From NCBI GenBank assembly GCA_037200925.1, contig JBBCGO010000001.1:9552-73551 (forward strand): 64,000 bases of DNA, read 5' to 3'. The position numbers were made by a program, and so were the translations under genes. Positions 1 through 64,000 of this stretch are shown here, one piece after another. How positions within the stretch are numbered: position 1 is the stretch's first letter; each line of letters starts with the position of its first letter. The notes under the pieces are model-generated. The model was not told the DNA's origin and did no database searches. It worked only from the letters and a program-made list of their open reading frames with translations. The stretch comes from Candidatus Doudnabacteria bacterium. GTDB lineage: Bacteria > Patescibacteriota > Doudnabacteria > UBA920 > O2-02-FULL-48-8.

Positions 1-236
1 AAGCCATTGTGGATGTTATCGTATTTTTGATCCTGCGACGATTGGTCGGCAAAGTAAAAAGCGGAGTTATCGGCTGGTCGTATTTATTGCTGTACTCCAT
101 TGGAAGATTTTTTATCGAAGGGATCCGGCTGGACAGTTTTTTTGTTTTGGGATTCCGGGTGGACCAGGTCATCGCCGCAATTTTGATCATCGTCTCGGGC
201 GCAATAATTTTCAGCAAGCAGTCAAAAACAGCTTAA
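1..236 (+). CDS. lgt: prolipoprotein diacylglyceryl transferase, C-terminal fragment (gene begins upstream of the window)
   Basis: Reading frame is open from the window edge. The C-terminal region (..YSIGRFFIEGIR..) plus a hydrophobic tail resembles the Lgt C-terminus. Confidence 0.45.
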   Translation, partial: AIVDVIVFLILRRLVGKVKSGVIGWSYLLLYSIGRFFIEGIRLDSFFVLGFRVDQVIAAILIIVSGAIIFSKQSKTA

Positions 237-283
237 AGAAATATATTGATTTATTGGAGCAATTTTGGTATTCTGGATAAGCT

Positions 284-991
284 ATGTTTACCAGAATCTC
301 ATCCATAACTTTAGCCGTTTTGCTTTTTTTGGTTCTGCTCGGCAGTCAGGGAAATCCGTATATTTACGCCACTTCGATCGTGGTTTTAATTTTTGCCGCA
401 TTCGCGATCAATTTCAAGCGGCTGAACTTCACTTGGCCGCACTTGCTGCTGCCGACAATTTATCTTCTGGGCGTAGGCCCGGTCTTCGCAGTTATCGGCG
501 ATGCGAACTTCCGCCTGATCTTTTTGATCATAGCCTGCCTGCTTTTTTATGTTTTAGAAATGAAGCTCGGCCGCGAAAGCCATTTTTTGCAGAATATTTA
601 TCTGATATCCGTATTTGCCGTTTATTTGGGATTATTTGCGGTGCAGTTCGAGTACAACCTGAATGTCTGGTGGATGATCCCCTTGGTATTCGGGTTGACA
701 TATATGCTGGCAGTCCAAGGCTTGGCCGGATTTTCTTTGCCCGCCAAACGCTATTTTTATGTACTGATCGCGATCGTCATTTCGGAAGCGGCTTGGGGCC
801 TGTTTTTCTGGCCGACCCATTTTTTCGTTGATAGCGTGGTCCTGTTCTGCATTTTTTACCTGCTCTGGCTGTTCTCGTTCTCGGCTTTTTTCGGCAAACT
901 TTCCCGCGCCAAGATTTATTGGCAATTAAGCCTGATAGCGTTCGTGCTCGCTGTCACGCTGGGCACGGCTGCGTGGCGGCCGTTACATTAA
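284..991 (+). CDS. hypothetical polytopic membrane protein
   Basis: 235-aa ORF whose translation is almost entirely hydrophobic helices. Overlapping ORFs in other frames look spurious. Confidence 0.5.
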   Translation: MFTRISSITLAVLLFLVLLGSQGNPYIYATSIVVLIFAAFAINFKRLNFTWPHLLLPTIYLLGVGPVFAVIGDANFRLIFLIIACLLFYVLEMKLGRESHFLQNIYLISVFAVYLGLFAVQFEYNLNVWWMIPLVFGLTYMLAVQGLAGFSLPAKRYFYVLIAIVISEAAWGLFFWPTHFFVDSVVLFCIFYLLWLFSFSAFFGKLSRAKIYWQLSLIAFVLAVTLGTAAWRPLH

Positions 992-992
992 T

Positions 993-1286
993 ATGAAGCA
1001 ACCAAAAATCGATTGGTCAAAATATACCCCGTTCCAGCAAAAAGTTTACCGCGCGATCATGAAAATCCCGCCCGGCAAAGTTTTGACGTATGGGCAGGTG
1101 GCGCGATTGATCGGCCAGCCGAAAGCTGCGAGGGCTGTGGGCAATGCCCTGGCTACAAACATGGATGCGCCTATCATTCCCTGCCACAGGGTGATCGGCA
1201 GTGACGGCAAGATGCACGGCTACTCCGCCCCCGGCGGCATTCACCGTAAAATTAAATTGCTCAAAAAAGAAGGTTATGATGCGTAA
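993..1286 (+). CDS. ogt: methylated-DNA--protein-cysteine methyltransferase family protein (active-site/DNA-binding domain only, 97 aa)
   Basis: The translation contains the PCHRV active-site motif and a helix-turn-helix region (LTYGQVARLIGQPKAARAVGNA) typical of the MGMT/Ogt C-terminal domain. Confidence 0.8.
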   Translation: MKQPKIDWSKYTPFQQKVYRAIMKIPPGKVLTYGQVARLIGQPKAARAVGNALATNMDAPIIPCHRVIGSDGKMHGYSAPGGIHRKIKLLKKEGYDA

Positions 1287-2025
1287 GCAGATCATATGGG
1301 TTATCATAATTGCTTTTTTTGTCGGCGCATTGGGCAGCATTGCGATCGGCCGGTTCGCGATCCCGTATCTGGCGACATTCAACGGCATGTCTTTTTTGAA
1401 CAAATTGTCCTCGAATTCCCAGCTTGTGATCAACCGGACGCAGGAGATCCAGCTCAATGAAGGGGCGAATCTTGTTGATCTGATCAAGCAGGCCGGGAAT
1501 ATCACTGTTTCAATTTATGACCAAAGTGATAATTTTTTGGGCAACGGAGTGATCGCAACTTCGGACGGAGTGATCTTTACCAGCGATTCAATCCTGCTGG
1601 GCCAGACCAAAGTCAAAGTTGTGACCAATGACGGCAAGAACTTTGACGGACTGGCGCGGGCCAAAGACCCGAAAAGCACGCTGGTCATCCTGACTATTAC
1701 GGCAAACGATCTGCCCGTGGTCCAGCTCGATGATGCGGCGAATATGGAAGCAGGGCAGAGGGTGATCTATGTCGGGAGATCAAACGCGCCTTTTCAGCAC
1801 CTGGCGGTTACGGGTTTTGTGACTCAGAAAATGTCCAATCTTGTTGATAAAGCCGAGCAAGTATCGACTGATGTAACGGTAAAACCGGATCTATACGGCG
1901 GACCGATCATCAATCTTTCCGGGCACGCGATCGGCATCACTTTGGGTGCCGGCGATAATATCATTTCAGAAAATCTGCGGACCGATCTCGGCGAGTATCT
2001 GGCAACAGGAAAATTAACCCCCTAA
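1276..2025 (+). CDS. HtrA/trypsin-like fold protein, probably a catalytically inactive pseudo-protease, membrane anchored
   Basis: N-terminal TM helix. The body aligns to the HtrA protease domain (..DGVIFTSDSIL.., ..LYGGPIINLSGHAIGIT..), but His, Asp and Ser of the triad all appear substituted (GNSGGP becomes DLYGGP). The ATG at 1276 overlaps the ogt stop. Confidence 0.55.
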   Translation: MMRKQIIWVIIIAFFVGALGSIAIGRFAIPYLATFNGMSFLNKLSSNSQLVINRTQEIQLNEGANLVDLIKQAGNITVSIYDQSDNFLGNGVIATSDGVIFTSDSILLGQTKVKVVTNDGKNFDGLARAKDPKSTLVILTITANDLPVVQLDDAANMEAGQRVIYVGRSNAPFQHLAVTGFVTQKMSNLVDKAEQVSTDVTVKPDLYGGPIINLSGHAIGITLGAGDNIISENLRTDLGEYLATGKLTP

Positions 2026-2027
2026 AT

Positions 2028-2435
2028 ATGGAAGATTGTATTTTCTGCAAAATAATCAATCGGCAAATCCCTTCCGATATTATTTATGAGGATGACCAGA
2101 CTTTGGCCATCTTGGATATCAGGCCTGTGAGCCGCGGCCATGCGTTGGTTATGCCGAAGAAACATACAGAGGATCTGTTGTCCGCTACAGGTGAAGATCT
2201 GGTCAATACGATCAAGGTCACTCAAAAAATAACCCGGGCTGTTAAAGATGCTACCGGAGCGATAGGCATGAATGTTTCTACAAACAATGGCGCTGCGGCA
2301 GGCCAGGTGATTTTTCATCTGCATTTTCATATTATTCCGAGATTTGGAAATGACAATTTAAGCCCTTGGCCGCACCAAGAAACCGAACCGAAAACGCGCG
2401 CGGAGCTGGCCGAGAAAATAAAGAAGTTATTATGA
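2028..2435 (+). CDS. HIT-family (Hint-like) nucleotide hydrolase
   Basis: Histidine triad motif HLHFHIIPR and an N-terminal CIFCKII motif. Confidence 0.85.
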   Translation: MEDCIFCKIINRQIPSDIIYEDDQTLAILDIRPVSRGHALVMPKKHTEDLLSATGEDLVNTIKVTQKITRAVKDATGAIGMNVSTNNGAAAGQVIFHLHFHIIPRFGNDNLSPWPHQETEPKTRAELAEKIKKLL

Positions 2436-3403
2436 AATATTTAGTCACAGGCGGGGCGGGATTCATCGGCTCTAACTTTATTCATTATTTGTTTGCCAAA
2501 TACCCTGATTGTGAAGTAGTGAACGTGGATAAATTGACCTATGCGGGGAATTTGGAAAACGTTAAAGAATTTGAAAACGATCCTCGCTATAAATTCGTAA
2601 AAGGCGATATTGGCGATCTTGAACTGATGAAGCAAACAATGCAGGGAGTTGACATTGTGGTCAATTTTGCGGCGGAATCACACAATGACAGGGCAATTTT
2701 GGATCCCGGAATATTTGTGAGTACCAATGTCTTGGGGACGCAAGTTCTTTTAGAAGCAGCTAAACAAGCGAATGTTCCGAGATTCCACCATATCTCAACA
2801 TGCGAAGTGTTTGGCGATATGGAGTTGGAAGAAAAAAGAGCATTTAAGGAAACCGATCCGTTCCTTCCCAAAACTCCTTATAATGCTTCGAAAGCCGGAG
2901 CAAACCATGTTGTGATGGCTTATTTTCATACTTTTAAAACTCCTGTGACCATCAGTCATTGTTCAAATAATTACGGCCCCTACCAGTTTCCTGAAAAGTT
3001 AATTCCTCTTTTTACAACCAATGCGTTGCAGGGAAAAAAACTGCCGTTGTTTAAAAGCAGCCAAAACAAAAGAGAGTGGCTCCACGTGGAAGATCATTGC
3101 AGGGCCATAGATCTGATATTGCAAAAGGGCAAACTCGGCCAGGCTTACAATATCGGCAGCGGGGTTGAAAAATCGGTGGAAGAAATAGCCGATTCGATCT
3201 TGCAGATTCTCGGAAAGGACAAAAGCCTGAAAACTTATGTTCCTGACCGCCTCCAGCACGATCTTCGTTATTTGCTTGACTGCTCCAAAATCAAGAACGA
3301 ACTGGGCTGGGAACCTGTCATAAATTTTGAAGAAGGCGTACAAGCAACAGTCGATTGGTATAAGCAAAACCCGGATTGGTGGCAGAAATTACTGGACAAA
3401 TAA
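2432..3403 (+). CDS. rfbB: dTDP-glucose 4,6-dehydratase
   Basis: N-terminal MKYLVTGGAGFIGSNF Rossmann motif and the YxxxK SDR region (YNASKAG). It overlaps the HIT stop by ATGA. Confidence 0.9.
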   Translation: MKYLVTGGAGFIGSNFIHYLFAKYPDCEVVNVDKLTYAGNLENVKEFENDPRYKFVKGDIGDLELMKQTMQGVDIVVNFAAESHNDRAILDPGIFVSTNVLGTQVLLEAAKQANVPRFHHISTCEVFGDMELEEKRAFKETDPFLPKTPYNASKAGANHVVMAYFHTFKTPVTISHCSNNYGPYQFPEKLIPLFTTNALQGKKLPLFKSSQNKREWLHVEDHCRAIDLILQKGKLGQAYNIGSGVEKSVEEIADSILQILGKDKSLKTYVPDRLQHDLRYLLDCSKIKNELGWEPVINFEEGVQATVDWYKQNPDWWQKLLDK

Positions 3404-3405
3404 TT

Positions 3406-3963
3406 ATGGCAACGACTGAATTCAAAATTTCTCAAACTGCGATCCCGGGCCTTTTCGAAATAGACATAACTTTGCTGGAAGATGAGCGGGGATATTTTCA
3501 GGAAAAATTCCAGAAAGAAAAACTGGTGGCTTTGGGATTTCCAAAAGATTTTATGCCGGTGCAGCAGAATATATCGTACAACCGGCAAGTTGGCGTAACC
3601 AGAGGATTCCACGCAGAGCCGTGGGAAAAATATTTAGAAGTCATCTCCGGAAGCGTATATGCTGTATTTTTGGATTTGCGCGAAGGGGATAATTTCGGCA
3701 AAAAACAGGCAATCGTGATAGATCAAAACAAGGCTGTTTTTGTGCCTTTAGGAGTTGCCAATTCCTTCCAGACCCTGGAAGCCGATACTTACTATTCTTA
3801 TCTGGTCAATGCGCATTGGTCATCGCAAAAAACCTCGGAATATAAATTTGTGAATTTAGGCGACCCGGACCTGGCGGTTGAGTGGCCGATCAGTCTTGCC
3901 AAGGCGATCATTTCCGACAAAGACCGCAATCATCCGATGTTGAAGGATATTAAGCCTTTTTAA
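3406..3963 (+). CDS. rfbC: dTDP-4-dehydrorhamnose 3,5-epimerase
   Basis: RmlC-like cupin sequence (TAIPGLFEIDITLLEDERGYFQE..). It lies immediately downstream of rfbB. Confidence 0.85.
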   Translation: MATTEFKISQTAIPGLFEIDITLLEDERGYFQEKFQKEKLVALGFPKDFMPVQQNISYNRQVGVTRGFHAEPWEKYLEVISGSVYAVFLDLREGDNFGKKQAIVIDQNKAVFVPLGVANSFQTLEADTYYSYLVNAHWSSQKTSEYKFVNLGDPDLAVEWPISLAKAIISDKDRNHPMLKDIKPF

Positions 3964-3966
3964 TTT

Positions 3967-4806
3967 ATGAAAGTATTGATCCTCGGAGCCAAAGGGAGTT
4001 TGGGGCAGACTTTTGCCGATGTTTATAAAGATCAGGAAGTGATCGCTTGGGATAAGAATGAACTTGATATCACCGACGAAGATGCAGTCGCTGAAAAAAT
4101 AACCGGACTAATGCCGGATATCGTCATTAATTGCGCGGCGTACAATTCGGTCGATAAAGCGGAAGACGAAAGAGAAACGGCTGATCTGATCAACGGGTAT
4201 GCAGTTGGATTTATTGCCAAAGCCTGTGATTCCGCCGGCGCAACTCTTGTTCATTATTCCACCGGACAAATATTCGACGGCAGCAAATCAGAGGGCTATA
4301 ATGAAGATGATCAGCCCGGTCCCGTTAATTTCTACGGCAAGTCTAAACTTTTGGGAGAGATGCAGCTGCAGGAGTACGCGGAAAATTTTTATCTGATACG
4401 GACCTGTTGGCTATATGGCCGGCCGGCCGAAGGAAAAAAAAGTTTTACCGATATAATGCTGGAATTGGCAACCGGGAACACCGTCATCAATGCGACCAAA
4501 GACGAATTCGGCAAACCGACTTATGTCAAAGACCTGGCCGAAGCTACCCGAGCGCTGGTTGATGAGAAAAAGCCTTTTGGAATTTATCATCTGACAAATT
4601 CTGGGATAGCCAGCAGGTTTGATTGGGCAAATGAGATTTTTACCATCAGAAAAAATAAAGCATTGCTTGAGGCGGTTAATGCCGGTTTTTTCCCAAGAAA
4701 AGCCAAGCGGCCCAAATATGAAGTTTTGAACAATACAAAATTCATCCAGCTGAGGCCTTGGACGGAGGCTTTGAAAGAATATTTAAGTTCTACCAATGAG
4801 AATTAA
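3967..4806 (+). CDS. rfbD: dTDP-4-dehydrorhamnose reductase
   Basis: MKVLILGAKGSLGQ Rossmann N-terminus with an RmlD-like body. It follows rfbC in the rml operon. Confidence 0.8.
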   Translation: MKVLILGAKGSLGQTFADVYKDQEVIAWDKNELDITDEDAVAEKITGLMPDIVINCAAYNSVDKAEDERETADLINGYAVGFIAKACDSAGATLVHYSTGQIFDGSKSEGYNEDDQPGPVNFYGKSKLLGEMQLQEYAENFYLIRTCWLYGRPAEGKKSFTDIMLELATGNTVINATKDEFGKPTYVKDLAEATRALVDEKKPFGIYHLTNSGIASRFDWANEIFTIRKNKALLEAVNAGFFPRKAKRPKYEVLNNTKFIQLRPWTEALKEYLSSTNEN

Positions 4807-5065
4807 ACCTTATTTAATACCACTAAGTTTGGGCATTGTACTTCTAACGTTTCTTTCTCCATTTTTTATACATTTACCTTTTGGAATTATTGAAGGGTTA
4901 GTAGTGTTAGGCATTATTTTATATCTCGCGGGTTTGGTTACCGAATTCGATCCAGATCCAACTATAAGCAAAAAATATAAAATATTCAGAATAATTCTGA
5001 TTATCTTTGGTCCAATTGCATTGATAATATTATTGTTATTTTTAATAAATGTAGGTGGTTTATGA
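4796..5065 (+). CDS. small hydrophobic membrane protein
   Basis: 89-aa ORF with two predicted TM helices, translationally coupled to neighbours on both sides. Confidence 0.35.
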   Translation: MRIKPYLIPLSLGIVLLTFLSPFFIHLPFGIIEGLVVLGIILYLAGLVTEFDPDPTISKKYKIFRIILIIFGPIALIILLLFLINVGGL

Positions 5066-5826
5066 AGGGAATTATTTTGGCAGGCGGCTTGGGGACGAGA
5101 TTATATCCGTTGACCCATGCTACTAATAAGCATTTGCTGCCGGTGTTCAACCAGCCCATGATCTATTATCCTATTCAGACGCTTTTGAAAGCGGGGATCA
5201 CGGATATCATGGTCGTGGTCGGCGGGCCGCATGCAGGCGATTTTATCAGGGTTCTGAAAAACGGCAAGGATTTCGGGATCAAACATCTGGAATTCGCTTA
5301 TCAGGATTCCGGAGACGCAGGCATTGCCGATGCTTTGAAGCTGGCGGAAAGTTTTGCGGACAACAATCCGGTAACGGTCATTCTTGGAGATAACTGCACT
5401 GATTTTAAGATCCGCGAACAGGTCAAACAATTTAAGGACGGAGCGCTGGTGTTTTTGAAAGAAGTGGAAGACCCGCACCGTTTCGGCATCGCCCAGCTGG
5501 ACAAGAAAGATCCCTCAAAAATTATCGGAATCGTGGAAAAGCCGAAAAAACCTAAAAGCAACCTGGCCGTAACCGGACTTTATATCTTTGACAGGAATGT
5601 CTTTAAGATGATTAAAAAGGTCAAACCTTCAGCACGCGGACAACTGGAAATTACGGACGTGAATAATCTTTATATCCAGGCCGGCAAAATGCAGTGGGCC
5701 AAACTGGACGGGTTCTGGTCTGATGCCGGCACGTTTGAAAGCTTGTACCGCACAAGCGTGTATTGGGCGCGCAAGGCTTTGGGAAAACGAAACGAGAAAA
5801 GTCTGATAAAATTTGACCGAATTTAA
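5062..5826 (+). CDS. rfbA: glucose-1-phosphate thymidylyltransferase-like sugar nucleotidyltransferase (short form)
   Basis: MKGIILAGGLGTRLYPLT..KHLLPV..MIYYP signature of RmlA-type nucleotidyltransferases. It sits in the rml cluster. Confidence 0.75.
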   Translation: MKGIILAGGLGTRLYPLTHATNKHLLPVFNQPMIYYPIQTLLKAGITDIMVVVGGPHAGDFIRVLKNGKDFGIKHLEFAYQDSGDAGIADALKLAESFADNNPVTVILGDNCTDFKIREQVKQFKDGALVFLKEVEDPHRFGIAQLDKKDPSKIIGIVEKPKKPKSNLAVTGLYIFDRNVFKMIKKVKPSARGQLEITDVNNLYIQAGKMQWAKLDGFWSDAGTFESLYRTSVYWARKALGKRNEKSLIKFDRI

Positions 5827-6741
5827 ATGCGACCGATCGTCAGCGAAAAAAATCACAAATATCTTTCCACATTTATTGTCAGCTTTGGCATGCTTTTGGG
5901 TTTTGAAGCGCTCAGCTACATCGTCGGGATCTATCAGCTAAATACCGGTCTGTTCGTGGCGTTCTATGTTTATGCCTTCCATATTTTCTGGCTGACATTT
6001 TTGTTTGACCTGCATCTGAAGAAACGCTCCGTACTGGCAGCAGCCGGATTGGACCACAAAGGCGCGCAGATGGTTTGGAATGCCTGCAAAGAACGTGTCA
6101 GACACGTCTTCCAATGGGAATATTTCCGGCATTATCAGAATTATTTGGTTCTGCCCGGCCTGCTTTACTGGGCCACGGTTATTTTGATCTTTCTCAATCC
6201 GTTCAACACTTTATTGAAACAATCGGTCATTTTTTCGGCAAGCATTGCGATGACCGTGGCATATTGGTTCATAAAAGAGCATTTCAGCAAGCGCTTGGAG
6301 GCCCAGTATCACTGGATCACGGTTCTGGCTTTGGTGAAATTGTTCACGGCGTTTCTGATCTACTCGGCCGTGATCGGCGTGACTTTTCATTACGGCTATG
6401 ACGTTGGTTTTTTGCTGCCGGCCGTGGTCACGATCACGTTCCTGCTCGTTTACCAGGCGCTGTTCCAGCATAATCTTCTGAGTTTCCCGATTTTTATCTG
6501 GATCGTGATCTTAGCGCTGGTTATGGGCATCGTTTCTGTTTGGGTTTACAATTATTGGAATACCGAATATTTCACAGCCGGACTGGTCATGGTTGCGGTT
6601 TACAATATGCTGTGGGGGATCCTGCATCATTATTTGGACAAGACTTTGACCCAGAAAGTCGTATTTGAATATTTAGCCATGATGATATTGATAATCTCGT
6701 TCCTGTTCGCCTCTCACAATTTCAACCAACGTGTGATATAG
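5827..6741 (+). CDS. hypothetical polytopic membrane protein
   Basis: 304-aa ORF, highly hydrophobic with about 9 TM segments. It directly follows rfbA. Confidence 0.45.
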   Translation: MRPIVSEKNHKYLSTFIVSFGMLLGFEALSYIVGIYQLNTGLFVAFYVYAFHIFWLTFLFDLHLKKRSVLAAAGLDHKGAQMVWNACKERVRHVFQWEYFRHYQNYLVLPGLLYWATVILIFLNPFNTLLKQSVIFSASIAMTVAYWFIKEHFSKRLEAQYHWITVLALVKLFTAFLIYSAVIGVTFHYGYDVGFLLPAVVTITFLLVYQALFQHNLLSFPIFIWIVILALVMGIVSVWVYNYWNTEYFTAGLVMVAVYNMLWGILHHYLDKTLTQKVVFEYLAMMILIISFLFASHNFNQRVI

Positions 6742-6762
6742 CGCTAGGCAAAGAAAAAGTTA

Positions 6763-8010
6763 TCAAAACCAATTGGCAAATAAAGTTACCACCGCGATCA
6801 GAAATAAGATCAAAATATGCGGGTTGGGATGGATCCCGGCCCGCTTTACTTTTGCGCGGCGAATAATAACAGCGTCTACGATCAGAAATCCCATATAAAT
6901 TAGCGCAAAGATCCCGAATACGATCCGTAAAATATTAATGATGCCTGCTTCGTTGGAAATCGGGATTGCAATTGCGGTAGTTGCCGCGCTTGCCGCTTGC
7001 GAGGACTGGATGTCAACCGGAAAATCCTGAGTGATCTTGGTTCCGGCGTTGTTGCGCGCTTCCACAGATATCGTTTGGTGAGATAGATCTTCAGTCGGAT
7101 CAAAAGTGAATGAGCCGATGAATTCTCCCTGCGATCTTCCGGCGATGAGCGTGATCGATTGGGTCTTCAGCCTGGCTGTGACCAGAGTCGGCGAACCCGC
7201 AATAACCACATCAATATTCACAAGCGTATGTCCTGAGAGGGAAGTGGAATTAATTTTTATATCTTTGGAAATTGCCAGGCTGGCAATCGGGGCAGGTGCC
7301 GGAGCCGGAACGGGTGTTGTCACCGGAGTGGTATAAGGCGTAGCGTACGGCGGCCGAGCTTTTGTCACCGGAGTGGTATAAGGTGAAGCATAGGCCGGCG
7401 GAGCAGGCGGGGCCGGTGTTTTATACAGCGCACCAAAAAGGCTGACGGCAATGATCGTATCATGATCCGGTTCAAAAGTGCCTGCGATAGTCGCCAGACC
7501 CTGGTCTTCAAATTTGGGATTAACGATATTTTCCCGATGGGTCGGACTGTTCATCCAGGCACTGACCATGTCAGACGCGGAAGTGAAATCCATTGCCAGA
7601 TTTTCGCCCAACGTCAGATAAGGAGTATAGCCTGCCGCCTCGATCCTCGGCCAAACGTAATTGCCGTCCGGATCGACGTGGGCAAAATAACTTCGGGTCA
7701 TCATATCCTGGGCTTTGCCGATCGCAGCGTTGATCAGTTTGCCGTTGGTAATTAAAGCCGGAATAAATCTTTGGGTCCGTTCGGCATTGATCCTGCTCAT
7801 CAGGTCGCTCGCATCAATGCTGGATGCTGCCAGCGAGAGGCTAGGCATTAAGAAACGCAGACCCCAAATGACCAGACAAAAAACCGCCAAGGCCGGGGTA
7901 GTTATGATCCAAGGCTTATAATCGTTATATTTGGAGGCAAGCAGATAATGTTTGAGTTTCATCGGTAAGGCGTATGATTTAAGTTTAAACCAGTAGTCCC
8001 TTCTTGGCAA
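6763..8010 (-). CDS. CAP/SCP (YkwD-like) domain protein with PYTTPVT Pro/Thr repeats and a C-terminal TM anchor
   Basis: CAP-domain motifs (..MNSPTHRENI.., ..FAHVDPDGN..), an N-terminal signal anchor, a Pro/Thr-rich linker and C-terminal hydrophobic helices. Confidence 0.65.
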   Translation of the reverse strand: MPRRDYWFKLKSYALPMKLKHYLLASKYNDYKPWIITTPALAVFCLVIWGLRFLMPSLSLAASSIDASDLMSRINAERTQRFIPALITNGKLINAAIGKAQDMMTRSYFAHVDPDGNYVWPRIEAAGYTPYLTLGENLAMDFTSASDMVSAWMNSPTHRENIVNPKFEDQGLATIAGTFEPDHDTIIAVSLFGALYKTPAPPAPPAYASPYTTPVTKARPPYATPYTTPVTTPVPAPAPAPIASLAISKDIKINSTSLSGHTLVNIDVVIAGSPTLVTARLKTQSITLIAGRSQGEFIGSFTFDPTEDLSHQTISVEARNNAGTKITQDFPVDIQSSQAASAATTAIAIPISNEAGIINILRIVFGIFALIYMGFLIVDAVIIRRAKVKRAGIHPNPHILILFLIAVVTLFANWF

Positions 8011-8055
8011 AAAGCCTGTTTTATTGGCCTATTTTGAGGTTATTGGAGCTAGGTA

Positions 8056-8084
8056 TTGACAATTTATCTGAATTATGCTAAACT
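8056..8084 (+). promoter_or_regulatory. sigma70-like promoter (TTGACA, 17 nt, TAAACT). The ATG at 8093 lies 8 nt after the -10 box, so the transcript is predicted leaderless
   Basis: Hexamers and spacing read directly from the sequence. There is no SD sequence. Confidence 0.5.
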
Positions 8085-8092
8085 AATACGTT

Positions 8093-9256
8093 ATGACAAA
8101 TCAATATATATCCGAAATCCATAGCTTGCTGAAGCTGGGTGACCCCAACGTCTCCCCGGCTATTAATGGCGCCCCGGAAGGTTTGCCCATTGCAGGCGAA
8201 AATAAAGCCGATTCTCATACCCCTGCCGTCAATGTGCGCGAACATGAGCAGATCTTGCACTCTAACGCAGATACGGCAAAGTTAAACAATAACTTCGTCA
8301 TAAAGATGAACAAAAGCAACCCGACGGTTGCCCATGTAAAAAGCTTCCTGATCTATCCTATGATCTTTATAATCGCATTTGGTTTCTTTTACATTGTGCT
8401 GAACTTTGCATCAGTCAGCGCACAGGTCCAGGGTATGTTCGCAAAACCGCAAGCCCAGCAGATCCTCGGCGATCAGCTGCCGGCTTACGACTCATGGATC
8501 AACGGATACTTTTACTCAGTGTCCGATGCAACCCTCTTAGATCCGAATTCTGATATCGACAAGGACGGACTGTCCAACATGGATGAATTTATCATGCGCA
8601 CCAACCCGACGGTCGCTGATTCTGACGGCGACGGATATCCTGATGGAATGGAAGTTATCAATTATAAAAATCCGTGGGGAACCGGCAATATGACTGTTTC
8701 GCAGAAACAGCTGGCTGACACATTGGATATGAACCTGATCAATAACCGTATCAGCTATAACGCGGCGCCGATCAATCCGGGCCTGGTTGCAGCTGCCAGT
8801 ACAACCGACTATGACTTAAGCAAACCCGGCACTCTGTCTATCCCGAGACTGAACCTGACCGTGCCTTTGATCTGGTCCAAGGACCCGTCTGAATTTGAAA
8901 CAGATTTGACTAAAGGCGTTATCCACTATCCCGGCACAGCGTTTCCCGGCCAGCAAGGCACTATCTATGTCTCAGGGCATTCTTCAGACTATATATGGAA
9001 GCATGATGCGATGCAAAGCATCTTTGCCAAGATCAATTTCCTAAAGCCCGGCGATGACATTTTTATCGACGTTTACGGAGTTGACGGCAAAGTCCACAAT
9101 TTCCGCTATCAGGTTACCGGCAATCATGTTTATAAACCGGATGACCAGACCCAGTTCATCGACAACTCCAGCAACAAGCTGAATCTTTCAACTTGCTGGC
9201 CGATCGGCACATCCACTAACCGCATCGTAGTTTCCGCAGTTCAGGTTGGACTTTAA
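8093..9256 (+). CDS. sortase-family transpeptidase, membrane anchored
   Basis: An N-terminal region and a TM helix precede the sortase fold. The fold carries catalytic His (IYVSGHSS), Cys (LNLSTCWP, TLxTC-type) and Arg (TNRIVVSA). Confidence 0.75.
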   Translation: MTNQYISEIHSLLKLGDPNVSPAINGAPEGLPIAGENKADSHTPAVNVREHEQILHSNADTAKLNNNFVIKMNKSNPTVAHVKSFLIYPMIFIIAFGFFYIVLNFASVSAQVQGMFAKPQAQQILGDQLPAYDSWINGYFYSVSDATLLDPNSDIDKDGLSNMDEFIMRTNPTVADSDGDGYPDGMEVINYKNPWGTGNMTVSQKQLADTLDMNLINNRISYNAAPINPGLVAAASTTDYDLSKPGTLSIPRLNLTVPLIWSKDPSEFETDLTKGVIHYPGTAFPGQQGTIYVSGHSSDYIWKHDAMQSIFAKINFLKPGDDIFIDVYGVDGKVHNFRYQVTGNHVYKPDDQTQFIDNSSNKLNLSTCWPIGTSTNRIVVSAVQVGL

Positions 9257-9388
9257 TAATTTGGCCGGGCGGAAGACTTTAGTTTTTCAAATTGGAAGAT
9301 TAGAGCTTTCCGCTCGGTTACGACAAACAAAAAGGCCAGGCTCCCCAGTAAGGAGACCTGTCCAACGATCTTTCAGGAGGAATGAGAA

Positions 9389-9970
9389 ATGCAGAAGTGG
9401 ACGATAGTACTCAGTTTGGCTTGCTTTGTTTCCGCCGGGTGCCACAAAGGCAATCCGATGGAACCAACGCCGACTACGACAACGCCCAATGGCGCGATCC
9501 CGGTCGCTCAGGCGGCGAAGGTCCAGATTCAGCTGAACCAAGCTGTGGACCGGACCGTCAACGCCATCTCGATGACGCTCAAGGGCGTTTCCGGCTCGGA
9601 CGAACTCATCAACGGCTTGCCGTTGAGCGAGCCGCTCACGGCGACCGACCGCTGGTCAGGCGCCCTGATCCACGTGCTGTCCTACAACGCCGTGGTCAAC
9701 GGCAAAGTCGGCTGGTCGGGAAATACGAACATTCCGTTCACGCCGCCGAGCCATGATCACTTCCAGTTCGACAGCATTCCGACCAACGGAACGCTAGATA
9801 TCGCGATCGAGATGATCCCGGGCAACCAGCCTGTGGGTGGGCCGTTCCACCTCATCAAAGTTGACCCTTCTGCTTCGAATGTGGAGATCACGTCCCCTCT
9901 GGGCGCAAGATACACGTTCGAGAAGGACTCTTCGGGATTGGTCCATATCAAAGGGCCGCGTCCCTACTAG
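9389..9970 (+). CDS. lipoprotein of unknown function (in GC-rich island)
   Basis: Signal peptide with lipobox (LSLACFVSAGC), an AGGAGG RBS 6 nt upstream, and about 60% GC against about 45% in flanking genes. Confidence 0.55.
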   Translation: MQKWTIVLSLACFVSAGCHKGNPMEPTPTTTTPNGAIPVAQAAKVQIQLNQAVDRTVNAISMTLKGVSGSDELINGLPLSEPLTATDRWSGALIHVLSYNAVVNGKVGWSGNTNIPFTPPSHDHFQFDSIPTNGTLDIAIEMIPGNQPVGGPFHLIKVDPSASNVEITSPLGARYTFEKDSSGLVHIKGPRPY

Positions 9971-9977
9971 TTTCTAA

Positions 9978-10008
9978 CTTGGGCTTGCTCTTCTCGAGCA
10001 AGCCCAAG
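9978..10008 (+). terminator. perfect 13-bp stem-loop (CTTGGGCTTGCTC/GAGCAAGCCCAAG) with no U-tract, after the island lipoprotein gene
   Basis: Inverted repeat read directly. It is followed by CCCCCTTTCCCC rather than a T-run. Confidence 0.45.
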
Positions 10009-10038
10009 CCCCCTTTCCCCAATTCTGCAAGGTAGCTC

Positions 10039-10067
10039 TTGACAGAATCGTCATATTCATGTATACT
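10039..10067 (+). promoter_or_regulatory. consensus sigma70 promoter (TTGACA, 17 nt, TATACT) driving the island secreted-protein gene through a 130-nt leader
   Basis: Hexamers and spacing read directly. An AGGAGGGG RBS lies before the ATG at 10197. Confidence 0.55.
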
Positions 10068-10196
10068 ATTTTGTTAACAATTTAAAGCCGATATTTCAGT
10101 ATAAAAAGTGAGGCTCAAGGTTTGGAGGGCTCCAAGCTTTAAGCGTCGCTTCTTGTATTCCACAAGTAAGCACATAACAACCCTCAGGAGGGGCTT

Positions 10197-11474
10197 ATGA
10201 AAATCGTTATGGCAGTAATGGCTGCTCTCTTCTTGGGGGGCGTGACCAAAGCCGAAGCTCAAGTTCGTGCACCGACGCCGGGACTCATTGCGTGTGATCC
10301 CAGCACCATCCCCGCGATGAATAAAGGATACCCAGTCTGGGGCCCTGCCGGAGCGGGTGTGTCGCCAGTCATGCCGGAAGTTCTGGATGAAGTTCGCAAA
10401 GGGCGAAATCCGCTGCAAGTCGTGGCGGAGGCGATCAAGCGCGACAGAAATCGCGACCGGATCAGTATGTTTAACCGCATCCAGGCATTCACGCCGCCGG
10501 ACACGCTCATGGGGGAAATCCCCGAACTGCCGCGAGAGTTTCAGGAAGCATTCGAAAAAGCTGTTCGGGTTGAAAATCTCGAAGAGTCTACAATCGAGTG
10601 CGGCGACCTGATTCACTACGTGACGTCTGCAGCTCCTGATCGGACTGAAGGAAACAAGGCAATCGCCCAGATCCATATCCTGCCGGCACATGTGCTGGGC
10701 TGGTGTGAACAGGGAGTTGTCGGTCCGAACGGCAAATGTGCCGTCCGCGTTGTGCAGACCAAAACGCTGATCAGCCTGACCAGCGGGGTCAACAATGGGA
10801 GCGCGTATCGCTTCCAGATGATCCTGAACTGCGGGAACCCCAACGCGAAGTTGGAAGTTCCCAATGTCGTAACCGAAGTTCCCGCTCTAATGCCGCCTCC
10901 GGACGCACCTGCTGCACCGCCAAAGGAATCGACGGCACAGGAACAACCGAAACCCGAACCAATCTATTACGAGGTTTGGGGCCGGAAGGTTTTCGAAAGA
11001 TCAGATCACAAACGCCTCGGAATAAGGGACGTTTCGGACCTGGTCTGGTCGATTCACCTGTCGGCATACGACCGCAACGGTCTGCGCTACGACGCCTATC
11101 CCCAATACTACGACGACCGGGGATTCGTATTCAGCTACTGGGTGTTGCGAGATGCCCTGCCGCTGACAGTCTCTGAAGATCCTGCGACCGAGCTTGCAGG
11201 ATTCAGTGATAAAACCGAGAAACTGAAGATTAATTTAAGGGAAGAATCCTACAAGTTGATCCAAGTTCCTGCCGAGCCTGAGTACATTAACCGGGCCAAG
11301 GACATCCACACGCTGTGGATTCCCTGCATCACAGGCAAGCACAACAAGTGGGCCTGCGCAGCCATACTTGGCGTCGGTGCCGCCTTCATACCAAGAGGGC
11401 ACGGTCAAGCGGCAACGGCGACTTCGTCACCCGAGCAGCCTGTGAAAACAGGAAGCCCGGGCCCGCGGCCGTAA
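10197..11474 (+). CDS. secreted hypothetical protein (in GC-rich island)
   Basis: 425-aa ORF with a signal peptide (MKIVMAVMAALFLGGVTKAEA), a Pro-rich linker, and no recognisable domain. High GC produces many spurious overlapping ORFs on both strands. Confidence 0.55.
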   Translation: MKIVMAVMAALFLGGVTKAEAQVRAPTPGLIACDPSTIPAMNKGYPVWGPAGAGVSPVMPEVLDEVRKGRNPLQVVAEAIKRDRNRDRISMFNRIQAFTPPDTLMGEIPELPREFQEAFEKAVRVENLEESTIECGDLIHYVTSAAPDRTEGNKAIAQIHILPAHVLGWCEQGVVGPNGKCAVRVVQTKTLISLTSGVNNGSAYRFQMILNCGNPNAKLEVPNVVTEVPALMPPPDAPAAPPKESTAQEQPKPEPIYYEVWGRKVFERSDHKRLGIRDVSDLVWSIHLSAYDRNGLRYDAYPQYYDDRGFVFSYWVLRDALPLTVSEDPATELAGFSDKTEKLKINLREESYKLIQVPAEPEYINRAKDIHTLWIPCITGKHNKWACAAILGVGAAFIPRGHGQAATATSSPEQPVKTGSPGPRP

Positions 11475-11488
11475 CGATACATTTTTTT

Positions 11489-11524
11489 GGGGCAGACGAT
11501 CTATCGATCGCCTGCCCACCTTTT
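11489..11524 (+). terminator. stem-loop terminator at the right edge of the GC-rich island
   Basis: GGGGCAGACGATC..GATCGCCTGCCC hairpin followed by ACCTTTTCTC. Confidence 0.45.
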
Positions 11525-11583
11525 CTCAAGTGATTAGTAAGCAAACTCTTTGTTTACTGATTATTTTATAAACAGGAGATCAT

Positions 11584-14500
11584 ATGAATTTAATCAAACA
11601 TCTTTCGCAATCAAAGGTCCTTCGTGTCATAGGGCTGGCTTTGATATTGGTTTCGGTTTTTTCTCTTCAAGTTTTGGTTAAAGCCGATACCGGTTCAGGG
11701 GACCATGATTTCCTGGTCAGAGTTTTTGATGGCGATCCGGTAAATGATAACAAGGTCCCGGGCGCCACAGTTCAACTGATCGGCGGAGTTAATGACGGGT
11801 TGTCAGGCGTTACTGACGGCGCCGGAAATATCCTTTTTCACGTGACCGAAGGCCAGTTTACCACAAGAATTTCCCATCCGAATTATAACACTCAGGATTT
11901 TTCGATCATTATTGATATGCCGAGCGGACAGCTGGATGCTTCTTTGACTGCTAATACTCCACCTACACCTCCGACTCCTCCTACACCGCCAACGCCTCCT
12001 ACACCTCCGACTCCTCCTACACCGCCAACCCCTCCCACTCCACCCACACCTCCGACTCCTCCTACACCGCCAACCCCTCCTACACCTGGAGCAGACAGGG
12101 ATTTCCTGGTCAGGGTTTTTAACGGCGATCCGATCAATGATAACAAGATCCCGGGCGCCACTATTTTGTTGATCGGCGGAGCTGATAATGGTCTGTCAGG
12201 AGTGACCGACGGCGCTGGAAATTTTCTTTTCCATGTCCACGCCGGCCAGTTTACGGCAAGAATTTCCCATCCGGATTTTAACACCCAGGATTTCTCGATC
12301 ATTATAGACATGCCGAGCGGCCAGCTGGATGCTTCTATGATTTCTAAAACCACCGCTCCGCCTTCAGGACCTCCTTCAGGCGGCGTCTGTACTCCGACAC
12401 CTCCGGATGGCCGTCCATTGCTGAACGTCTGGCCTATTTCCACGTCAGGAACTGATTGTACCGACTATCCTTTGCTTTCCGTAAAAAACGTTACGCGAGG
12501 CGGCGGATATGTCTCAGGCGGCAATGTAACTGCATCCAATGGGGATACGCTTCGTGTTGAACTGTATGTTCATAACGGCGTTATCGATCTTCCAGAAAAC
12601 ATCGCACGTAATGTAATGGTTAGCGCGAATGTTCCGGGTTCAGTCGGCTCTGCCACTATTACTGCCCAAGCATGGGCCGACAATGCCGACTTGGTAAACA
12701 GCGGACAAAAAGGCGGAAATGTTACCGTCAATATGGCGGGCAACGAGTCATTGTCATATATTTCCGGTTCAACTACGCTTTATGATCGTGGTCCATCCAA
12801 TGCCCGCGGCGTCAGTGATGGAATTGTTGGCAGCGGGATTAATATTGACCCAGCGATGCACGGCTGTTTTCCATTTTTACACTTTGTTACATTTGACCTG
12901 CGGGTAAACGCTTCATCTACACCCACTCCTACACCAACTCCAACCCCCACACCGACTCCTACTCCAACCCCGACGCCTACACCTACGCCAACACCGACCC
13001 CGACTCCTGGCCAGGGAACTATTAGTTTTACAAAGCTGGTACGGAACGTAACGCAAGGACAAACTGTTTTTGCTAACTCTACTTCTGCTAATCCGAATGA
13101 TCAGGTGGAGTTTCAAATGAAAGTTACGGATTCAGCTGCAGGCCCGGTTAATAATGTTGTCTTCACGGATACTCTGCCTAGCCGTCTTAATCTGGTCAGC
13201 GGTTCGTTTACGATCGATGGAGTACCCAGCGGCAGTAATTTGAACGCGATCGGTTTGGGCTCTCTGAGCGCCAGCCAGACCAGAACCATGGTCATCCGCG
13301 CCACTGTTTCCGACAGTTCGCAATTCAGTACAGGCGGTACGGTTTTGACGAACTCAGCTCAAGTGACATCTTCCAGCAATTCAGCAAACGCCTCAGCTTC
13401 AGTTACCGTAAATATCGGCCAAAATAATAATACGAACCTGGCCATTGTTAAAACTGTCCGCAACACAAGCCAGGGCCAGTTCTCATTCGTCAAATCCGTC
13501 TCTGCCAATCAGGGAGATAACGTCCAGTTCCAAATCCAGGTAACCGCCAGCGGAAACATCGCGGCACAAAACGTCACAGTCACAGACAGTTTGCCTAGCG
13601 GATTTAATTTGACCTCTGGAACAACGACTTTCAACCTTGGAACTATGAATCCGGGTTCAACACAGACTGTAACCTTAACCGGCACGGTCAATCTCAACAA
13701 TATCTGCGGAACGACTATTTTGACCAACACCGCACAAGTAACGTCTTCTAATGCCGGTTCTGCAACGGATTTCGCCACAGTGTCTGTGGTCGGAAATAAT
13801 TGCGGCGGGCCTTCGTCCCCAAGCTTGAGCTTGATCAAACTGGTAAGAAACCTGTCTACTAATACGGGCTTTTCTAATACCGCAAGCGCCTCAACCGGGA
13901 ACCAGGTCCAATTCCAACTGGTCATGTCGAATAATAATTCCTCAAGCGTCGCCTCGAATGTCCGGGTCACTGACAGCCTGCCGTTTGGATTATCTTATGT
14001 CCCGGGAAGCTTTCAGATCGACAACGGAGTATCGTTCGGAAATCTGTTCGGCGGCAGCCAGTTTGTGGGAAACCTCTCGTTCGGTCAATCGCGTACGATA
14101 TTGTTCACTGCGATTGTCACTAATTCAGGAAATCAAACCTTGGTCAACCAGGCTACTGCTTCGGCGGACAACACAAATTCGGTCAATGCACAGGCAACCG
14201 TGTTCGTCTCATCTGTTCTGGGCAGCAACGTCAACCTCATCCTTTCCAAACAGGCGTTTAACCAGACGAGAAACGCGGATGCAACGACAATCGCTGCAAA
14301 TTCCGGTGATATCATTGTCTACACTTTGTCAGCTCAAAACACGGGCAACAGTGCGGCTACAAATTACACCTTCCAGGATGATCTGTCAGATGTGCTGCAA
14401 TTATCCCAGATCCAGTCTTTGGGTGACGCTTCTCTCAACGGTACCAATATGACCTGGCAGCCTGTAACAATTCCTGCCGGAAGCATCGTGACAAAGACTT

Positions 14501-14751
14501 TCAGCGTGAGGGTCAATTCCACCTTTGCTGCGGGAACTGACAATGTCATGACCAACGTATTCGGAAACACTATCAACGTACCGGTAAACAAGCCGACAGT
14601 TTTGGGAGTATTCACTTCACCAAAAACCGGCGCCACCAGCACCTTGGTCTACATCTTATCCTTTATGACAGTTCTGGGTTTTGTCGGATACAAAAAGAAA
14701 GACCAAATTTTGCCCGTTTTTAACTCTCTAATCCCACGCAATAATGTCTAA
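11584..14751 (+). CDS. large cell-wall-anchored surface protein: duplicated N-terminal module, (PPT)n and (TP)n linkers, multiple DUF11 repeat domains, C-terminal SPKTG sorting signal
   Basis: Signal peptide. A 115-aa module is repeated twice and separated by a PTPPTPP tract. DUF11-type repeats (LVRNV..GQ..F...A.PND.V.FQ..VT....LP..L....GS..IDG) follow. The C-terminus (TSPKTGATSTLVYILSFMTVLGFVGYKKKDQ) is a sortase-type signal. AGGAG RBS. Confidence 0.8.
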   Translation: MNLIKHLSQSKVLRVIGLALILVSVFSLQVLVKADTGSGDHDFLVRVFDGDPVNDNKVPGATVQLIGGVNDGLSGVTDGAGNILFHVTEGQFTTRISHPNYNTQDFSIIIDMPSGQLDASLTANTPPTPPTPPTPPTPPTPPTPPTPPTPPTPPTPPTPPTPPTPPTPGADRDFLVRVFNGDPINDNKIPGATILLIGGADNGLSGVTDGAGNFLFHVHAGQFTARISHPDFNTQDFSIIIDMPSGQLDASMISKTTAPPSGPPSGGVCTPTPPDGRPLLNVWPISTSGTDCTDYPLLSVKNVTRGGGYVSGGNVTASNGDTLRVELYVHNGVIDLPENIARNVMVSANVPGSVGSATITAQAWADNADLVNSGQKGGNVTVNMAGNESLSYISGSTTLYDRGPSNARGVSDGIVGSGINIDPAMHGCFPFLHFVTFDLRVNASSTPTPTPTPTPTPTPTPTPTPTPTPTPTPTPGQGTISFTKLVRNVTQGQTVFANSTSANPNDQVEFQMKVTDSAAGPVNNVVFTDTLPSRLNLVSGSFTIDGVPSGSNLNAIGLGSLSASQTRTMVIRATVSDSSQFSTGGTVLTNSAQVTSSSNSANASASVTVNIGQNNNTNLAIVKTVRNTSQGQFSFVKSVSANQGDNVQFQIQVTASGNIAAQNVTVTDSLPSGFNLTSGTTTFNLGTMNPGSTQTVTLTGTVNLNNICGTTILTNTAQVTSSNAGSATDFATVSVVGNNCGGPSSPSLSLIKLVRNLSTNTGFSNTASASTGNQVQFQLVMSNNNSSSVASNVRVTDSLPFGLSYVPGSFQIDNGVSFGNLFGGSQFVGNLSFGQSRTILFTAIVTNSGNQTLVNQATASADNTNSVNAQATVFVSSVLGSNVNLILSKQAFNQTRNADATTIAANSGDIIVYTLSAQNTGNSAATNYTFQDDLSDVLQLSQIQSLGDASLNGTNMTWQPVTIPAGSIVTKTFSVRVNSTFAAGTDNVMTNVFGNTINVPVNKPTVLGVFTSPKTGATSTLVYILSFMTVLGFVGYKKKDQILPVFNSLIPRNNV

Positions 14752-15370
14752 ACGCCCGTTCATCGCCCTGATCGCTTTGCTGGTGATCTTAGGTCTTGTG
14801 ATCTGGGCCGCTAACCGCAAGAGTAAAAATCCCGCGCAGGAAGCCGCAACGCCTCTGCTTTCGGTTTATGCGTACAATCAAACCAAAAGCCTTCCGGCCA
14901 ACCGGACCGCTGCCTCGCCGAATGATGTCATAGTTTATACCCTGAGCGCTGAAAACCAGACCGATCAGGTTGTTTCCGGATACATCATAGAAGCGAACGT
15001 TGCTCAAGTCACTGATAAATCCACTTTAATTGATGCGACAGGCGCTGGCTATAATTCGGCCACCAATTCACTGGTCTGGACGCCGCTGGATATTCCGGCA
15101 AACGGAGTGATCCAAAAACAATTCAGCGTGCGCGTCAATTCCATACCCTCGGGAGGCTCGGATACCGTGATGCGGATAAAATTCAATAATGAAATGGTTG
15201 TTTCGATCCAATCAGTATCCACGGGCCAGCGCGTTGCCGGTGCCAATACCAGCAACAGCCCGTATAAAGCTCCGGTTACTGGTCCTGCTGAGGATCTGGG
15301 CTTGTGGCTGGCCGGTATTGCAACAGTTTCATTTTTTGGAATCAAAAAATATCGAACAAATAAAGTCTAG
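14744..15370 (+). CDS. DUF11-domain cell-wall-anchored protein (APVTG sorting signal)
   Basis: N-terminal signal anchor. Its domain is paralogous to the C-terminal domain of the preceding protein (DVIVYTLSAENQT.. versus DIIVYTLSAQNTG..). The C-terminus is APVTGPAEDLGLWLAGIATVSFFGIKKYRTNKV. Confidence 0.65.
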   Translation: MSKRPFIALIALLVILGLVIWAANRKSKNPAQEAATPLLSVYAYNQTKSLPANRTAASPNDVIVYTLSAENQTDQVVSGYIIEANVAQVTDKSTLIDATGAGYNSATNSLVWTPLDIPANGVIQKQFSVRVNSIPSGGSDTVMRIKFNNEMVVSIQSVSTGQRVAGANTSNSPYKAPVTGPAEDLGLWLAGIATVSFFGIKKYRTNKV

Positions 15371-15382
15371 TGAATTTTTAAC

Positions 15383-15414
15383 AGCACTCTGGGGATAACT
15401 CAGAGTGCTGTTTT
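15383..15414 (+). terminator. rho-independent terminator
   Basis: CAGCACTCTG..CAGAGTGCTG 10-bp stem followed by TTTT. Confidence 0.7.
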
Positions 15415-15542
15415 AAAATGCTCGGAACAAACCGCAGACTTGCCCATGTTTTTTTTGTTATCTATGATTAAGAAAAGCGGAAAACAAACATGCAAACAAA
15501 AAACCGCAAAACTTTGCCGGTTTTTTGTTTAACCCTCAATTC

Positions 15543-16562
15543 ATGGATAATAAGAAGCAGATCTTAGTGACCGGCGGTGCCGGATATATCGGTTCCCATA
15601 CAGTGAAGCTTTTACAGGAGCGGGGATTTGATGTTTTGATACTGGACAATCTTTCGACCGGCCATGCGTCAAGCGTCTCATGCCCTCTGATCGTAGGCGA
15701 TCTTAATGACAAGGATCTGCTGAAAAAGATATTTTCGGAATTTGAGATTGAAGCGGTAATGCATTTTGCCGCGTCGCTGATCGTTGAAGAATCCGTGCTG
15801 TTCCCGGGAAAGTATTTTGAGAACAATGTGGTCAACGGATTGAATCTGCTTGACGCCATGATTGCCGCGAAGGTCGAAAAGATAATTTTTTCTTCGACCG
15901 CTGCTGTTTATGGTGAACCTCATTATGAGCGCATTGACGAGGACCATCCCAGACTGCCTCTGAATCCTTACGGTGAAAGCAAATTAATTTTTGAAAAGAT
16001 CCTTAAGTGGTTTTCCCAGGCGTACGGGCTATCTTCGGTTTCGCTGCGCTACTTCAATGCCGGCGGAGCATCAACTGATGCGTCCTTGGGCGAGGACAAG
16101 GCCGTGGTCACGCATCTGATCCCGCAGGTTTTACGCGTGGCGGCAAGACAGCAGGAAACGCTTAAGATCAACGGCAATGATTACGCAACTCCTGACGGCA
16201 CCTGCATCCGTGATTATATCCATGTGCTTGACCTGGCAAATGCCCATCTGCTGGCTCTGGATAAATTAAATGACGATGCGGGCGTATTCGCCTACAATGT
16301 CGGGACAGGCATGGGGCACTCGGTCAACGAGGTAGTCACCGCGGCCATGGAAATTACCGGCAAGATGATCCCGATCGAATACGGACCCAGACGCGCGGGG
16401 GATCCGGCAGCTCTTGTTGCGGATGTGGAGAAAATTAAGCGGGAACTCGGATTCAATCCGGAACATTCCGATCTGAATACTATCATAAGAACAGCCTGGG
16501 CCTGGCACCAAAAATTGCTCGAGAGGCAGAGAAACAAAATTTTAGAGGAAATGCAAAATTGA
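15543..16562 (+). CDS. galE: UDP-glucose 4-epimerase
   Basis: ILVTGGAGYIGSH Rossmann motif and a GalE-like SDR body including a YGESK catalytic region. Start chosen at the ATG after the upstream hairpin. Confidence 0.85.
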   Translation: MDNKKQILVTGGAGYIGSHTVKLLQERGFDVLILDNLSTGHASSVSCPLIVGDLNDKDLLKKIFSEFEIEAVMHFAASLIVEESVLFPGKYFENNVVNGLNLLDAMIAAKVEKIIFSSTAAVYGEPHYERIDEDHPRLPLNPYGESKLIFEKILKWFSQAYGLSSVSLRYFNAGGASTDASLGEDKAVVTHLIPQVLRVAARQQETLKINGNDYATPDGTCIRDYIHVLDLANAHLLALDKLNDDAGVFAYNVGTGMGHSVNEVVTAAMEITGKMIPIEYGPRRAGDPAALVADVEKIKRELGFNPEHSDLNTIIRTAWAWHQKLLERQRNKILEEMQN

Positions 16563-16612
16563 AACTTCCAAAAATCGCCAATGGGGCGGTTTTTTGGTAT
16601 GCTTAGTTTAAG

Positions 16613-17593
16613 ATGAAAGAAATATTTCCTTATAAAAAATCAATTGACTCGAAAGTAGTAAAAGCTGCGTCTGAAATTCTCGGCGTTCCTGTTATTTCTT
16701 CAAGCAGATTGAAAGGGGGCGTGGTTAATTATGTCTATAAATTAAAAACAGCTGAACGTACAGTTGTGGTCAAGGTTTTTCGGAATCGTTTTTGGCCCGA
16801 AGACGGCAAATTGCAATGGATAGAAAAGCAGTTCGCCAAGCATAAGGTCCCGCATGCAAAGATGATCTATTACAGCAGAAATAATAAATATTTTCTGTTC
16901 GGGTTGATGATATCAGAATATGTAGCCGGACTGAATGCAATGGAAGCGGTTAAAAAAGGCGTCCATACAATGGCTGATTCTTATAAAGCCACGGGCAATC
17001 TTTTGAAAAGGGTTCATAAGATAAAGTTAAAAAAATTCGGGCAGATAAATTACGGGAAAGGCACAGACAGTAATTTTATAAATCGTGAGCTAAAAAAAGC
17101 GACAGGACTGATCGAAAAGCTGATACATCATAAGAATCTTAAACACGAAATTCTTAATAAATTTATTTCAGCCGTGAGAAATGGACTCGAACCGTTCAAA
17201 AAGAGATTTAAACCGGTGCTGATCCATGGCGATGCAACCCGTGATAATTCTATTTTGGCTAATAACGGTGAATTTATTCTTATAGACTGGGATAATGCCA
17301 AGTCAAATATCGCGCTGTGGGATTATTTTGTTTTGACGTCGTGGTGGCCGATCGGACCAGAGTTTAAAAATCCCGCAAAAAAGAAAGAGTTAAAGCAGGC
17401 ATTTTTTGACGGTTACGGGAGATCTGGGTTTACGAATGATGAAATTGAACATATTGAGCCAGCAATCCATCTCCTGATATATGCAGCAGTTATGGACTTT
17501 TTTTTATTTAACAAAAAAGATTATAAAAGTTTCGGCCAAACCCGCAAGCAGTTTGAGCATATTATTAGGAAAATTAAAATCAAAAATTTGTAA
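16613..17593 (+). CDS. aminoglycoside/choline-kinase-like phosphotransferase (APH family)
   Basis: Motifs LIHGDATRDNSIL and ILIDWDNA (Brenner and DxD motifs of APH/ChoK kinases). Confidence 0.65.
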   Translation: MKEIFPYKKSIDSKVVKAASEILGVPVISSSRLKGGVVNYVYKLKTAERTVVVKVFRNRFWPEDGKLQWIEKQFAKHKVPHAKMIYYSRNNKYFLFGLMISEYVAGLNAMEAVKKGVHTMADSYKATGNLLKRVHKIKLKKFGQINYGKGTDSNFINRELKKATGLIEKLIHHKNLKHEILNKFISAVRNGLEPFKKRFKPVLIHGDATRDNSILANNGEFILIDWDNAKSNIALWDYFVLTSWWPIGPEFKNPAKKKELKQAFFDGYGRSGFTNDEIEHIEPAIHLLIYAAVMDFFLFNKKDYKSFGQTRKQFEHIIRKIKIKNL

Positions 17594-17644
17594 AATCAAG
17601 GCAAATTTGGTATAATTTGTTTGAAATATTCTCATTAAAACACA

Positions 17645-18370
17645 ATGATAAAACTTTCAGTCGTGATTCCGGCCTACAATGAGGAACACCGCATTGCGCG
17701 AACATTGCTCGATGTTGACGGCTATCTGGAAAAACAAAACTATGAGTACGAAATCATCGTCGTAGACAACAATAGTAACGATAAGACATCCGAAATCGTT
17801 AAAAATCTGGAGAGCACATCCGTTCAGAATGCCCGCGTGATCACGGAAACCATAAAAGGCAAGGGTGCTGCTGTGCGGCGCGGTATCTTTGACTCAAAAG
17901 GCGAGTTCACCGTATTCATGGATGCGGATAACGCGACCCCGATCCGAGAGATCGAAAAATTCTGGCCCTATCTTGAGTCGGGGATAGAAGTTGTGATCGG
18001 TTCGCGCTACCAGGACCCGTCAAGCGTCAAGATCAAGCAGCCTTTCTATAAAGTTCTTTTGTCGCGCGCAAGCAACATTTTGATCCAGATCGTGCTCATA
18101 CCCCACATCAAAGACACGCAGTGCGGCTTCAAGGCTTTCAAGACCTCGGCGGCAAAAGAGATCTTCAAAAATTTGACCATCTTCGGCTGGGCATTCGACA
18201 TGGAATTGCTTGCCATAGCTCTAAGATTGAGTTATAGAATAAAGGAAGTGCCGGTTTCGTGGGAAGAACACGGCGGCAGCCACGTTCCCCTTAAAGCCTA
18301 TCTGCAATCTTTGGTTGATCTGTTCAGAATAAAATGGAAAGCCTTAACCGGAAAATATTCGGGTAAATGA
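17645..18370 (+). CDS. family 2 glycosyltransferase (dolichol-phosphate mannosyltransferase-like)
   Basis: LSVVIPAYNEE.., VVDNNSNDKT and DAD motifs of GT2. An extended -10 (TGGTATAAT) lies upstream. Confidence 0.8.
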   Translation: MIKLSVVIPAYNEEHRIARTLLDVDGYLEKQNYEYEIIVVDNNSNDKTSEIVKNLESTSVQNARVITETIKGKGAAVRRGIFDSKGEFTVFMDADNATPIREIEKFWPYLESGIEVVIGSRYQDPSSVKIKQPFYKVLLSRASNILIQIVLIPHIKDTQCGFKAFKTSAAKEIFKNLTIFGWAFDMELLAIALRLSYRIKEVPVSWEEHGGSHVPLKAYLQSLVDLFRIKWKALTGKYSGK

Positions 18371-27456: not shown

Positions 27457-27954
27457 ATGACAAATAAAGAATTTTTTATGGAGACGTTGAGTGCGGAAGA
27501 GCCTGCTTTTCGCAACGTGATAGAAGCTTTGCCCCAGGACAAGGTTGACTATATGCCTGACGGCAAAGGGCGAACTGCCGGGAATCTGGCTTTTCAGCTC
27601 GCCAGCCAGGCATCTTCCATCTCGTCCATCATTACATCAGGAACAGTGGACGGAAGCCAATTTAAGGTACCTGAAAAAATTCAGGTCAGCGAACTTTTGA
27701 GCTTGTTCGATAAGAATCTCAAGCAGCTGCGACTGGATCTGGCAAAGATCTCGGACGAAGGCTGGGAACAGGGCGTGGCAATTCTGGAATTTCCGGGCGG
27801 CAAGTGGGAGACGACCAAATACGGCATGGCTTGGGGATTTATATTCGATGCCATCCATCACCGCGGTCAGCTGTCAACATATCTGCGTTCTATGGGCGCA
27901 AAAGTGCCGTCCATTTACGGCGGCTCGGCTGATACCCCGCCTCCTGTATTGTAG
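27457..27954 (+). CDS. DinB/YfiT-like (DinB_2) metal-dependent hydrolase superfamily protein
   Basis: HHRGQLSTYLR motif and overall 4-helix-bundle DinB_2 pattern. Confidence 0.65.
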   Translation: MTNKEFFMETLSAEEPAFRNVIEALPQDKVDYMPDGKGRTAGNLAFQLASQASSISSIITSGTVDGSQFKVPEKIQVSELLSLFDKNLKQLRLDLAKISDEGWEQGVAILEFPGGKWETTKYGMAWGFIFDAIHHRGQLSTYLRSMGAKVPSIYGGSADTPPPVL

Positions 27955-28068
27955 GCAGCGTTGCTTGCAAAAAAAGGTTACCGGGAGTATAATTACATCA
28001 TCAATCATTTGGCCCTTAAATGGGCAAGATAAAGAGCGGCATTAGGTCGCTCTTTTTGAGCACAAAAT

Positions 28069-29217
28069 ATGGAACCATTAGCTTCAAAGATCAGGCCGAA
28101 AAGCTTGGATGAATTTGTGGGCCAAGAACATCTGGTCGGCAAGAATAAACCTCTTCGCATAGCCCTTATGGGTATGCATCTTTTTAGTTTTATCCTCTGG
28201 GGCCCGCCGGGAGTGGGCAAAACCACTTTGGCCCGGATCTATGCCAATGCTTTGGGCGCGGATTATTATGAACTTTCCGCCGTGTCTGCGGGCAAAGAAG
28301 ATATCAGAAAAATAGTTGAAAAGAAAAAAGATCTGTATTCCGGCAACAAACCCAAAGTTTTATTTTTGGATGAAATTCACAGGTTCAATAAAGCTCAGCA
28401 GGATTTTCTTTTGCCCTATGTTGAGAGCGGCGAATTAACTTTGATCGGCGCAACCACGGAGAATCCGAGCTTTGAGGTCATTCCGGCGCTGCTTTCGCGC
28501 TGCCGCGTATTCGTGCTGAATGAATTGTCTGATGATGAGATGAGTAAAATTATTGAAAGTACCGGATTCAAATTAGATAGTGCTGCAAAAGACTGGCTTA
28601 TCAGAATGAGCAATGGAGACGCCAGGCAGGCGATCACTATGCTGGAAAACACGGCGAATTTTTATAAAGATATTACTATTGAGAATCTGAAGGATACCTT
28701 GCAAAGCAAGTTCCTCCGATACGATAAAAAAGCTGAGGAGCACTATAATACCATCAGCGCGTTCATCAAATCCATGCGCGCTTCGCAAGTGGATGCGGCG
28801 TTATATTATCTGGCTCGTATGGTGGAATCTGGTGAGGATCCGAAATTTATTGCCAGAAGAATGGTCGTGTTTGCTTCGGAAGATATCGGTTTGGCTGATC
28901 CTGTGGCTTTGCAGCTAGCCAATGATGTTTTCCGCGCCTGCGAAACAATCGGCTATCCTGAGTGCGCAATAAATTTATCTCACGGCGTCGCGTACCTCGC
29001 TTTGACGCCCAAGAGCCGGGATTCTTACAATGCATATTTTGAGGCTGCGGATGATGTGAAAGAATTCGGCAATTTGCCCATCCCCATGATGATCCGCAAT
29101 GCGCCGACAAAACTAATGAAAGAACTTGGCTATCACAAAGGCTACGAACTTTATCCCAAAGAAGATCTGCTGCCCGAAAAATTGAAAGGCAAGAAATATT
29201 TAAAGAAAAAGATATAA
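28069..29217 (+). CDS. rarA: replication-associated recombination protein A (AAA+ ATPase, MgsA/WRNIP family)
   Basis: [16 protein letters not shown].., Walker [10 protein letters not shown], Walker [16 protein letters not shown], and a C-terminal MgsA domain. Confidence 0.85.
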
Positions 29218-29233
29218 AAAAAGAACCGGAGTG

Positions 29234-30772
29234 TTATTCCAGCTCGGTCCTCGCAGGCGGTTTGCTTGTGAAGTCAAACCAAACCCGCAGGATTTCTGAA
29301 CGCTTTGAGAGCACGGAAGAGATCTCTCTAACTACCGGCTCCGGCAAGTACAGGCCTTCTCCGGTCATGAAATCAGTGGTTTTGAACGGCCTGATCAATG
29401 CGGACCCTGCATAGGCCGGGGAGTCACCTCTGACCCCTGACGTCTTTGTTGCCACATAGCCAACGACTAGCTGTGAGATCTCTTTGTAGATGCCATGCCG
29501 TTTCGTGATCTCTGCTGCCCTGGCATCCGCCCAGCGAACGACAGCGATTCTCTCGGGTGTCGCAGGTGCGCCCACTACCCGAATGTAAAGCCCGGGGCCC
29601 GGAAATGGCTGCCGACTATGAACTGATTCCGGAAGGCCGACTGATTTGGCCAGTTCCCTTACTTCGTACTTGAACAAATGGCGCAACGGGTGAAGCATGG
29701 CAAATCCTTCGAGCTCAAGGTCGTTGTGGTGCCTGACTATCTGCTGGCCTCCTGTTCTTCCCGATTCGATCAAATCCGGAGCCAAGGTTCCCTGGGGAAT
29801 ATAGGTTGCCCCAAATCCTAGTGCTTCGGAGATGAGGATCTTTCCATACTCTTGCTGAAAGGCCAAACGTTTATCCGGCCCATAGGTCAACGAGGACAAG
29901 GCCGAAGCGAACTCCTCATGCGCGCTGATGATTCGCCAATCGCCGCCGATGAAACGTGCTGTAGTTTCGATCTCCGCAACCTCACCTTCGCGGAGTTGGT
30001 TTGCGTCAATGGTGAAATAGCGAAGACGAGCTCCGAGGACGGCAGAAAGTATCCGAGCAGTGTAGGAGGAGTCCACGCCACCGCTAAACGGGAGCACGAC
30101 CTTTCCATCACCGACCTGGTCGAGCACTTCCTGCTGGATCGATTCCGTGATGTTTGACGGCTCCCAGTCTTCCTCGCAGTCTGCGATTTTTTTCACGAAG
30201 TTGCTGAGTATTGCAGGGCCGTATTCAGACTGGGTTGCTTCAGGATGGAACTGCACAGCCCAGATGTTGAGATCCAGGTTGACCATCGCTCCCACCCCAC
30301 CCGATGAAGTTTGGGCGATCGGTTTGAATCCGCGGCCGGCCGTAATCACTGAATCGCCATGGCTGGCCCAGACAGTCTGAGTCTGAGGCGTTTGATGAAA
30401 CAGAAGGGTAGGGCTGGTGGAGGTAATACCGGATTTCCCGTATTCTTCCTTGGCTTTCTCAACTCTCCCTCCGAAACGGTGAGCTAAGTATTGCATGCCG
30501 TAGCAGATGCCAAGTATCGGAACATGCCGGCCTTTTCGTTTCAGACCAAAGATGCTTTGCGGCGGTTTCGGCGCATCTTCGTCAGTCACGCTTTGTCCGC
30601 TGCCTGACAGGATAATGGCTTTCACCTCCTGATTTTTCTTCAGCCAGACTTCAGCTTTTTTCGGATCAAGGATAGCTGAACGGATCTTGGAGGATTCTCT
30701 CAGGACCCTGCCGATGTTTTGGGTCAACTGGCCACCCAGCTCGATTATGAGCACTTGCGGTTCAGAAGTCAC
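29234..30772 (-). CDS. guaA: GMP synthase (glutamine-hydrolysing)
   Basis: GATase region ILGICYGMQY and PP-loop SGGVDSS. Noticeably higher GC than its neighbours. Convergent with rarA. Confidence 0.9.
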   Translation of the reverse strand: MTSEPQVLIIELGGQLTQNIGRVLRESSKIRSAILDPKKAEVWLKKNQEVKAIILSGSGQSVTDEDAPKPPQSIFGLKRKGRHVPILGICYGMQYLAHRFGGRVEKAKEEYGKSGITSTSPTLLFHQTPQTQTVWASHGDSVITAGRGFKPIAQTSSGGVGAMVNLDLNIWAVQFHPEATQSEYGPAILSNFVKKIADCEEDWEPSNITESIQQEVLDQVGDGKVVLPFSGGVDSSYTARILSAVLGARLRYFTIDANQLREGEVAEIETTARFIGGDWRIISAHEEFASALSSLTYGPDKRLAFQQEYGKILISEALGFGATYIPQGTLAPDLIESGRTGGQQIVRHHNDLELEGFAMLHPLRHLFKYEVRELAKSVGLPESVHSRQPFPGPGLYIRVVGAPATPERIAVVRWADARAAEITKRHGIYKEISQLVVGYVATKTSGVRGDSPAYAGSALIRPFKTTDFMTGEGLYLPEPVVREISSVLSKRSEILRVWFDFTSKPPARTELE

Positions 30773-30887
30773 ACAGCCTCCTTCGGCGGGTGAATGTACT
30801 AGGCCAAATTATAGCTAAAATAGCGCGGTAAAAGCAATAATCAATTCGCCTTGGGGAAAAGATTAAAATTCAGTATAATACTGGGGC

Positions 30888-32345
30888 ATGTTACACATCG
30901 GACGCAATATTTTAAGCCTGCTTGTTTCAAGGATACTGGCCGCAGTCATCCTGTTTTTAATTTACAACCGGCTGATACAGTATCTGGGCCCTGATATCGC
31001 CGGTCAGTATGGATTGCTTGCCGCGTATCTCACCGTATTCACTTTTTTCGTGGATCTGGGCATGCAGCAGCTGGTCATCAAGAAGGTCAGCGAAAATAAA
31101 GCAGAGGCATCGAAATATTTGGGCAATTATTTCAGCATCCAATTCCTGTTGGGCCTGGGGTTCATGCTGATCCTGGACGTGATCGTTCTGACAGCCCACT
31201 ATCCTCCGTTGGTCAAGCATTCATTATTCATCACGGGCATAAGCCTTCTTTTATCCTCTTTGACCATGCCGCTTATGGCGATCATCAATGCGTTTCAGCG
31301 GCTGGTGGTCATCGCGCGGGTGAACTTTCTTAATTCCGTGATCAATGCCGGAATGATGATCGCGGCCATAGTTTTCCGCAAGAATATTTTTTTTCTGGCA
31401 TTCATCCCGGGGATCGTCGCGATTTTTGATATTCTGATGTACAGCTACTTTGTCCATAAGAATTTCACACCGTTCGGCCTAAAATTCGATTTTGGATTTT
31501 GGAAAAGCCTGTTCGTCTGGAACATGCCGTTCATGTTCCTGACGATCTTCAGCATTTACAACCGCATCGACACTTTAATTCTCCCTCATCTGCGGAGCTT
31601 TACCGAAAACGGATATTATACCTATGCTTATAAATTTTGGGACACTTTGGCATTTTTGCCTGCAGTTGTCGCGGCCGCGCTCTACCCCTATTTTGCAGAA
31701 AAAATAAAAACAGGGGCGATCGAAGATGTGCGGAAAGTACTTACCACTTACACGCGTTATATGATCGCCGTGGGCATTCCTCTAAGTATGGGCGCTTATC
31801 TGTTGTCAGGGAGGATCATCCAGGCTTTCATCCCTGACGGAAAGTTTGCGCCGGCAGCGACCGCTCTTTGGCTTCTGATATCCGCTGTCTCAGTCCTATT
31901 TATTTATGTGCCGGTAAACAGCGTGATCATTTCTCAGAAAACCAAAACCGCAACCATAATCACGGGATTCAATCTTTTATTTAACGTGGTCTTGAATTTG
32001 CTTCTGATCCCGAAGTTCGGTTTTGTCGTGGCCGCGGTTTTGACTTTGTGTTCTGAAATGGTTCAGCTGATCGGCTACACCTATGTGGTTCAGACTAAAA
32101 TAATCTCCTTTCCTTATCTGATAAATTTTGTGAAGCCGATTTTAGCTTCAGCTGTTATGGGATTCGCAGTTTATTTTTTTCGCGACCACAACCTGTGGCT
32201 TTTGATTGCCGGCGGAGGGGTGATCTACGCGATCGTGCTGATCTCGCTGCGATTCTTCCGCAGAGAAGATGTCGAACTGTTAAAAGCATCCTTTAATTTT
32301 ACAAAGAAACTGGAACCGGATGTGCCGCCTGTCACACACTTATGA
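30888..32345 (+). CDS. polysaccharide flippase (Wzx/MOP superfamily)
   Basis: 485-aa, 12-14 TM protein with Wzx-like topology. Predicted leaderless: TATAAT at 30874-30879, 8 nt before the ATG. Confidence 0.7.
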   Translation: MLHIGRNILSLLVSRILAAVILFLIYNRLIQYLGPDIAGQYGLLAAYLTVFTFFVDLGMQQLVIKKVSENKAEASKYLGNYFSIQFLLGLGFMLILDVIVLTAHYPPLVKHSLFITGISLLLSSLTMPLMAIINAFQRLVVIARVNFLNSVINAGMMIAAIVFRKNIFFLAFIPGIVAIFDILMYSYFVHKNFTPFGLKFDFGFWKSLFVWNMPFMFLTIFSIYNRIDTLILPHLRSFTENGYYTYAYKFWDTLAFLPAVVAAALYPYFAEKIKTGAIEDVRKVLTTYTRYMIAVGIPLSMGAYLLSGRIIQAFIPDGKFAPAATALWLLISAVSVLFIYVPVNSVIISQKTKTATIITGFNLLFNVVLNLLLIPKFGFVVAAVLTLCSEMVQLIGYTYVVQTKIISFPYLINFVKPILASAVMGFAVYFFRDHNLWLLIAGGGVIYAIVLISLRFFRREDVELLKASFNFTKKLEPDVPPVTHL

Positions 32346-33447
32346 GAATAGGAATTGAAGCTGAGCGGGCGAATCTGCCGAATCCGACCGGGGTGGAGCA
32401 TTACGCGGTCCAGATGATAAAAAATTTCGCACGGCTAGATCCGCACAATGAATATGTTCTGTATTTCCGGACCAAGCCTCAGGATTGGTTCTACCAATTG
32501 CCGAAAAATTTTACCTGCAAGATCATTCCGTTCCCGAAATATTGGACGCAGATAAGAATTTCCTGGAAATGCTCACACATCCGGTCGATGTTCTGTTTAT
32601 CATGGCCTCGGCCTTGCCGCTTTGGCATCCGAAAAGATCAGTAGTAACCGTGCATGATGTGGCCTGGAAGATCTTTCCCGGGGCATTTACCGTATTCATG
32701 AGAAATTACCTGGAATTGTCCACGCGGTTCGCGGTCAGAACTGGCAAAAAGATCTTGGCTGCTTCCGAATCCACAAAAAATGATATTGTGAAATTTTACG
32801 GCGCAGATCCTGAAAAAATTGCGGTCACTTATCTGGGGTTGGGCGGAACTTTCGGGCCGATGGACTATCAGGAAGCGCAGCCAATACTCGATAAATATGA
32901 TCTGGTTTACCAGAAGTATGTTCTGTTTGTCGGCACCATTCAGCCGCGGAAAAATATTGTCCAGTTAGTTGAAGCGTTCCAGAAGATCAGGAAAGAAAAT
33001 CATGTTGAAGAAAAACTGATAATTGCGGGAGTCAGGGGATGGCTCTGGGAGCCGATCTTAAAAAAGATCAAGATGGCGGGCTTGGACGGCTCGATCAAGT
33101 ACCTTGATTACGTGAAAAAAGAGGATCTGCCGGCCCTGATCGCGGGGGCGCGGCTTTTGACACTGCCGGCTCTTTATGAGGGTTTTGGCCTGCCACCGCT
33201 TGAGGCAATGGCGTCCGGAGTGCCTGTGGTTGTCTCAAATGTATCATCTTTGCCCGAAGTTGTAGGGGAAGCCGGGATCCTGGTGGATCCGGGCTCCGCG
33301 GAATCCATTGCAGACGGGTTGCTGCGGGTTTTGATGGATAATGACCTGCGGCAGCAGATGATCGCGAAAGGGTTGGAAAGGGCAAAATTGTTTACCTGGG
33401 AAAACACCGCGAAAAAAACATTGGAAGTGTTTGAAAGCTTAAAATGA
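32342..33447 (+). pseudogene. family 4 (GT4) glycosyltransferase interrupted by a single +1 frameshift near 32565
   Basis: The N-terminal GT4 domain reads in frame 2 (32342..32644) and the rest in frame 1 (32485..33447). The expected continuation ..WTQIRI/LEMLTHPVDVLF.. is recovered by shifting frame within the AATTTCCTGG run. The C-terminal part carries an EX7E-type motif. Confidence 0.65.
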
Positions 33448-34718
33448 AAGAACTCCTGATAATAATTTTTACTATCGCTTCACTGGCCTGCTTCTGGCAG
33501 TTTTTGCGAAATTTCAAATTGTCTCCGCTGTGGCTGATGCTTTCCGCATGGTTTATTTCGATCGCGATATCAGAACTGCATTTATCTAGTTTGGAACTGC
33601 CGTGGCCCGGCAAATATTGGTTATTGATCTTCGTATCGCTTGCAAGCTTTGCTTTGGGAGTTTGGGTATTTGATAAAGTCTGGCGCAGGTACCGATGGTG
33701 GCAAAAGTGCAAATTGTTGTTACGAAACAATCTTTCCGTCAGAAACTTAAGGATAGTGATCTATATTCTATTCCTGGTTTCTTTGGGAGCTTTATATTTG
33801 TTTTATAAAAAATCCGGAAATTTTCCGATTTTGGCGAGCGACCCGGACCAGTTCAGATTTATCGCAGACACTCAGGTGCCGGGTTTGATCAATTATTTGG
33901 CTCAATTGTCCAGAGTTTTCATTCCGTTGGCTTTCTTTTTAATGTTTTACCAGGAATTTAACTGGCGCAAGCATTGGGATCTGGTGTTGATTTGCCTCAT
34001 CGGCACCGGATGCATAATATTATTTGTTTCTCGCACCCAAATCTTCTTTATTGACCTGTGGGTCATGGGTTTGTATCTTCTGATGCGCAAGCCCAATCTG
34101 AAGCAAGCTTTGAAATTTTATCCGTTTTTTTTACTGGTGTCCCTGGTGGTTCTGGCCGCAGTTCCGCTGATCAGGCAATATCGCAGTTACGGCTCGGATT
34201 ATCTTGGTATGATCACGGGCATTGATACTTCGGGTAACAACAAAATTGAGAAAGCCTTGCTCCCTATATATATCGGCGTTTCGTTCAACCAGCAGGCATT
34301 GCTGCATGCCGAGCTTTATTATCAGACGCATCCGGTGCAGCACGGCAAGGTGTCATTGGACCCATTCACGAATATTTTCGGCAAAGTCATCAAGCCGCTC
34401 CAAAAATTGAAGTCCAATTATGATCTGGGCGCGATCTTCTATTCCTGGTGGAACACCGGAACTTACCTGTTCCCGTTTGTGCAGGATTTCGGCATATCGG
34501 CATTTTATTTCGTGCCGTTCCTGATCGCCGGGCTTTTGACTTTGGCTTGGCATTATTGGAAAACTTCGCCGAATTTTTTGTCTTTGAATTTCTACGCTTA
34601 CGCGCTGTTTTTCATCGTCTTTAGCGTGTATATGTCATTCACAGTCCGCGCGGAGCTGTATTTGGATATAGCTTTGCTGTTTGTAAGTTATTTGTATGTT
34701 TCAAGATATGAAAGTTAG
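33444..34718 (+). CDS. polytopic membrane protein, possibly an O-antigen/oligosaccharide polymerase (Wzy-like)
   Basis: 424 aa with about 11 TM helices. Located between glycosyltransferases and the flippase. Confidence 0.45.
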   Translation: MKELLIIIFTIASLACFWQFLRNFKLSPLWLMLSAWFISIAISELHLSSLELPWPGKYWLLIFVSLASFALGVWVFDKVWRRYRWWQKCKLLLRNNLSVRNLRIVIYILFLVSLGALYLFYKKSGNFPILASDPDQFRFIADTQVPGLINYLAQLSRVFIPLAFFLMFYQEFNWRKHWDLVLICLIGTGCIILFVSRTQIFFIDLWVMGLYLLMRKPNLKQALKFYPFFLLVSLVVLAAVPLIRQYRSYGSDYLGMITGIDTSGNNKIEKALLPIYIGVSFNQQALLHAELYYQTHPVQHGKVSLDPFTNIFGKVIKPLQKLKSNYDLGAIFYSWWNTGTYLFPFVQDFGISAFYFVPFLIAGLLTLAWHYWKTSPNFLSLNFYAYALFFIVFSVYMSFTVRAELYLDIALLFVSYLYVSRYES

Positions 34719-35658
34719 CATCATTACGCTTCCGTTCAGGAAAACTTACCTGATCCCGCCCGTTTATGATGCGATATTTGCGCAGACTCACAAGGATCTG
34801 GAAGTGATCGCGGTCATAAATGATCCGGCTGACGGCTCAAAAGAAGTTCTCCAAAGAGATTATCCGAAGGTAAAAATAATTGAGCCCGGAGCAAATTTGT
34901 TTTTTGACAAGGGTGTGAATTTGGGCGTTAGAAATTCTACCGGTGAGTTTATCCAGCTCGTCAATGACGATCTGCTTTTGGAACCCAATTACATTGAAGA
35001 GATGCTGAAGGCTTTTGCTGACTCCAAAGTTGCCGCTGCAAGCGGGAAATTATTGCGGTACAACTTTGAAACCAAGGAGAGATCAAAAATTATTGATACG
35101 ACCGGCATTATTATGTCCGCTTCCGGCCGGGCCAGAGACAGGGGGCAGCTACAGGAAGATCGCGGACAATTTGATGATCAAAAAGATGTTTTTGGCGTGT
35201 CGGGAGCAGGCCCCATGTACAGAAGAAGCGCTTTGGAAAAAGTAAAATTCGAACAAGAATACTTTGATGAAGATTTTGTGATGTACTGGGAGGACGTGGA
35301 CCTGTCGTGGAGATTCAATAACGCCGGATTCAAAAATGTTTACGTGCCGACTGCTGTGGCTTATCACGGTCGGACTGCCGGACAAGCTGAAGGCGGCTAT
35401 CTGCATATTTTGAAATTCATCAAGCATCATCAAAAATTATCCCCGCAGATCCTGAGATGGAATTACAAAAACCATATTTTGATGTATATTAAGAACGCCA
35501 AACATATATGGCACCCGGCATTTGTCGGCCGCGAGATCGCCATGCTAGGATACATTCTGGTTTTTGAACCCGGCACTTTGAAAGTCCTTCCTGAATTGTT
35601 CCGCCAGATCCCGAAAATCTGGGCAAAAAGAAAAGCCGCACCAGTTGGCACGGCATAA
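34696..35658 (+). CDS. family 2 glycosyltransferase
   Basis: GT2 fold with a DxD-type VNDDLLL motif. It overlaps the upstream gene. Confidence 0.7.
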   Translation: MFQDMKVSIITLPFRKTYLIPPVYDAIFAQTHKDLEVIAVINDPADGSKEVLQRDYPKVKIIEPGANLFFDKGVNLGVRNSTGEFIQLVNDDLLLEPNYIEEMLKAFADSKVAAASGKLLRYNFETKERSKIIDTTGIIMSASGRARDRGQLQEDRGQFDDQKDVFGVSGAGPMYRRSALEKVKFEQEYFDEDFVMYWEDVDLSWRFNNAGFKNVYVPTAVAYHGRTAGQAEGGYLHILKFIKHHQKLSPQILRWNYKNHILMYIKNAKHIWHPAFVGREIAMLGYILVFEPGTLKVLPELFRQIPKIWAKRKAAPVGTA

Positions 35659-35678
35659 AACGTTATTTGCTTGGACCA

Positions 35679-36002
35679 TCAGGTCACCGATCCGATTGCT
35701 TTCGAGCGTGTCAGGGCAGATACTGCTTCTGCGCGCATCGCCAGGAGCTGGTCAGTGATAGTGACTACAATATTTTCAACGGCATCATGCAGAAGTTGGT
35801 CTGACCAATAGCGATTGATCACATCGTCAATGAATTCGATGCGCTGGTCATAAAACAACCAGTTCTTTGCTTGGCGGATGTGGTCTTCGCCGACTCGCTT
35901 GACGACGTATTCGAGAAGCGAAGATTGGACTGCTATCATCGCGATCGGATTCTGAAGCCGTGTGTTCATGCTCAAGCCTCCGTGAATTTGTAAGATTGTC
36001 AA
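35679..36002 (-). CDS. hypothetical small protein (opposite strand, higher GC)
   Basis: 107-aa ORF with no recognisable motif. The start is uncertain. Confidence 0.3.
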   Translation of the reverse strand: MTILQIHGGLSMNTRLQNPIAMIAVQSSLLEYVVKRVGEDHIRQAKNWLFYDQRIEFIDDVINRYWSDQLLHDAVENIVVTITDQLLAMRAEAVSALTRSKAIGSVT

Positions 36003-36040
36003 AATTTTATCAAATTATAAAAGCTAGGTCAAACGGAATT

Positions 36041-36895
36041 ATGGATCTGTCGGTAATAATCCTTAATTACAACACTAAAGACTTTCTCCAAAAATGCCTG
36101 GGGTCGGTTTTTGCGTCGCTAACGAATTCTCAATTTGAAGTGATCGTTCCCGACAACGGTTCAATCGACGGCAGCATAGAAATGGTCAAGAATAATTTTC
36201 CGCAAGTTAAATTGATTGAAAATAATGCCAATCTGGGGTTTTCTGCCGGAAATAACGTCGCTCTGCGGCAAGCTTTGGGACGATATTGTTTGTTGCTTAA
36301 TTCAGACACGGAGGTTAAGCCCGACACTCTCGATCTATCTATAAAATACATGGACGCTCATCAAGATGTAGGTGTAATGGGCTGCAAGGTGCTTTTGCCT
36401 GATGGAAAATTGCATGAAGCATCCCGGCGCAGATTCCCAAATCCGGCCAACGCATTCCTAAGGCTTTTCGGTTTCCGTAAATTCAGTGGTTACAATTATC
36501 AAAACATTCCGGTTGACCGGGAAATGGAGGTGGATTCCGTGGTCGGCGCATATCTTTTGATCCGAAAATCGGTGATGGACAAGATCGGACTGCTTGATGA
36601 GGAATTTTTTATGTACGGCGAAGACCTGGACTGGTGCTGGCGCGTGAAGGAAGCCGGATTTAAAGTCGTGTACTATCCGGGGGCAGAGATCACTCATTTC
36701 CTGTACGGTTCATCCAAAGCTGTGGCATTCCGCTCGGTGAGGTGGGCGCATACGGCGATGAAGATCTTTTATCTCAAGCATTATGCTGCTAAAAATAATT
36801 GGTTGTTCAACCAGTTCGTGTATTTGGGAATTAGCACTCGGATGTATCTGGTGCTAGTAGTTAACCTTTTTAGAAAAAATAAAACAGTTCATTGA
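36041..36895 (+). CDS. family 2 glycosyltransferase
   Basis: LSVIILNYN, DNGS and NSDTEV GT2 motifs. Confidence 0.8.
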   Translation: MDLSVIILNYNTKDFLQKCLGSVFASLTNSQFEVIVPDNGSIDGSIEMVKNNFPQVKLIENNANLGFSAGNNVALRQALGRYCLLLNSDTEVKPDTLDLSIKYMDAHQDVGVMGCKVLLPDGKLHEASRRRFPNPANAFLRLFGFRKFSGYNYQNIPVDREMEVDSVVGAYLLIRKSVMDKIGLLDEEFFMYGEDLDWCWRVKEAGFKVVYYPGAEITHFLYGSSKAVAFRSVRWAHTAMKIFYLKHYAAKNNWLFNQFVYLGISTRMYLVLVVNLFRKNKTVH

Positions 36896-37467
36896 GCTAA
36901 AAAAAGAGTGGACGATCAGTGATGTCCACTTGTTGCGTTCCCGGGACCCCAGACCTTCAGATAAGACTGCGATTGCTCGCCGGGCGCTTTTTCTGCGCCT
37001 GTTTGTTGTCGTTATCTTTATGTTGGGCTATCCCAGCTGCTCTTTCTGTTTCTGCCTTCCCAGCAGTGATTGACCTACAGGGTGTTTCCGGTTGTTCCTT
37101 GGGGTCGTGGCGTGCGCCACCCAGTACGCTAGATTTTCTTCGTGCTGATGATTCGGGCGTGCGTTTTGCGGTGCAGGATCCGGTCCAGCATCTGCATCGT
37201 CCTCCACAGGAAGATCTTGCATGTGGCGTTCCCGTTTGTGGCGGTCAGGCCTGTCTGCGCGGTCCGGAGTACGGCCGCGGACGGCGGCAGGGGTGCGGAC
37301 TTGCTCTACGATGCCTCAAACATCCTCCTGTCTTGGCTTCAACGTCTCCGCACCTAACTCAGACGTGAGCTTAGAAAAAGTATAGTCTTCAATTAAATTA
37401 CTGTCAAAAATTATCAACAACTATCAATTATTTTACTTTATGTCCGAATTTGATTATAATTAATCTT

Positions 37468-38697
37468 ATGAATAATAAGTATTTTGAAACAAATTTTTAC
37501 CCGAAACACGTCAGGCTCTATGCAATTGTATTGGTTTTGGCGGTGGCATTTTACGGGTTGGGATACGGAGTCGGAGCCGGACGGATCCAAGTTCAATCGG
37601 GCAAGCTTAGTATCAGTCAGGGGAATGTTCCGAACAATTCCGCTGATTATTCGTTGCTTTGGAATGCTCTGGACCTGCTGAATTCAAAATACGTAGACCG
37701 GCCCCTGGACCAGCAAAAATTGATGTACGGGGCCGTCTCGGGCATGGTTGCCGCCGCAGGCGATCCATATACGACATTTTTCGATCCGGATGACGCCAAG
37801 GCTTTCACTGAACAGCTTTCCGGCACATTCAGCGGCATTGGGGCGGAAGTAGGCGCGAAAGACAACCAGATCGTTATTATTGCGCCGCTTCCCGATACTC
37901 CGGCCTCGCGCGCCGGGCTTATGGCGGATGACATAATTTTGGACATTGACGATATCAGCACGCAGGGCATGACCGTGGATCAGGCTGTGACGAAGATCCG
38001 CGGGCAAGCGGGTACCAGCGTCAAGCTGACGATCCTGCATAAAGGGAAGACCAGTCCTACGCAGATCTCTATCATGCGAGCGCAGATCCAGGTCAAGAGC
38101 GTGAAGCTGGATACGAAAACCGTCAGCGGCAAAAAGATCGCGGTCATCAAAATAAATGAGTTTGGGGATGACACCAAAGGCCTGCTGGACCAGGCGATCG
38201 ATTCTGTTACTTCCGGCAACTATTCCGGCGTCGTATTGGACCTGCGGAACAACCCGGGCGGATATTTGGAAACCGCCGTCAGCACGATCTCTGATTGGAT
38301 CGATGCCAACCAGCTAGCCTTGAAAGAAATAAGCTACGGCAATTCCGAAAAAGATTACACTACTTCGGGTGTGCCCAGGATGAAAGGAATGAAAACCGTG
38401 GTTTTGGTCAATGGCGGCTCAGCGTCAGCTTCGGAAATTGTGGCGGGAGCTCTGCAGGATTATAAAGTAGCGACCTTGGTCGGAGAAAAAACATTCGGCA
38501 AAGGGTCGGTGCAGGAATTGCAGGAATTGCCGGGGAATTCGGAAATTAAGATCACGGTGGCCAAGTGGTATACGCCCAAGGGCCGCGGCATCAATAAGGT
38601 CGGGCTTGATCCCGACATAAACGTAGTCTTGACCCCGGCTGACGCCACGAACAACAAGGATCCTCAGATGGATAAGGCGCTTCAATTGTTAAAATGA
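37468..38697 (+). CDS. ctpA: carboxyl-terminal processing protease (S41, CtpA/Prc-like) with PDZ domain
   Basis: PDZ region (GIGAEVG..IIAPLPDTPASRAGL) and S41 catalytic region (VLVNGGSASASEIVAGAL..KTFGKGSVQ). Predicted leaderless: TATAAT at 37455-37460, 7 nt before the ATG. Confidence 0.85.
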   Translation: MNNKYFETNFYPKHVRLYAIVLVLAVAFYGLGYGVGAGRIQVQSGKLSISQGNVPNNSADYSLLWNALDLLNSKYVDRPLDQQKLMYGAVSGMVAAAGDPYTTFFDPDDAKAFTEQLSGTFSGIGAEVGAKDNQIVIIAPLPDTPASRAGLMADDIILDIDDISTQGMTVDQAVTKIRGQAGTSVKLTILHKGKTSPTQISIMRAQIQVKSVKLDTKTVSGKKIAVIKINEFGDDTKGLLDQAIDSVTSGNYSGVVLDLRNNPGGYLETAVSTISDWIDANQLALKEISYGNSEKDYTTSGVPRMKGMKTVVLVNGGSASASEIVAGALQDYKVATLVGEKTFGKGSVQELQELPGNSEIKITVAKWYTPKGRGINKVGLDPDINVVLTPADATNNKDPQMDKALQLLK

Positions 38698-38705
38698 CAC
38701 GAAGT

Positions 38706-38778
38706 GTCATCCCGGACTTGATCCGGGATCCATAAAATACTCACTCAATAACTAGATTCCCGCTTTCGCGGGAATGAC
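38706..38778. repeat. compound palindromic intergenic element, copy 2 (same two hairpins with a 22-bp insert between them)
   Basis: GTCATCCCGGACTTGATCCGGGATC..(22 nt)..CTAGATTCCCGCTTTCGCGGGAATGAC. Confidence 0.6.
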
Positions 38779-38822
38779 AAAATAAGCTAGCCCAAGGGTT
38801 GGCTTTTTGTTATAATTAGCCC

Positions 38823-40553
38823 ATGAATTCCAAAGAACTGCGGCAAAAATATCTGAAATTTTTTGAAGAAAAAGGACATAAAGTCATCCCTTCAGCCTCG
38901 CTTGTGCCCGCCAATGATCCGACGGTTTTGTTTACGACCGCCGGCATGCACCCGCTGGTCCCTTTTTTATTGGGTGAAAAACATCCGATCGGCACCCGTT
39001 TAGTCAATTACCAGAAATGTTTGCGCACGGATGATATTGATGAGGTCGGCGATGATACCCATAATACTTTTTTTGAAATGCTCGGCAACTGGTCTTTGGG
39101 CGACTATTGGAAAGACGATGCGATCAAATGGTCTTATGAGTTTTTGACGGATAAAAAATGGCTGGGCATCGAAAAAGAAAAACTGGCTGTTACGGTCTTT
39201 GAAGGTGATACTGACGCTGCCAAAGATGAGGAATCAATAAATATTTGGAAGTCTTTGGGTTTTGGCGATGACCGGATCAAACCCTTGGGGAAAAAAGATA
39301 ACTGGTGGGGGCCTGCCGGGGCCACAGGGCCGTGCGGTCCTGACACGGAAATGTTTTACTGGACCGGTGAAGATGCGCCGCCGGCAAGATTTGACCCATC
39401 CGACAAGCGCTGGGTTGAGATCTGGAATAATGTTTTCATGCAGTACAATAAAACCCAAGAAGGCAAATTTGAGCCTTTAAAACAGCGCAACGTGGACACT
39501 GGAATGGGCATAGAAAGGACCACTGCGGCGCTGGAAGGTAAAACGAGCGCTTATGATACCGAATTATTTGCGCCGATCATCCAAAGGATCAGATTGCTTG
39601 CCGACAAACAAGATCAGAGATCAGAACGGATCATTGCCGACCACATGCGTGCGTCAGTTTTTTTGCTTGCGGATGGAGTGACCCCGTCCAATAAAGACAG
39701 AGGATACATTTTGCGCCGACTCATCCGCAGGGGAGTGACTTTCGGGCAAAAATTGGGGATCGACCATGATTTTACGGCTGAGATCGCAGAGATCATTGTG
39801 CTTGAATATGAATCAGTTTATCCGGAACTTAAGAACTCAAGCATAGAAGCCGAGCTGAAGAAAGAAGAGATGAAATTCCGGGGAACTCTGGGCAGAGGCC
39901 TTAAACTTTTGGAAGGAAAATCGCATATCACCGGCAAAGAAGCTTTTGATCTGTTCCAAACTTACGGTTTTCCGTATGAATTGATCGAAGAATTCGTCAC
40001 TGTCACAAACCCTGAGGAATTTGAGAAAGAGTTTGAACAACATCAGGGGCTTTCACGCACTTCGTCTGCCGGGCAATTTAAAGGCGGCCTTTCATCGCAT
40101 TCCGATAAAGTCGTGCGGCTGCATACGGCCACTCATCTTATGAATGCAGCGCTTCGCAAAGTTCTGGGCGCCAACGTTTGGCAGAAGGGGAGCAATATAA
40201 CCGAAGAGCGCACGCGGTTTGATTTTACGCATGACAGAAAAATGACCGATGAGGAAAAAAAGCAGGTTGAAGAATTGGTTAACGATTGGATCACGCGCGA
40301 TCTGTCGGTAAAAAAAGAAATATTGCCGCTTGAGGAAGCAAGGAAACTTGGGGCGATCGGCGTGTTTGGCGAGAAATATCCGGAAACAGTTTCTGTTTAC
40401 ACTATTTTTGACCCCGAAACCTCCGAAGTTGTCTCCAGAGAATTTTGCGGGGGCCCCCACGTGGAGCATACAGGCGTCATCGGCAAATTTAAGATCCAGA
40501 AAGAGGAAGCTGTATCCGCGGGCGTAAGGAGAATTAAAGCGATTGTTATATGA
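38823..40553 (+). CDS. alaS: alanine--tRNA ligase, short form (catalytic plus editing domains, no C-Ala domain)
   Basis: N-terminal class II AlaRS motifs (FTTAGMHPLVPF, LGNWSLGDYW) and editing-domain HxxxH..CGG.H (HTATHL, FCGGPHV). The protein ends at 576 aa. Predicted leaderless (TATAAT, 6 nt, ATG). Confidence 0.85.
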   Translation: MNSKELRQKYLKFFEEKGHKVIPSASLVPANDPTVLFTTAGMHPLVPFLLGEKHPIGTRLVNYQKCLRTDDIDEVGDDTHNTFFEMLGNWSLGDYWKDDAIKWSYEFLTDKKWLGIEKEKLAVTVFEGDTDAAKDEESINIWKSLGFGDDRIKPLGKKDNWWGPAGATGPCGPDTEMFYWTGEDAPPARFDPSDKRWVEIWNNVFMQYNKTQEGKFEPLKQRNVDTGMGIERTTAALEGKTSAYDTELFAPIIQRIRLLADKQDQRSERIIADHMRASVFLLADGVTPSNKDRGYILRRLIRRGVTFGQKLGIDHDFTAEIAEIIVLEYESVYPELKNSSIEAELKKEEMKFRGTLGRGLKLLEGKSHITGKEAFDLFQTYGFPYELIEEFVTVTNPEEFEKEFEQHQGLSRTSSAGQFKGGLSSHSDKVVRLHTATHLMNAALRKVLGANVWQKGSNITEERTRFDFTHDRKMTDEEKKQVEELVNDWITRDLSVKKEILPLEEARKLGAIGVFGEKYPETVSVYTIFDPETSEVVSREFCGGPHVEHTGVIGKFKIQKEEAVSAGVRRIKAIVI

Positions 40554-41353
40554 TAGACCTTACAAAAATTTCAGGTTTGCCGGTTGAACTTGCGGATGAT
40601 CTGAGAATTAAATTTTATCCCCCGATGCAGGATAGAGAGCCGACTTATATCCGGATGTTTTCGCAAGTCCAGGGAGTGTTAAAAGATCCTGATTTTAAAT
40701 CTCCCACGCAAGAAATGTATTTAGGCTACAGGCAGTTATATTTGCCCGAACATGCGGATTTGGTCAGATCCGATCATTTGGAATATGATCTGACCATCAT
40801 CCCGCCGATGATGTTGGGTGAAGAATATAATAAAACAGTCGGGCATTATCATGCCGCCATTCCTGGCACGAAAATTGCCCATCCGGAAATGTATGAGATT
40901 TTGAACGGCCATGTTTTAATTCTCTGGCAGAAAATGGATGAGGATTTTAAAAATTTGATCTCTGTGTATGCCGTTGAAGCTAAAACCGGGGACAAGATCA
41001 TTTATCCGCCGAATTACGGGCATATTTTGGTAAACATCGGAACCGACATTTTGGTCACGGCCAATTGGCTTTCCACTGATTACAAACCCTTATATGAACC
41101 GGTAGCGGATTTCCACGGCATGGCGTATTACGTGATCAAGGGAAACGGTAAGCTTTACGATTTTGTTAAAAATCCCCACTATTCCGATCATCCGGATCTG
41201 AAACTGATCAACGAACAACAACAAGTTTATACAAACTTCGGCTTTGTGCCGAGCGAACCTATGTATACCTCAGGCATGAAAAATCCCAAACTTCTGGAAT
41301 TCTTGAATCATCCGCAGAAATACGCGGTTCAGTTATCAACCCTGACTTCGTAG
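40550..41353 (+). CDS. cupin-type glucose-6-phosphate isomerase (archaeal-type cPGI) candidate
   Basis: The TVGHYHAAIPG..PEMYEIL..GHVLIL and IIYPPNYGHILVN motifs match the metal-binding signature of cupin PGIs. Confidence 0.6.
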   Translation: MIDLTKISGLPVELADDLRIKFYPPMQDREPTYIRMFSQVQGVLKDPDFKSPTQEMYLGYRQLYLPEHADLVRSDHLEYDLTIIPPMMLGEEYNKTVGHYHAAIPGTKIAHPEMYEILNGHVLILWQKMDEDFKNLISVYAVEAKTGDKIIYPPNYGHILVNIGTDILVTANWLSTDYKPLYEPVADFHGMAYYVIKGNGKLYDFVKNPHYSDHPDLKLINEQQQVYTNFGFVPSEPMYTSGMKNPKLLEFLNHPQKYAVQLSTLTS

Positions 41354-41435
41354 TCGGCTGATTTATGAGCCTTTAAAGAGCCGATGAATCGGCTGACTAC
41401 AATTTTAATATTTTTAGTGTTAAACTACACTTATC

Positions 41436-43001
41436 ATGCCTCCAAAAGTAATCAAACTCGGCAAAAAAGACGACATAGCGTCAGTCATCAAGCAGATAAA
41501 ATCGCTCCGTGACCGTGAGGTTGTCTTTGAACTTATAAAAGGCTCGGTTTTGCTCTCAAGCTCAGATAATCTCAAACTTTTAAAAAGAACAGGTGAAGCT
41601 TTGGGGAAGACCATAAAAGTTTCTACCGATGACGAGATCGGCCGGATCCTCGCGAAAAAAGCCGGAGTGCTCTATGGCGACGCGGAAGTGAAGATGCCAA
41701 AAATCATGCCCCGCGTGGCGCGCAGCGACGTAAAGCCGCGGTTCTCCGATATCATGGGTTCACGAAAGATTTTCAGCAATGCCGTGGACCGCGCAATTAA
41801 TCCGGCGCCTGAAAGCCCGCCTGCAAAACTTCCAAGGGATAATGTCAGAAAAACCCGGTCATCCGGCAATTTTACAAAATTTTTCATTTTAGGATTGGTG
41901 ATACTGGTTGTTGCGGTTTTCGCCCTGGCAGTGCTTTTGCCCACAGCCACAGTCACCGTGTTTGCCCGCTCTGAACAGGTCACACGCGATCTGGAACTGA
42001 CGGTTGATAAAAATACCAGCTCCGCTGACCCTGATAATTTGCAAATAACAGGAATTCCAGTTGACCGCGAAGTTTCGCAAACCAAAAATTTTACCGCAAC
42101 CGGGGTACAGCTTGCAGGAACCAAGGCCACAGGGACAGTGACAATTTATAATTTTACGCCAAATATCCTGACTCTTCGTGCTGCAACTACGACACTGGTA
42201 ATGTCCGATAAAAAATATTTGTTCACCAAAGATGTAACGGGCATCAAGCCCAATGGCGTACCTAATCCTGGTATTCAGATCATTGCAGATCTGCCCGGAG
42301 AGGCCCAGAACCTGCCGGCAAACTCCAAGCTTCAGATCGTCAACCAAAAGCTGGGCAGCCAAAATGTCTATGCCGTAAACCCGGACGGTATCGGCGGCGG
42401 ACAGGCCACAAGCACCACGGTCTTATCCCAGGCGGACATTGATATGGCGGTTGCCAGTCTGACAAATGATATTGTGGCTCAGGCGGAATCAGACATGACG
42501 CAGGAGACGGGTTTTGCCGTAAAGCTCGTGCCTTCCGGGATCAAAACAGACATCCTGGCCAAAACGGCAAATAAAAATGTAGGCGATGAAGCGGACAGCT
42601 TTGCCATGACATTGATCGCCAAAGTCACAGGTTTGGGATTTAAGGACAGCGATGTGACGAGCATAGTGGTTTCTAAGATCAATCAAGTCCTGTCTTCCGA
42701 TAAATATCTTTTGGATAATGCGCAACGGCAATATACGGCGGAGTTTAAATCGATAGACATCCCAAACGGCCACGGGGTTTTGGCCGTGCACTTTGTGACC
42801 ACAGCCGCGTACAAAGTTGACCAAACAAATCTGGCCGGCATTTTGGCAGGCAAAAATGAAACCGAGATCAAGGAGATCCTTATGAGCAAGCCTGAGATAG
42901 ACAATGTCCAGGTGACATTCTGGCCGAGCTGGTTTACCCACAAAGCCCCGAGATTTAACGGGAAGATCTATATCAAGACTGAATTGAGCTCTAGTCAATA
43001 A
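41436..43001 (+). CDS. hypothetical single-pass membrane protein with a large extracytoplasmic domain
   Basis: 521 aa: N-terminal cytoplasmic segment, one TM (FFILGLVILVVAVFALAVLL), Thr-rich beta-rich ectodomain, no recognisable family. Confidence 0.5.
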   Translation: MPPKVIKLGKKDDIASVIKQIKSLRDREVVFELIKGSVLLSSSDNLKLLKRTGEALGKTIKVSTDDEIGRILAKKAGVLYGDAEVKMPKIMPRVARSDVKPRFSDIMGSRKIFSNAVDRAINPAPESPPAKLPRDNVRKTRSSGNFTKFFILGLVILVVAVFALAVLLPTATVTVFARSEQVTRDLELTVDKNTSSADPDNLQITGIPVDREVSQTKNFTATGVQLAGTKATGTVTIYNFTPNILTLRAATTTLVMSDKKYLFTKDVTGIKPNGVPNPGIQIIADLPGEAQNLPANSKLQIVNQKLGSQNVYAVNPDGIGGGQATSTTVLSQADIDMAVASLTNDIVAQAESDMTQETGFAVKLVPSGIKTDILAKTANKNVGDEADSFAMTLIAKVTGLGFKDSDVTSIVVSKINQVLSSDKYLLDNAQRQYTAEFKSIDIPNGHGVLAVHFVTTAAYKVDQTNLAGILAGKNETEIKEILMSKPEIDNVQVTFWPSWFTHKAPRFNGKIYIKTELSSSQ

Positions 43002-43029
43002 CCCCTCCGGTCCCGACAAGTCGTGACCA

Positions 43030-43058
43030 CCTCCCCTTATTTTAAGGGGAGGTTTTTT
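43030..43058 (+). terminator. rho-independent terminator
   Basis: CCTCCCCTTA..TAAGGGGAGG stem followed by TTTTTT. A second hairpin (CCCCTCTTA..TAAGAGGGG) follows immediately at 43062-43087. Confidence 0.75.
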
Positions 43059-43109
43059 AGTCCCCCTCTTAAGATAAGAGGGGCTAGGGGAGTTATTTAT
43101 TAAATTAAA

Positions 43110-43150
43110 AAAGAGGCCAACTGCGAAGCGCAGTTGGCCTTTGAAATTGA
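43110..43150 (-). terminator. terminator for the minus-strand ORF 43177..43551
   Basis: Perfect AGGCCAACTGCG/CGCAGTTGGCCT hairpin with a T-run on the minus strand (plus strand AAAAAAGAGG upstream). Confidence 0.65.
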
Positions 43151-43176
43151 CGACACTCGAAGTGTTGTCGGAAACG

Positions 43177-43551
43177 TTACTCGACGGGGAAGAGTCCAAG
43201 CGAGGCGAAGAGATCGAGCAAATAGCTCCTTGGCACCGGCAAAACATCGTGCCTAGCTATGCCGTGCGCCTGAAGCCTTTCTGCCCGGTCAGAAGCGGTC
43301 ATAGGCACTCCGTACATGGTCGCGACTTCCAGAACGACGTTGTGTTTACCTTCCGAACCTTTGCTGCTGGTCAGGTTGGCAAACTTCGCCGAGTGTTTCG
43401 CGTTGATTGGGAGTGGGAGCATCCATCCGTCCTCCCTGTCGACTCCTGGGATTGTGTTTGGGCCTGATGCCAGAAACGCAGACAACGACGCGAACTGCTG
43501 GGCCGTGAGACCGTCGAGCTTGATAATCATTCTGTCCTCCTGAAGAAACAC
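43177..43551 (-). CDS. hypothetical protein (GC-rich, hairpin-flanked, opposite strand)
   Basis: 124-aa ORF with no recognisable motif and its own terminator. The first Met may be at MIIKLDG. Confidence 0.35.
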   Translation of the reverse strand: MFLQEDRMIIKLDGLTAQQFASLSAFLASGPNTIPGVDREDGWMLPLPINAKHSAKFANLTSSKGSEGKHNVVLEVATMYGVPMTASDRAERLQAHGIARHDVLPVPRSYLLDLFASLGLFPVE

Positions 43552-43732
43552 CGTTTCTTTTTAGGAAAGTGGCACCGCCACAAATCCCGAGTTGCCGTTA
43601 TTGCAACTTAAAATTATACTCCTTTTTTGTGGTTTTGTCAATAGTTCCGGGTAAATGGTGGCTAATCTAAGCTTTTTTTAACCTCACCCCCGGCCCCTCT
43701 CCTCGCGAGGAGAGGGGAGTTCTAAATTGAAG

Positions 43733-43761
43733 TTGACAGCAAATCGATTTCTTGTTAATAT
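43733..43761 (+). promoter_or_regulatory. sigma70 promoter (TTGACA, 17 nt, TAATAT) of the infA-rpmJ-rpsM-rpsK-rpsD-rpoA-rplQ operon, about 200-nt leader
   Basis: Hexamers read directly. It is preceded by a GC palindrome, CCCCTCTCCTCGCGAGGAGAGGGG. Confidence 0.55.
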
Positions 43762-43967
43762 TTCGAAGTATTTTACCCCGTTAGAGATTGATAATTTAAT
43801 GACGGTGTAAAGTTTTTGTCTAGTTATTTATAAAGTAAACCATCGTTTTATATCAGCTTTGTTGATCTCTAACGGGGTTTAGCAATCAATTTACACATAT
43901 TCCTACCGGAGCTCAAGATTTAGGGACGCAAGGCCCACAAAAAAATACAATAGAACTCGAGGGCAAA

Positions 43968-44150
43968 GTGGTAGAATCTTTACCCAATGCTGTTTTTCGT
44001 GTGCAGATCGAGTCCGGACAGATAATTTTGGCTCATATTGCGGGAAAATTACGGGTCAATAAGATCCGTGTCCTGCCGGGAGATAAAGTGATTATTGAGG
44101 TTACCCCGTATGATTTAACGCGAGGCAGAGTTATTAGAAGGTTAAGGTAA
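43968..44150 (+). CDS. infA: translation initiation factor IF-1
   Basis: ..[55 protein letters not shown] is an S1-like IF1 signature. The ORF track starts at a GTG, and the reading frame stays open upstream (..IELEGK..), so the true start may be non-canonical. Confidence 0.85.
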
Positions 44151-44280
44151 TTAATTTACGAAAAAATTGAGTCGCAGTCCCGATTTATCGGGACGAGAAC
44201 AATTTTTTCGAGAGGAGTAATAAGTCGACCGGAGCGCATTTTACGAAGTAAAATCGCGAAGGTTCGACCAATTACGACGA
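44151..44280 (+). promoter_or_regulatory. structured intercistronic element, copy 1 (infA stop to rpmJ ATG)
   Basis: It shares conserved blocks (TTAATTACGAAAAAATTGAGTCGCAG, GAGAACAATTTTTTCGAGAGGAG, GACCGnAGCG, GCGAAG, GACGAATG) with the element at 44829-44957. The two hairpins between the blocks differ in sequence but keep their pairing. Confidence 0.55.
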
Positions 44281-44394
44281 ATGAAAGTCCGTGCAAGTGT
44301 AAAACCTATGTGCAAGAAATGCAAGATAGTCCGCAGACGGGGCGTAATTTTTGTTATTTGTGAAATTCCTAAACATAAGCAAAGACAAGGTTAA
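44281..44394 (+). CDS. rpmJ: 50S ribosomal protein L36
   Basis: 37-aa [37 protein letters not shown], with the zinc-ribbon CxxC..C..H pattern. It is too short for the ORF track. Confidence 0.85.
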
Positions 44395-44432
44395 CGGGAA
44401 AATTTCTAATTTCTAATGTCTAATTCCTAAAT

Positions 44433-44828
44433 ATGGCACTAGTACGTATAGCGGGTGTTACATTACCACAGCAAAAGCGGATCGAAGCCGCTCTGCCTTA
44501 CATTTTCGGCGTGGGCTGGCCGGGTTCGCAGAAAATTTTGGCAGCCACTAAAGTGGACCCGAACAAGCGGACAAGCGAACTGACCGAAGCTGAAGTGGCT
44601 AAGATCCGCGAATTTATCGAAAAGAATTATATGGTGGAAGGCGCGCTGCGCCAGCAGATCACGGGCAATATCAAACTTAAAAAAGAGATCGGCTCATACG
44701 AAGGCATCCGGCATATCCGCGGCTTGCCTGTGCGAGGCCAGCGGACAAGGACCAATTCCCGGACTCGCCGTGGCAACGTACGCCGAACAGCAGGGTCAGG
44801 ACGCAAATCAAGCTCTGAGAAAACCTAG
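44433..44828 (+). CDS. rpsM: 30S ribosomal protein S13
   Basis: [28 protein letters not shown].. and the C-terminal [18 protein letters not shown] motif. Confidence 0.9.
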
Positions 44829-44957
44829 TAATTAATTACGAAAAAATTGAGTCGCAGGCGCGACAGCGCCGAGAACAATTTTTTCGAGAGGAGCGGCAAG
44901 TAGACCGAAGCGTATCCCGCCAAGGCGGGATTGCGAAGTGTCTACCCGACGCGACGA
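44829..44957 (+). promoter_or_regulatory. structured intercistronic element, copy 2 (rpsM stop to rpsK ATG)
   Basis: Same block order as copy 1. Its hairpins are GGCGCGACAGCGCC and ATCCCGCCAAGGCGGGAT, replacing TCCCGATTTATCGGGA and ATTTTACGAAGTAAAAT. Confidence 0.55.
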
Positions 44958-45404
44958 ATGGGACAGCAAAAGGCTAGTACAATTCCGGCGGAAGAAGATA
45001 AGGCTAAACAAGCCACTACTGCTGTTAGTGCACCGAAGAAAAAGAAGTCCAAGATCAAGGTTGCGCGCGGACACATCTATGTACAGTCCACTTACAACAA
45101 CACGATCATTACGGTGACCGATGTTTCGGGCAATGTCATTGGCTGGGGCAGCGCAGGAAGAACCGGCTTTAAAGGCAGCAAGAAATCCACGCCTTATGCG
45201 GCGCAGAAAACCATGGAAGACACCATCGCGCGCCTGAAAGAAACAGGCCTGAATGAAGTTGACGTGTTCGTCAAAGGCATTGGCACCGGACGCGAGTCTG
45301 CGGTGCGCGCCCTGCAGGGCAGCGGGTTTAATATCATTTCCATCCAGGACCAAACTCCGATACCGCACGGCGGAGTTAGACCAAAGAAAGCAAGAAGGGT
45401 ATAA
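44958..45404 (+). CDS. rpsK: 30S ribosomal protein S11
   Basis: ..ARGHIYVQSTYNNTIITVTDVSGNVIGWGSAGRTGFKGSKKSTPYAAQ.. The start is set at the ATG within the conserved GACGAATG; the ORF track starts at an upstream TTG. Confidence 0.9.
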   Translation: MGQQKASTIPAEEDKAKQATTAVSAPKKKKSKIKVARGHIYVQSTYNNTIITVTDVSGNVIGWGSAGRTGFKGSKKSTPYAAQKTMEDTIARLKETGLNEVDVFVKGIGTGRESAVRALQGSGFNIISIQDQTPIPHGGVRPKKARRV

Positions 45405-45435
45405 AAATTTCTAATTTCTAATTACTAATTTCTAA

Positions 45436-46044
45436 ATGGCGAGATACACAGGGCCAAAAATCAGACAATCACGCAAATTCGGCGAAGCTTTTACGAAAAA
45501 AGCCGAGAAATATTTGGCGAAGCGGAATTACCGCCCCGGCCAGCACGGCCAAAACCCGCAGCGGGTCTCTGAATACGGCATGCAGCTTCGCGAAAAGCAG
45601 AAAGCCAAGATCATTTACGGACTGATGGAGCGCCAGTTCCGCCGTTATTATGAGATCGCGACCAAGAAAGTCGGTATTACGGGGGATGCGTTATTGCAGC
45701 TTTTGGAGTTAAGATTGGACAACATCGTCTACCGCATGGGTTTTGCCCAGACCCGGCCGCAGGCAAGACAGCTGGTATCCCACGGTTTTTTTGACGTTAA
45801 CGGCAAGAAAGTCAACATTCCGTCCCTCCAGGTCAAGGTCGGGGACCAGATAAGCATCCGTGATATCAAGAAAGATTCCGGCTATGTGAAAAATCTGGCG
45901 CTGGTTTTGGCCAATGCAAAGACTGTGGAATGGGTTTCCCTGGACCCGAAGAATTTTTCCGGAAAAGTTCTGTCCAAGCCCTCACGCGAACAGCTGGACC
46001 TCAGCCTAAATACCCAGCTGATCGTAGAATATTACTCAAGATAA
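45436..46044 (+). CDS. rpsD: 30S ribosomal protein S4
   Basis: MARYTGPKIRQSRKFG.. N-terminus and S4 domain. Confidence 0.9.
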   Translation: MARYTGPKIRQSRKFGEAFTKKAEKYLAKRNYRPGQHGQNPQRVSEYGMQLREKQKAKIIYGLMERQFRRYYEIATKKVGITGDALLQLLELRLDNIVYRMGFAQTRPQARQLVSHGFFDVNGKKVNIPSLQVKVGDQISIRDIKKDSGYVKNLALVLANAKTVEWVSLDPKNFSGKVLSKPSREQLDLSLNTQLIVEYYSR

Positions 46045-46086
46045 TTAGAATTTCTAATATTTAATTAACCTAATTAATCTAAACAT

Positions 46087-47019
46087 ATGGAACAAATTCC
46101 ACTGCCGAAAAAAGTTTCTTTTGAAGAACTGGGGAACAATAAATACAAACTCGTCATGGAACCGCTGTATCCGGGATACGGCGTGACTTTGGGCAATTCT
46201 CTTCGCCGCATACTTCTGTCCAGTTTGCCGGGCGCGGCAGTGACTGCCGTGAAGATAAAAGGAGTGGACCATGAGTTTTCCACCATCCCGAACGTCAAAG
46301 AAGACGTGATAGAGATCATTCTGAACCTCAAGCAGCTCCGCTTGAAAGTCCATACTGACCAGCCTGTGAAGCTTGAACTGAAGGTCAAAGGCGAAAAAGA
46401 CGTGACCGGCGCTGACTTTAAGAAAAACGCGGATGTCGAAGTCGTCAACCAGGACATGCATATCGCGACTTTGGACAACAAGTCCGCTGACCTGGAGATG
46501 GAAGTGGTCGTTCAGTCGGGCCGCGGTTACGTACCGGTGGAGCAGCGCGAGCATGAGAAGCTGGAGATCGGGATGATCGCGGTTGACGCGATCTATACGC
46601 CGGTCCGCACCGTGAACTACGACATCAACAGCGTGCGCGTCGGCCAGATCACCAATTATGACGAATTGATCCTGACCATTGAAACGGACGGCACGACCAC
46701 AGGCAAAGATGCAATAGACCAGGCGGCGCATATTTTGATGGACCATTTCGCGCTATTCGGCAAAACCAATCTTGAGCAAACATCTGCGCCAGTTTTGGAT
46801 ACGGCTATGGATGAAGGGATCAAAACCCCGGAAGAGGATGACCTGAAATCACTGGGCCTATCCAACCGCTCTTACAATGCCCTGATCAAGAACAATATCA
46901 ATAAGATATCCCAGCTGTCCGCTCTGGATCATGAGCAGCTGCTTCATGTGGAAGGTTTGGGGGAAAAGTCAGTTGAGGAAATAGAAAGGTTGATAAAGAC
47001 TTACGCAGGGAACGTATAA
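46087..47019 (+). CDS. rpoA: DNA-directed RNA polymerase subunit alpha
   Basis: N-terminal dimerisation domain (..GNSLRRILLSSLPGAAVTAVKI..) and C-terminal domain (..NRSYNALIKNNINKISQL..). Confidence 0.9.
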   Translation: MEQIPLPKKVSFEELGNNKYKLVMEPLYPGYGVTLGNSLRRILLSSLPGAAVTAVKIKGVDHEFSTIPNVKEDVIEIILNLKQLRLKVHTDQPVKLELKVKGEKDVTGADFKKNADVEVVNQDMHIATLDNKSADLEMEVVVQSGRGYVPVEQREHEKLEIGMIAVDAIYTPVRTVNYDINSVRVGQITNYDELILTIETDGTTTGKDAIDQAAHILMDHFALFGKTNLEQTSAPVLDTAMDEGIKTPEEDDLKSLGLSNRSYNALIKNNINKISQLSALDHEQLLHVEGLGEKSVEEIERLIKTYAGNV

Positions 47020-47031
47020 TATAGTAAATTC

Positions 47032-47376
47032 ATGCGGCATTTGATGAAGAAAAAAATCGGCAAGGGACGGGACCATGCCAGGAAACTGGTCCGCTCTTTG
47101 GCCGCGTCAGCGATCGTTTACGAAAAGATCCAGACGACCGAGGCCAGGGCCAAGATCGCCCGGCAACTGGTGGAAAAGATGATCACGAAAGGCAAAAAAG
47201 AAGATCTGCATAACAAGCGCCAGATCTTTTCCGCATTGCCGCCAAATGCCGCGAGAAAGGTCATTGAAGTTCTGGGCCCGCGCTACAAAACCCGGCCGGG
47301 CGGATATACGCGCATTGTTCGCCTCGGGAAATCCAAGGACGGCATGCCGAAAGTATTGCTGGAATTAGTTGAATAG
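47032..47376 (+). CDS. rplQ: 50S ribosomal protein L17
   Basis: ..GRDHARKLVRSLAASAIVYEKIQTTEARAK.. L17 signature. Confidence 0.9.
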   Translation: MRHLMKKKIGKGRDHARKLVRSLAASAIVYEKIQTTEARAKIARQLVEKMITKGKKEDLHNKRQIFSALPPNAARKVIEVLGPRYKTRPGGYTRIVRLGKSKDGMPKVLLELVE

Positions 47377-47377
47377 T

Positions 47378-47797
47378 ATGAAAACTTTTATTCCAAAAAC
47401 TAAAGAGATCAAGCGTACATGGTACGGAGCGGATGCCAGCAAATTTGTGCTGGGCAGACTTGCTTCCAAAGTTGCAACCGTACTTCGCGGCAAGCACAAA
47501 GTCACTTTTACCCCGCATATGGACGTGGGTGATTTTGTGGTGGTTACGAACGCCGAGAAGGTGCGCTTTTCCGGCCGGAAACTTGAACAGAAAAGATACC
47601 ACAGATTCTCCGGCTATCCCGGCGGATTGTATACGAAGAAACTTTCTGACCGCATGGAAAAAGAGCCGGAAAAAGTCATCCGCGATGCGGTCTACAACAT
47701 GCTTGATAAAAACCGCCTGCGCAAGCATATTTTGCGCCGGCTGAAAGTTGTAAATGGAGATAAACACGAATTCCATGTAGAAAAGGAGATCAAATAA
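47378..47797 (+). CDS. rplM: 50S ribosomal protein L13
   Basis: MKTFIPKTKEIKRTWYGADASKFVLGRLAS.. This ATG is the first start codon after the rplQ stop codon. Confidence 0.9.
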   Translation: MKTFIPKTKEIKRTWYGADASKFVLGRLASKVATVLRGKHKVTFTPHMDVGDFVVVTNAEKVRFSGRKLEQKRYHRFSGYPGGLYTKKLSDRMEKEPEKVIRDAVYNMLDKNRLRKHILRRLKVVNGDKHEFHVEKEIK

Positions 47798-47798
47798 T

Positions 47799-48368
47799 AT
47801 GGAAGCAGTACCAAAAAAACCCGCCGACAAACCCGCGCACAAAAAACCGGCAGTCAAACCTCACGTTGCAAGAAAGCCACGGGCAGCTAAAGAGCATCCC
47901 GAACCGGCGGTTGTGGCTAAAACTTTGTTTGAACCGGACGCGGATGCTGTCGCGGACAAGCCGGTTGTGAAAATTGCTCACGGCAAAAGTTTTTATGCCG
48001 TGGGGCGCAGGAAAACTGCGGTTGCCCAGGCCTTGCTTTCAGCCGGCAATGGCACGATCACCATCAACCAATTGCCTTTTGAAGGATATTTCCAGACTGC
48101 TGATCTGCAGCTGATAGTGACTCAGCCGTTGCGGAGTCTGGGTTTGGAAAAACAGTTCAACGTGAAAAGCAAGATCCATGGCGGCGGTATTCACGCTCAA
48201 GCCGAGTCATTGCGTCATGCAATTTCCAGGACCCTGATCGCCCACAACCCGGAGTCCAGGCGGACTCTGAAAAAACTCGGGTTTCTGAAGCGCGACCCGA
48301 GAGTCAAGGAACGAAAGAAACCGGGATTGAAGAGAGCAAGACGCGCGCCGCAGTTCAGCAAGAGATAA
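47799..48368 (+). CDS. rpsI: 30S ribosomal protein S9 with a ~60-aa Lys/Pro/Ala-rich N-terminal extension
   Basis: The C-terminal 130 aa is canonical S9 (..GGGIHAQAESLRHAISRTL..KRARRAPQFSKR). An extension, KKPADKPAHKKPAVKP.., precedes it. Confidence 0.9.
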   Translation: MEAVPKKPADKPAHKKPAVKPHVARKPRAAKEHPEPAVVAKTLFEPDADAVADKPVVKIAHGKSFYAVGRRKTAVAQALLSAGNGTITINQLPFEGYFQTADLQLIVTQPLRSLGLEKQFNVKSKIHGGGIHAQAESLRHAISRTLIAHNPESRRTLKKLGFLKRDPRVKERKKPGLKRARRAPQFSKR

Positions 48369-48374
48369 AAAAAT

Positions 48375-48403
48375 AGCCGAGACACAAGCTGTCTCGGCTT
48401 TTC
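48375..48403 (+). terminator. rho-independent terminator of the ribosomal operon
   Basis: AGCCGAGAC..GTCTCGGCT stem plus TTTT. Confidence 0.8.
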
Positions 48404-48410
48404 GATCGGC

Positions 48411-49344
48411 TTATTGCCATCCTAGAGCCGGGTAATTCACGCAACTGCCGCAAGGCCCTATGGTAGGATTGGTTGATTCGACCGTGTCAGGGTCACGTCC
48501 GTCAAATGTCGGCCACCAGTCGGCTTCGATAATGTAAACCTGACCGTTCTTCAGGACAACTCTCAACGGACCGTTTACCCAAACATCGAAGTCTTTCGGC
48601 CAACTGGGAGTATTGTAAGTGGTATCTGCCGGATGTGCATTAGGATATAGACTGTGGAATTTAGCAGGATCGTCTCCGATCCGAAGTCCGCGGTCAGTTG
48701 ATCCTTGCCACGGCGCTCTGACGGCAACCGTAACAAAACCATTAAACGCCCATTGCAACCAGATATAGTTCCCGCCAGAACAACCCAGATACTCAAGCGT
48801 CTGTCCGGCTCCTCCAGTATGGCCATTATAGTAACTGTAGTCAGGGTCATCACTGCCAGCCCGCCAGTCACCCTGGTATCGCCTCATCACTCCGAATCCC
48901 GCTGCGGAACCAGTCGGAGCAATAGGACCTGAATCACACTCAGAGAGCGTGACGTTTATGGTCACAATCGCGGTCTGGTTGTCGTACACAGCCTTGATAT
49001 CGGCTGCTCCATAGGCATGCGAAGTGACCAATCCTTTGTCTATTGTAGCGACGGTTGTGTTTGACGAGCTCCAGGTTGCGGCATCGGTGACGTTTTGGGT
49101 CCTACCCGAAGCGCCCGAATCAGCCTGCAACTTAAGCGTATGGGTTTTTGCCCTTGATCTCTGAAGTACCCTTTATATCTTTGATGATCGTGGTCACGTC
49201 ATAGATCTTTAAAGCCTCATCATTACTTGGCGATAGTAGGTTCTTAATGCAGGCCGAAAACGTTATGCACAAAATCGCCAGCAACCACGGTTTCATACAT
49301 CCTCCTTGGTTTAGAAATATACGGGAAAAAATTACCGGCGTCAA
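48411..49344 (-). pseudogene. lipoprotein with Big_2 (bacterial Ig-like) domain, split by a frameshift into a 70-aa signal-peptide ORF and a 239-aa body ORF
   Basis: ORF 49132..49344 (MKPWLLAILCITFSAC lipobox) ends at a TAA two bases from the start of ORF 48411..49130 in another frame. The body frame stays open through the junction and has no signal peptide of its own. The Big_2 motif is NVTDAATWSSSNTTVATIDKGLVTSHAYGAADIKAV. Confidence 0.45.
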
Positions 49345-49497
49345 TAGGTTTCTTCAAGAATTTGTGACTATTATCAGAACGGTTGCTCCTTTGGTTTTTT
49401 CATTTCTCACTTGACAAAATAATAATTTCCGTTATAAAATACCTTACGTTTGCATAGAAACAGAGCAACAAAAATTAACATTAACAGCGAAAAAAAA

Positions 49498-52400
49498 ATG
49501 ACAACTCAAAACGGGTTTTTTCGAAAGTCGTTGTATATGTTTGCCATCGCCGCTTTGGTACTGAGCGGTTTTTTTGCGGGCGTTTCCCCGGCTTCGGCAA
49601 CCACCGGCACTTTCACCGCCACCCAGACCGTGGCGAATGTTCCAGCCTCCACAATTCCTTCCGTAACTTTTGCCGGAGGGTCTAACGCCGTAAACGGGGT
49701 TGTTCCGGCTGTAACTTTTGCCGGCGGCGCCAATGCAGTCACCAGCTCTATCCCATCCATCACTTTCGCGGGAGGAGTAAACGGCGTTGCTGCCACAGCT
49801 TCCACTACTATCCCGGCAGGTCTTGCTGCCAATGCCACTGACCATTCCATCACAATCGACGGAGTAGTGATCAACCTCGGCACAGCAGCTCAGAGTGCAG
49901 TTCAGGTAGCATCCACCATTGCCGGCACAAACTTTTCAACCGGTACCAGTTTTCTTGCCGATGGAGCGTATACGGTAAGCAATGTTGGCGCAACCGTGAC
50001 CTTTACCAGAACAGCCACCGGCACTGCCGGGAATAACGGCCTGACAATTGCTGATACTGATTTCACCTCTGTGAATGCAGCGGCTGCCAGCGCGACGGTC
50101 ATTGTACCGGCAGGCCTTGCTGCCAATGCCACTGACGAAATAATTATGATCGACGGAGTGAGTATTGATCTGGGCACCGCCGCTCAAACAGCAGTTCAGG
50201 TAGCCTCCACCATTGCCGGCAGTGACTTTTCAACCGGTACAAGCTATATGGCTGACGGAGCGTATACGGTAAGCAATGTTGGCGGTACCTCAGCCACAGT
50301 CACCTTTACCAGAACCGCCACCGGCACCGCGGGAAATGTAAACCTATTAGTTGCCGATGCCGATTATACGACTACAAACGGCGTTGCTGCCACAGCTTCC
50401 ACCACTATCCCGGCAGCTTTGCCTGCGAATGCAGCGGACCATTCAATTATGATCGACGGGGTGACCATTGATCTGGGAACAGGCATCAGAAGTGCTGCCA
50501 GTATCGGTGGGCTTATTGCTTCGACTGATTTTAGTTCCGGAACAAGTTTTCAGGCTGACGGGTCCTATACGGTAACTAATAATAACGCTGTCGTTACTTT
50601 TACGCGAGACAATACAGGCACTGCCGGCAATAACGGCCTGACAATTGCTGATGCTGATTTCACGGGCGGAGTCAGAGCAGCAAGGACGGTTACAGTGAAC
50701 AGTGTTCCTGCCAACGGGGTCAATCTCACCATTGGCACTTGTGTTATATCGTTTAACACCATAGCCACTGCTGACGCAGATTGCGGTAATAATAACGCGG
50801 GTATCAGAACCAGTGTAGACAATACTGCGGCTCTGGTTGCTGCGAGGCTGCGAACCTTGATTAATGTGTCTGATGTCGGGCATGGCGCTTTGACAGTGGC
50901 AGGCAGCGGCACAACCGCCAGCTTCACCACAACAGGTCCTGAAACTTCAGCTACTGTAATCACTGCTTCTCTGTCCGCGGGGGCGAGCATTATTCTGACC
51001 ACTGTTAATACTACGGGTGTTGTTTTTTCCACAGCCACGATCCCGGCCCTTACTTTTACGGGCGGAGTTACGCTTGTCACCAGCTCTCTTGTCCCGGTCG
51101 TTACTTTTGGAGGAGGCGTTGATATTGTCACCAGCTCTATCCCATCCATCACTTTCGCGGGAGGAGTAAACGGCGTGGCTGCCACAGCTTCCACTACTAT
51201 CCCGGCAGGTCTTGCTGCCAATGCCACTGACCATTCCATCACAATCGACGGAGTAGTGATCAACCTCGGCACAGCAGCTCAGAGTGCAGTTCAGGTAGCA
51301 TCCACCATTGCCGGCACAAACTTTTCAACCGGTACAAGCTATACGGCTGACGGAGCGTATACGGTAAGCAATGTTGGCGGTACCTCAGCCACAGTCACCT
51401 TTACCAGAACAGCCACCGGCACTGCCGGGAACAACGGTCTGACAATTGCTGATACTGACTATACCACCGTAAATGCAGTGACGGCGAGCGTCACAGTTAC
51501 AATAACCGATTCCCTGGCCGGCAATGCTAATGACCATTCAATTACCATAGACGGAGTAACCATTGATCTGGGAACATCCGCTTTGACCGCTAATCAAGTT
51601 GCGGCCGCGATCGCCGCCAATCCGTTCACAGGCAAAGATTACACCGTAACCAATCCCTCCGGCGCCAATCTTACTTTTACTAAGAATCTGGGAGGTACTG
51701 CCGGAAATGTTTCCCTGACGCTTCAAGATCCTTTATATACCAAAATTAACGCTGTGTCGGCAACGGTTACGGTTACAATACCTGCCGGCCTTGTGGCCAA
51801 TGCCACTGACCATGTGGTCATCATAGACGGAGTAACCATTGATCTGGGAACATCCGCTTTGACCGCTAATCAAGTTGCGGCCGCGATCGCCGCCAATCCG
51901 TTCACAGGCAAAGATTACACCGTAACCAATCCCTCCGGCGCCAATCTTACTTTTACTAAGAATCTGGGAGGTACTGCCGGAAATGTGGCGCTGACAATTC
52001 AGGATGCAAGTTATGGTGCAGTGGCTCAAGTGGCCACGTTCACACCCGCATCAGTGACCGCAACCGAAACATATAGGGCAACCATCAACGGGATAAATTA
52101 TGATTACCTGGCCGCCGGAGGAGATAATGTAGCAACAGTGGTAGCAGCACTAGCGCCTCTGATGGACGCAAACCCTGCTGTTGATTGTTCCCAAGACACC
52201 ACTAAGATCACCTGTGCCGCGAGCGTTGCAGGAACCGCCTTTACTTTTTCCGCAACAGTCATTTCCGGAGCAACTTTAAGTTCCGTTCACATTGGATCTA
52301 ACAACGCAAATCCAGCACAGGCAAAAGTCGGAGACATGGTGACTTTGACTTTCAGTTCTTCTGTGAGCATCCAGTCTGTTGTGGTTACGATCGCGGGTCA

Positions 52401-54600
52401 TCCGGTCACAGCTTCCGGTTCGGGCGCAGGTCCCTATACAGCCACGTACATGATGGCCACTGGTGATACGGAAGGCGCGGTTGCTTTCACGATTGATTTT
52501 ACGGATATGGCTAGCAACCCCGGGAGCACAGTTACGGGGACTACTGACGCGTCCAGTATAAATTTTGACAAAACGCCTCCCGCGACTCCGGTGATCACGT
52601 CGATCGCAGGCGATAATTTCATCAATAATTCAGAAAAAACGGCAATAGTCGTTCTGGGAACTGCTGAAGCCAACTCGTCAGTCAGCGTGTCTTTGGCCGG
52701 AGGCGCAACGGTTAACAGTATTGTTACTGCTGACGGTCTGGGCAATTTTACCGCAACGATAGACGGGACAACCCTGACCGATGGAACAATTACTCCTTCT
52801 GTGGTTGTCATGGATGCGGCCGGCAACGCAAGCGCGGCCGCAATGACGCCGACAGCCGTAAAAGACGTGGTGGCGCCTACGGCTTCGATCAGTTACTCCA
52901 TCCCATACGCAGTCAGGTCAGGAGATTCGCTCACAATTACGGCAACTTTCAGCGAACCAATATTGGATTCACCGGTAGTTAAATTGGCTATTTCCGGCAG
53001 CAATACTTTGGCTGCGGCGGATATGACCAAAACCGACGGCACTCATTACACATATGTGTTTACGGTCGGTTCAGGAGATGGTGCAGCATCCGTGGCATTA
53101 AGCGTTGGCACTGATGCTGCGGGCAACATTGTGGCTTCAACTCCTACAAACAACGCTGCATTTACAGTTAATAATACAACCCCGATCGTTCCTAACTCCG
53201 TAACTTTAAGCGATTCTACTACTCTGGATCTTTCTTCTGGCTTGGCTCCGCAGACGTCCGCTGATGTGAACGTTGAAGGTGTTGCTACAGTGAGTATGGT
53301 CAAATCAGTTCTCCTGCGCGGCGCCACCCTGGGCGATCCGGTCGTGATTAGCAATTCTGATCTGGCTGGGGTAAATGTCAGCATTCCGGACGGAACTACT
53401 ATTACCGGTCCCAACGGCTGGGATGGGAATATACTTCCGCCAAAGACCAATACGGACAGTTCCGGTACTCCGCCTTCCGGATTCCAAATAGGAAATAACA
53501 TTATAGAAGTCGGTTCCCTGGGGAATGTCCTGGTTTTAGATAGTCCCGTAACAATTACCGTCTCAAATGCCACAGCGCCGATCGGTTACCGCGCGGCCAA
53601 TACAACTATGTGGGTTGCTCTTCCTATGTGCACAGGAACTTATGCCAGCCCTGTTCCGGTAGCTTCACCAAATGCTTGTTGGATAACTAATGGCACTGAT
53701 ACGAAAATAGTTACTTTCCACTTCAGTACTTTTGCCGGATTGATCGCAGTGAGCACTGGAGGCGGTGGCGGCGGAGGGGGTGGCGGCGGCAGTGGCAACG
53801 GTATTTTGCCGCCCGTAGCAAGCTCAACTTCATCTTCGGTTCCAGGATTACCCTCCACGGGTAACGCGGTCACGACTCCCGCACCGGCTGGGGCGCATCC
53901 GAACGGAACGTTGATCTATGATGGCCAGACTTTTTATCTGATAAATAATGCGCAAAAGATCGGCTTCCGCGACCCCAATGAATTTGCCTCTTACGGCTAT
54001 AAATTCAGCCAAGGGGTACCGGCGAATGCTATAGATAAAGCTCTGCCAACTGCGCCGGATATTGCGAGAGCAATGGCAGGAACCTTAGTGATAGATGCCA
54101 GAGACAATATTACCGTTTATATGATAGGCACCGGCAGTACTGCAAGGGGCTTTACCTCTGCTGATGTATTCATGGCTTTGGGCTATAGTTTTGGGGGACT
54201 TCCGAGAATTAATTTGGCTGATTATCCTGTAGGACCTGTGATTGGTTCAACTACCGATGCTCATCCGGACGGCTCATTGGTTCTGGACGGCAATACCATT
54301 TGGTGGCTGCAAGGCGGACAAAAACAGGGATTTGAATCCATGGCAGTGTTCAACACCTACGGGTTCAGCCTGTCGCGGGTTGTTCCGGCGAACGATTCAG
54401 ACAGGGCAATACCGGAAGGCCCGATCGTGAAATTCAGGGACGGCACATTGATCAATGACGGGGTCAGTTACTACATAATTTCCGACGGCAAAAAACTGCA
54501 GTTCTCATCCGCGGCCGATCTGTCCAATAGGGGATACAAAACTTCCAACGCCGTGATGACCAGCCTGATCAATTACGAAGCAGGCGGAATGGTCCAGTAA
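49498..54600 (+). CDS. giant (~1,700 aa) secreted surface protein: tandem ~95-aa Thr/Ala/Gly-rich repeats, Ig-like domains, poly-Gly linker and four C-terminal ~40-aa repeats
   Basis: Signal peptide after the ATG at 49498. Internal near-identical DNA repeats (for example 49790-49950 with 51180-51340, and 51540-51720 with 51830-52010). A G11 linker near 53760. The C-terminal repeats are homologous to those at 19650-20361 and 21240-22109. Confidence 0.8.
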   Translation: MTTQNGFFRKSLYMFAIAALVLSGFFAGVSPASATTGTFTATQTVANVPASTIPSVTFAGGSNAVNGVVPAVTFAGGANAVTSSIPSITFAGGVNGVAATASTTIPAGLAANATDHSITIDGVVINLGTAAQSAVQVASTIAGTNFSTGTSFLADGAYTVSNVGATVTFTRTATGTAGNNGLTIADTDFTSVNAAAASATVIVPAGLAANATDEIIMIDGVSIDLGTAAQTAVQVASTIAGSDFSTGTSYMADGAYTVSNVGGTSATVTFTRTATGTAGNVNLLVADADYTTTNGVAATASTTIPAALPANAADHSIMIDGVTIDLGTGIRSAASIGGLIASTDFSSGTSFQADGSYTVTNNNAVVTFTRDNTGTAGNNGLTIADADFTGGVRAARTVTVNSVPANGVNLTIGTCVISFNTIATADADCGNNNAGIRTSVDNTAALVAARLRTLINVSDVGHGALTVAGSGTTASFTTTGPETSATVITASLSAGASIILTTVNTTGVVFSTATIPALTFTGGVTLVTSSLVPVVTFGGGVDIVTSSIPSITFAGGVNGVAATASTTIPAGLAANATDHSITIDGVVINLGTAAQSAVQVASTIAGTNFSTGTSYTADGAYTVSNVGGTSATVTFTRTATGTAGNNGLTIADTDYTTVNAVTASVTVTITDSLAGNANDHSITIDGVTIDLGTSALTANQVAAAIAANPFTGKDYTVTNPSGANLTFTKNLGGTAGNVSLTLQDPLYTKINAVSATVTVTIPAGLVANATDHVVIIDGVTIDLGTSALTANQVAAAIAANPFTGKDYTVTNPSGANLTFTKNLGGTAGNVALTIQDASYGAVAQVATFTPASVTATETYRATINGINYDYLAAGGDNVATVVAALAPLMDANPAVDCSQDTTKITCAASVAGTAFTFSATVISGATLSSVHIGSNNANPAQAKVGDMVTLTFSSSVSIQSVVVTIAGHPVTASGSGAGPYTATYMMATGDTEGAVAFTIDFTDMASNPGSTVTGTTDASSINFDKTPPATPVITSIAGDNFINNSEKTAIVVLGTAEANSSVSVSLAGGATVNSIVTADGLGNFTATIDGTTLTDGTITPSVVVMDAAGNASAAAMTPTAVKDVVAPTASISYSIPYAVRSGDSLTITATFSEPILDSPVVKLAISGSNTLAAADMTKTDGTHYTYVFTVGSGDGAASVALSVGTDAAGNIVASTPTNNAAFTVNNTTPIVPNSVTLSDSTTLDLSSGLAPQTSADVNVEGVATVSMVKSVLLRGATLGDPVVISNSDLAGVNVSIPDGTTITGPNGWDGNILPPKTNTDSSGTPPSGFQIGNNIIEVGSLGNVLVLDSPVTITVSNATAPIGYRAANTTMWVALPMCTGTYASPVPVASPNACWITNGTDTKIVTFHFSTFAGLIAVSTGGGGGGGGGGGSGNGILPPVASSTSSSVPGLPSTGNAVTTPAPAGAHPNGTLIYDGQTFYLINNAQKIGFRDPNEFASYGYKFSQGVPANAIDKALPTAPDIARAMAGTLVIDARDNITVYMIGTGSTARGFTSADVFMALGYSFGGLPRINLADYPVGPVIGSTTDAHPDGSLVLDGNTIWWLQGGQKQGFESMAVFNTYGFSLSRVVPANDSDRAIPEGPIVKFRDGTLINDGVSYYIISDGKKLQFSSAADLSNRGYKTSNAVMTSLINYEAGGMVQ

Positions 54601-54613
54601 AAAAGAAAATAGA

Positions 54614-54644
54614 AAAAGACCTTGCGTGAGCTAGGTCTTTTTTG
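54614..54644. terminator. bidirectional terminator between the giant-protein gene and typA
   Basis: AAAGACCT..AGGTCTTT stem with A-run and T-run flanks. Confidence 0.7.
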
Positions 54645-54663
54645 TTGCTTATAATTATTCGTT

Positions 54664-56478
54664 TTATTGTTTCTTTTCGCGCTTGCGTTTGTTCGGATCC
54701 AGAATTTTCTTTCGCAGCCTCAAACTTTCGGGAGTGACTTCCAGCAGCTCATCCGGTCCCAGATATTCCAAAGATTCTTCCAGGCTCATAACTTTGGGCG
54801 GGGTCAGGATCAGCGCTGCGTCAGTGCCGGAAGCGCGCATATTGGATAATTTTTTAGTTTTGTTTATGTTCACTTCAATGTCCTCGGCTTTGGCATTTTC
54901 GCCGACGATCATGCCCAGATAGACTTCCACTGCCGGTCCTATAAATAATGTGCCGCGTTCCTGCGCGTTATTCAGTCCGTAAGCGTTGGAAATTCCGGAT
55001 TCGGAAGCGATCAGCGAACCGTGAGGCAGATTAACTTCCCTCTCCGCTTCGACAGGACGGTAAGAATCAAAGATATGGTTGATGATCACAGTTCCTTTAG
55101 TCTGGGTCAGAAGTTTGCTTTTAAGTCCGATCAAACTCCGGGTAGACATGACGTAATCCAAATGCGTTTCGCCGTGGCTGGTATGGATCATGGTCACTAG
55201 TTCGCCGCGGCGGCGTCCGATCTCTTCAATTATCGCCCCCTGGTAATCATTGGGAACGATGACCGATAAGCGTTCGAACGGTTCGGTTCTTACTCCATTC
55301 TCATCTTTGAAAATAACTTCCGGCTGGGACACTTGCAGTTCAAATCCTTCGCGGCGCATGGTCTCTATCAGGATGGCCAGATGCAGTTCGCCTCTTCCTG
55401 CCACCTGAAAAGTATCCGGGCTCCCTGTATCCGTGACTTTGAGCGCTACATTGGTTTCCAATTCCTTGTATAACCGGTCGCGCAGATTGCGCGAGGTGAC
55501 GAATTTGCCTTCGCGGCCGGCAAAGGGCGAGTTGTTCACGGCAAAAGTCATTTGTACCGTCGGCTCATCCACTATCACCGGGTCTATCTGTTTTGGATTC
55601 GCAGGGTCAGTGATGGTTGAACCGATCGTAATTTCTTCCAACCCGGCCACTGACACGATCTCGCCGGCGGAGGCCTCTTCCACTGATTGTTTTTGCAAGC
55701 CTTGGAATACTGAAATATCCGTGGTTTTTGCCGTGAATTTTACGCCATCGGGCGCGATCTGCATGACTGACTGGTTCTTTTTGATGGAGCCGGAATAAAT
55801 CTTGCCGATGCCCATTTTGCCTATGTATGGATCGTAAGCTAAAGCCAAGACCAGAATTTGCAGCGGTTCGTTTTCAATGATCGTCGGTCCCGGGATCTTG
55901 CCGACAATGGTTTCGAACAGGGGAGTCAGATCAGTGCTGGGTTTATGGATGTCCAGAGTAGCGGTGCCGGCTGTTGCCTGGGCGTAAATTATAGGAAAAT
56001 CCAGCTGGTCGTCTTTCGCGCCCAGGTTTACGAACAGATCAAAAGTTTTGTTCACAACTTCATCTACTTGCGCGTCAGAACGGTCAATTTTATTTATGAC
56101 CACGATGGCTTTGTGTCCCAGTTCCAGGGCTTTTTTCAGCACGAATTTGGTTTGTGGCATTGGGCCTTCCTTGGCATCTACCAAAAGCAAAACGCCGTCC
56201 ACCATCCGAAGCGTGCGCTCCACTTCGCCGCCAAAGTCAGCGTGCCCCGGCGTATCCACAATATTGATTTTTACGCCATTAAAAACTACCGAGGCGTTTT
56301 TGGCCTTGATGGTAATGCCGCGCTCGCGTTCCAGGTCCATGGAGTCCATGATCAGCACGCCCAGATCTTCCACGTTACGCTGAACATGGGTTTGTTTGAG
56401 CATGGCGTCAACCAAAGTTGTTTTTCCGTGGTCAACGTGAGCAATTATTGCAATATTCCGAATGTCAGCTCTTTTCAT
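54664..56478 (-). CDS. typA: translational GTPase TypA/BipA
   Basis: [24 protein letters not shown].. G-domain ([13 protein letters not shown]) and a BipA-type C-terminus. The start is set at the MKRAD methionine, not the longer ORF-track start. Confidence 0.9.
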
Positions 56479-56656
56479 AATGTAAATAAAATAAAATCCG
56501 GCGATGGTGCCGAAGCACTGGTAAATATACCAAATCTTGGCTTTTTTGTCAAAATGCAGATAATATCTCAGCCATTTTTTATACTGGTATAATTGCAAAA
56601 GTTATTAACCCGAGCTATAATATTTTTCCGGACCAAAGGTTCCCAAGGAGGAGAGA

Positions 56657-57586
56657 ATGTCTAGGAAACGGCCGATGATCCTGGTTTGCCCTGTTTTTTT
56701 TCTCATTTTTTTCGGACTTTCCTGCTCCAACGACAAGCCGACCCCGACTCAACCTACGCCGGTTCAGGCTCCCACGCTCTCTATTGTTGGAAACTCAGAG
56801 ATTGTGGGCAAGGGGAAGATTTTGCAGCTGTTTGCATCCTACAAGACAAGCACGGGAGTTGCTCAGGATCAAACCAACGCCGCCAACTGGAGCTCATCAA
56901 ATGCTTTGGTGGCATCCGTGAGCAAGACAGGATTGGTGACGTCGGTAGGTTACGGGCAGGCAGATATTTCTGCCGCGTTCAGCGGCATAAGTGCACTGGT
57001 TTCGGTGAAAATATCTCAGCCTCCGCCGATCACGTTTACCGTTGAGTCCCAAGGCACGAATGCTTCCAGCGGGGTTGACGATTACGGGAGGGCAATTTTC
57101 AAAAGGAACGGCAAGATCTTCGCCGGCCGAGATCCCTCGGTAACAGGAGCGCTGTTCTCCGGTCGAGGATTCAATCTGGTCATTATAGATCCGCAGACTG
57201 GAGAAATGGCGGGACCAATAGCCACCTTTGATACATATATTTCACGAAGCACGGGTGCGGATGTTTCAGCCATGACTGCTTTCGTGAACGGATTGCCTTC
57301 CGGAGTAATTATCCTGGTGGGCGTAGAAGATGAAGCTGGTCTTACCAGTGATGATTTTTCCTGCTTGCCGAACCCGACTCCCGGTACGGTCTGCTGCCGC
57401 CCGCTAGGATATTCCTGGACTGAAAATTTACAGCGATTGTTCGAATCGCTCGGTGCCACACAACTGCGCCGCTATTGCTACCGCAACTCCTATGCCTTTA
57501 TTGCGATCAAGGGGCAAGGCGCAAAAGCGGAACAGTTGGTTAACGCTACGACAGCAATTGCTGCGTATACATTGACCCTGCCATAA
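56657..57586 (+). CDS. lipoprotein with Big_2 domain and C-terminal ILEI/PANDER (FAM3-like, GG-type) domain
   Basis: Lipobox FGLSCSN. Big_2 region ..NAANWSSSNALVASVSKTGLVTSVGYGQADISAAF. The C-terminal GRGFNLVIIDPQTGEMAGPIATFDTY..IILVGVEDEAGLTSDD..LFESLGATQLRRYCYRNSYAFIAIKGQG aligns to the FAM3/ILEI core. Confidence 0.6.
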   Translation: MSRKRPMILVCPVFFLIFFGLSCSNDKPTPTQPTPVQAPTLSIVGNSEIVGKGKILQLFASYKTSTGVAQDQTNAANWSSSNALVASVSKTGLVTSVGYGQADISAAFSGISALVSVKISQPPPITFTVESQGTNASSGVDDYGRAIFKRNGKIFAGRDPSVTGALFSGRGFNLVIIDPQTGEMAGPIATFDTYISRSTGADVSAMTAFVNGLPSGVIILVGVEDEAGLTSDDFSCLPNPTPGTVCCRPLGYSWTENLQRLFESLGATQLRRYCYRNSYAFIAIKGQGAKAEQLVNATTAIAAYTLTLP

Positions 57587-57593
57587 GCGGGTT

Positions 57594-57620
57594 GCCCAAA
57601 TATCAAATTTGGGCTTTTTT
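57594..57620 (+). terminator. rho-independent terminator
   Basis: GCCCAAAT..ATTTGGGC stem then TTTTTT. Confidence 0.75.
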
Positions 57621-57634
57621 ATTTTTAACAACCA

Positions 57635-57663
57635 TTGACAAATAAGCCCAAAAGGAGTACAAT
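57635..57663 (+). promoter_or_regulatory. sigma70 promoter (TTGACA, 17 nt, TACAAT) positioned for an rnpB transcript start at about 57671
   Basis: Hexamers read directly. The 7-nt gap to the predicted 5' end matches the P1 helix start. Confidence 0.6.
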
Positions 57664-57670
57664 TTATTTT

Positions 57671-58048
57671 GCTTCTTAAGTAAGCGCGGCAGTCGCTCTC
57701 ATCGCAAGATGAGGGAGGAAAGTCCGAACACGTTGGTTGGATGGAATTCTCATGAGTTCATGCAACCTTAGGTAGCGGGTAATTCCCGTCGTGAGAGATC
57801 AAGAGATGCGAACAGTGACGCCTGATCAGAAATGAAAAGGCTCCTAAGCGATTAGGATGAAGCCAATGGTAACATTGGATTGAAACGGCTAAATTCTTAC
57901 CTAATAGTGCAATATCAAATAGGCTCTTAAATGAGCGGGTTGATAGCTTGAGGTGCGCAGCAATGCGTGTCCCAGATAGATGATTGCCTCTGCTTTGGGT
58001 AAAACCAAGGCAACAGACAGAATTCGGCTTACAACTTGCTTAGGAAGC
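57671..58048 (+). ncRNA. rnpB: RNase P RNA (bacterial type)
   Basis: Conserved P4 strands GAGGAAAGTCCGAACAC and ACAGACAGAATTCGGCTTA. A 5'/3' P1 pairing (GCTTCTTAAG/CTTAGGAAGC) is present. Length about 378 nt with its own promoter and terminator. Confidence 0.8.
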
Positions 58049-58058
58049 ATAAATATTG

Positions 58059-58084
58059 ATCCGATGGATAACCATCGGATTTTT
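58059..58084 (+). terminator. rho-independent terminator after rnpB
   Basis: ATCCGATGG..CCATCGGAT stem plus TTTT. Confidence 0.75.
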
Positions 58085-58141
58085 ATTGCTTTAATATGGC
58101 ACTTGAATTGCAGTATATTGAATGTTATGATTTAGAAGCTT

Positions 58142-58651
58142 ATGAAAAATGATCAAAAAATAATCATAGTGTTCTTGACAATAATTGCTTTGGCGCTCGG
58201 ATTTTTTGCTTATAAAAAAATGCACCCTCAGGCCAAAAGCATGCAATCCGCTCAAACCAACCAGAGTGCCCAGACCAATGCAAATACTAACAGCCAAACC
58301 GACGCACAGAAACTTTTGAATGTACCGGCGCCCAATGCCTCGGCAGATGAGATCACGCAGCATTCGCAATTGGCGGCCAAGCTGGCGGTGCTGGGCTCGG
58401 AAATTGAAGTGGGTGATTGCAAGTCCAAGCCGCTGGTTTTGCAGCTCAAGCAGGGGACTGCCTTTACATTAAAGAACAGCGGAGCATCCAAAGTGGGAAT
58501 TACTTTTGATAAAGACCACGTGGATTATGTTGATCCCGGAAAATCAACCGTTGTCAAAGCCTCTCTGGACCATGGGCCCGGTCTTTATGGTTATCGTTGT
58601 ATCACCAGTACGGCAAATGGCATCAGTGGTTTTGTCCTCGTTTCGCCGTAA
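58142..58651 (+). CDS. membrane-anchored cupredoxin-like small protein (degenerate copper site), paralog of 62472..63014
   Basis: N-terminal signal anchor and a Q/T/N-rich linker. The C-terminal beta-rich domain ends GPGLYGYRCITSTANGISGFVLV, following the plastocyanin-type G.Y.Y.C...G.xG.V.V pattern, but the second His and the Met are absent. Confidence 0.5.
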   Translation: MKNDQKIIIVFLTIIALALGFFAYKKMHPQAKSMQSAQTNQSAQTNANTNSQTDAQKLLNVPAPNASADEITQHSQLAAKLAVLGSEIEVGDCKSKPLVLQLKQGTAFTLKNSGASKVGITFDKDHVDYVDPGKSTVVKASLDHGPGLYGYRCITSTANGISGFVLVSP

Positions 58652-58736
58652 GTCCGACCTCTAGCTTGCATTTAGGATTTGAAATCATGGCTTGAAACCC
58701 ATGATTTTTTGTGGCATAATTAGGCCAAAGAAATAA

Positions 58737-60011
58737 ATGAAGAAACTAAATTATCAGGAGAATAAGGTCTTTATTCTGGCGGCAGGGTTTTTGGCCGTTG
58801 TGATCCTTTTATTTATAGGAATTTTGGCCGGCGGACGCATTAATTTTCATTTTAAACCGCATAACAATTTAGCTTCCTCAACTGATAATTACTCGGAATT
58901 GGATGCCATCCGCGGCCAAAACCAGGATTTCGGCCAGCTAACTGTTTTTTTCAAGGACTTGGCAAATAAAAAAGGCGGTGAATACGCTTACAAAGCCTTG
59001 GCTTTCGCCGCCAACTCCAATTATCTGGCGCCGAATATCGATACTCATTTGCTCGGCCATGTTGTCGGCGATGTTTTATTCGCCCAGGAAGGCCTGGACG
59101 GGATCAAAGTCTGCACCAATGATCTGCGCAATGCCTGTTCCCATTCCATCGTTGTCGGGGCCTTGCTTACACAAGGGCTTGGCGCGCTTCCCAAAGCGGT
59201 TGAGACGTGCCATTTGGCGCCGGGCGGTAGCGGCGCTTACACCATGTGCGTGCATGGTCTGGGTCATGGGGTTTTGGCATATACGAATTACGATATGAAA
59301 AAAGCCATTCAGTTGTGCGACAAGGTCGGGCAGCCGGTTATGAGCAGTCAGGAATATGCCCAGTGCACCGGAGGCGTTACCATGGAAATGATGGCCGGCA
59401 TACATGACCCGGTGGCCTGGGCCAAGCAAACTCCGTATTATTTCAGCAAGACCGATCCGCTGTCGCCCTGCGACATGTCATTCATGCCGGCGGCTGCCCA
59501 GCCCATGTGCTATAACTATCTGACTCCGCATTTGTTCCAGATGGCAGGTGCGGACCTGGGAAATCCGGGTCCGAAAGATTTTGAAAAGGCTTTTACTTTC
59601 TGCGCGAAACTGCCGGTTTCAAATAGAGTAAACTGGGATAATTGTTATGGCGGTTTCGGGAAGGAATTCCCGGTTTTGGTCAACGGCAGGAATGTTGAAA
59701 ATGTGCAGGACCTGGACGACGCCAAACTTAAAACGGTCTACAGCTGGTGCCAATTGGCCAAGGTCAGTGCCGGTGTGACTGACTGCATGAATTCAGCTCT
59801 TTCGTCGCTTTATTGGGGAGGGGAGAACAATCGCGACGTGGCGATCAGGTTTTGCAATGCGGTCAGTGATGCGCAAAACCAATCTCTGTGTTTTACATCT
59901 CTTTCCGGAGCCGTTTCTTACTACATCCAGGACCATTCATACCGGGAGAGTTACTGCTCTGAGATCCCGCAGGCTTATCAGACAGATTGCCGGCGATTGC
60001 TGCTCTTATAA
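58737..60011 (+). CDS. Cys/His-rich membrane-anchored protein, paralog A (repeated C-x-H-x2-G-H motifs)
   Basis: N-terminal TM. Motifs include THLLGHVVGD, CSHSIVVGAL and CHLAPGG..CVHGLGHGVL, with more than 20 Cys. Paralogous to the next two genes. Confidence 0.5.
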   Translation: MKKLNYQENKVFILAAGFLAVVILLFIGILAGGRINFHFKPHNNLASSTDNYSELDAIRGQNQDFGQLTVFFKDLANKKGGEYAYKALAFAANSNYLAPNIDTHLLGHVVGDVLFAQEGLDGIKVCTNDLRNACSHSIVVGALLTQGLGALPKAVETCHLAPGGSGAYTMCVHGLGHGVLAYTNYDMKKAIQLCDKVGQPVMSSQEYAQCTGGVTMEMMAGIHDPVAWAKQTPYYFSKTDPLSPCDMSFMPAAAQPMCYNYLTPHLFQMAGADLGNPGPKDFEKAFTFCAKLPVSNRVNWDNCYGGFGKEFPVLVNGRNVENVQDLDDAKLKTVYSWCQLAKVSAGVTDCMNSALSSLYWGGENNRDVAIRFCNAVSDAQNQSLCFTSLSGAVSYYIQDHSYRESYCSEIPQAYQTDCRRLLLL

Positions 60012-60030
60012 TTTTTTAGCGGATTTCTAA

Positions 60031-61281
60031 ATGCCAGATCTGAAAACCAAATTAAATTCCATCGGGTCAGTTTTGATCAGGAATTTTTTTGCAATTTCAT
60101 TATGCCTGATAATACTCGTCATTGCCGGGGAGATTACTGTTTTGACCTATAAAAAACATCCGGTAGGAACGGATCGTGAGACTTCTTCGCTGAATAATTA
60201 TGCGGACCAGATCATTGGCAAATGCAGTGATGAACGGTATCATCCCGCCTGCTACGATAAGGAAATTCCCAAACTTATGGATGTTATTTCCATGGAAGAC
60301 GCTTTCAAGGTCACGGCGATAATCCAAAGCAAAGACAGCACGTACCCTTATTGCCACGTGCTTGGCCACGAGCTCAGCGCCCGCGAAGTCGATAAAGATC
60401 CCACCAAATGGAAGGATGTTATAGCCAGGCTCCCGTCCGGGGTTTGCTCCAACGGCGGCATTCACGGGGCCCTGCAGGAAGAATTCCGTTCGGAAACATT
60501 TACGCCAAAGCAGGTTGCGAAGATCAAACCGGAGTTGGTCGATCTTTGCGAAAAGCGCGCGTCCTGGAATCCTACCGGCCTGGAACAGGGTTCCTGCTAT
60601 CACGCCCTGGGTCATTTGACCATGTATCTGACCAATGCCGATATTCCCAGTTCCGTCGCCATGTGCAACGAACTTGCCAAAAAACCCGACGGCCGCGATT
60701 ATTCCGAGCTTTGCTACGACGGGGCATTTATGCAGATCTTCCAGCCGCTGGAGCCTGAGGATAAAGAGTTAATTGCGGGCAAAGAAGTAAAAGAAGGCCA
60801 TCTTACCGCCTATTGCGAGCAGTTTACAGGCAATGTCAGAAGTTCCTGCTGGAGCGAGGGCTGGCCTTTGGTTTATAATCAGATAATGCAGCCGCAGGGA
60901 TTGGTCGCGCATTGTTCGGACAAAATTTTGCAAAGCCCTGACGATTCTGACCGGTGTTTTTTGTCGCTGTTCTATATTGTAACGGCCCAAATGAGCCTTG
61001 ACGGGAACTTGCTGGATAAGTTCTGTTCAGCCCTGCCGGCGAAATTCAGCGGGCAATGCTATTCTGATGCGGCGGGGCGCATGGTAGAAACTGATTATAA
61101 AAATATTCCGACGGCCGTGCAATTCTGCGGAAGCGCCAGCACTGCGGTCGACCAGCAGGCATGTTACGGTGATCTGGTCAGATATTCAACCTATAATTTT
61201 CATAGCGGGTCAGAGCAATTCAACAATCTGTGCAACAATATGCCCGAGGATTGGAAAACCAGATGTTTCGCAAATTCCTGA
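60031..61281 (+). CDS. Cys/His-rich membrane-anchored protein, paralog B
   Basis: N-terminal TM. Motifs CHVLGHELS, CSNGGIHGAL and CYHALGHLTMY in the same positions as in paralog A. Confidence 0.5.
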   Translation: MPDLKTKLNSIGSVLIRNFFAISLCLIILVIAGEITVLTYKKHPVGTDRETSSLNNYADQIIGKCSDERYHPACYDKEIPKLMDVISMEDAFKVTAIIQSKDSTYPYCHVLGHELSAREVDKDPTKWKDVIARLPSGVCSNGGIHGALQEEFRSETFTPKQVAKIKPELVDLCEKRASWNPTGLEQGSCYHALGHLTMYLTNADIPSSVAMCNELAKKPDGRDYSELCYDGAFMQIFQPLEPEDKELIAGKEVKEGHLTAYCEQFTGNVRSSCWSEGWPLVYNQIMQPQGLVAHCSDKILQSPDDSDRCFLSLFYIVTAQMSLDGNLLDKFCSALPAKFSGQCYSDAAGRMVETDYKNIPTAVQFCGSASTAVDQQACYGDLVRYSTYNFHSGSEQFNNLCNNMPEDWKTRCFANS

Positions 61282-62363
61282 CCAAGAACAATCTTATAAT
61301 CTTTTTATGCCTGATCATCTTCTCAACACTGCTGGCCATTTTTGCCTTAAGCAGCAGGCATCCGAAATCCGCGCCAATCCAGGCTTTTAACGTGGATCAG
61401 GAACTCAGCACGCTTTCAAAACAAAACACAGGCGATCTGTTTAAACCCATCCGCGATAATTTGAAGGAGCTGATGAAACGAGGAGGCATTGACGGATCAA
61501 TTCAGCTGACGGACAAAGCATTTGTAGCAGGCCTGATCCCGCTGGATGAATGCCATAGTTTGATGCATTTGATCGGGCACGCCGCATATGAATACAGCAA
61601 CGAGGACTTTCACCCCATCGTCAGCAAAGACAGCAATAAGTGCGTGGCCTCGTTTCAGCACGGCGTAGAAGCCCAGATCGTTGAGAGCAAGGTCAATATC
61701 ATGCAGGCCGTGCCGGAACTGAAGGATTATTGCGCGGCTTTGCGGCAGGTTTTACCCGGGATCACATGCTATCACGGCGCAGGCCACGGTACGATGAGAA
61801 TTACCCACGTTGCGGCCAAATCATTGCAGTTATGCGATGCGCTTGCCGGCGGACCGGAAACCGATCTGTCTGACTGCTATCGCGGAGTGTTCAGCGAGTA
61901 CGGCAACATGGCTCTCAACTATGACGGCGACACGGGTGAATATATTCCGACCCCATCCACGGTTACATACGATTCGAAACATCCGTTGCTGACTTGCCAG
62001 ACGTATGCAGCTAAATATCAGGATGCGTGCTATTCGCAGCTGACAAAAATAGTTTATCAGGGCTCGGATATAGAAGGTACATACAAAAATTGCCAGGATC
62101 CGAAGTATACCAGGTCAGCCCAATTAACCTGCACGCGGATCATTTCGGGAATTTACTCCGAGCAGACGTTATATAAAAATGATTTTGTAGCAGCGCCCAA
62201 GATCATTTCAACCATGTCAAAGGATTTCAGGGATGTTTATGTTTCGGGGATAAAACTGGGCTTTCTTTCGTACAGCACCAGCGGAGTGCGGAAGGATTGG
62301 CAAAAAAGCTGCAATCAGCTCCAAGTCTCGGACCGTCAGCGCTGCCTTGCAGCTTATGAATAG
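61263..62363 (+). CDS. Cys/His-rich membrane-anchored protein, paralog C
   Basis: The start is set at MFRKFLTKNNLIIFLCLIIF (signal anchor), 19 nt before the paralog B stop. Motifs HLIGHAAYEY, CVASFQHGVEAQ and CYHGAGHGTMRIT. Confidence 0.5.
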   Translation: MFRKFLTKNNLIIFLCLIIFSTLLAIFALSSRHPKSAPIQAFNVDQELSTLSKQNTGDLFKPIRDNLKELMKRGGIDGSIQLTDKAFVAGLIPLDECHSLMHLIGHAAYEYSNEDFHPIVSKDSNKCVASFQHGVEAQIVESKVNIMQAVPELKDYCAALRQVLPGITCYHGAGHGTMRITHVAAKSLQLCDALAGGPETDLSDCYRGVFSEYGNMALNYDGDTGEYIPTPSTVTYDSKHPLLTCQTYAAKYQDACYSQLTKIVYQGSDIEGTYKNCQDPKYTRSAQLTCTRIISGIYSEQTLYKNDFVAAPKIISTMSKDFRDVYVSGIKLGFLSYSTSGVRKDWQKSCNQLQVSDRQRCLAAYE

Positions 62364-62471
62364 GATTATACCGGCTGTGGATAATTGATTTTGCGCAGTT
62401 AAGGCATGAGTGTTATGATATAAGCCTATTGATATCTGCTTGAAACATTAAATAAAATTAAAAAGCAAAGT

Positions 62472-63014
62472 ATGAAAACAACGCAAAAAACAATCTTGGC
62501 GATCCTCGTCATAGCCATTTTAGTGGTGGGATATTTATTGTTTAACAAGCTGTCAACCGGCGGCCCCGCAAGCAATCCTGCGCCAAGCGGCCAAAATCCG
62601 GGAACTTCCACGCCTGTCTATAAAGCTCCAACCGTTTCAAAAGCGACCGCAGATGTATTAAAACAGCTGTCCACCAGCGCCAGCCAGAGCATCACCCCGC
62701 AGCAGATCAAAGACTATAGCGATAAAGTCGCGGCAGTTGCCGTCACTTCACCCGTCCTTGATGTGACCGGCTGCACCGCCACACCGAATGTATTAAAATA
62801 CAACGATAAAACAACTGTTACGGTCCAGAATAAGGACACTGTTGCCCATACTCTCACATACGGTCCGTCTGATAAAGTAGTTACTCTGTACAGCGCTCCG
62901 GCGCAGTCGGTAAAATCCGTGACGTTAAATATTCTTTCAGGCCCCGGGATCTACGGTTATCTTTGCGACAAGCAAGGCCCGGCCGGAATGTTGCTGGTAG
63001 TAGCAAGCCAATAA
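62472..63014 (+). CDS. membrane-anchored cupredoxin-like small protein, paralog of 58142..58651
   Basis: Signal anchor and a Pro/Ser/Thr linker. The C-terminal domain carries ..TVTVQNKDTVAHTLTY.. (like the plastocyanin N-terminal His strand) and GPGIYGYLCDKQGPAGMLLVV. Cys and Met are present, but the C-terminal His ligand is replaced. Confidence 0.5.
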   Translation: MKTTQKTILAILVIAILVVGYLLFNKLSTGGPASNPAPSGQNPGTSTPVYKAPTVSKATADVLKQLSTSASQSITPQQIKDYSDKVAAVAVTSPVLDVTGCTATPNVLKYNDKTTVTVQNKDTVAHTLTYGPSDKVVTLYSAPAQSVKSVTLNILSGPGIYGYLCDKQGPAGMLLVVASQ

Positions 63015-63030
63015 TTCCCGTTCCGATTAT

Positions 63031-63067
63031 AAAACCGTAAATAAATAATTTACGGTTTTATTTTTTG
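63031..63067 (+). terminator. rho-independent terminator
   Basis: AAAACCGTAA..TTACGGTTTT stem followed by ATTTTTT. Confidence 0.75.
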
Positions 63068-63094
63068 CCCAAATCAGCTATAATATAGTACCAT

Positions 63095-63247
63095 ATGTTT
63101 GAATCGATCAAACAAATTTTTACTTTACTTTCTAAGTCAAAAAAGATCTGGCTGATCCCTTTGCTTTTACTGCTGATAATAATCGCTTTGCTGATCATCA
63201 CCGCCCAAATTTCCGTTGTTCCTATTTTTTTGTATCCATTTGTATGA
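63095..63247 (+). CDS. small single-TM membrane protein (50 aa)
   Basis: MFESIKQIFTLLSKSKKIWLIPLLLLLIIIALLIITAQ.. It is not in the ORF track. It overlaps the next small ORF by ATGA and sits directly upstream of a carbamoyltransferase. Confidence 0.3.
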   Translation: MFESIKQIFTLLSKSKKIWLIPLLLLLIIIALLIITAQISVVPIFLYPFV

Positions 63248-63432
63248 AGAAAGCCGTTAAACTGATAAACGATATTTTTATCGCCTTCATATTGTTGATT
63301 TTTTACTTCATTTTTGTGGGCGTATTTTTTGTTATTGTCCGGTTTTTAAATTCTCAAAATAAAAAAGCCGGCTCTTTCTGGCTTACCGATGATGAAAAAT
63401 CGGCCGGCTTTGATCTGGATTCCGCTTACTAA
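63244..63432 (+). CDS. small single-TM membrane protein (62 aa)
   Basis: Hydrophobic core IFIAFILLIFYFIFVGVFFVIV, coupled to its neighbours. Confidence 0.3.
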   Translation: MKKAVKLINDIFIAFILLIFYFIFVGVFFVIVRFLNSQNKKAGSFWLTDDEKSAGFDLDSAY

Positions 63433-63435
63433 TAC

Positions 63436-64000
63436 ATGAATATCCTCGGTATTTCCGCGTTTTATCATGACAGTGCGGCGGTAATTTTGAAGGACGGGGA
63501 AATCCTGTGCGCGGCAGAGGAGGAGAGGTTCACACGAATTAAGCACGATAACCAATTCCCGTTCAAATCGGTTGAGTTTTGCCTAAAGCATTCGGGATTG
63601 TCCATCGGTAATATCGATCGCGTCGCCTATTATGAAAAACCCTTAAAAAAGTTCGAAAGGATACTTGAAAATTTTATTCAAACTTATCCTTTTTCATATG
63701 AGCAGTTTGTCAAAGGGATCCCCGAATGGCTGGGTAATAAGATAAGGGTTGAGAAAATAATAAAAAAAGAACTGGGTTTTTCCGGTAAAGTCCTGTTCGT
63801 TCCGCATCATTTGTCGCATGCTGCGGCCGCTTTTTTTTCGTCGGGACATGAGCAGTGCGCCATTCTTACCGTAGACGGAGTCGGAGAATATCAGACGACC
63901 TGTTTATGGACCGGAAATAAGAACCAGATCACTTTGCTTAAATCCCTGGATTATCCTGATTCTTTGGGTTTGCTGTATTCAACTTTTACTGCGTTTTTGG
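63436..64000 (+). CDS. carbamoyltransferase (NodU/CmcH family), N-terminal part (continues beyond the window)
   Basis: MNILGISAFYHDSAAVILKDGEILCAAEEERFTRIKHD.. is the Kae1/YgjD-like N-terminal domain of carbamoyltransferases. There is no stop codon before the window edge. Confidence 0.75.
   Translation, partial: MNILGISAFYHDSAAVILKDGEILCAAEEERFTRIKHDNQFPFKSVEFCLKHSGLSIGNIDRVAYYEKPLKKFERILENFIQTYPFSYEQFVKGIPEWLGNKIRVEKIIKKELGFSGKVLFVPHHLSHAAAAFFSSGHEQCAILTVDGVGEYQTTCLWTGNKNQITLLKSLDYPDSLGLLYSTFTAFL

Follow-up and report, generated by a model that had tools for sequence, protein, structure and literature searches.

The prevailing view of the CPR/Patescibacteria is that they live attached to other cells, and what is known of their surface structures comes almost entirely from gene lists. 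Both sortases in CPR and SPKTG-type sorting motifs in C. difficile are already published. The sortase family fam000526 was found in more than half of CPR genomes and read as evidence of a Gram-positive-like wall (Meheust et al., 2019; PMC6744442); the relevant passages of that account do not deal with substrates, a sorting motif or the architecture found in Doudnabacteria. Experiments in C. difficile have validated SPKTG and PPKTG as sortase signals (PMC4155245, PMC5569036), and SrtB of that organism acts on (S/P)PxTG, in which a small residue or Pro replaces Leu (PMC4155245, PMC5569036, PMC4371152). Engineered S. aureus SrtA variants accept APxTG, Ala at position 1 being tunable (reviewed in PMC9126251, PMC8248031). 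The closest solved sequences and folds are those of class C and D sortases from Firmicutes and Actinobacteria (PDB 8t28, 2xwg, 4g1j, 2ln7, 4d70), and the closest described surface proteins are the CLIPPER (DUF11) fibrillar adhesins (bioRxiv 10.1101/2025.04.25.650565; PDB 9ifr).

The analyses described here concern a 64-kb stretch of DNA (the window) whose encoded sortase matches, with 100% identity, a protein deposited at NCBI on a 964 kb contig of a Candidatus Doudnabacteria MAG; the host of the cassette is Candidatus Doudnabacteria (CPR/Patescibacteria). We suggest that the window carries a lineage-specific sortase cassette of this group and that the surface proteins encoded with the enzyme are probably displayed covalently. 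The three ORFs of an earlier sequence-only reading (a sortase, a large and a small substrate) are all present where it had placed them, and its proposal that cell-wall anchoring machinery exists in a CPR-like genome is supported, with a Doudnabacteria source, although sortases as such are not new to CPR.

The sortase gene (8093..9256, forward strand; 387 aa) is preceded, 5' of its start codon, by a sigma-70-like promoter match (8056..8084, forward strand) consisting of TTGACA, a 17 nt spacer and TAAACT with a TG extension, which agrees at 10 of 12 positions and is a consensus match only. The protein had been called a membrane-anchored sortase, and this holds: its sortase domain (Pfam Sortase, 6.7e-19; PF04203, 68.3 bits vs a cut-off of 26.6) spans residues 248–384, and a single N-terminal TM segment lies at residues 85–103, within a helix of residues 77–103 in the AF2 model. 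The enzyme is membrane-anchored, with a catalytic domain (residues 244–387) predicted to lie outside the cell and a predicted cytoplasmic N-terminus that carries a conserved SEIHSLLKLG motif at residues 7–16 (family form SEIHxLLKLG). The TM segment is followed by a juxtamembrane region that is helical and conserved, a pair of TSP3-like Asp-rich repeats (residues 154–187; TSP3_bac, 9e-05) and a disordered linker; the repeats are of calcium type and invariant in the sortase homologues, and may make the enzyme calcium-dependent. His296 (codon 8978..8980, in SGHSSDY), Cys368 (codon 9194..9196, in LSTCWP) and Arg377 (codon 9221..9223, in NRIVV), all on the forward strand, align respectively with the His of solved class C sortases and with the TLxTC motif and conserved Arg of solved sortases. 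None of the three varies among 53 homologues, so that the catalytic residues named earlier, the Cys included, are retained; the protein ends 10 residues past Arg377. The AF2 model (pLDDT 77.9, catalytic core mostly >85) matches solved sortases at 2.8–3.4 A over ~145 residues.

Classification with subfamily HMMs, as had been advised, succeeded at the generic level, where TIGR01076 was passed (41.1 vs 39.35) in addition to PF04203, but not at the level of class. NCBIfam scores against cut-offs were 64.4/140 for SrtD, 59.6/165 for class D, 45.8/160 for class C, 35.6/160 for class E, 21.8/158 for class GN and 21.3/166 for class F, i.e. 46–64 bits vs 140–165 for the best of the class C/D/E models, and no NCBIfam class A or B model matched. 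We therefore rejected any assignment to classes A–F or GN, every class model being far under its cut-off, and since no class-specific model was satisfied the specificity of a characterised enzyme is not transferable to this one. A profile search of the PDB and Foldseek both ranked class C first, weakly (E about 1e-8), with classes D and E next and class A also close behind, and the names given to the homologues at NCBI conflict ('class E', 'class D', 'sortase'). With the class C/D enzymes the window sortase has in common the His-Cys-Arg triad, the TLxTC-like STCWP and the beta-barrel core; it differs from them in its low identity (~23–25%), in lacking both a DP[FWY] lid motif (absent from the whole protein, the segment before beta1 being disordered in the model) and a C-terminal TM helix, and in its unique N-terminal half. 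The sortase has its own architecture, marked by the SEIHxLLKLG motif, the helical region and the two TSP3-like repeats, and is distantly nearest to classes C and D.

The large substrate (11584..14751, forward strand; 1,055 aa) is a DUF11 protein, as had been claimed (Pfam DUF11, 1.2e-35; PF01345, 122.7 bits over four stretches; TIGR01451, 120.8 bits). It starts with a cleavable-looking signal peptide (..LVKA before D), continues with two duplicated beta-sandwich modules separated by a (PTPP)n linker, and then has a middle domain and a (TP)n linker; a repeat search found an internal 279-nt duplication and PT repeats in the gene. Next come the stalk, with three CLIPPER (DUF11) repeats, then a C-terminal domain that forms a fourth, CLIPPER-like unit, and finally the sorting signal (14617..14748, forward strand), in which SPKTG at residues 1012–1016 (14617..14631) is followed by the hydrophobic helix, ATSTLVYILSFMTVLGFVGY, then by KKK, with a 16-residue tail. 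This tail falls just under the cut-off of the LPXTG_anchor model TIGR01167 (15.4 vs 15.9), and the C-terminal 356 aa used as a query of the protein database gave five matches, which serve as examples and not as a basis for statistics. Like the CLIPPER adhesins, the protein combines a signal peptide, head, tandem stalk repeats and sorting domain, and the isopeptide triad positions are occupied by Lys (in the first strand), Asp (in xTDxLP) and Asn (in xTNxAQV), which we take in all four repeats as candidates for an intramolecular Lys-Asn isopeptide with a catalytic Asp. With its head modules, Pro/Thr linkers and isopeptide-type CLIPPER stalk it looks like a fibrillar adhesin and may have an adhesive role.

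The gene for the small substrate (14744..15370, forward strand; 208 aa) starts 8 nt inside the end of the large gene. Its product consists of an N-terminal TM helix, a beta-sandwich domain (residues 38–155), a linker of ~20 aa and a sorting signal (15269..15367, forward strand) made up of APVTG at residues 176–180 (15269..15283), the hydrophobic helix, PAEDLGLWLAGIATVSFFGI, and KKYRTNK, the tail reading KKYRTNKV in full. In contrast to the A/D junction of the large protein, no small-x-small signal-peptidase site is evident in the small-protein family. The beta-sandwich and the final domain of the large protein are paralogous (~28–33% identity by tblastn), yet the small protein has no Pfam match at E<=0.01 and scores 14.7 vs a cut-off of 24 with TIGR01451, and CLIPPER matches are weak or faint in its orthologues. 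The AF2 model (pLDDT 89.1) finds in the PDB generic Ig-like, CBM, adhesin and CLIPPER folds, one of them at E<=1e-3, which give no functional lead; CLIPPER 9ifr is among these matches (TM 0.62 on the target). Unlike the CLIPPER adhesins, the small substrate has neither the Lys nor the Asn position of the triad; an APxTG-type sorting signal is a further difference of the locus from those adhesins. It is a degenerate CLIPPER-like paralogue with a single stalk-type domain. The earlier description of two DUF11 proteins ending in SPKTG and APVTG consequently needs amending on two points, the lack of a Pfam DUF11 match in the small protein and the position of the motifs, each of which opens a sorting signal of 33–44 residues, so that neither protein literally ends in the pentapeptide; the hydrophobic segment and basic tail said to follow each motif are seen in both.

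In the related loci the signals read APKTG, APPTG, PPKTG, APTTG, APITG, APETG and APTSG, and the motifs of the large-substrate orthologues (L002–L009) are APKTG, APPTG, PPKTG or SPKTG. Among 53 homologues of the small protein, Pro177 is present in all, Gly180 in at least 51 and Ala176 in at least 48, and the fourth position is occupied by T or S except in P0158 and P0159, which both read APTAG, the linker around the motif being otherwise unconserved. Position 1 is Ala, Ser or Pro, and the canonical Leu is absent. From the signals of the related loci and of these 53 homologues we derive the consensus (A/S/P)Px(T/S)G, with APxTG as the family consensus and the SPKTG of the window as a minority variant. 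A homologous C-terminal domain in another lineage (P0199) carries the classical LPNTG instead, which indicates that the motif tracks the lineage and its sortase rather than the domain. Scanning all 64 kb in six frames with a loose filter (xPx[TSA][GANSD], a hydrophobic stretch and a basic residue) gave eleven matches, and a real tripartite signal (motif, TM-length helix, Lys/Arg tail) was seen only in the two substrates; the other nine were a spurious short frame, frames running antisense within real genes, and matches internal to ordinary proteins. No alternative sortase substrate was found within the window; other sortases or substrates may be encoded elsewhere in the roughly 1 Mb genome. 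The small-protein tail had no match to TIGR01167.

The arrangement resembles that described for C. difficile SrtB, where one sortase serves a few adhesin-like substrates with a tripartite signal and where SPKTG and PPKTG occur in identical form. It differs in organism, in N-terminal architecture and in substrates; SrtB is a class B enzyme, whereas no class B model is among the matches of the window enzyme, and the Doudnabacteria consensus is Ala-first (APxTG), a form that does not occur among the motifs given for C. difficile in the papers found. Unlike the engineered SrtA variants, which are laboratory-evolved class A enzymes, the window sortase is natural and of an unrelated lineage. When we searched the literature for APKTG, APVTG or APxTG as natural sorting signals, just engineered-sortase papers and unrelated peptides came up, and no paper was found that combines sortase, Patescibacteria and sorting signal.

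Two further genes between the sortase and the substrates lie within the coordinates of the earlier reading but were missed by it, and are a conserved part of the locus. These secreted-protein genes are compositionally odd and fast-evolving. The ORF at 9389..9970 (forward strand; 193 aa, GC3 0.76) is lipoprotein-like, with a lipobox-like N-terminus (LSLACFVSAGC), and has a homologue at the same place in locus L008 with a matching C-terminus (..VHIKGP). The GC-rich ORF at 10197..11474 (forward strand; 425 aa), here p425, has a promoter-like consensus match 5' of it (10039..10067, forward strand) and encodes a signal peptide followed by an N-domain that contains Cys and by a Pro-rich linker; after these come a WxPC..W(A)C motif, a TM-like stretch and a tail that is rich in Pro and ends in SPGPRP. 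Most related loci have a counterpart of p425 in the interval from sortase to substrates, and only 19 relatives were found among 1.84 billion representatives. Neither the two GC-rich ORFs nor their tails had family matches in Pfam or NCBIfam up to E = 10; an Rfam scan of the GC-rich stretch found no structured RNA there, and a repeat search for a diversity-generating template returned just the PT-linker repeats, the duplication within the large gene and a single weak inverted repeat.

Nine related loci share the order CAP protein (reverse strand), sortase, GC-rich gene(s), large substrate, small substrate, GalE and GT2, and the sortase and both substrate genes occur together in all nine related loci of sufficient extent; these loci come from diverged genomes, and their sortases are 49–62% identical. 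The CAP/SCP-domain membrane protein (6763..8010, reverse strand; 415 aa; Pfam CAP, 8.8e-13; TM segments at residues 40–58, 360–378 and 397–415) is transcribed divergently from the sortase and adjoins it in L001–L009, at 47–60% identity; it is a conserved neighbour without a sorting signal. Downstream of the cassette are genes for a GalE-like epimerase, a GT2, a subtilase, ABC-2 exporters and a polysaccharide flippase, and upstream is a predicted dTDP-rhamnose operon, the prediction being based on the N-terminal sequences of window ORFs and on Pfam labels of syntenic genes in related loci. The sortase locus is part of a cell-envelope gene cluster. Because these loci keep the genes together and the C-terminal motifs are conserved in the orthologues, the view that a non-LPxTG motif marks a dedicated sortase-substrate set is upheld.

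In the mechanism that we favour, a type-II membrane-anchored cysteine transpeptidase would recognise the (A/S/P)-P-x-(T/S)-G motif of the two co-encoded surface proteins, each of which would be kept in the membrane by its C-terminal helix and basic tail. Cleavage after Thr/Ser would give a thioacyl intermediate on Cys368, and transfer to an amine of a cell-wall precursor would leave both proteins covalently displayed. It could be argued that the C-terminal segments are plain, uncleaved membrane anchors and that the adjacent sortase acts on proteins encoded elsewhere, given that the motif lacks the canonical Leu, that TIGR01167 misses the small tail and that the substrate search covered the 64-kb window. 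The conserved Pro and Gly within a variable linker (53 homologues) are hard to explain as a spacer, though, and the strict linkage to a sortase in every examined locus and the lack of an alternative substrate within the window also speak against such anchors, which we regard as the least probable explanation. Display could also involve an acceptor other than peptidoglycan in an unusual CPR envelope, such as a lipid, part of an S-layer or a wall glycopolymer with rhamnose. The setting amid predicted dTDP-rhamnose, GalE, GT2, ABC-2 exporter and flippase genes would suit this, as would the description of CPR envelope structure as unclear (PMC5220378), but glycan genes commonly lie beside surface-protein genes without a mechanistic link, and we consider such an acceptor very unlikely. 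It is also disfavoured by the fact that, to our knowledge, all characterised sortases use a peptide amine, that of the lipid II cross-bridge, of diaminopimelate or of a pilin Lys.

The last of these acceptors leads to the possibility of a pilus-like two-component assembly, in which a class-C-like sortase would couple the large protein, through its Thr, to a Lys on the small one, the small protein being a basal subunit held by the wall or, via its uncleaved N-terminal helix, by the membrane. The closest solved relatives by profile and fold are indeed pilus-specific class C sortases, the genes of the two substrates overlap in most related loci as they do in the window (and are otherwise only ~30 nt apart, in L007 and the JGI locus), Lys125 of the small protein is nearly invariant in its homologues, and the fimbrial isopeptide domain TIGR04226 matches the large protein with 63.9 bits. 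Against this, the likeness to class C is faint and class D/E enzymes follow closely, the lid and C-terminal TM helix of the sortase are missing, and the [YFW]PK pilin motif is absent from both substrates. The same motif type on both proteins suggests the same fate for both, and Lys125 is probably structural, because the paralogous domain in the large protein has this Lys as well, and so do relatives from other lineages. We therefore argue against pilus assembly as the main reading and consider it unlikely. A more speculative proposal, which we likewise hold to be doubtful as a whole, is that the small protein could tether the membrane covalently to the wall or act as the basal socket of a fibril built from two proteins, since it has an apparently uncleaved N-terminal TM helix and a sortase-linked C-terminus, and that the p425 family could be the host-recognition partner of such an episymbiont surface organelle.

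Finally, covalent display of the two co-encoded proteins by their own sortase would leave the understanding of how sortases work unchanged, but the natural Ala-first enzyme could serve sortase-mediated ligation, for which APxTG specificity has so far come from directed evolution. The consensus motif should help in annotating hypothetical surface proteins of Doudnabacteria, because LPXTG models miss them. For the biology of these organisms, one CPR class gains a concrete module, in which a sortase outside classes A–F is combined with a natural signal of APxTG type and with two cargo proteins, of which one is adhesin-like, and the cassette supports a peptidoglycan-anchored, Gram-positive-like surface.

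We show that the ORF at 8093..9256 encodes a sortase (387 aa; its Pfam Sortase domain spans aa 248-384, with 6.7e-19 and 68.3 bits against a cut-off of 26.6) with a single hydrophobic anchor at aa 85-103, and that this ORF and the two substrate ORFs are present exactly as the sequence-only reading had given them. Pairwise and profile alignments to solved sortases place the catalytic triad at His296 (GHSS), Cys368 (STCWP) and Arg377 (NRIVV); none of the three varies across 53 aligned full-length homologues, so that the catalytic Cys claimed there is upheld. The enzyme reaches the cut-off of no sortase class model (the best scores, with the cut-off in bits after the slash, are SrtD 64/140, class D 60/165, class C 46/160 and class E 36/160) and passes only the generic TIGR01076, and the automatic NCBI names of its homologues conflict ('class E', 'class D' or plain 'sortase'). 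The N-terminal half of the family is conserved and of its own type, running from a cytoplasmic SEIHxLLKLG motif (8111..8140, aa 7-16; Glu8, Ile9 and Leu13 invariant) through the TM helix and a helical juxtamembrane region to two invariant Asp-rich repeats of the TSP3-like, calcium type (DxDxDGLxNxxE and DSDxDGxxDGxE; 8546..8662, aa 152-190), from which we infer a putative calcium-binding stalk between membrane anchor and catalytic domain. To our knowledge, neither the SEIHxLLKLG motif nor the TSP3-like repeats have been described in sortase classes A-F.

An NCBI protein from a Candidatus Doudnabacteria MAG (964 kb contig) matches the sortase at 100% identity, and the small substrate is likewise identical to a 'hypothetical protein' of that organism. 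There are at least 120 full-length sortase homologues (47-73% identity), most of the named ones from Doudnabacteria. Comparison with related loci, six from a species-level genome collection and four from public assemblies, revealed a common order: dTDP-rhamnose genes, a DUF5656 membrane protein, a CAP-domain protein on the opposite strand, the sortase, GC-rich unknown gene(s), the large CLIPPER (DUF11, PF01345) protein, the small protein, a GalE-type epimerase, a GT2 glycosyltransferase and a subtilase. Both substrates occur in all nine other related loci, that is, all but L001, which stops short of the substrate genes; in the window, the end of the large gene overlaps the start of the small one by 8 nt, and in all related loci the two overlap or lie no more than about 30 nt apart. 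The window cassette is embedded in a cell-envelope gene cluster (284..5826 and 15525..26245). Its upstream part is predicted to hold genes for an HtrA-like protease and a HIT protein, together with a dTDP-rhamnose operon of four genes (names deduced from N-terminal sequences of the ORFs and from the Pfam labels of syntenic genes in related loci), and its downstream part holds a GalE-like epimerase, a kinase-like ORF, a GT2, an S8 subtilase and two ABC-2 exporter pairs. Full Doudnabacteria-type synteny is also filed under Verrucomicrobiia, Saccharibacteria, Acidobacteriaceae or Binatia (loci L004 [DASPKQ010000130.1], L001 and L006; proteins P0078, P0101 and P0107), probably through mis-binning or mislabelling of MAG contigs. 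Elsewhere in the window, a bacterial class A RNase P RNA (57677..58046) barely passes its gathering score (101.5 bits against 100), and no tRNA genes were found across the 64 kb.

Two ORFs that had gone unmentioned lie between sortase and substrates (9257..11583): a lipoprotein-like ORF (9389..9970, 193 aa), also found in some related loci besides the secreted protein, and a secreted protein of 425 aa (10197..11474). At this position every related locus (L002-L009) carries a stretch of GC-rich DNA (GC 0.50-0.60 versus 0.43-0.48 for the whole locus) that contains an ORF of about 308-453 aa. Since GC3 of the intervening genes is raised too (0.56-0.76 versus 0.37-0.57 in neighbouring genes), amino-acid composition alone is not enough to account for the GC richness. 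The secreted proteins are very fast-evolving and barely alignable between loci. Most share a signal peptide, a Cys-containing N-domain (with DCP..IP, FTPxGT, PCG and CGNP motifs), a Pro-rich linker and a C..W.C motif encoded directly 5' of a TM-like stretch, followed by a Pro-rich tail ending SPG(T/P)R; the ORF of L002, on the opposite strand and with a different end, failed family assignment. No Pfam or NCBIfam model matched the intervening ORFs, and an exhaustive HMMER search recovered only 19 relatives of the secreted protein among 1.84 billion representatives.

The large substrate (11584..14751, 1,055 aa) matches DUF11 over four stretches (122.7 bits), in agreement with its earlier description as a DUF11-repeat protein. 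It begins with a signal peptide whose cleavage-type site is A|D (..VKA|D), followed by two beta-sandwich modules (11707-11985 and 12100-12378, 279 nt each, 80% identical) that are the product of a recent internal tandem duplication, with a 9-nt-periodic (PTPP)n linker (11938..12096) between them, and then by a middle domain, a (TP)n linker (12916..13005), three CLIPPER repeats and, as a fourth repeat, a C-terminal domain of CLIPPER-like type. All four repeats carry a Lys in the first strand, an Asp (xTDxLP) and an Asn (xTNxAQV), at the isopeptide positions of described CLIPPER domains, for which a Lys-Asn isopeptide and a catalytic Asp have been reported (bioRxiv 10.1101/2025.04.25.650565); with these candidate residues, the repeats fit a fibrillar-adhesin stalk. 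For the small substrate (14744..15370, 208 aa) the ORF and its APVTG signal stand, but the protein is not detectable as DUF11. It is a paralogue of the large protein's last domain plus signal. Its model (pLDDT 89) consists of one Ig-like sandwich (aa 38-155) that is preceded by an N-terminal helix and connected through a linker to a C-terminal helix; its PDB fold matches are generic (CBM2, AgI/II, CLIPPER 9ifr, pilin domains) and the isopeptide Lys and Asn are missing. Unlike the large substrate, neither it nor any other member of the small-protein family shows a small-x-small signal-peptidase site at the N-terminal hydrophobic segment (14744..14830, aa 1-29), which may therefore be a retained membrane anchor. 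If so, the mature small protein would be anchored at both ends.

In the window the large protein ends in SPKTG, a 20-residue hydrophobic stretch and KKK, and the small protein in APVTG, a hydrophobic stretch and KKYRTNKV. When all six frames of the 64 kb were scanned for a loose pattern of xPx[TSA][GANSD], hydrophobic stretch and basic residue, eleven matches emerged, among which only these two are real tripartite signals; the remainder were dismissed as spurious or antisense frames or as internal matches in ordinary proteins. The corresponding large/small pairs are APKTG/APITG (L002), APPTG/APKTG (L003), APKTG/APTTG (L004), APKTG/APKTG (L005 and L006), APPTG/APTTG (L007), PPKTG/APTSG (L008) and APPTG/APETG (L009). 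L008 encodes a third substrate (11146..12999) directly 3' of the sortase, a 617-aa CLIPPER protein ending in APPTG, a helix and RRK; cargo number thus differs among lineages. Across 53 homologues of the small protein, Pro177 and Gly180 are invariant and Ala176 nearly so. Position 4 holds Thr in about 40 and Ser in about 13, with an apparent Ala in two exceptions (P0158 and P0159, both APTAG); position 3 varies freely (V, K, T, others), and the surrounding linker is unconserved. The motif is thus kept in orthologues, as the sequence-only reading implied, and from these readings the family signal is (A/S/P)-P-x-(T/S)-G. SPKTG, found also in P0196 (a large-protein fragment 64% identical to the window's), is a minority form of it. 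Since P0199, a protein of another lineage, carries a classical LPNTG behind a homologous C-terminal domain, the motif goes with lineage and sortase rather than with the cargo domain.

Two further parts of the window concern the cell surface or membrane. A secreted Thr/Ala/Gly/Val-rich protein of 1,716 aa (49450..54600) with an N-terminal signal-like helix has no Pfam match and no sortase signal, and is a candidate for an S-layer protein or some other protein of the surface. Three consecutive ORFs (58737..62363; 377-424 aa), each with an N-terminal TM-like segment and with Cys-containing C-terminal ends alike in style, have no Pfam matches and may form a paralogous membrane-protein array.

The best-supported reading, which we hold to be probable, is that the sortase works by ordinary sortase chemistry on a signal specific to the lineage: the C-terminal helix and tail would hold the substrate back, Cys368 would cut after Thr/Ser, and the cleaved substrate would be passed to a wall-precursor amine. 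Pilus-like assembly from the two proteins, which we consider unlikely, is best set beside the relatives of the enzyme. Among solved structures, pilus-type class C sortases come nearest to it, both in profile searches (E about 1e-8) and in a Foldseek comparison of folds (about 145 residues superposed at an rmsd of about 3 A, with about 23-25% identity), with class D, class E and Bacillus anthracis SrtA close behind; however, the class C hallmarks, the DP[FWY] lid motif and the C-terminal TM, are missing. The recently described CPR Pam pilus, which involves donor-strand exchange, is unrelated to this system. An acceptor other than peptidoglycan seems very improbable, and least probable of all is that the membrane anchors are left uncleaved.

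In the wider literature, sortases in CPR have already been reported: Meheust et al. (2019; PMC6744442) found that over half of CPR genomes carry a member of one sortase family, and sortase A or 'sortase motifs' are mentioned in further genome papers (PMC4736985, PMC5220378). SPKTG and PPKTG are validated signals of Clostridioides difficile SrtB (PMC4155245, PMC5569036). A search for APKTG, APVTG and APxTG returned only engineered Staphylococcus aureus SrtA variants and unrelated peptides, and within the literature searched we found no description of a natural Ala-first sorting signal. Without entailing a new mechanism, the window sortase lies outside the defined classes, with an architecture of its own, a motif of its own and an identified cargo.

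Follow-up and report, generated by a model that had tools for sequence, protein, structure and literature searches.

What occupies the long, GC-rich gap between a GT2 glycosyltransferase gene and the S41/ctp gene in the genome of this Candidatus Doudnabacteria bacterium? In the 64-kb stretch of DNA analyzed here (the window), the GT2 gene ends at position 36895 on the plus strand. The ctp ORF starts either at 37450 (TTG) or at 37468 (ATG, the start chosen in the GenBank gene call), leaving a gap of 554 to 572 nt (36896-37449, or to 37467 with the ATG). The median intergenic gap in the window is ~63 nt, and the GT2-ctp gap is among its three longest. GC makes up 58.2% of its core (36940-37360), compared with 48.0% of the window, and A accounts for only 13% of the plus strand there. 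An earlier note made from the DNA letters had singled out this gap for its length and GC richness, and both observations are borne out. The other long gaps of the window are AT-rich (29 to 43% GC). Furthermore, the other two longest gaps are accounted for, one by RNase P RNA and one by infA and rpmJ. The RNase P RNA scores 101.5 bits in Rfam against a gathering score of 100 and explains the 555-nt gap at that place. The longest apparent gap (43552-44432) is not empty, as it contains infA (43968-44150) and rpmJ (44281-44394) upstream of rpsM.

Most likely, the gap is taken up by a distinct minus-strand gene that is equipped with a promoter and a terminator, is restricted to a lineage, and encodes an RNA of no present class or micro-ORFs. 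The minus-strand promoter TTGACA-17-TATACT (37407-37379) matches the consensus at 11 of 12 positions, and a hairpin followed by nine U residues (36929-36899) constitutes a predicted intrinsic terminator. Together, these two signals define a predicted minus-strand transcript of ~474 nt running from 37372 to 36899, convergent with GT2 and divergent from ctp (Table 1). Read on the plus strand, the same terminator can also end the GT2 transcript and would then be bidirectional. Both hairpins that the earlier note described are present (36908-36929 and 36981-37001), but it had placed them at the 5′ end, whereas they lie at the 3′ end of the minus-strand unit. Just upstream of the −35 hexamer, a (T/C)TGATAG box occurs in 8 of the 11 tabulated units and in L114, and it is missing in relatives that lack the unit; it is possibly an operator or a UP element.

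Table 1. Positions in the window of the features discussed in the text
Feature	Position	Strand	Remarks
Predicted transcript, ~474 nt, 57% GC, 15% U	36899..37372	−	Bounded by promoter and terminator; positional homologues
TTGATAG-N3-TTGATAA box	37411..37427	−	Immediately upstream of −35; conserved
−35 hexamer TTGACA	37402..37407	−	Exact TTGACA in 12/12 homologous units
−10 hexamer TATACT	37379..37384	−	17-nt spacer; predicted start is the A of 37372
5′-proximal hairpin ACGUCU(N13)AGACGU	37342..37366	−	Predicted
GGAGG box 1, ACAGGAGGAUG	37324..37328	−	45 nt past start; predicted unpaired
ORF1, UUG start 4 nt past box 1, 24 codons, MRHRRASPHPCRRPRPYSGPRRQA	37245..37319	−	Candidate micropeptide
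GC-rich hairpin GCCGUC-CGCGG-CCG-UAC(UCCG)G..., UNCG-type loop	37249..37285	−	Overlaps ORF1; predicted
CUUCC-UGU-GGAGG, box 2 paired with upstream pyrimidine tract	37201..37213	−	Predicted probability unpaired 0.14
ORF2, AUG 3 nt past box 2 (second AUG 9 nt), 22 codons, MQMLDRILHRKTHARIISTKKI	37129..37197	−	
3′ domain, predicted three-way junction	36940..37036	−	Stem AGAUAA/UUAUCU around hairpins GGCG..CGCC and GCGA..UCGC
Intrinsic terminator, hairpin and U9	36899..36929	−	GUGGACAUCACUGAUCGUCCAC then UCUUUUUUU; almost identical in L083
ctp promoter TTTACT-17-TATAAT	37432..37460	+	Back to back with the minus-strand promoter
149-aa ORF	36919..37368	+	Annotated as a gene in GCA_037975565.1; antisense to the RNA; judged spurious
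RNase P RNA, bacterial class A	57677..58046	+	Rfam match

The comparison with relatives extends these signals beyond a single genome. We collected relatives as contigs carrying ctp homologues of 66 to 80% identity and through a metagenome scan, and the order GT2-gap-ctp-AlaRS is conserved among these Doudnabacteria. A long gap of 340 to 940 nt with a GC-enriched unit of 250 to 850 nt was present in 12 distinct lineages (the window, L083, L086, L090, L092, L096, L103, L107, L108, L109, L113, and L114). Each of the 12 carries, on the minus strand, a TTGACA promoter and a 3′ hairpin with a U-rich tail, although the hairpin of the other homologues differs from the one that the window and L083 have in common. 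All units but one have a 17-nt spacer (the exception, L090, has 18 nt), and all but one have the −10 hexamer TATA(A/C)T (TACTAT in L096). In the five closely related copies, an A lies ~7 nt past the −10 hexamer.

At least five relatives (L084, L091, L093, L094, and L112) have a short gap of 25 to 70 nt instead. The gap of L085 measures 176 nt and holds unrelated sequence; in it, positions 3825-4000 (equal to L088 2310-2485) contain a self-complementary stretch of ~95 nt, detected as an nhmmer self-match on the opposite strand (E 5e-4). In L111, two real minus-strand genes of 183 and 78 aa (461-1641) fill the slot. Both of these have TTGACA-17/18-TATAxT, AAGGAGG, and ATG; the 183-aa product is membrane-anchored, and neither gene has a Pfam match. 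The GT2-ctp slot is a variable accessory locus. The unit is restricted to a Doudnabacteria subclade and is dispensable there, since it is missing from several close relatives (L084, L112, and L091). In a genome-collection scan based on AlaRS, none of 80 loci carried the element (best AlaRS match 60% identical), and the only Doudnabacteria locus among the 80, L014, had a short gap.

Two observations concern the neighboring genes. The AlaRS of the window (38823-40553, plus strand) is a short form of 576 aa, and its nearest GTDB species representatives, 51 to 60% identical, belong to DPANN archaea, Lentisphaeria, Treponema, and other CPR, a distribution that looks like horizontal transfer. Besides, a small minus-strand ORF (35679-36002, 96 to 107 aa) without a Pfam match lies between two GT2 genes, and relatives have a minus-strand gene of 94 to 168 aa at the same place.

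We observed no match of the gap to any known RNA family. Rfam 15 at the gathering threshold found only the RNase P RNA in the whole 64-kb window and nothing in the gap. At E ≤ 10 on both strands of 36700-37600, only two chance snoRNA matches appeared (E 1.6 and 3.1). ARAGORN found neither tRNA nor tmRNA in the 64-kb window, and the transcript has no visible GGUUCGA T-loop or CCA end, which argues against a tmRNA. None of the other candidate families (6S, SRP, RNase P, OLE, GOLLD, ROOL, HEARO, raiA, riboswitches, and introns) scored at threshold in the gap. The earlier note had found no tmRNA, SRP RNA, or 6S RNA by eye, and the Rfam/Infernal and ARAGORN searches agree with it. A diversity-generating retroelement (DGR) template repeat, a CRISPR array, and a TIGR array were rejected likewise, as the 64-kb window holds no second copy of the element and no arrays, and the neighbors are GT2 and ctp. 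A type I toxin-antitoxin system was also set aside. The ORF peptides are strongly basic and hydrophilic, and the unit contains no plus-strand promoter, because the ctp promoter was the sole promoter-like plus-strand site in a scan of 36700-37600. A literature search on ncRNAs of Doudnabacteria or CPR returned nothing relevant.

The element is under purifying selection in comparison with its closest relative, L083, whose ctp is 80% identical. The two copies are 75% identical over aligned columns, whereas identity is as low as 42% at fourfold-degenerate sites in the genes on either side. Constraint acts on the entire RNA and not on the ORFs alone. Beyond L083, only blocks of the element can be aligned, and the 3′ domains of the subgroups are unlike each other. 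The GC content of the transcript exceeds that of its locus in all 11 homologues, by 4 to 13 points. Minimum free energy z-scores on the transcript strand averaged about −2.8 and were below those of the antisense strand in 9 of 11 homologues. Specifically, the minus strand of the window copy gave z = −1.7 to −2.8 in two runs against shuffled controls, whereas the plus-strand fold of the region (z = −0.9) was not better than shuffles. A conserved structure of the transcript is suggested by these folding models. The structure conservation index was 0.49 on both strands, and is therefore uninformative for the strand call; few base pairs covary.

A further indication of the strand comes from the Shine-Dalgarno (SD)-like motif GGAGG. 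It occurs 23 times on the transcript strand of 11 transcripts, against 3.9 ± 1.9 expected, an approximately sixfold enrichment that none of 1000 dinucleotide shuffles reached. The longer GGAGGUG occurs 7 times against 0.2 expected. In contrast, the complement CCUCC is not enriched (7 vs 6.9). Therefore, the functional strand is the minus strand, and this holds independently of the promoter. AGGAGG is present in 10 of the 11 transcripts, and L114 has AAGGAGG at about +9. The first GGRGG box of the 11 transcripts lies between +12 and +47, and 11 of the 12 units carry AGGAGG or GGAGGUG close to the 5′ end.

The predicted transcript combines a 5′ part with mRNA-like signals and a structured remainder. 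A 5′ hairpin can be drawn in every homologue, but these hairpins are mutually unalignable, and the predicted accessibility of box 1 is inconsistent among homologues. The core of ORF1, RRPRPY(F/S)xPR, is common to the window, L083, L107, and L113, and is missing in L109. The UNCG-type hairpin that overlaps ORF1 shows one compensatory change from G-C to A-U in comparison with L083, and its loop reads UCCG in the window and UUCG in L113. Directly 5′ of the second GGAGG (box 2, 37205-37201, minus strand), a pyrimidine tract recurs in L083 (UUUCC), L107 (UCUCC), L109 (CCUC), and L113 (CUUCC). The window, L083, L107, and L109 all have ORF2, which L113 lacks. Within ORF2 lies the most conserved block, CUGCACCGCAAAACGCACGC (37157-37176), and the best-conserved block across relatives reads AUGCAGAUGC...CUGCACCGCAA(A/G)ACGCACGC. 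The 3′ domain takes in the second hairpin of the earlier note (36981-37001). In an alifold of this domain with L083, the pairs were mostly invariant with few compensatory changes; its three-way junction is common to the window and L083 and was not found in the L107/L109 subgroup.

Does this unit encode a protein? No homologue was found for any ORF of the gap on either strand, and Pfam and NCBIfam searches were negative, which also speaks against a peptide resembling ribosomal protein L34 or L36. A 64-aa ORF at 37031-37222 (minus strand) is present in a public protein library (P0122); apart from itself, it matches only two tandem-repeat proteins, artifacts whose scores are inflated by the repeats. 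The earlier note had regarded the region as non-coding. This is probably right insofar as no ordinary protein is encoded; that the unit is purely non-coding is less certain, because the 5′ part is mRNA-like, with Shine-Dalgarno boxes and tiny ORFs. The indications that arginine-rich micropeptides may be translated from ORF1 and ORF2 are suggestive but weak.

This leads to the strongest alternative, that the unit is a small mRNA in which arginine-rich micropeptides (ORF1 of ~17 to 40 aa, ORF2 of 14 to 22 aa) are the functional products and the remainder is a long 3′ UTR. The succession of promoter, leader of ~10 to 50 nt, and AAGGAGG resembles that of the real genes of L111, and a UUG or AUH codon lies 4 to 6 nt past box 1 in 9 of the 12 units. 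However, only 2 of 12 units have a canonical start codon at a suitable distance after box 1; 7 further ones have an AUH codon. In L090, the stop of ORF1 overlaps the start of ORF2 (AUGA). The ORF1 sequences of L103 and L114 are only 51% identical in nucleotides, with no blastn match, but have the same residue at 13 of 30 codons, a number that 36 of 10,000 column shuffles reach, and their differences distribute over the three codon positions as 12/11/21. Similarly, the changes in the RRPRPY and LHRKTHA cores are mostly at third positions, with one 3-nt indel. Against these points, a profile of the L103/L114 ORF1 peptide found no further member. Within the close group, the similarity is as good in other frames and on the opposite strand, pN/pS is 0.40 to 0.56, and second positions vary as much as third positions. 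Moreover, the relative frame of ORF1 and ORF2 is not constant between genomes, and such a protein is absent among 5.8 billion sequences. The small mRNA also leaves the selection on the 3′ domain unexplained. We consider this explanation unlikely.

Could the unit instead be the decaying remnant of a gene for a small accessory protein, a pseudogene whose promoter, SD sequence, and terminator are still in place? The variability of the slot would suit such a history, with two genes in L111, an empty slot in L084, L112, and L091, and unrelated sequence in L085. Furthermore, ORF1 and ORF2 are fused into a single frame of 61 codons in L107, and relative to this frame, L083 has an in-frame TGA, the window has changed frame, and L109 and L113 have deletions. 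An open frame of 61 codons is, however, not improbable in a U-poor sequence (about 0.09 by our estimate), and the fused 61-aa ORF of L107 had no match in 5.8 billion sequences. All 12 lineages have retained the exact −35 hexamer, the spacing, and a terminator, and the element is conserved far above neutral sites in comparison with L083. In addition, decay would lower the GC content, but the GC content of the unit is raised while other intergenic DNA has 29 to 43% GC. A pseudogene of the L111 proteins in particular was rejected, as no similarity to these or to any known protein was seen. We therefore regard a decaying gene as quite unlikely.

A more speculative proposal starts from the enriched boxes themselves. 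A stable "SD-box RNA", which would be a new class in CPR, could capture 30S subunits or the 16S anti-SD sequence through conserved high-affinity GGAGG(UG) boxes and, in a minimal genome, act as a ribosome-titrating or translation-tuning RNA, maybe together with Arg/Pro-rich micropeptides that target the ribosome. The ORF1 core HRRPRPYFxPR may resemble the cores with which PR-39, Bac7, and oncocin target the ribosome. We give this proposal a small chance.

A plus-strand feature, namely a gene for the 149-aa protein, a GT2 3′ UTR, or a ctp leader or riboswitch, appears very improbable. The assembly GCA_037975565.1 lists the 149-aa ORF among its genes, and four terminator-like hairpins lie on the plus strand against 1.1 expected. 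However, a search of 5.8 billion proteins recovered nothing but this ORF itself, Pfam gave no match, and no ORF is called at its place even in L083; these results support the earlier suspicion that it is spurious. Other plus-strand ORF calls antisense to the unit are found in L107 (1875-2168, 97 aa) and L109 (1882-2187, 101 aa), and together with the call in the window (148/149 aa) they are probably spurious annotations, as they have no homologues. Nor is the GC-rich core a ctp leader, because the ctp promoter lies downstream of the core and is retained in relatives without the unit. The −10 hexamer of this promoter (TATAAT) ends at 37460, so near the ATG at 37468 that the ctp mRNA is probably leaderless or nearly so, and the layout is the same in L083 and L084. 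Furthermore, it is the minus strand that carries the promoter, the strong U-tract, and the excess of SD boxes, and the plus-strand fold is unremarkable. Finally, a fragment of foreign high-GC DNA or the remnant of a mobile element, which the earlier note had also considered, is barely credible: the GC content is ~10 points above that of the genome and the distribution among relatives is patchy, but in many lineages the element is found at this one syntenic place with the promoter type and SD signals of the host clade, and it is free of repeats and integrase, has no second copy in the window, and matched nothing in 72,556 plasmids, 50,697 phages, or the 80 loci that include other phyla.

We favor, with moderate confidence, the reading of the unit as a putative lineage-specific regulatory or dual-function RNA gene. 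The other suggestion of the earlier note, a structured ncRNA of an unrecognized class, comes nearer to this reading in that the unit is independent, selected, and without an Rfam match; it has to be amended in that the strand is opposite to that of the flanking genes, the first hairpin is a terminator, and the conservation of structure is only moderate. For the putative RNA gene, we envision the following course. The sigma-70-type promoter behind the conserved TGATAG box would begin transcription at ~37372. The transcript of ~474 nt would open with a hairpin and expose a strong Shine-Dalgarno box 45 nt in. Next, a GC-rich hairpin with a UNCG cap would be followed by the second SD box, hidden in a paired stretch, then by a short block of conserved sequence and the structured 3′ domain. 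The hairpin and U9 terminator, facing the end of GT2, would then stop transcription. The product would be the RNA itself, possibly along with one or two arginine-rich micropeptides of 20 to 24 aa (ORF1 and ORF2), and no ordinary protein would be made. The tiny ORFs may be translated from UUG, AUH, or AUG codons. We infer that the RNA could be shielded from 5′ decay by its 5′ hairpin together with 30S subunits sitting on the SD boxes, as in the STAB-SD of cry3A. A U-poor, GC-rich sequence with hairpins at both ends and SD boxes fits an RNA that would be built for stability.

If expressed, the unit would add a new lineage-specific RNA or micropeptide gene to a genome of ~1 Mb, in which each retained stretch of 500 nt is likely to matter. 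It matches none of the 4227 families of Rfam, and the source assembly mis-annotates the gap as a hypothetical protein. Spurious antisense ORFs are called at this slot in three assemblies, which calls for caution in annotation.

How does the unit compare with known systems? Dual-function sRNAs, such as S. aureus RNAIII/hld, B. subtilis SR1/SR1P, and E. coli SgrS/SgrT, offer one parallel. Like these, the unit is predicted from its sequence to be a transcript of a few hundred nucleotides with its own promoter and terminator, in which the 5′ part carries an SD followed by a very short ORF and the long rest is structured. Unlike these, its ORFs are poorly conserved and mostly without canonical starts, and the Rfam searches gave no sequence or structural homology. 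Sponge RNAs offer another parallel: the CsrB/RsmZ family titrates a protein, and 6S RNA titrates RNA polymerase. The unit similarly appears to be an abundant, stable RNA with repeated short G-rich motifs, which evolves fast in sequence while its architecture is kept. In contrast to CsrB/Rsm, its GGA is only mildly enriched (86 vs 69 ± 6; 7 of 1000 shuffles) and not regularly placed in hairpin loops, the boxes being paired as often as looped, and the CsrB, Rsm, and 6S models of Rfam had no match in the gap.

In the STAB-SD of the Bacillus thuringiensis cry3A mRNA, a bound 30S subunit blocks RNase J1, so that an orphan SD acts as a 5′ stabilizer (PMC4113751). The unit likewise has a strong SD-like box near the 5′ end, presumably complementary to the 3′ end of 16S rRNA, together with a predicted 5′ hairpin, and most of its copies have no canonical start codon after the box. 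Where STAB-SD belongs to the leader of a long protein-coding mRNA, however, the unit has 1 to 4 boxes per RNA and no downstream gene. By these analogies, the unit would work most like the dual-function sRNAs (RNAIII, SR1, and SgrS) and the STAB-SD leaders. As it fits no known family, it is best filed as a putative stand-alone bacterial small RNA or micro-ORF gene.

Follow-up and report, generated by a model that had tools for sequence, protein, structure and literature searches.

Two copies of one element in a ribosomal protein operon

The window analysed here, a stretch of 64,000 nucleotides from a Candidatus Doudnabacteria contig, contains a ribosomal operon in which two spacers are each filled by a copy (W1 and W2) of one ~130-nt element. 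The genes and element copies are as follows.

43899..44150, + strand: infA (IF1), 5' neighbour of W1; the AU-rich 5' flank of W1 shares nucleotides with the infA stop codon (TAA, 44148-50)
44149..44283, + strand: W1, whole element; the entire infA-rpmJ spacer, with the rpmJ start codon as its 3' end; covariance model score 157.4 bits (139.3 bits with R2); MFE -48.1 kcal/mol, z -6.3
44281..44394, + strand: rpmJ (L36), the gene downstream of W1; PF00444 on the identical protein
44433..44828, + strand: rpsM (S13), 5' neighbour of W2; stop codon TAG at 44826-28
44829..44960, + strand: W2, whole element; the entire rpsM-rpsK spacer, with the rpsK start codon as its 3' end; covariance model score 158 bits; MFE -54.9 kcal/mol, z -6.0
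44958..45404, + strand: rpsK (S11), the gene downstream of W2

The two gaps align over ~133 nt, in agreement with the preliminary description, which had recognised the same element in both and placed it correctly with respect to coordinates and genes. The blocks that it listed as identical in W1 and W2 (TTACGAAAAAATTGAGTCGCAG, CGAGAACAATTTTTTCGAGAGGAG, GACCGnAGCG, GCGAAG, and CGACGAATG) are all found in both copies, except that the first carries a 1-nt indel (TTAATTTACG versus TTAATTACG); the segments that vary between the copies are hairpin stems. An SD-like sequence, GAGAGGAG, lies at 44210-44217 in W1 and at 44886-44893 in W2, 63-64 nt 5' of the ATG and not ~100 nt as first reported, and the last 20 nt before the rpmJ and rpsK ATGs contain no SD-like sequence. 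A covariance model scanned across the 64-kb window recovered W1 and W2 at 157-158 bits and no third copy, the next matches being reverse-strand echoes with E > 0.0007.

Predicted structure of the window copies

The element is predicted to fold as RNA into two rod-like hairpin domains, the parts of which are given below for each copy.

44159..44210, + strand: W1 domain 1; P1 pairs 44159-44169 (CGAAAAAAUUG) with 44200-44210 (CAAUUUUUUCG); from fold and covariation
44170-71 and 44177-44194, + strand: inner parts of W1 domain 1, namely the AG bulge (44170-71), P1b (UC/GA), a GCA/GA internal loop, and the variable hairpin P1c (44177-44194); from the fold
44211..44217, + strand: W1 purine linker AGAGGAG (SD-like)
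44217..44275, + strand: W1 domain 2; P2 GUAAU/AUUAC, P3 GUCGACC/GG-U-UCGAC, conserved 3x3 loop GGA/GAA; from fold and covariation
within 44217..44275, + strand: W1 P4, GCG / C bulge / AUUUUAC-GAA-GUAAAAU / CGC
44276..44283, + strand: W1 3' strand GACGA and the rpmJ ATG (44281-44283)
44839..44886, + strand: W2 domain 1; P1 pairs 44839-44849 with 44876-44886; AG bulge, P1b, GCA/GA loop
44857-44870, + strand: W2 domain 1 variable hairpin GGCGC-GACA-GCGCC; from fold and RNAalifold
44887..44893, + strand: W2 purine linker AGAGGAG (SD-like)
44893..44952, + strand: W2 domain 2; P2 GCG/CGC, P3 GUAGACC/G-U-GUCUAC, 3x3 loop GAA/GAA; from fold and covariation
within 44893..44952, + strand: W2 P4, GCG / U bulge / AUCCCGC-CAAG-GCGGGAU / UGC
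44953..44960, + strand: W2 3' strand GACGA and the rpsK ATG (44958-44960)

Folded singly, W1 and W2 adopt identical and thus compatible architectures (z of about -6), and none of 200 shuffles folds as well. RNAalifold applied to the pair gives 37 base pairs, nine of them changed on both sides, as expected from the initial observation that the hairpins differ in sequence and keep their pairing. In every MFE fold AGAGGAG is predicted to lie opposite CGACGA, with one G-C pair flanked by GA/GA mismatches. The ~58 nt between AGAGGAG and the start codon form a single hairpin domain in every independent fold, leaving CGACGA (5-7 nt) before the AUG; juxtaposition of the SD-like sequence and the AUG, which had been raised as something the fold could achieve, is therefore what the folds predict.

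A family of copies in Candidatus Doudnabacteria

About nine further copies or fragments were found in contigs of Candidatus Doudnabacteria, which are very small, uncultured bacteria, so that the expectation of copies in relatives was borne out; the total is about eleven, a small sample that comes in part from loci picked via ribosomal protein genes.

L082: before rpsD
L095: before rpmF
L097: before rpsP
L124 and L129: before fpg, in two species
L106: before tRNA-Leu
L130: before tRNA-Val, heading a tRNA-Val-rnc-smc unit
L132: tRNA-linked variant consisting of domain 1 only, domain 2 being absent
one cut copy, probably before nusA, which follows this site in relatives

A metagenome pattern scan gave 29 matches, four of them real by the covariance model and the other 25 due to chance, and none of eight pattern matches in viral contigs was real. 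All copies are sense-oriented and end in CGACGA, 0-3 nt away from the start codon or, before tRNAs, from the +1 base. Most of the genes that follow are components of translation, transcription, or repair, and three of the about eleven copies precede tRNAs. At fpg and tRNA-Val the position of the element is kept between species.

Across the family, domain 1 consists of an 11-bp helix that pairs an A-tract with a U-tract and leads, through a conserved AG bulge, into a short helix, beyond which lie a conserved GCA/GA loop and a variable hairpin. In domain 2 the closing G-C pair and the 3x3 GNA/GAA loop are conserved, and there is also a pyrimidine bulge. The strands AGAGGAG and CGACGA that flank domain 2 are invariant in the nine full copies of alignment A7, and the domain-1-only variant reads GAGGAAGG. 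Eight copies independently give the same MFE architecture, with z from -3.4 to -7.6. In the seven-copy alignment 99.2% of cells pair, compared with 33-45% in slid controls, and compensatory changes occur in 20 of 37 pairs, including 7 of 13 in helix 1 and 3 of 5 in helix 2. Domain 2 taken alone, in a MAFFT alignment of nine copies that was not fitted to structure, is 95.4% paired versus 25-43% with the partners slid, and the G-U pairs are compatible with the sense strand only.

The covariation on seven to nine copies, the sense-only G-U pairs, and the lack of any promoter or terminator consensus common to the copies support the original reading of the element as a selected RNA structure, not a promoter. 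The only sigma-70-like sequence inside it is a 9/12 match in the variable P4 hairpin of W1, absent from W2, and in promoter-proximal copies the real promoters lie 5' of the element. Nothing in Rfam 15 overlaps it in the window at the gathering threshold, or over 43500-45600 at E <= 10, and a search of L095, L097, and L092 at E <= 5 gave as sole overlap mir-7940 at chance level (19.5 bits, gathering threshold 80, E = 3; L095 678-736). Our search of the literature on RNA motifs in CPR and Doudnabacteria found nothing relevant. The element is a new, previously undescribed RNA family in Candidatus Doudnabacteria.

Local likenesses to known motifs were also considered. By inspection, a K-turn in domain 1 or 2 could have its G1b-A1n pair at GCGAA-G / A-GC, but the 2b/2n position is G-G, U-A, G-U, or U-U and not A-G, so the register fails. 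The pair CGAGAGGA...GACCGGAG presumably recalls the sarcin-ricin loop, a likeness that we judged coincidental because the fourth G of GACCGGAG varies (G/A/U); the window itself contains no rRNA. A conserved core, variable stems, and a site between genes are typical of small ribozymes, and the U5-6 run that follows the irregular hairpin in every copy, the domain-1-only variant included, might suggest a transcription-level element, such as a factor-dependent attenuator or antiterminator acting through the A-tract, hairpin, and U-tract of domain 1. We consider a self-cleaving ribozyme or a transcription-level role very improbable: there is no match to any ribozyme model even at E <= 10, and the AGUC/AGAA likeness to hairpin-ribozyme loop A is confined to the window copies, not being conserved in L082, L097, or L129. 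Neither W1 nor W2 receives a sense-strand terminator call, and the GC-rich stem is not directly followed by the U run, which lies 8-9 nt away and is itself paired with the A-tract, unlike an intrinsic terminator.

Patchy occupancy and cassette-like behaviour

The element is absent from the rpmJ and rpsK gaps of relatives in 34 Doudnabacteria/CPR alpha-operon loci. Empty sites in close relatives have gaps of 1-3 nt: L002 reads TAAgATG and TAAgatATG at the two sites (1 and 3 nt). L001 and L081 have unrelated spacers in the same gaps. Genomes with an identical L36 have different gaps occupied. Since no copies occur at rpmF, rpsP, and fpg in further relatives (L125-L127, L128, L133-L135), occupancy is patchy; of the ten additional ~10-21-kb loci, five lack the element. 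In the source genome itself, fpg and rpmF have the same promoters as in L129 and L095 but short, element-free leaders. The L097 copy is a mosaic that joins a domain 1 of the L082 type to a domain 2 of the type found in W1 and L124.

A second, AU-rich cassette of 34 nt is repeated before rpsM and rpsD in the same operon, and intercistronic translation-initiation regions (TIRs) are thus reused in this genome. Further hairpin cassettes are also present in these spacers.

Presence/absence polymorphism, differing gaps, mosaic domains, long identical blocks, and the other hairpin cassettes that litter the same spacers could all be expected of a small selfish mobile element (similar to a MITE, PATE, or other repeat), in which mobility machinery would recognise the hairpins, as DNA or as RNA, and which would be tolerated only where expression survives. 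We regard this as quite improbable. No inverted repeat joins the element ends, and comparison of filled with empty sites gave no target-site duplication or conserved target, as would be expected of a MITE or IS-derived repeat. Copy number is low, W1 and W2 being alone in the 64-kb window and five of the ten further loci being empty; variable hairpin sequences combined with conserved loops are the reverse of what transposase recognition would favour; and in every copy orientation and end strictly follow the downstream gene, with the fpg and tRNA-Val positions kept between species.

The preliminary description had also offered an autoregulatory site bound by a ribosomal protein. Such a site for a protein of the ribosomal operon, or any restriction of the element to that operon, is not supported, since the element is not tied to one operon: it precedes rpmJ, rpsK, rpsD, rpmF, rpsP, fpg, tRNA-Leu, and tRNA-Val, and the nearest relatives lack it at both gaps, as do L001, L002, L081, and the 34 related loci. 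A link through zinc proteins (L36, L32, and Fpg) was likewise discarded, as S11, S16, and the tRNAs do not fit. The more general form, an operator or aptamer for a global trans-acting factor (an RNA-binding protein, ribosomal protein, or small molecule) whose stabilisation of domain 1 or of the closing helix AGAGGAG/CGACGA would place information-processing genes under joint control, appears unlikely. The strictly conserved unpaired nucleotides of the internal loops and bulges (AG, GCA/GA, GNA/GAA, and the Y bulge) among variable stems are in line with it, as is the preponderance of translation, transcription, and repair genes downstream, whereas patchy occupancy, with orthologues in close relatives free of the element, is not what a conserved regulon would show, the element matches none of the known riboswitch and leader families, the terminal loops are not conserved, and the K-turn register fails. 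Sense orientation, a fixed end, empty sites, and mosaic domains together indicate a reusable leader cassette and not an operon-specific operator.

Candidate functions

The exact job of the element is unproven and still a matter of candidate readings. The one that we tentatively prefer, and consider quite possible though short of probable, is a cis-acting, sense-strand leader or intercistronic module in which the looping-out of domain 2 would create a split ribosome-binding site and the internal loops would have a part in processing, in stability, or in the binding of a factor. Before open reading frames, domain 2 would loop out ~58 nt and bring the SD-like AGGAG to within 5-7 nt of the AUG. 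Such a split TIR would provide an SD-led start where the related genes depend on translational coupling or on AU-rich leaders that lack an SD. AGGAGG-type SD sequences at -4 to -20 occur in eight of 40 window genes, so the organism probably uses SD pairing. Two features of a split TIR are present: the SD-like sequence lies far more than 15 nt from the start codon in W1 and W2, and folds and covariation point to a stable, conserved hairpin that would restore a spacing of ~5-11 nt. Spacing after the closing pair in the seven copies before open reading frames is 5, 5, 6, 7, 5, 5, and 5 nt, the residual spacer being GACGA plus 0-2 nt.

Because some copies are linked to tRNAs, translation cannot be the whole function, and because AGAGGAG is conserved there too, it is not only an SD. 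The full tRNA-linked copies (L106 and L130) retain both AGAGGAG and CGACGA; these conserved purines may thus have a structural role alone, and the likeness to an SD could be a coincidence. Also counting against a split TIR, the 58-nt hairpin between SD and AUG far exceeds that of any proven case, and the role of domain 1 is left unexplained by translation. In the leader module that we prefer, the conserved internal loops and the two ~20-bp hairpins would accordingly be assigned an RNA-level function, effective before tRNAs as well, such as recognition by a processing or stability factor (as an RNase III-type double-stranded RNA substrate or by another protein) or the insulation of downstream RNA from its context; the cassette would spread between genes through duplication and recombination.

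RNA processing could also be the primary function, with effects on translation secondary. The two irregular ~20-bp hairpins, possibly coaxially stacked, would be cut by RNase III or another endonuclease, splitting cistrons and tRNAs from upstream RNA and leaving protective hairpins behind. This accounts alike for mRNA leaders, tRNA leaders, and intercistronic spacers, and each domain has about two helical turns (~18-22 bp), in which the internal loops are conserved while the stems vary. Genes for RNase III and RNase Y are present, rnc (PF00636/PF14622/PF00035) lying at 6434-7117 of L130 and being present also in L132 and L133, and the copies at the tRNA-Val-rnc-smc unit and at the nusA site occupy contexts that we take to resemble those of known RNase III targets. 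We nevertheless consider processing as the main role somewhat unlikely, as it leaves unexplained the constant end 0-3 nt before the AUG and the invariant AGAGGAG, and the G-A-rich non-Watson-Crick segments should make poor RNase III substrates. A related proposal, decidedly unlikely in our judgement, is a module that defines 5' ends: cleavage directly after CGACGA, by a host nuclease that the two rods guide or by the RNA acting on its own, would free tRNAs at or near +1 and turn rpmJ, rpsK, and rpsD into leaderless, AUG-first mRNAs, with AGAGGAG/CGACGA as a structural purine-purine helix and not an SD. Many genes of this organism are apparently leaderless, with TATAAT 6-9 nt before the ATG.

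To our knowledge, the CPR/Patescibacteria, which have minimal genomes, have almost no characterised RNA biology. The element would be a covariation-supported, lineage-specific RNA family in this group, reused before unrelated essential mRNA and tRNA genes. If the split ribosome-binding site is real, the structured insert tolerated between SD and start codon would exceed all others in length by a wide margin, and the element would represent a natural portable expression cassette or 'insulator'; if processing is the main role, it would show how these organisms punctuate polycistronic transcripts. Under either reading, an RNA of only ~130 nt could be tested in vitro without culture of the organism.

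Comparison with known systems

Several known classes of sequence share part of this design. ERIC, BOX, Correia, REP/BIME, and 'mobile promoter/UTR' sequences are transcribed, dispersed intergenic repeats. The element resembles them in its ~130-nt length, dispersal, co-transcription with flanking genes, RNA fold, and presence or absence between strains, but it lacks the form of one long palindrome ending in inverted repeats, its copy number is very low, its orientation and position relative to the downstream start are strict, and its stems vary while its loops are fixed. Like the ribosomal protein leaders in Rfam, it is a structured RNA directly 5' of ribosomal protein genes that overlaps the ribosome-binding site; unlike them, one motif precedes five different ribosomal protein genes, fpg, and two tRNAs and is absent at orthologous sites in close relatives.

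Intercistronic RNase III sites of phage T7 and the leader sites of E. coli rnc, nusA, and pnp form hairpins of about two turns whose internal loops are conserved and whose stems vary, recur many times in one genome, and can affect translation of the next gene. The element shares with them hairpin size, the combination of internal loops with variable stems, and placement between cistrons or in leaders, a likeness of design, and differs in its two domains, its SD-like linker, and its fixed distance to the start codon.

Proven split TIRs are described for phage T4 genes 38 and 25, where SD-AUG spacing is reduced from 22 to 5 nt and from 27 to 11 nt, respectively (PMC3014915, citing Nivinskas, 1999; Malys and Nivinskas, 2009). 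Compared with the T4 cases as outlined in that source, the element would loop out ~58 nt (linear spacing 63-64 nt, against 22-27 nt in T4), and it has conserved internal loops, a second, upstream domain, and many client genes, tRNAs included. As in those T4 examples, however, the SD and AUG are too distant in sequence and an intervening stable hairpin, predicted for the element, restores their spacing, and one of the T4 cases cited there, at the gene 26-25 junction, is intercistronic as well.

Two copies of one RNA element in the ribosomal operon

The ribosomal operon of this Candidatus Doudnabacteria genome (CPR/Patescibacteria), whose S13 retrieves Doudnabacteria MAGs, runs infA, rpmJ, rpsM, rpsK, rpsD, rpoA, rplQ, rplM, rpsI, and two of its spacers hold the same element of ~130 nt, as the preliminary description had proposed:

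44149-44283, copy W1, in the spacer from the end of infA (44150) to the start of rpmJ (44281)
44829-44960, copy W2, in the spacer from the end of rpsM (44828) to the start of rpsK (44958)

The two spacers align end to end, contain every block listed in that description, and fold, each on its own, into one shared two-domain architecture (-48.1 and -54.9 kcal/mol, z ~ -6; 0 of 200 shuffles equally stable), with 9 of 37 consensus pairs changed on both sides between the copies. Both are present unchanged on a 964-kb contig of another assembly (GCA_037975565.1, JBBCBH010000057.1), and a covariance model (CM) search found no third copy in the 64-kb window. The parts of the element, 5' to 3', are as follows:

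Domain 1, helix P1: 11 bp, A-tract strand CGAAAAAAUUG with U-tract strand CAAUUUUUUCG
Domain 1, bulge: conserved AG, after P1
Domain 1, helix P1b: 2-4 bp, covarying (UC/GA versus GUGC/GCAC)
Domain 1, internal loop: conserved GCA/GA, after P1b
Domain 1, P1c: hairpin unconstrained in sequence and length
Linker: invariant AGAGGAG, immediately 3' of P1
Domain 2, closing pair: invariant G...C
Domain 2, helix P2: 2-5 bp, covarying (UAAU/AUUA, CG/CG, CAAC/GUUG, CAC/GUG, CAU/AUG)
Domain 2, helix P3: G(U/C)NGA(C/U) with its complement
Domain 2, 3x3 loop: GNA/GAA, preceded by an invariant C-G pair
Domain 2, helix P4: GC(G/A)/(C/U)GC start, pyrimidine bulge, two conserved A-U pairs, variable tip
3' end: invariant CGACGA

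The 5' flank is AU-rich, with UAAUUAAUUA in the majority of copies. In every MFE fold AGAGGAG lies opposite CGACGA, forming G-C pairs with GA/GA mismatches between them, and both motifs therefore belong to the closing stem of domain 2. In the predicted structure no linker separates P1 from this stem, an arrangement that would draw the 5' flank and the downstream start close to each other.

Across seven copies in a CM alignment, 99.2% of cells are paired and compensatory change is seen at 20 of 37 pairs; no shuffle scores as high, and slid partners pair in 33-45%. Because this alignment is fitted to the model, domain 2 was recounted with nine copies aligned by MAFFT alone, where 95.4% of cells are paired versus 25-43% for slid partners and compensatory change affects 11 of 22 pairs. 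Several helices contain G-U pairs compatible with the sense strand only.

Copies in relatives and empty sites

Relatives, where the preliminary description had suggested looking for further copies, carry the element before rpsD, rpmF, rpsP, fpg, tRNA-Leu and tRNA-Val. The related loci (L-numbers) were located via contigs encoding an identical L36 (L082, also L092), by one pattern scan of a metagenome collection followed by CM filtering, which gave three new contexts (L095, L097, L106), and via homologues of L32, Fpg and S16 (L124, L129, L130, L132):

L082: rpsK-rpsD gap, not the window's gaps (85, then 118 bits)
L095: before rpmF, directly after promoter TTGACC...TTATAA
L097: before rpsP, 3' of promoter TTGTCA-17-TATACT
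L106: adjoining tRNA-Leu(CAG)
L124 and L129: before fpg, an orthologous pair, both 3' of an extended -10 promoter
L130, 6117-6260: CGACGA directly abutting tRNA-Val(GAC) +1
L130, 17339-17377: first 39 nt only, cut by the contig end, after the yraN terminator
L132: domain-1-only variant in the orthologous tRNA-Val leader

All copies are sense relative to the downstream gene, with 0-3 nt between CGACGA and the AUG or tRNA +1. On the L130 contig, whose S16 is identical to that of the source genome, rnc begins 98 nt past tRNA-Val and 170 nt past the element, and relatives carry nusA at the position corresponding to the 3' side of the truncated copy. The element is a conserved sense-strand RNA fold with conserved loops, a constant position at the 5' boundary of the functional unit that follows, and a cassette-like distribution.

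At the window's two sites, L002 has only TAAgATG and TAAgatATG, and L001 and L081 have unrelated spacers lacking the element; none was found in 34 related loci or in several further 20-kb loci of relatives. The source genome shares its fpg promoter with L129 and its rpmF promoter with L095, and its own fpg and rpmF leaders (27-38 nt) lack the element. The empty rpmF leader retains ACGAAAAAAU-AUG, matching the P1 5' strand, so that the A-rich strand may derive from an ordinary A-rich leader. The L097 copy is a mosaic, its domain 1 of the L082 type and its domain 2 of the type in W1 and L124. A selfish repeat is a very unlikely reading of this cassette-like distribution; neither terminal inverted repeats nor target duplications were found at the element.

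In L132 (6020-6450), a ~350-nt insertion carrying structured GC-rich repeats and a putative small GIY-YIG-type ORF (~6138-6383, identified by eye, no domain match on record) is flanked on both sides by a duplicate of the 9 nt that begin tRNA-Val (GGACGGTTA), and an intact tRNA-Val follows at 6374-6448.

Other leaders and cassettes

Further features of the window are as follows:

43613-43641, minus strand: perfect consensus promoter TTGACA-17-TATAAT, directed away from infA
43692-43717: GC-rich palindrome beside it, resembling a bidirectional terminator
43733-43761: promoter TTGACA-17-TAATAT
43775-43878: hairpin of 104 nt, its ends ACCCCGTTAGAGAT...ATCTCTAACGGGGT pairing perfectly over 14 bp, inserted in the infA 5' leader
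43899-44150: infA, 83-aa IF1, from a putative ATT start
44399-44432 and 45404-45437: unstructured AU-rich leader AAAATTTCTAATTTCTAATnnCTAATTnCTAAAT, ending at the ATG of rpsM and rpsD
57677-58046: RNase P RNA (bacterial type A), 101.5 bits against an Rfam gathering score of 100, several consensus segments shortened or replaced

The AU-rich leader is repeated at 91% identity over 34 nt and alternates with the structured element along the operon; whole initiation regions are therefore habitually reused in this genome. TTTCTAAT recurs at 46051 (before rpoA), 13871 and 22123.

No in-frame ATG, GTG or TTG lies upstream of the conserved infA N-terminus, and ATT is the only plausible start; it is conserved with its leader in L002, L082 and L081, and the called gene of L081 (83 aa) begins there. 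The 104-nt hairpin, between the 43733-43761 promoter and this conserved leader, is missing from the otherwise collinear leaders of the same three loci, and a related hairpin, CCCGTTAGA...TCAACGGGG, fills the L001 infA-rpmJ gap. Directly 5' of rpmJ (L081 2940-3000) and rpmF (L124 9945-10000) lies a further small cassette, made up of hairpin CCCCTCGGCTCG...CTCGCTCGGGG and then, ending at the ATG, an AAAATTT...AAATTTT mini-hairpin. Two AT-rich ~90-nt copies of TAATAATTAATTTTnAGTTTTnAGTT...ACTAGAAA fill the L082 infA-rpmJ and rpmJ-rpsM gaps (1958-2053, 2168-2262), opening with TAATTAATT as the structured element does.

A proposed split ribosome-binding site and candidate roles at the RNA level

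For the copies before ORFs we infer a split ribosome-binding site, in which domain 2 would take ~58 nt out of the path from SD to AUG and leave a spacer of 5-7 nt. The SD-like GAGAGGAG lies 63-64 nt from the ATG, correcting the earlier estimate of ~100 nt, and no SD-like sequence occurs within 20 nt of the rpmJ or rpsK start. AGGAGG-type SDs are in use in this genome, at 8 of 40 genes checked in the window, while many genes are apparently leaderless or AU-led. Many lack an SD and have a TATAAT-like hexamer at a distance of just 6-9 nt from the ATG (e.g. 38823, 30888, 27457, 8093, 47032), a pattern that suggests widespread leaderless mRNAs. Looping out between SD and AUG has been demonstrated in T4 genes 38 and 25 (PMC3014915).

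Translation cannot explain the three tRNA-linked copies, two of which keep AGAGGAG/CGACGA intact, and an RNA-level role, whether alone or in addition to translation, must therefore belong to the family; processing, stability, insulation or factor binding via the conserved loops are candidates. RNase III and RNase Y genes are encoded, and the surroundings of the copies, among them a unit that includes rnc, a probable nusA leader and spacers between r-protein genes, are reminiscent of established RNase III targets, by analogy only; that the element is primarily a processing signal seems somewhat unlikely. An operator, its loops bound by a factor or ligand, is unlikely, and a ribozyme or attenuator is the least probable reading of the fold. 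We tentatively favor a leader cassette combined with a split translation-initiation region. Of the preliminary interpretation, the RNA structure and the SD-AUG juxtaposition are retained, while specificity to this operon and r-protein autoregulation are abandoned.

Relation to known systems

The element fails the defining features of autoregulatory r-protein leaders, intrinsic terminators, MITEs and K-turns. Rfam scans matched no family, which places it outside all of them, and we rate it a new RNA family, a new variation on types of cis-acting leader already described. Among known systems it would work most like a split translation-initiation region and/or a T7-type intercistronic processing signal.

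Follow-up and report, generated by a model that had tools for sequence, protein, structure and literature searches.

The window analysed here is a stretch of 64,000 nucleotides from a Candidatus Doudnabacteria genome. Near its end, five genes encode two small proteins (S1 and S2) and, between them, three large proteins (L1, L2 and L3). The features of this locus, with positions referring to the window, are the following:

57677..58046, + strand: rnpB, bacterial RNase P class A (Rfam RF00010, 101.5 bits versus a gathering score of 100)
58058..58081, + strand: terminator-like hairpin 3' of rnpB, 10-bp stem followed by a T-run
58103..58131, + strand: promoter-like site, TTGAAT-17-TATGAT with an upstream TG (consensus match only)
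58142..58651, + strand: S1, open reading frame of 169 aa
58737..60011, + strand: L1, open reading frame of 424 aa
60031..61281, + strand: L2, open reading frame of 416 aa
61230/61263..62363, + strand: L3, open reading frame of 377/366 aa with two candidate starts
62472..63014, + strand: S2, open reading frame of 180 aa
63029..63061, + strand: terminator-like hairpin closing the five-gene unit, 14-bp stem followed by a T-run

The sequence-only reading had described five co-oriented genes bounded by terminators, and terminator-like hairpins are indeed present at both ends of the unit. rnpB forms the upstream boundary and lies outside the five-gene system. The promoter-like site is located 11 nt upstream of the S1 start, and the spacings between the genes are short or overlapping. 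For L3, the public gene call uses the ATG at 61263, while the GTG at 61230 opens the longest open reading frame. Judged by sequence comparison, all five open reading frames are real genes. Among the NCBI proteins of a Candidatus Doudnabacteria MAG, WDN47_00350, WDN47_00355 and WDN47_00365 are 100% identical to L1, L2 and S2, respectively, and L2 has 656 homologs, many of which are 50-80% identical. The five-gene cluster is not self-contained, as two more genes of the L family follow in the same genome. They encode fusions with cupredoxin domains and lie outside the window, 3-6 kb downstream of S2.

An N-terminal anchor had also been proposed for all five proteins. This agrees with a Kyte-Doolittle scan, in which each protein showed one hydrophobic 19-mer (mean hydropathy 2.4-3.1) and none showed a second. 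The charge bias around the S1 anchor gave no clear call of orientation.

The small proteins S1 and S2

S1 and S2 are paralogs (BLASTP E=4e-14, 27% identity), each consisting of a cupredoxin-fold domain that is tethered through a flexible stalk to an N-terminal anchor. In S1, the anchor (residues 6-24) is followed by a low-confidence Q/N/S/T linker, two helices and the cupredoxin sandwich (residues 82-168); in S2, the anchor spans residues 7-25 and is joined by a linker to the cupredoxin domain. Fold and profile comparisons upheld the earlier view that these are cupredoxins with partly lost type-1 ligands. The domains form a Greek-key cupredoxin beta-sandwich, and the S profile matches plastocyanin and the Cupredoxin_1 structure 4hcf, with C153 of S1 aligned on the type-1 Cys ligand. 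The match to 4hcf has an E-value of 4.9e-4, which suggests distant homology to Cupredoxin_1. When all five proteins were scanned against Pfam and NCBIfam, S gave only sub-threshold Cupredoxin_1 matches and nothing consistent was found for L. The gathering threshold of PF13473 (27 bits) was not reached by S1 (16.1 bits, E=0.011), S2 had no match to this model, and relatives and domains of the Cup2 type described below scored 15-21 bits.

Two Cys residues (C93 and C153 in S1, C101 and C165 in S2) are invariant in 49 S proteins. Of the type-1 ligands, S1 has kept the Cys alone and lacks both His and the Met. In S2, H126, the sole His of the protein, occupies the first type-1 His position, which is His in many family members, and M173 follows the Cys by 8 residues, a plastocyanin-like spacing; a Gln stands at the second type-1 His position. 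This second His is absent from all members of the 49-sequence family, and a complete His-Cys-His-Met set was found in no S or Cup2 protein. The second invariant Cys of S aligns with plastocyanin Leu12, at the copper-site end of the fold. Going by the alignment to plastocyanin, C93 and C153 of S1 are probably near each other, and the two may just be linked by a disulfide. In the sequence, 60 residues separate them, and S contains neither a Cys-x-Met-x-Met or CxxC motif nor a thioredoxin fold.

With plastocyanin, amicyanin and pseudoazurin, the S proteins share the fold and the C-terminal 'Y-x-Y-x-C ... G-M-x-x-V' pattern. They differ from type-1 blue copper proteins not only in their ligands but also in the extra invariant Cys, the anchor and the stalk with its two extra helices. 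The incomplete ligand set is a feature that they have in common with non-blue single-domain cupredoxins (Cupredoxin_1 4hcf, the Cup domains of FtrB/EfeO, and CupA), although the sequence matches of S to these are marginal (Pfam below threshold, profile E ~5e-4). CupA, a copper chaperone of the cupredoxin type that is anchored in the membrane and has a bis-thiolate plus Met-rich binuclear Cu(I) site, resembles S in having its cupredoxin fold on an N-terminal transmembrane helix and, more loosely, in that the Cys pair of S is placed at the copper-site end (PMC7558416). However, CupA faces the cytoplasm whereas S is predicted to face outward, and, unlike CupA and FtrB, the S cluster has no CopA or Ftr1 partner; a P-type ATPase was found neither in the flank of the window nor as a recurrent neighbour. 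In addition, the second Cys of S lies in the first strand-turn, while the CupA Cys residues are presumably placed elsewhere.

Helical repeats, cysteines and histidines of the L proteins

L1, L2 and L3 are mutually paralogous (BLASTP E = 1e-8, 2e-7 and 2e-10 for the pairs). L1 has an anchor at residues 11-29 and a helical-repeat ectodomain, and its orthologs with 44-57% identity occupy the equivalent position in other loci. In L2, residues 20-38 form the anchor and the ectodomain comprises about 18 helices in helix-loop-helix repeats; the L2 model is an all-helical alpha-solenoid with a pLDDT of 91.6. L3 is the counterpart of the L domain in cupredoxin-L fusions found elsewhere, minus the cupredoxin domain. 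By this modelling, all three are anchored alpha-solenoids of helix-loop-helix repeats. The L2 fold resembles generic alpha-solenoids such as HEAT, ARM and PPR, and neither a curated family nor a specific structural neighbour was found for L1, L2 or L3 in Pfam-A, NCBIfam and PDB sequences. Pfam searches with 37 L homologs at E≤5 gave no consistent family and no Sel1, TPR or HEAT match, and sequence and profile searches of the PDB gave zero matches. The large proteins had been described as helical-repeat paralogs outside known families, and the L2 model together with these negative searches supports this description. A literature search on cupredoxin, copper, cysteine-rich and unknown families in Parcubacteria/Patescibacteria did not retrieve a description of the L family or the cluster. 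The M75 domain of EfeO was rejected as the identity of L on the basis of fold.

The number of Cys residues had been overestimated: instead of more than 20 each, L1, L2 and L3 contain 16, 19 and 13. The 16 Cys of L1 can be read as 8 sequential pairs, the 18 ectodomain Cys of L2 as 9 sequential pairs and the 12 ectodomain Cys of L3 as 6 pairs. Sequence-adjacent pairs are gained or lost jointly among paralogs. For example, at positions 295/309 both Cys are present in 231 domains, neither in 77, and the pair is split in just 1. The ectodomain Cys count is even in 326 of 366 proteins. These Cys residues are therefore likely to be disulfide staples, and a role as metal ligands, as had been considered, is not plausible. 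The pattern strongly suggests that every repeat loop is closed by one disulfide. DsbA-like genes, present in 8 loci, lend support to the disulfides, and CPR genomes are enriched in MdbA-like oxidoreductases and VKOR (PMC6744442). Copper storage of the Csp type and metallothionein-like metal binding by Cys were rejected, since the Cys form covarying pairs at helix ends and do not line helices. The Cys spacing in the L family (8-30 residues) also differs from the fixed, short spacing in Helicobacter Hcp/Sel1-like proteins.

All motifs quoted in the sequence-only reading were located. However, the C-x-H-x2-G-H element does not hold as a motif of its own; it corresponds to the first residues of a repeat helix, on which the conserved His happens to lie. 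Five His are conserved in each protein: H104, H108, H136, H173 and H177 in L1 (motifs HLLGH, CSHS and CVHGLGHG), H109, H113, H145, H191 and H195 in L2 (all encoded within nt 60352-60615), and H109, H113, H144, H182 and H186 in L3 (numbered from the GTG start). In L2 numbering, all 309 L domains from the 77 loci have H191 and H195, and 98-100% of L1, L2 and cupredoxin-L domains have H109 and H113. The five His are invariant across ancient L paralogs whose remaining surfaces have diverged to 20-28% identity. They are distributed over the equivalent helices of three successive repeats, in each case at the N-terminal end and under conserved loops. From the repeat geometry, they would be closely spaced and could form a single candidate metal pocket. 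The L proteins are distinguished from Hcp/Sel1, HEAT, ARM, TPR and PPR proteins by this five-His cluster, by the membrane anchor and by the obligate linkage of their genes to cupredoxins. Motifs for heme, Fe-S or flavin are absent from them.

The L family and its gene partners in Patescibacteria

Patescibacteria (CPR) account for much of the diversity of bacteria, and their genomes are very small. To our knowledge, no function has been established for most of the genes that are conserved in and specific to this lineage. The present cluster is one such conserved set, with a core family of about 4,300 clusters at 50% identity for which Pfam and NCBIfam hold no model. All 77 genomic loci that were recovered look patescibacterial. 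The L genes form arrays of 1-12 per locus, and in 69 of the loci a cupredoxin is encoded, either as a gene of its own or as a domain. The synteny is kept in relatives, including much larger versions of the array, and by sequence comparison the five-gene cluster is a small version of an array found throughout Patescibacteria. Four orthogroups (L1, Lx, L2 and L3) are each kept across classes with 40-64% identity and in preserved order. Natural fusions include L2+Lx, Cup2+L+L, giant proteins with 4-7 tandem L domains, and an L2 fused to Wzy_C (O-antigen-ligase-like) in several assemblies.

Cup2 is a second type of cupredoxin. Of its 40 stand-alone copies, 39 contain WPAS..HPxH and 37 contain [YF]H[DN]H. 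In the alignment with amicyanin, the Asp of Cup2 takes the place of the Cys ligand. Cup2 is the domain joined to L in 63-64 of 70 cupredoxin-L fusion proteins of at least 420 aa. A third protein, H1, is secreted with a predicted mature N-terminal His and adjoins Cup2 in 21 loci. The most frequent unlabelled neighbour is a repetitive surface protein (22 loci), and a gene for a PMT_2-like GT-C glycosyltransferase lies inside the cluster in 6 of the 77 loci. Pfam assigned no family to three recurrent neighbours, namely H1, a protein of about 320 aa that spans the membrane several times, and the 160-aa partner of the latter. When the window was searched by tblastn for the DsbA-like, H1, GT-C and other recurrent neighbour proteins, nothing was found. 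The window and the recurrent neighbours in the 77 loci contained neither a copper transporter, CopA or CopC/CopD nor an Ftr1/EfeU permease, EfeB peroxidase or FtrA/FtrD; the permease, EfeB and FtrA/FtrD were also absent from L085.

Proposed function and its alternatives

The sequence-only reading had suggested a surface redox, metal-handling or metal-scavenging module. Extracytoplasmic metal handling is the part that fits best, whereas blue-copper electron transfer is unlikely, since neither small protein has a complete His-Cys-His-Met site. Our best reading, to which we assign a rough probability of 0.45, is a membrane-tethered, multi-subunit extracytoplasmic metal-handling system, probably for copper. 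The five proteins would form a complex tethered to the membrane and most likely facing the cell exterior. The formation of a complex is favoured by the conserved orthogroup order, the gene spacings and the natural fusions. The L paralogs would be separate subunits of one hetero-oligomer, serving as acceptor or effector proteins, and the S proteins may be metal carriers or adaptors, like CupA, EfeO-Cup and FtrB, rather than blue-copper electron carriers. The cupredoxins could then pass metal to or from the His pocket of L, and the L proteins might be enzymes, a metal buffer or a scavenging surface. A precedent for copper is FtrB, a cupredoxin that lacks a His-His-Cys site and still binds Cu(II) via Asp and His (PMC11966278). 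Copper is the most likely metal, and His-only sites would also suit Zn, Ni or Fe. The lack of a copper transporter or permease partner and the sub-threshold Pfam matches count against the best reading, as do the GT-C gene and the Wzy_C-L2 fusion, which hint at envelope glycan work.

The latter observations fit better with a structural envelope scaffold or an accessory of adhesion or glycan assembly, in which L would provide non-catalytic scaffolds or substrate-binding modules comparable to the TPR domains attached to GT-C glycosyltransferases. In that case, the His cluster would be structural (e.g. for Zn) and the cupredoxin domains mere Ig-like spacers. The generic solenoid fold, the giant tandem proteins and the repetitive surface protein point in the same direction. 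Nevertheless, we regard this explanation as rather unlikely. Three beta-sandwich families keep metal-type residues at the canonical site, which is hard to reconcile with spacers, the five His have stayed invariant while other surfaces diverged, and the association with cupredoxins far exceeds that with the glycosyltransferase.

Iron acquisition of the EfeO or FtrAB type is improbable. In EfeO, the Cup and M75 domains are thought to work as a ferroxidase and an iron binder. By analogy, the cupredoxins would be Cu-dependent ferroxidases and the helical L domains would bind iron. Indeed, the fusion proteins mirror EfeO in that an N-terminal cupredoxin is followed by an all-helical, extracytoplasmic domain with conserved His, and FtrB, which binds Cu(II) through Asp/His, also oxidises Fe(II) (PMC11966278). 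However, L is not M75/imelysin-like in fold or sequence, it matched no PDB chain by sequence, and the permease and peroxidase partners are missing from the window and the recurrent neighbours.

We consider it very improbable that S1 and S2 are part of a blue-copper chain at the cell surface that shuttles electrons to redox-active L proteins. The resemblance of S to plastocyanin and amicyanin in fold and sequence, and the His, Cys and Met of S2, would suit such a chain. Against it stand the loss of all ligands but Cys in S1, the Asp of Cup2, the absence of redox cofactor motifs from L, where the Cys behave as disulfide pairs, and the lack of a quinol- or NADH-linked partner nearby. Hardly credible, finally, is an oxidative-folding set in which S would use its Cys pair as a redox-active disulfide to help form or isomerise the 6-9 disulfides per L protein: the two Cys are the most conserved feature of S, the L proteins are apparently rich in disulfides, and DsbA-like genes lie beside some clusters, but S lacks the thioredoxin fold and CxxC motif, its Cys are far apart in the sequence, and the conserved His of S2-type members, Cup2, H1 and L would be left unexplained.

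The metal-handling reading makes a testable proposal of disulfide-held surface proteins with a five-histidine candidate site and obligate cupredoxin partners. If copper or another metal is handled in this way at the cell surface, this would bring to light a side of CPR physiology that has gone unrecognised. It would also provide a helical-repeat scaffold with a new metal-site architecture and extend the cupredoxin superfamily by new non-blue branches. A bolder view, which we hold to be distinctly unlikely, is that the L family is a new Patescibacteria-specific class of His-cluster metalloproteins with one disulfide per repeat. Together with dedicated degenerate cupredoxins, and the N-terminal-His protein in other lineages, it would form a conserved cell-surface machine, either a copper-dependent enzyme complex or a metal scavenger, that reduced-genome episymbionts need to live on or off their hosts.

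As regards its genomic setting, the cluster is placed among housekeeping genes, and it frequently accounts for 5-12 genes of a genome of about 1 Mb.

The five genes and their setting

The five consecutive ORFs on the forward strand are real genes. The first and last of them encode small anchored cupredoxin-fold proteins, here termed S1 and S2, and the three between them encode large helical-repeat proteins, termed L1 to L3.

Features of the cluster and its flanks
57677-58046, plus strand: rnpB, upstream of S1 (Rfam match of 101.5 bits, gathering threshold 100)
58058-58081: terminator-like hairpin after rnpB
58142-58651, plus strand: S1, ORF of 169 aa
58737-60011, plus strand: L1, ORF of 424 aa
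60031-61281, plus strand: L2, ORF of 416 aa
61230-62363, plus strand: L3, ORF of 377 aa (366 aa in the public gene call, which starts at the ATG at 61263)
62472-63014, plus strand: S2, ORF of 180 aa
63029-63061: terminator-like hairpin after S2

The intergenic spacings from S1 through L1, L2 and L3 to S2 are 85, 19, -19 and 108 nt, respectively, and the cluster has housekeeping neighbours (S13, S4, RpoA, S9, AlaRS and TypA). The score of the rnpB match barely exceeds the threshold, which suggests a divergent rnpB of the CPR type. Proteins identical to L1, L2 and S2 are found at NCBI as WDN47_00350, WDN47_00355 and WDN47_00365 of a Candidatus Doudnabacteria MAG that has a 964-kb contig, and a first search with L2 returned 656 homologs, many of them at 50-80% identity. 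S1 and S2 are paralogous (E=4e-14), as are L1, L2 and L3 to one another (E=1e-8 to 2e-10). Each of the five proteins has exactly one strongly hydrophobic segment, which is N-terminal, and the charge bias around this anchor favours an N-in, C-out orientation for L1, L2, L3 and S2, while being ambiguous for S1. We consider an extracytoplasmic location of all five proteins very probable.

Folds and conserved residues

S1 was modelled with AlphaFold2 from an alignment of 22 sequences (pLDDT 86). The model comprises an anchor helix, a disordered linker rich in Q, N, S and T, two helices and a beta-sandwich (residues 82-168). In structure comparisons, the unlabelled scores of S1 were 11.0 with FtrB (8vuk), 10.3 with the purple cupredoxin 5fc9, 10.2 with the Cupredoxin_1 protein 4hcf, 10.0 with CupA (4f2e), 9.7 with both nitrosocyanin and EfeO, 9.5 with amicyanin and 8.9 with plastocyanin. 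The profile of the S family matched the PDB sequences of 4hcf (E=4.9e-4) and plastocyanin (E=9e-4). The model and these matches confirm the cupredoxin fold that the sequence-only reading had predicted for the small proteins. S1, S2 and their family belong to this superfamily as new and divergent members. An EfeO/Ftr-like iron module was considered as an alternative view of the cluster.

The earlier suggestion that the copper ligands are partly lost was likewise borne out, in this case by the S alignment. Upon alignment to 4hcf and plastocyanin, the type-1 Cys ligand position is occupied by C153 in S1 and C165 in S2. At the position of the first type-1 His, S1 has Val and S2 has His126; at the axial Met position (Cys+8), S1 has Phe and S2 has M173. 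None of the 49 family members has the second His ligand. A second invariant Cys (C93 in S1, C101 in S2) aligns at plastocyanin Leu12 (Leu13 in Chlamydomonas), four residues before a conserved Pro; Leu12 belongs to the hydrophobic patch beside the exposed His ligand. Judged from the alignment, a Cys-(His)-Cys-(Met) set is left at the copper-site end. This set could form a thiolate-type metal site comparable to that of CupA, a membrane-anchored chaperone (PMC7558416), or the two invariant Cys residues could instead form a disulfide. A blue-copper redox chain was also considered.

The L2 model, built from 37 sequences (pLDDT 91.6), is all-helical, with the anchor followed by about 18 ectodomain helices. 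Scans of the L proteins against Pfam-A and NCBIfam gave no match, Pfam scans of 37 L members at E≤5 gave no consistent weak match, PDB sequence and profile searches returned nothing at E≤10, and Foldseek with the model returned nothing at E≤1e-3. In the repeat unit, a helix with Cys as its last residue is followed by a loop of 8-30 residues and by a second helix that starts with Cys-[YFW]-x-x-[GA]. The sequence-only reading had credited each large protein with more than 20 Cys, a figure that we correct to 16, 19 and 13 for L1, L2 and L3. In the ectodomains, these residues form sequential pairs, namely eight in L1, nine in L2 (18 Cys) and six in L3.

Conservation was counted in an alignment of 309 L domains from 77 genomic loci. 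Adjacent Cys pairs are lost together among the paralogs: at positions 295/309 both Cys are present in 231 domains, both are absent in 77 and only one domain is split, and positions 401/412 and 65/74 show a similar pattern. Of 366 proteins, 326 have an even ectodomain Cys count; in 8 loci the cluster is flanked by DsbA-like genes, and MdbA-like oxidoreductases and VKOR are enriched in CPR genomes (PMC6744442). Paired loss, even counts, the DsbA-like flanks and this enrichment together argue strongly for one disulfide staple per repeat rather than for metal-ligand Cys. A dedicated oxidative-folding set was considered as a further reading of the cluster.

The recurring motifs noted earlier (CHVLGH, CYHALGH, CVHGLGHG and CYHGAGHG) mark the starts of repeat helices that also bear conserved His. 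All 309 domains have H191 and H195 (L2 numbering), and H109 and H113 occur in 98-100% of the domains of the L1, L2 and cupredoxin-L types. The intervening repeat helix bears a fifth His, at Cys+6 in L2 and L3 and at Cys+2 in L1, on the same helix face. All five are located at the N-terminal ends of equivalent helices in three successive repeats, under loops of high conservation. Since equivalent helices of a solenoid lie against one another, the five His probably line a single pocket.

Distribution, fusions and partner proteins

When 1.84 billion representative proteins were searched with a profile, 4,323 L clusters matched at E≤1e-3, 1,783 of them at E≤1e-10. A scan of GTDB species genomes identified 77 loci, all patescibacterial-looking, with genome names including Nomura-, Colwell-, Yanofsky-, Taylor-, Kaiser-, Giovannoni-, Gottesman-, Davies- and Doudnabacteria; some automatic labels, for instance 'Gammaproteobacteria', 'Verrucomicrobiia' and 'Acidimicrobiales', are doubtful. 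In these 77 loci, 458 of the 474 labelled genes lie in same-strand arrays, the number of L genes per locus has a median of 5 and a maximum of 12, and cupredoxins stand beside the arrays in 69. Across classes, the same four orthogroups are found at 40-64% identity, namely L1, L2, L3 and Lx (about 350 aa, absent from the window), usually in the order S - L1 - (Lx) - L2 - further members. The nearest relative (79% identity in L2) has the order S - L1 - L2 - S - L3 - L3 - Cup2.

The cupredoxins beside the arrays include the S type, which is that of the window. Cup2 is a second, Cys-less cupredoxin type with the motifs WPAS..HPxH and [YF]H[DN]H, which is encoded on its own or as an N-terminal fusion to L3-type proteins. 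An Asp aligns with the Cys ligand of amicyanin, and from the sequence the set of four His plus Asp seems to resemble Cys-to-Asp type-2 sites. H1, a protein of about 170 aa without a Pfam match and absent from the window, occurs in 21 of the 77 loci and always adjoins Cup2 (e.g. L035:8107-8601, L065:9860-10348 and L019:12916-13458). The predicted cleavage site of its signal peptide immediately precedes a His, which in some copies is the sole His of the protein, and a beta-rich body is followed by an anchor with a basic tail at the C-terminus. Copper proteins of the 'histidine brace' kind typically have a mature N-terminal His, and by analogy H1 may be a metal binder of this type.

Natural L fusions include L2+Lx, Cup2+L+L, giants with 4-7 tandem L domains, and Wzy_C (O-antigen-ligase-like)+L2. 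The last type is represented by P0195 (813 aa; Wzy_C membrane domain plus L2-type domain), with four full-length sequences in several assemblies, while P0197 (3580 aa, encoded on an 831-kb contig) carries seven tandem L domains; both proteins come from the search of representative proteins. The window holds part of the organism's set, and an identical Logan contig (L085; window coordinate = L085 coordinate + 55400) runs on past 64000 with two cupredoxin-L fusion genes, both with an N-terminal Cys-less cupredoxin domain (FWPASD.HPTH ... YH[ND]H).

Cupredoxin-L fusions past the window end
L085:10791-12308: 505 aa, 3.2 kb past S2
L085:13369-14826: 485 aa, 5.8 kb past S2

Two opposite-strand GDSL-lipase-like genes lie between these fusions, and a gene for a 354-aa TPR protein follows. 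In 9 loci, the arrays adjoin genes, sometimes in tandem copies, for two membrane proteins without a Pfam match (e.g. L019:8215-9650, L017:2-3788 and L072:2823-5351). One is multi-pass, measures about 320 aa and has several conserved His, and the other is its 160-aa single-pass partner.

Proposed function and neighbouring genes

We propose that the His cluster of the L proteins would be a metal site, for which the degenerate cupredoxins would serve as metal carriers or adaptors. The natural fusions and the tight gene spacing suggest that distinct L orthogroups may assemble into one complex. Copper is our best guess for the metal, because the partner proteins have folds known for binding copper, S retains ligands of the thiolate, His and Met kinds, and H1 has a predicted mature N-terminal His as in 'histidine brace' proteins. 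The four-His plus Asp set of Cup2 points in the same direction, FtrB being an earlier example of a protein that binds Cu(II) although it lacks the His-His-Cys set (PMC11966278). Zn, Ni or Fe are possible, and the L proteins could act as enzymes, as a buffer or as scavengers. A non-catalytic envelope, adhesion or glycan-assembly scaffold was considered as well. Our confidence is high for the structural description of the cluster and moderate to low for a metal-handling function. The L family and the cluster match no curated family, nor any solved structure beyond generic solenoids, and no paper in the literature library searched describes either; in its composition, we rate the system categorically new.

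Several neighbouring genes deserve mention. Directly 5' of rnpB, a 309-aa lipoprotein-like protein (56657-57586, plus strand) combines Big_2 with ILEI (FAM3C, 'interleukin-like EMT inducer'; Pfam 1.6e-16). A 1716-aa ORF (49450-54600, plus strand) between the ribosomal-protein/RpoA block and TypA is without a Pfam match at E≤1e-3, and a 521-aa ORF (41436-43001, plus strand) has a weak, sub-threshold Baseplate_J-like match (E=3.4e-4). The stretch directly 3' of the cluster terminator (63095-64000, plus strand) encodes a DUF5989 protein of 50 aa, a hydrophobic protein of 62 aa and the beginning of a carbamoyltransferase (Carbam_trans_N, 1.3e-41), perhaps together a small operon in which membrane peptides are combined with a carbamoyltransferase.
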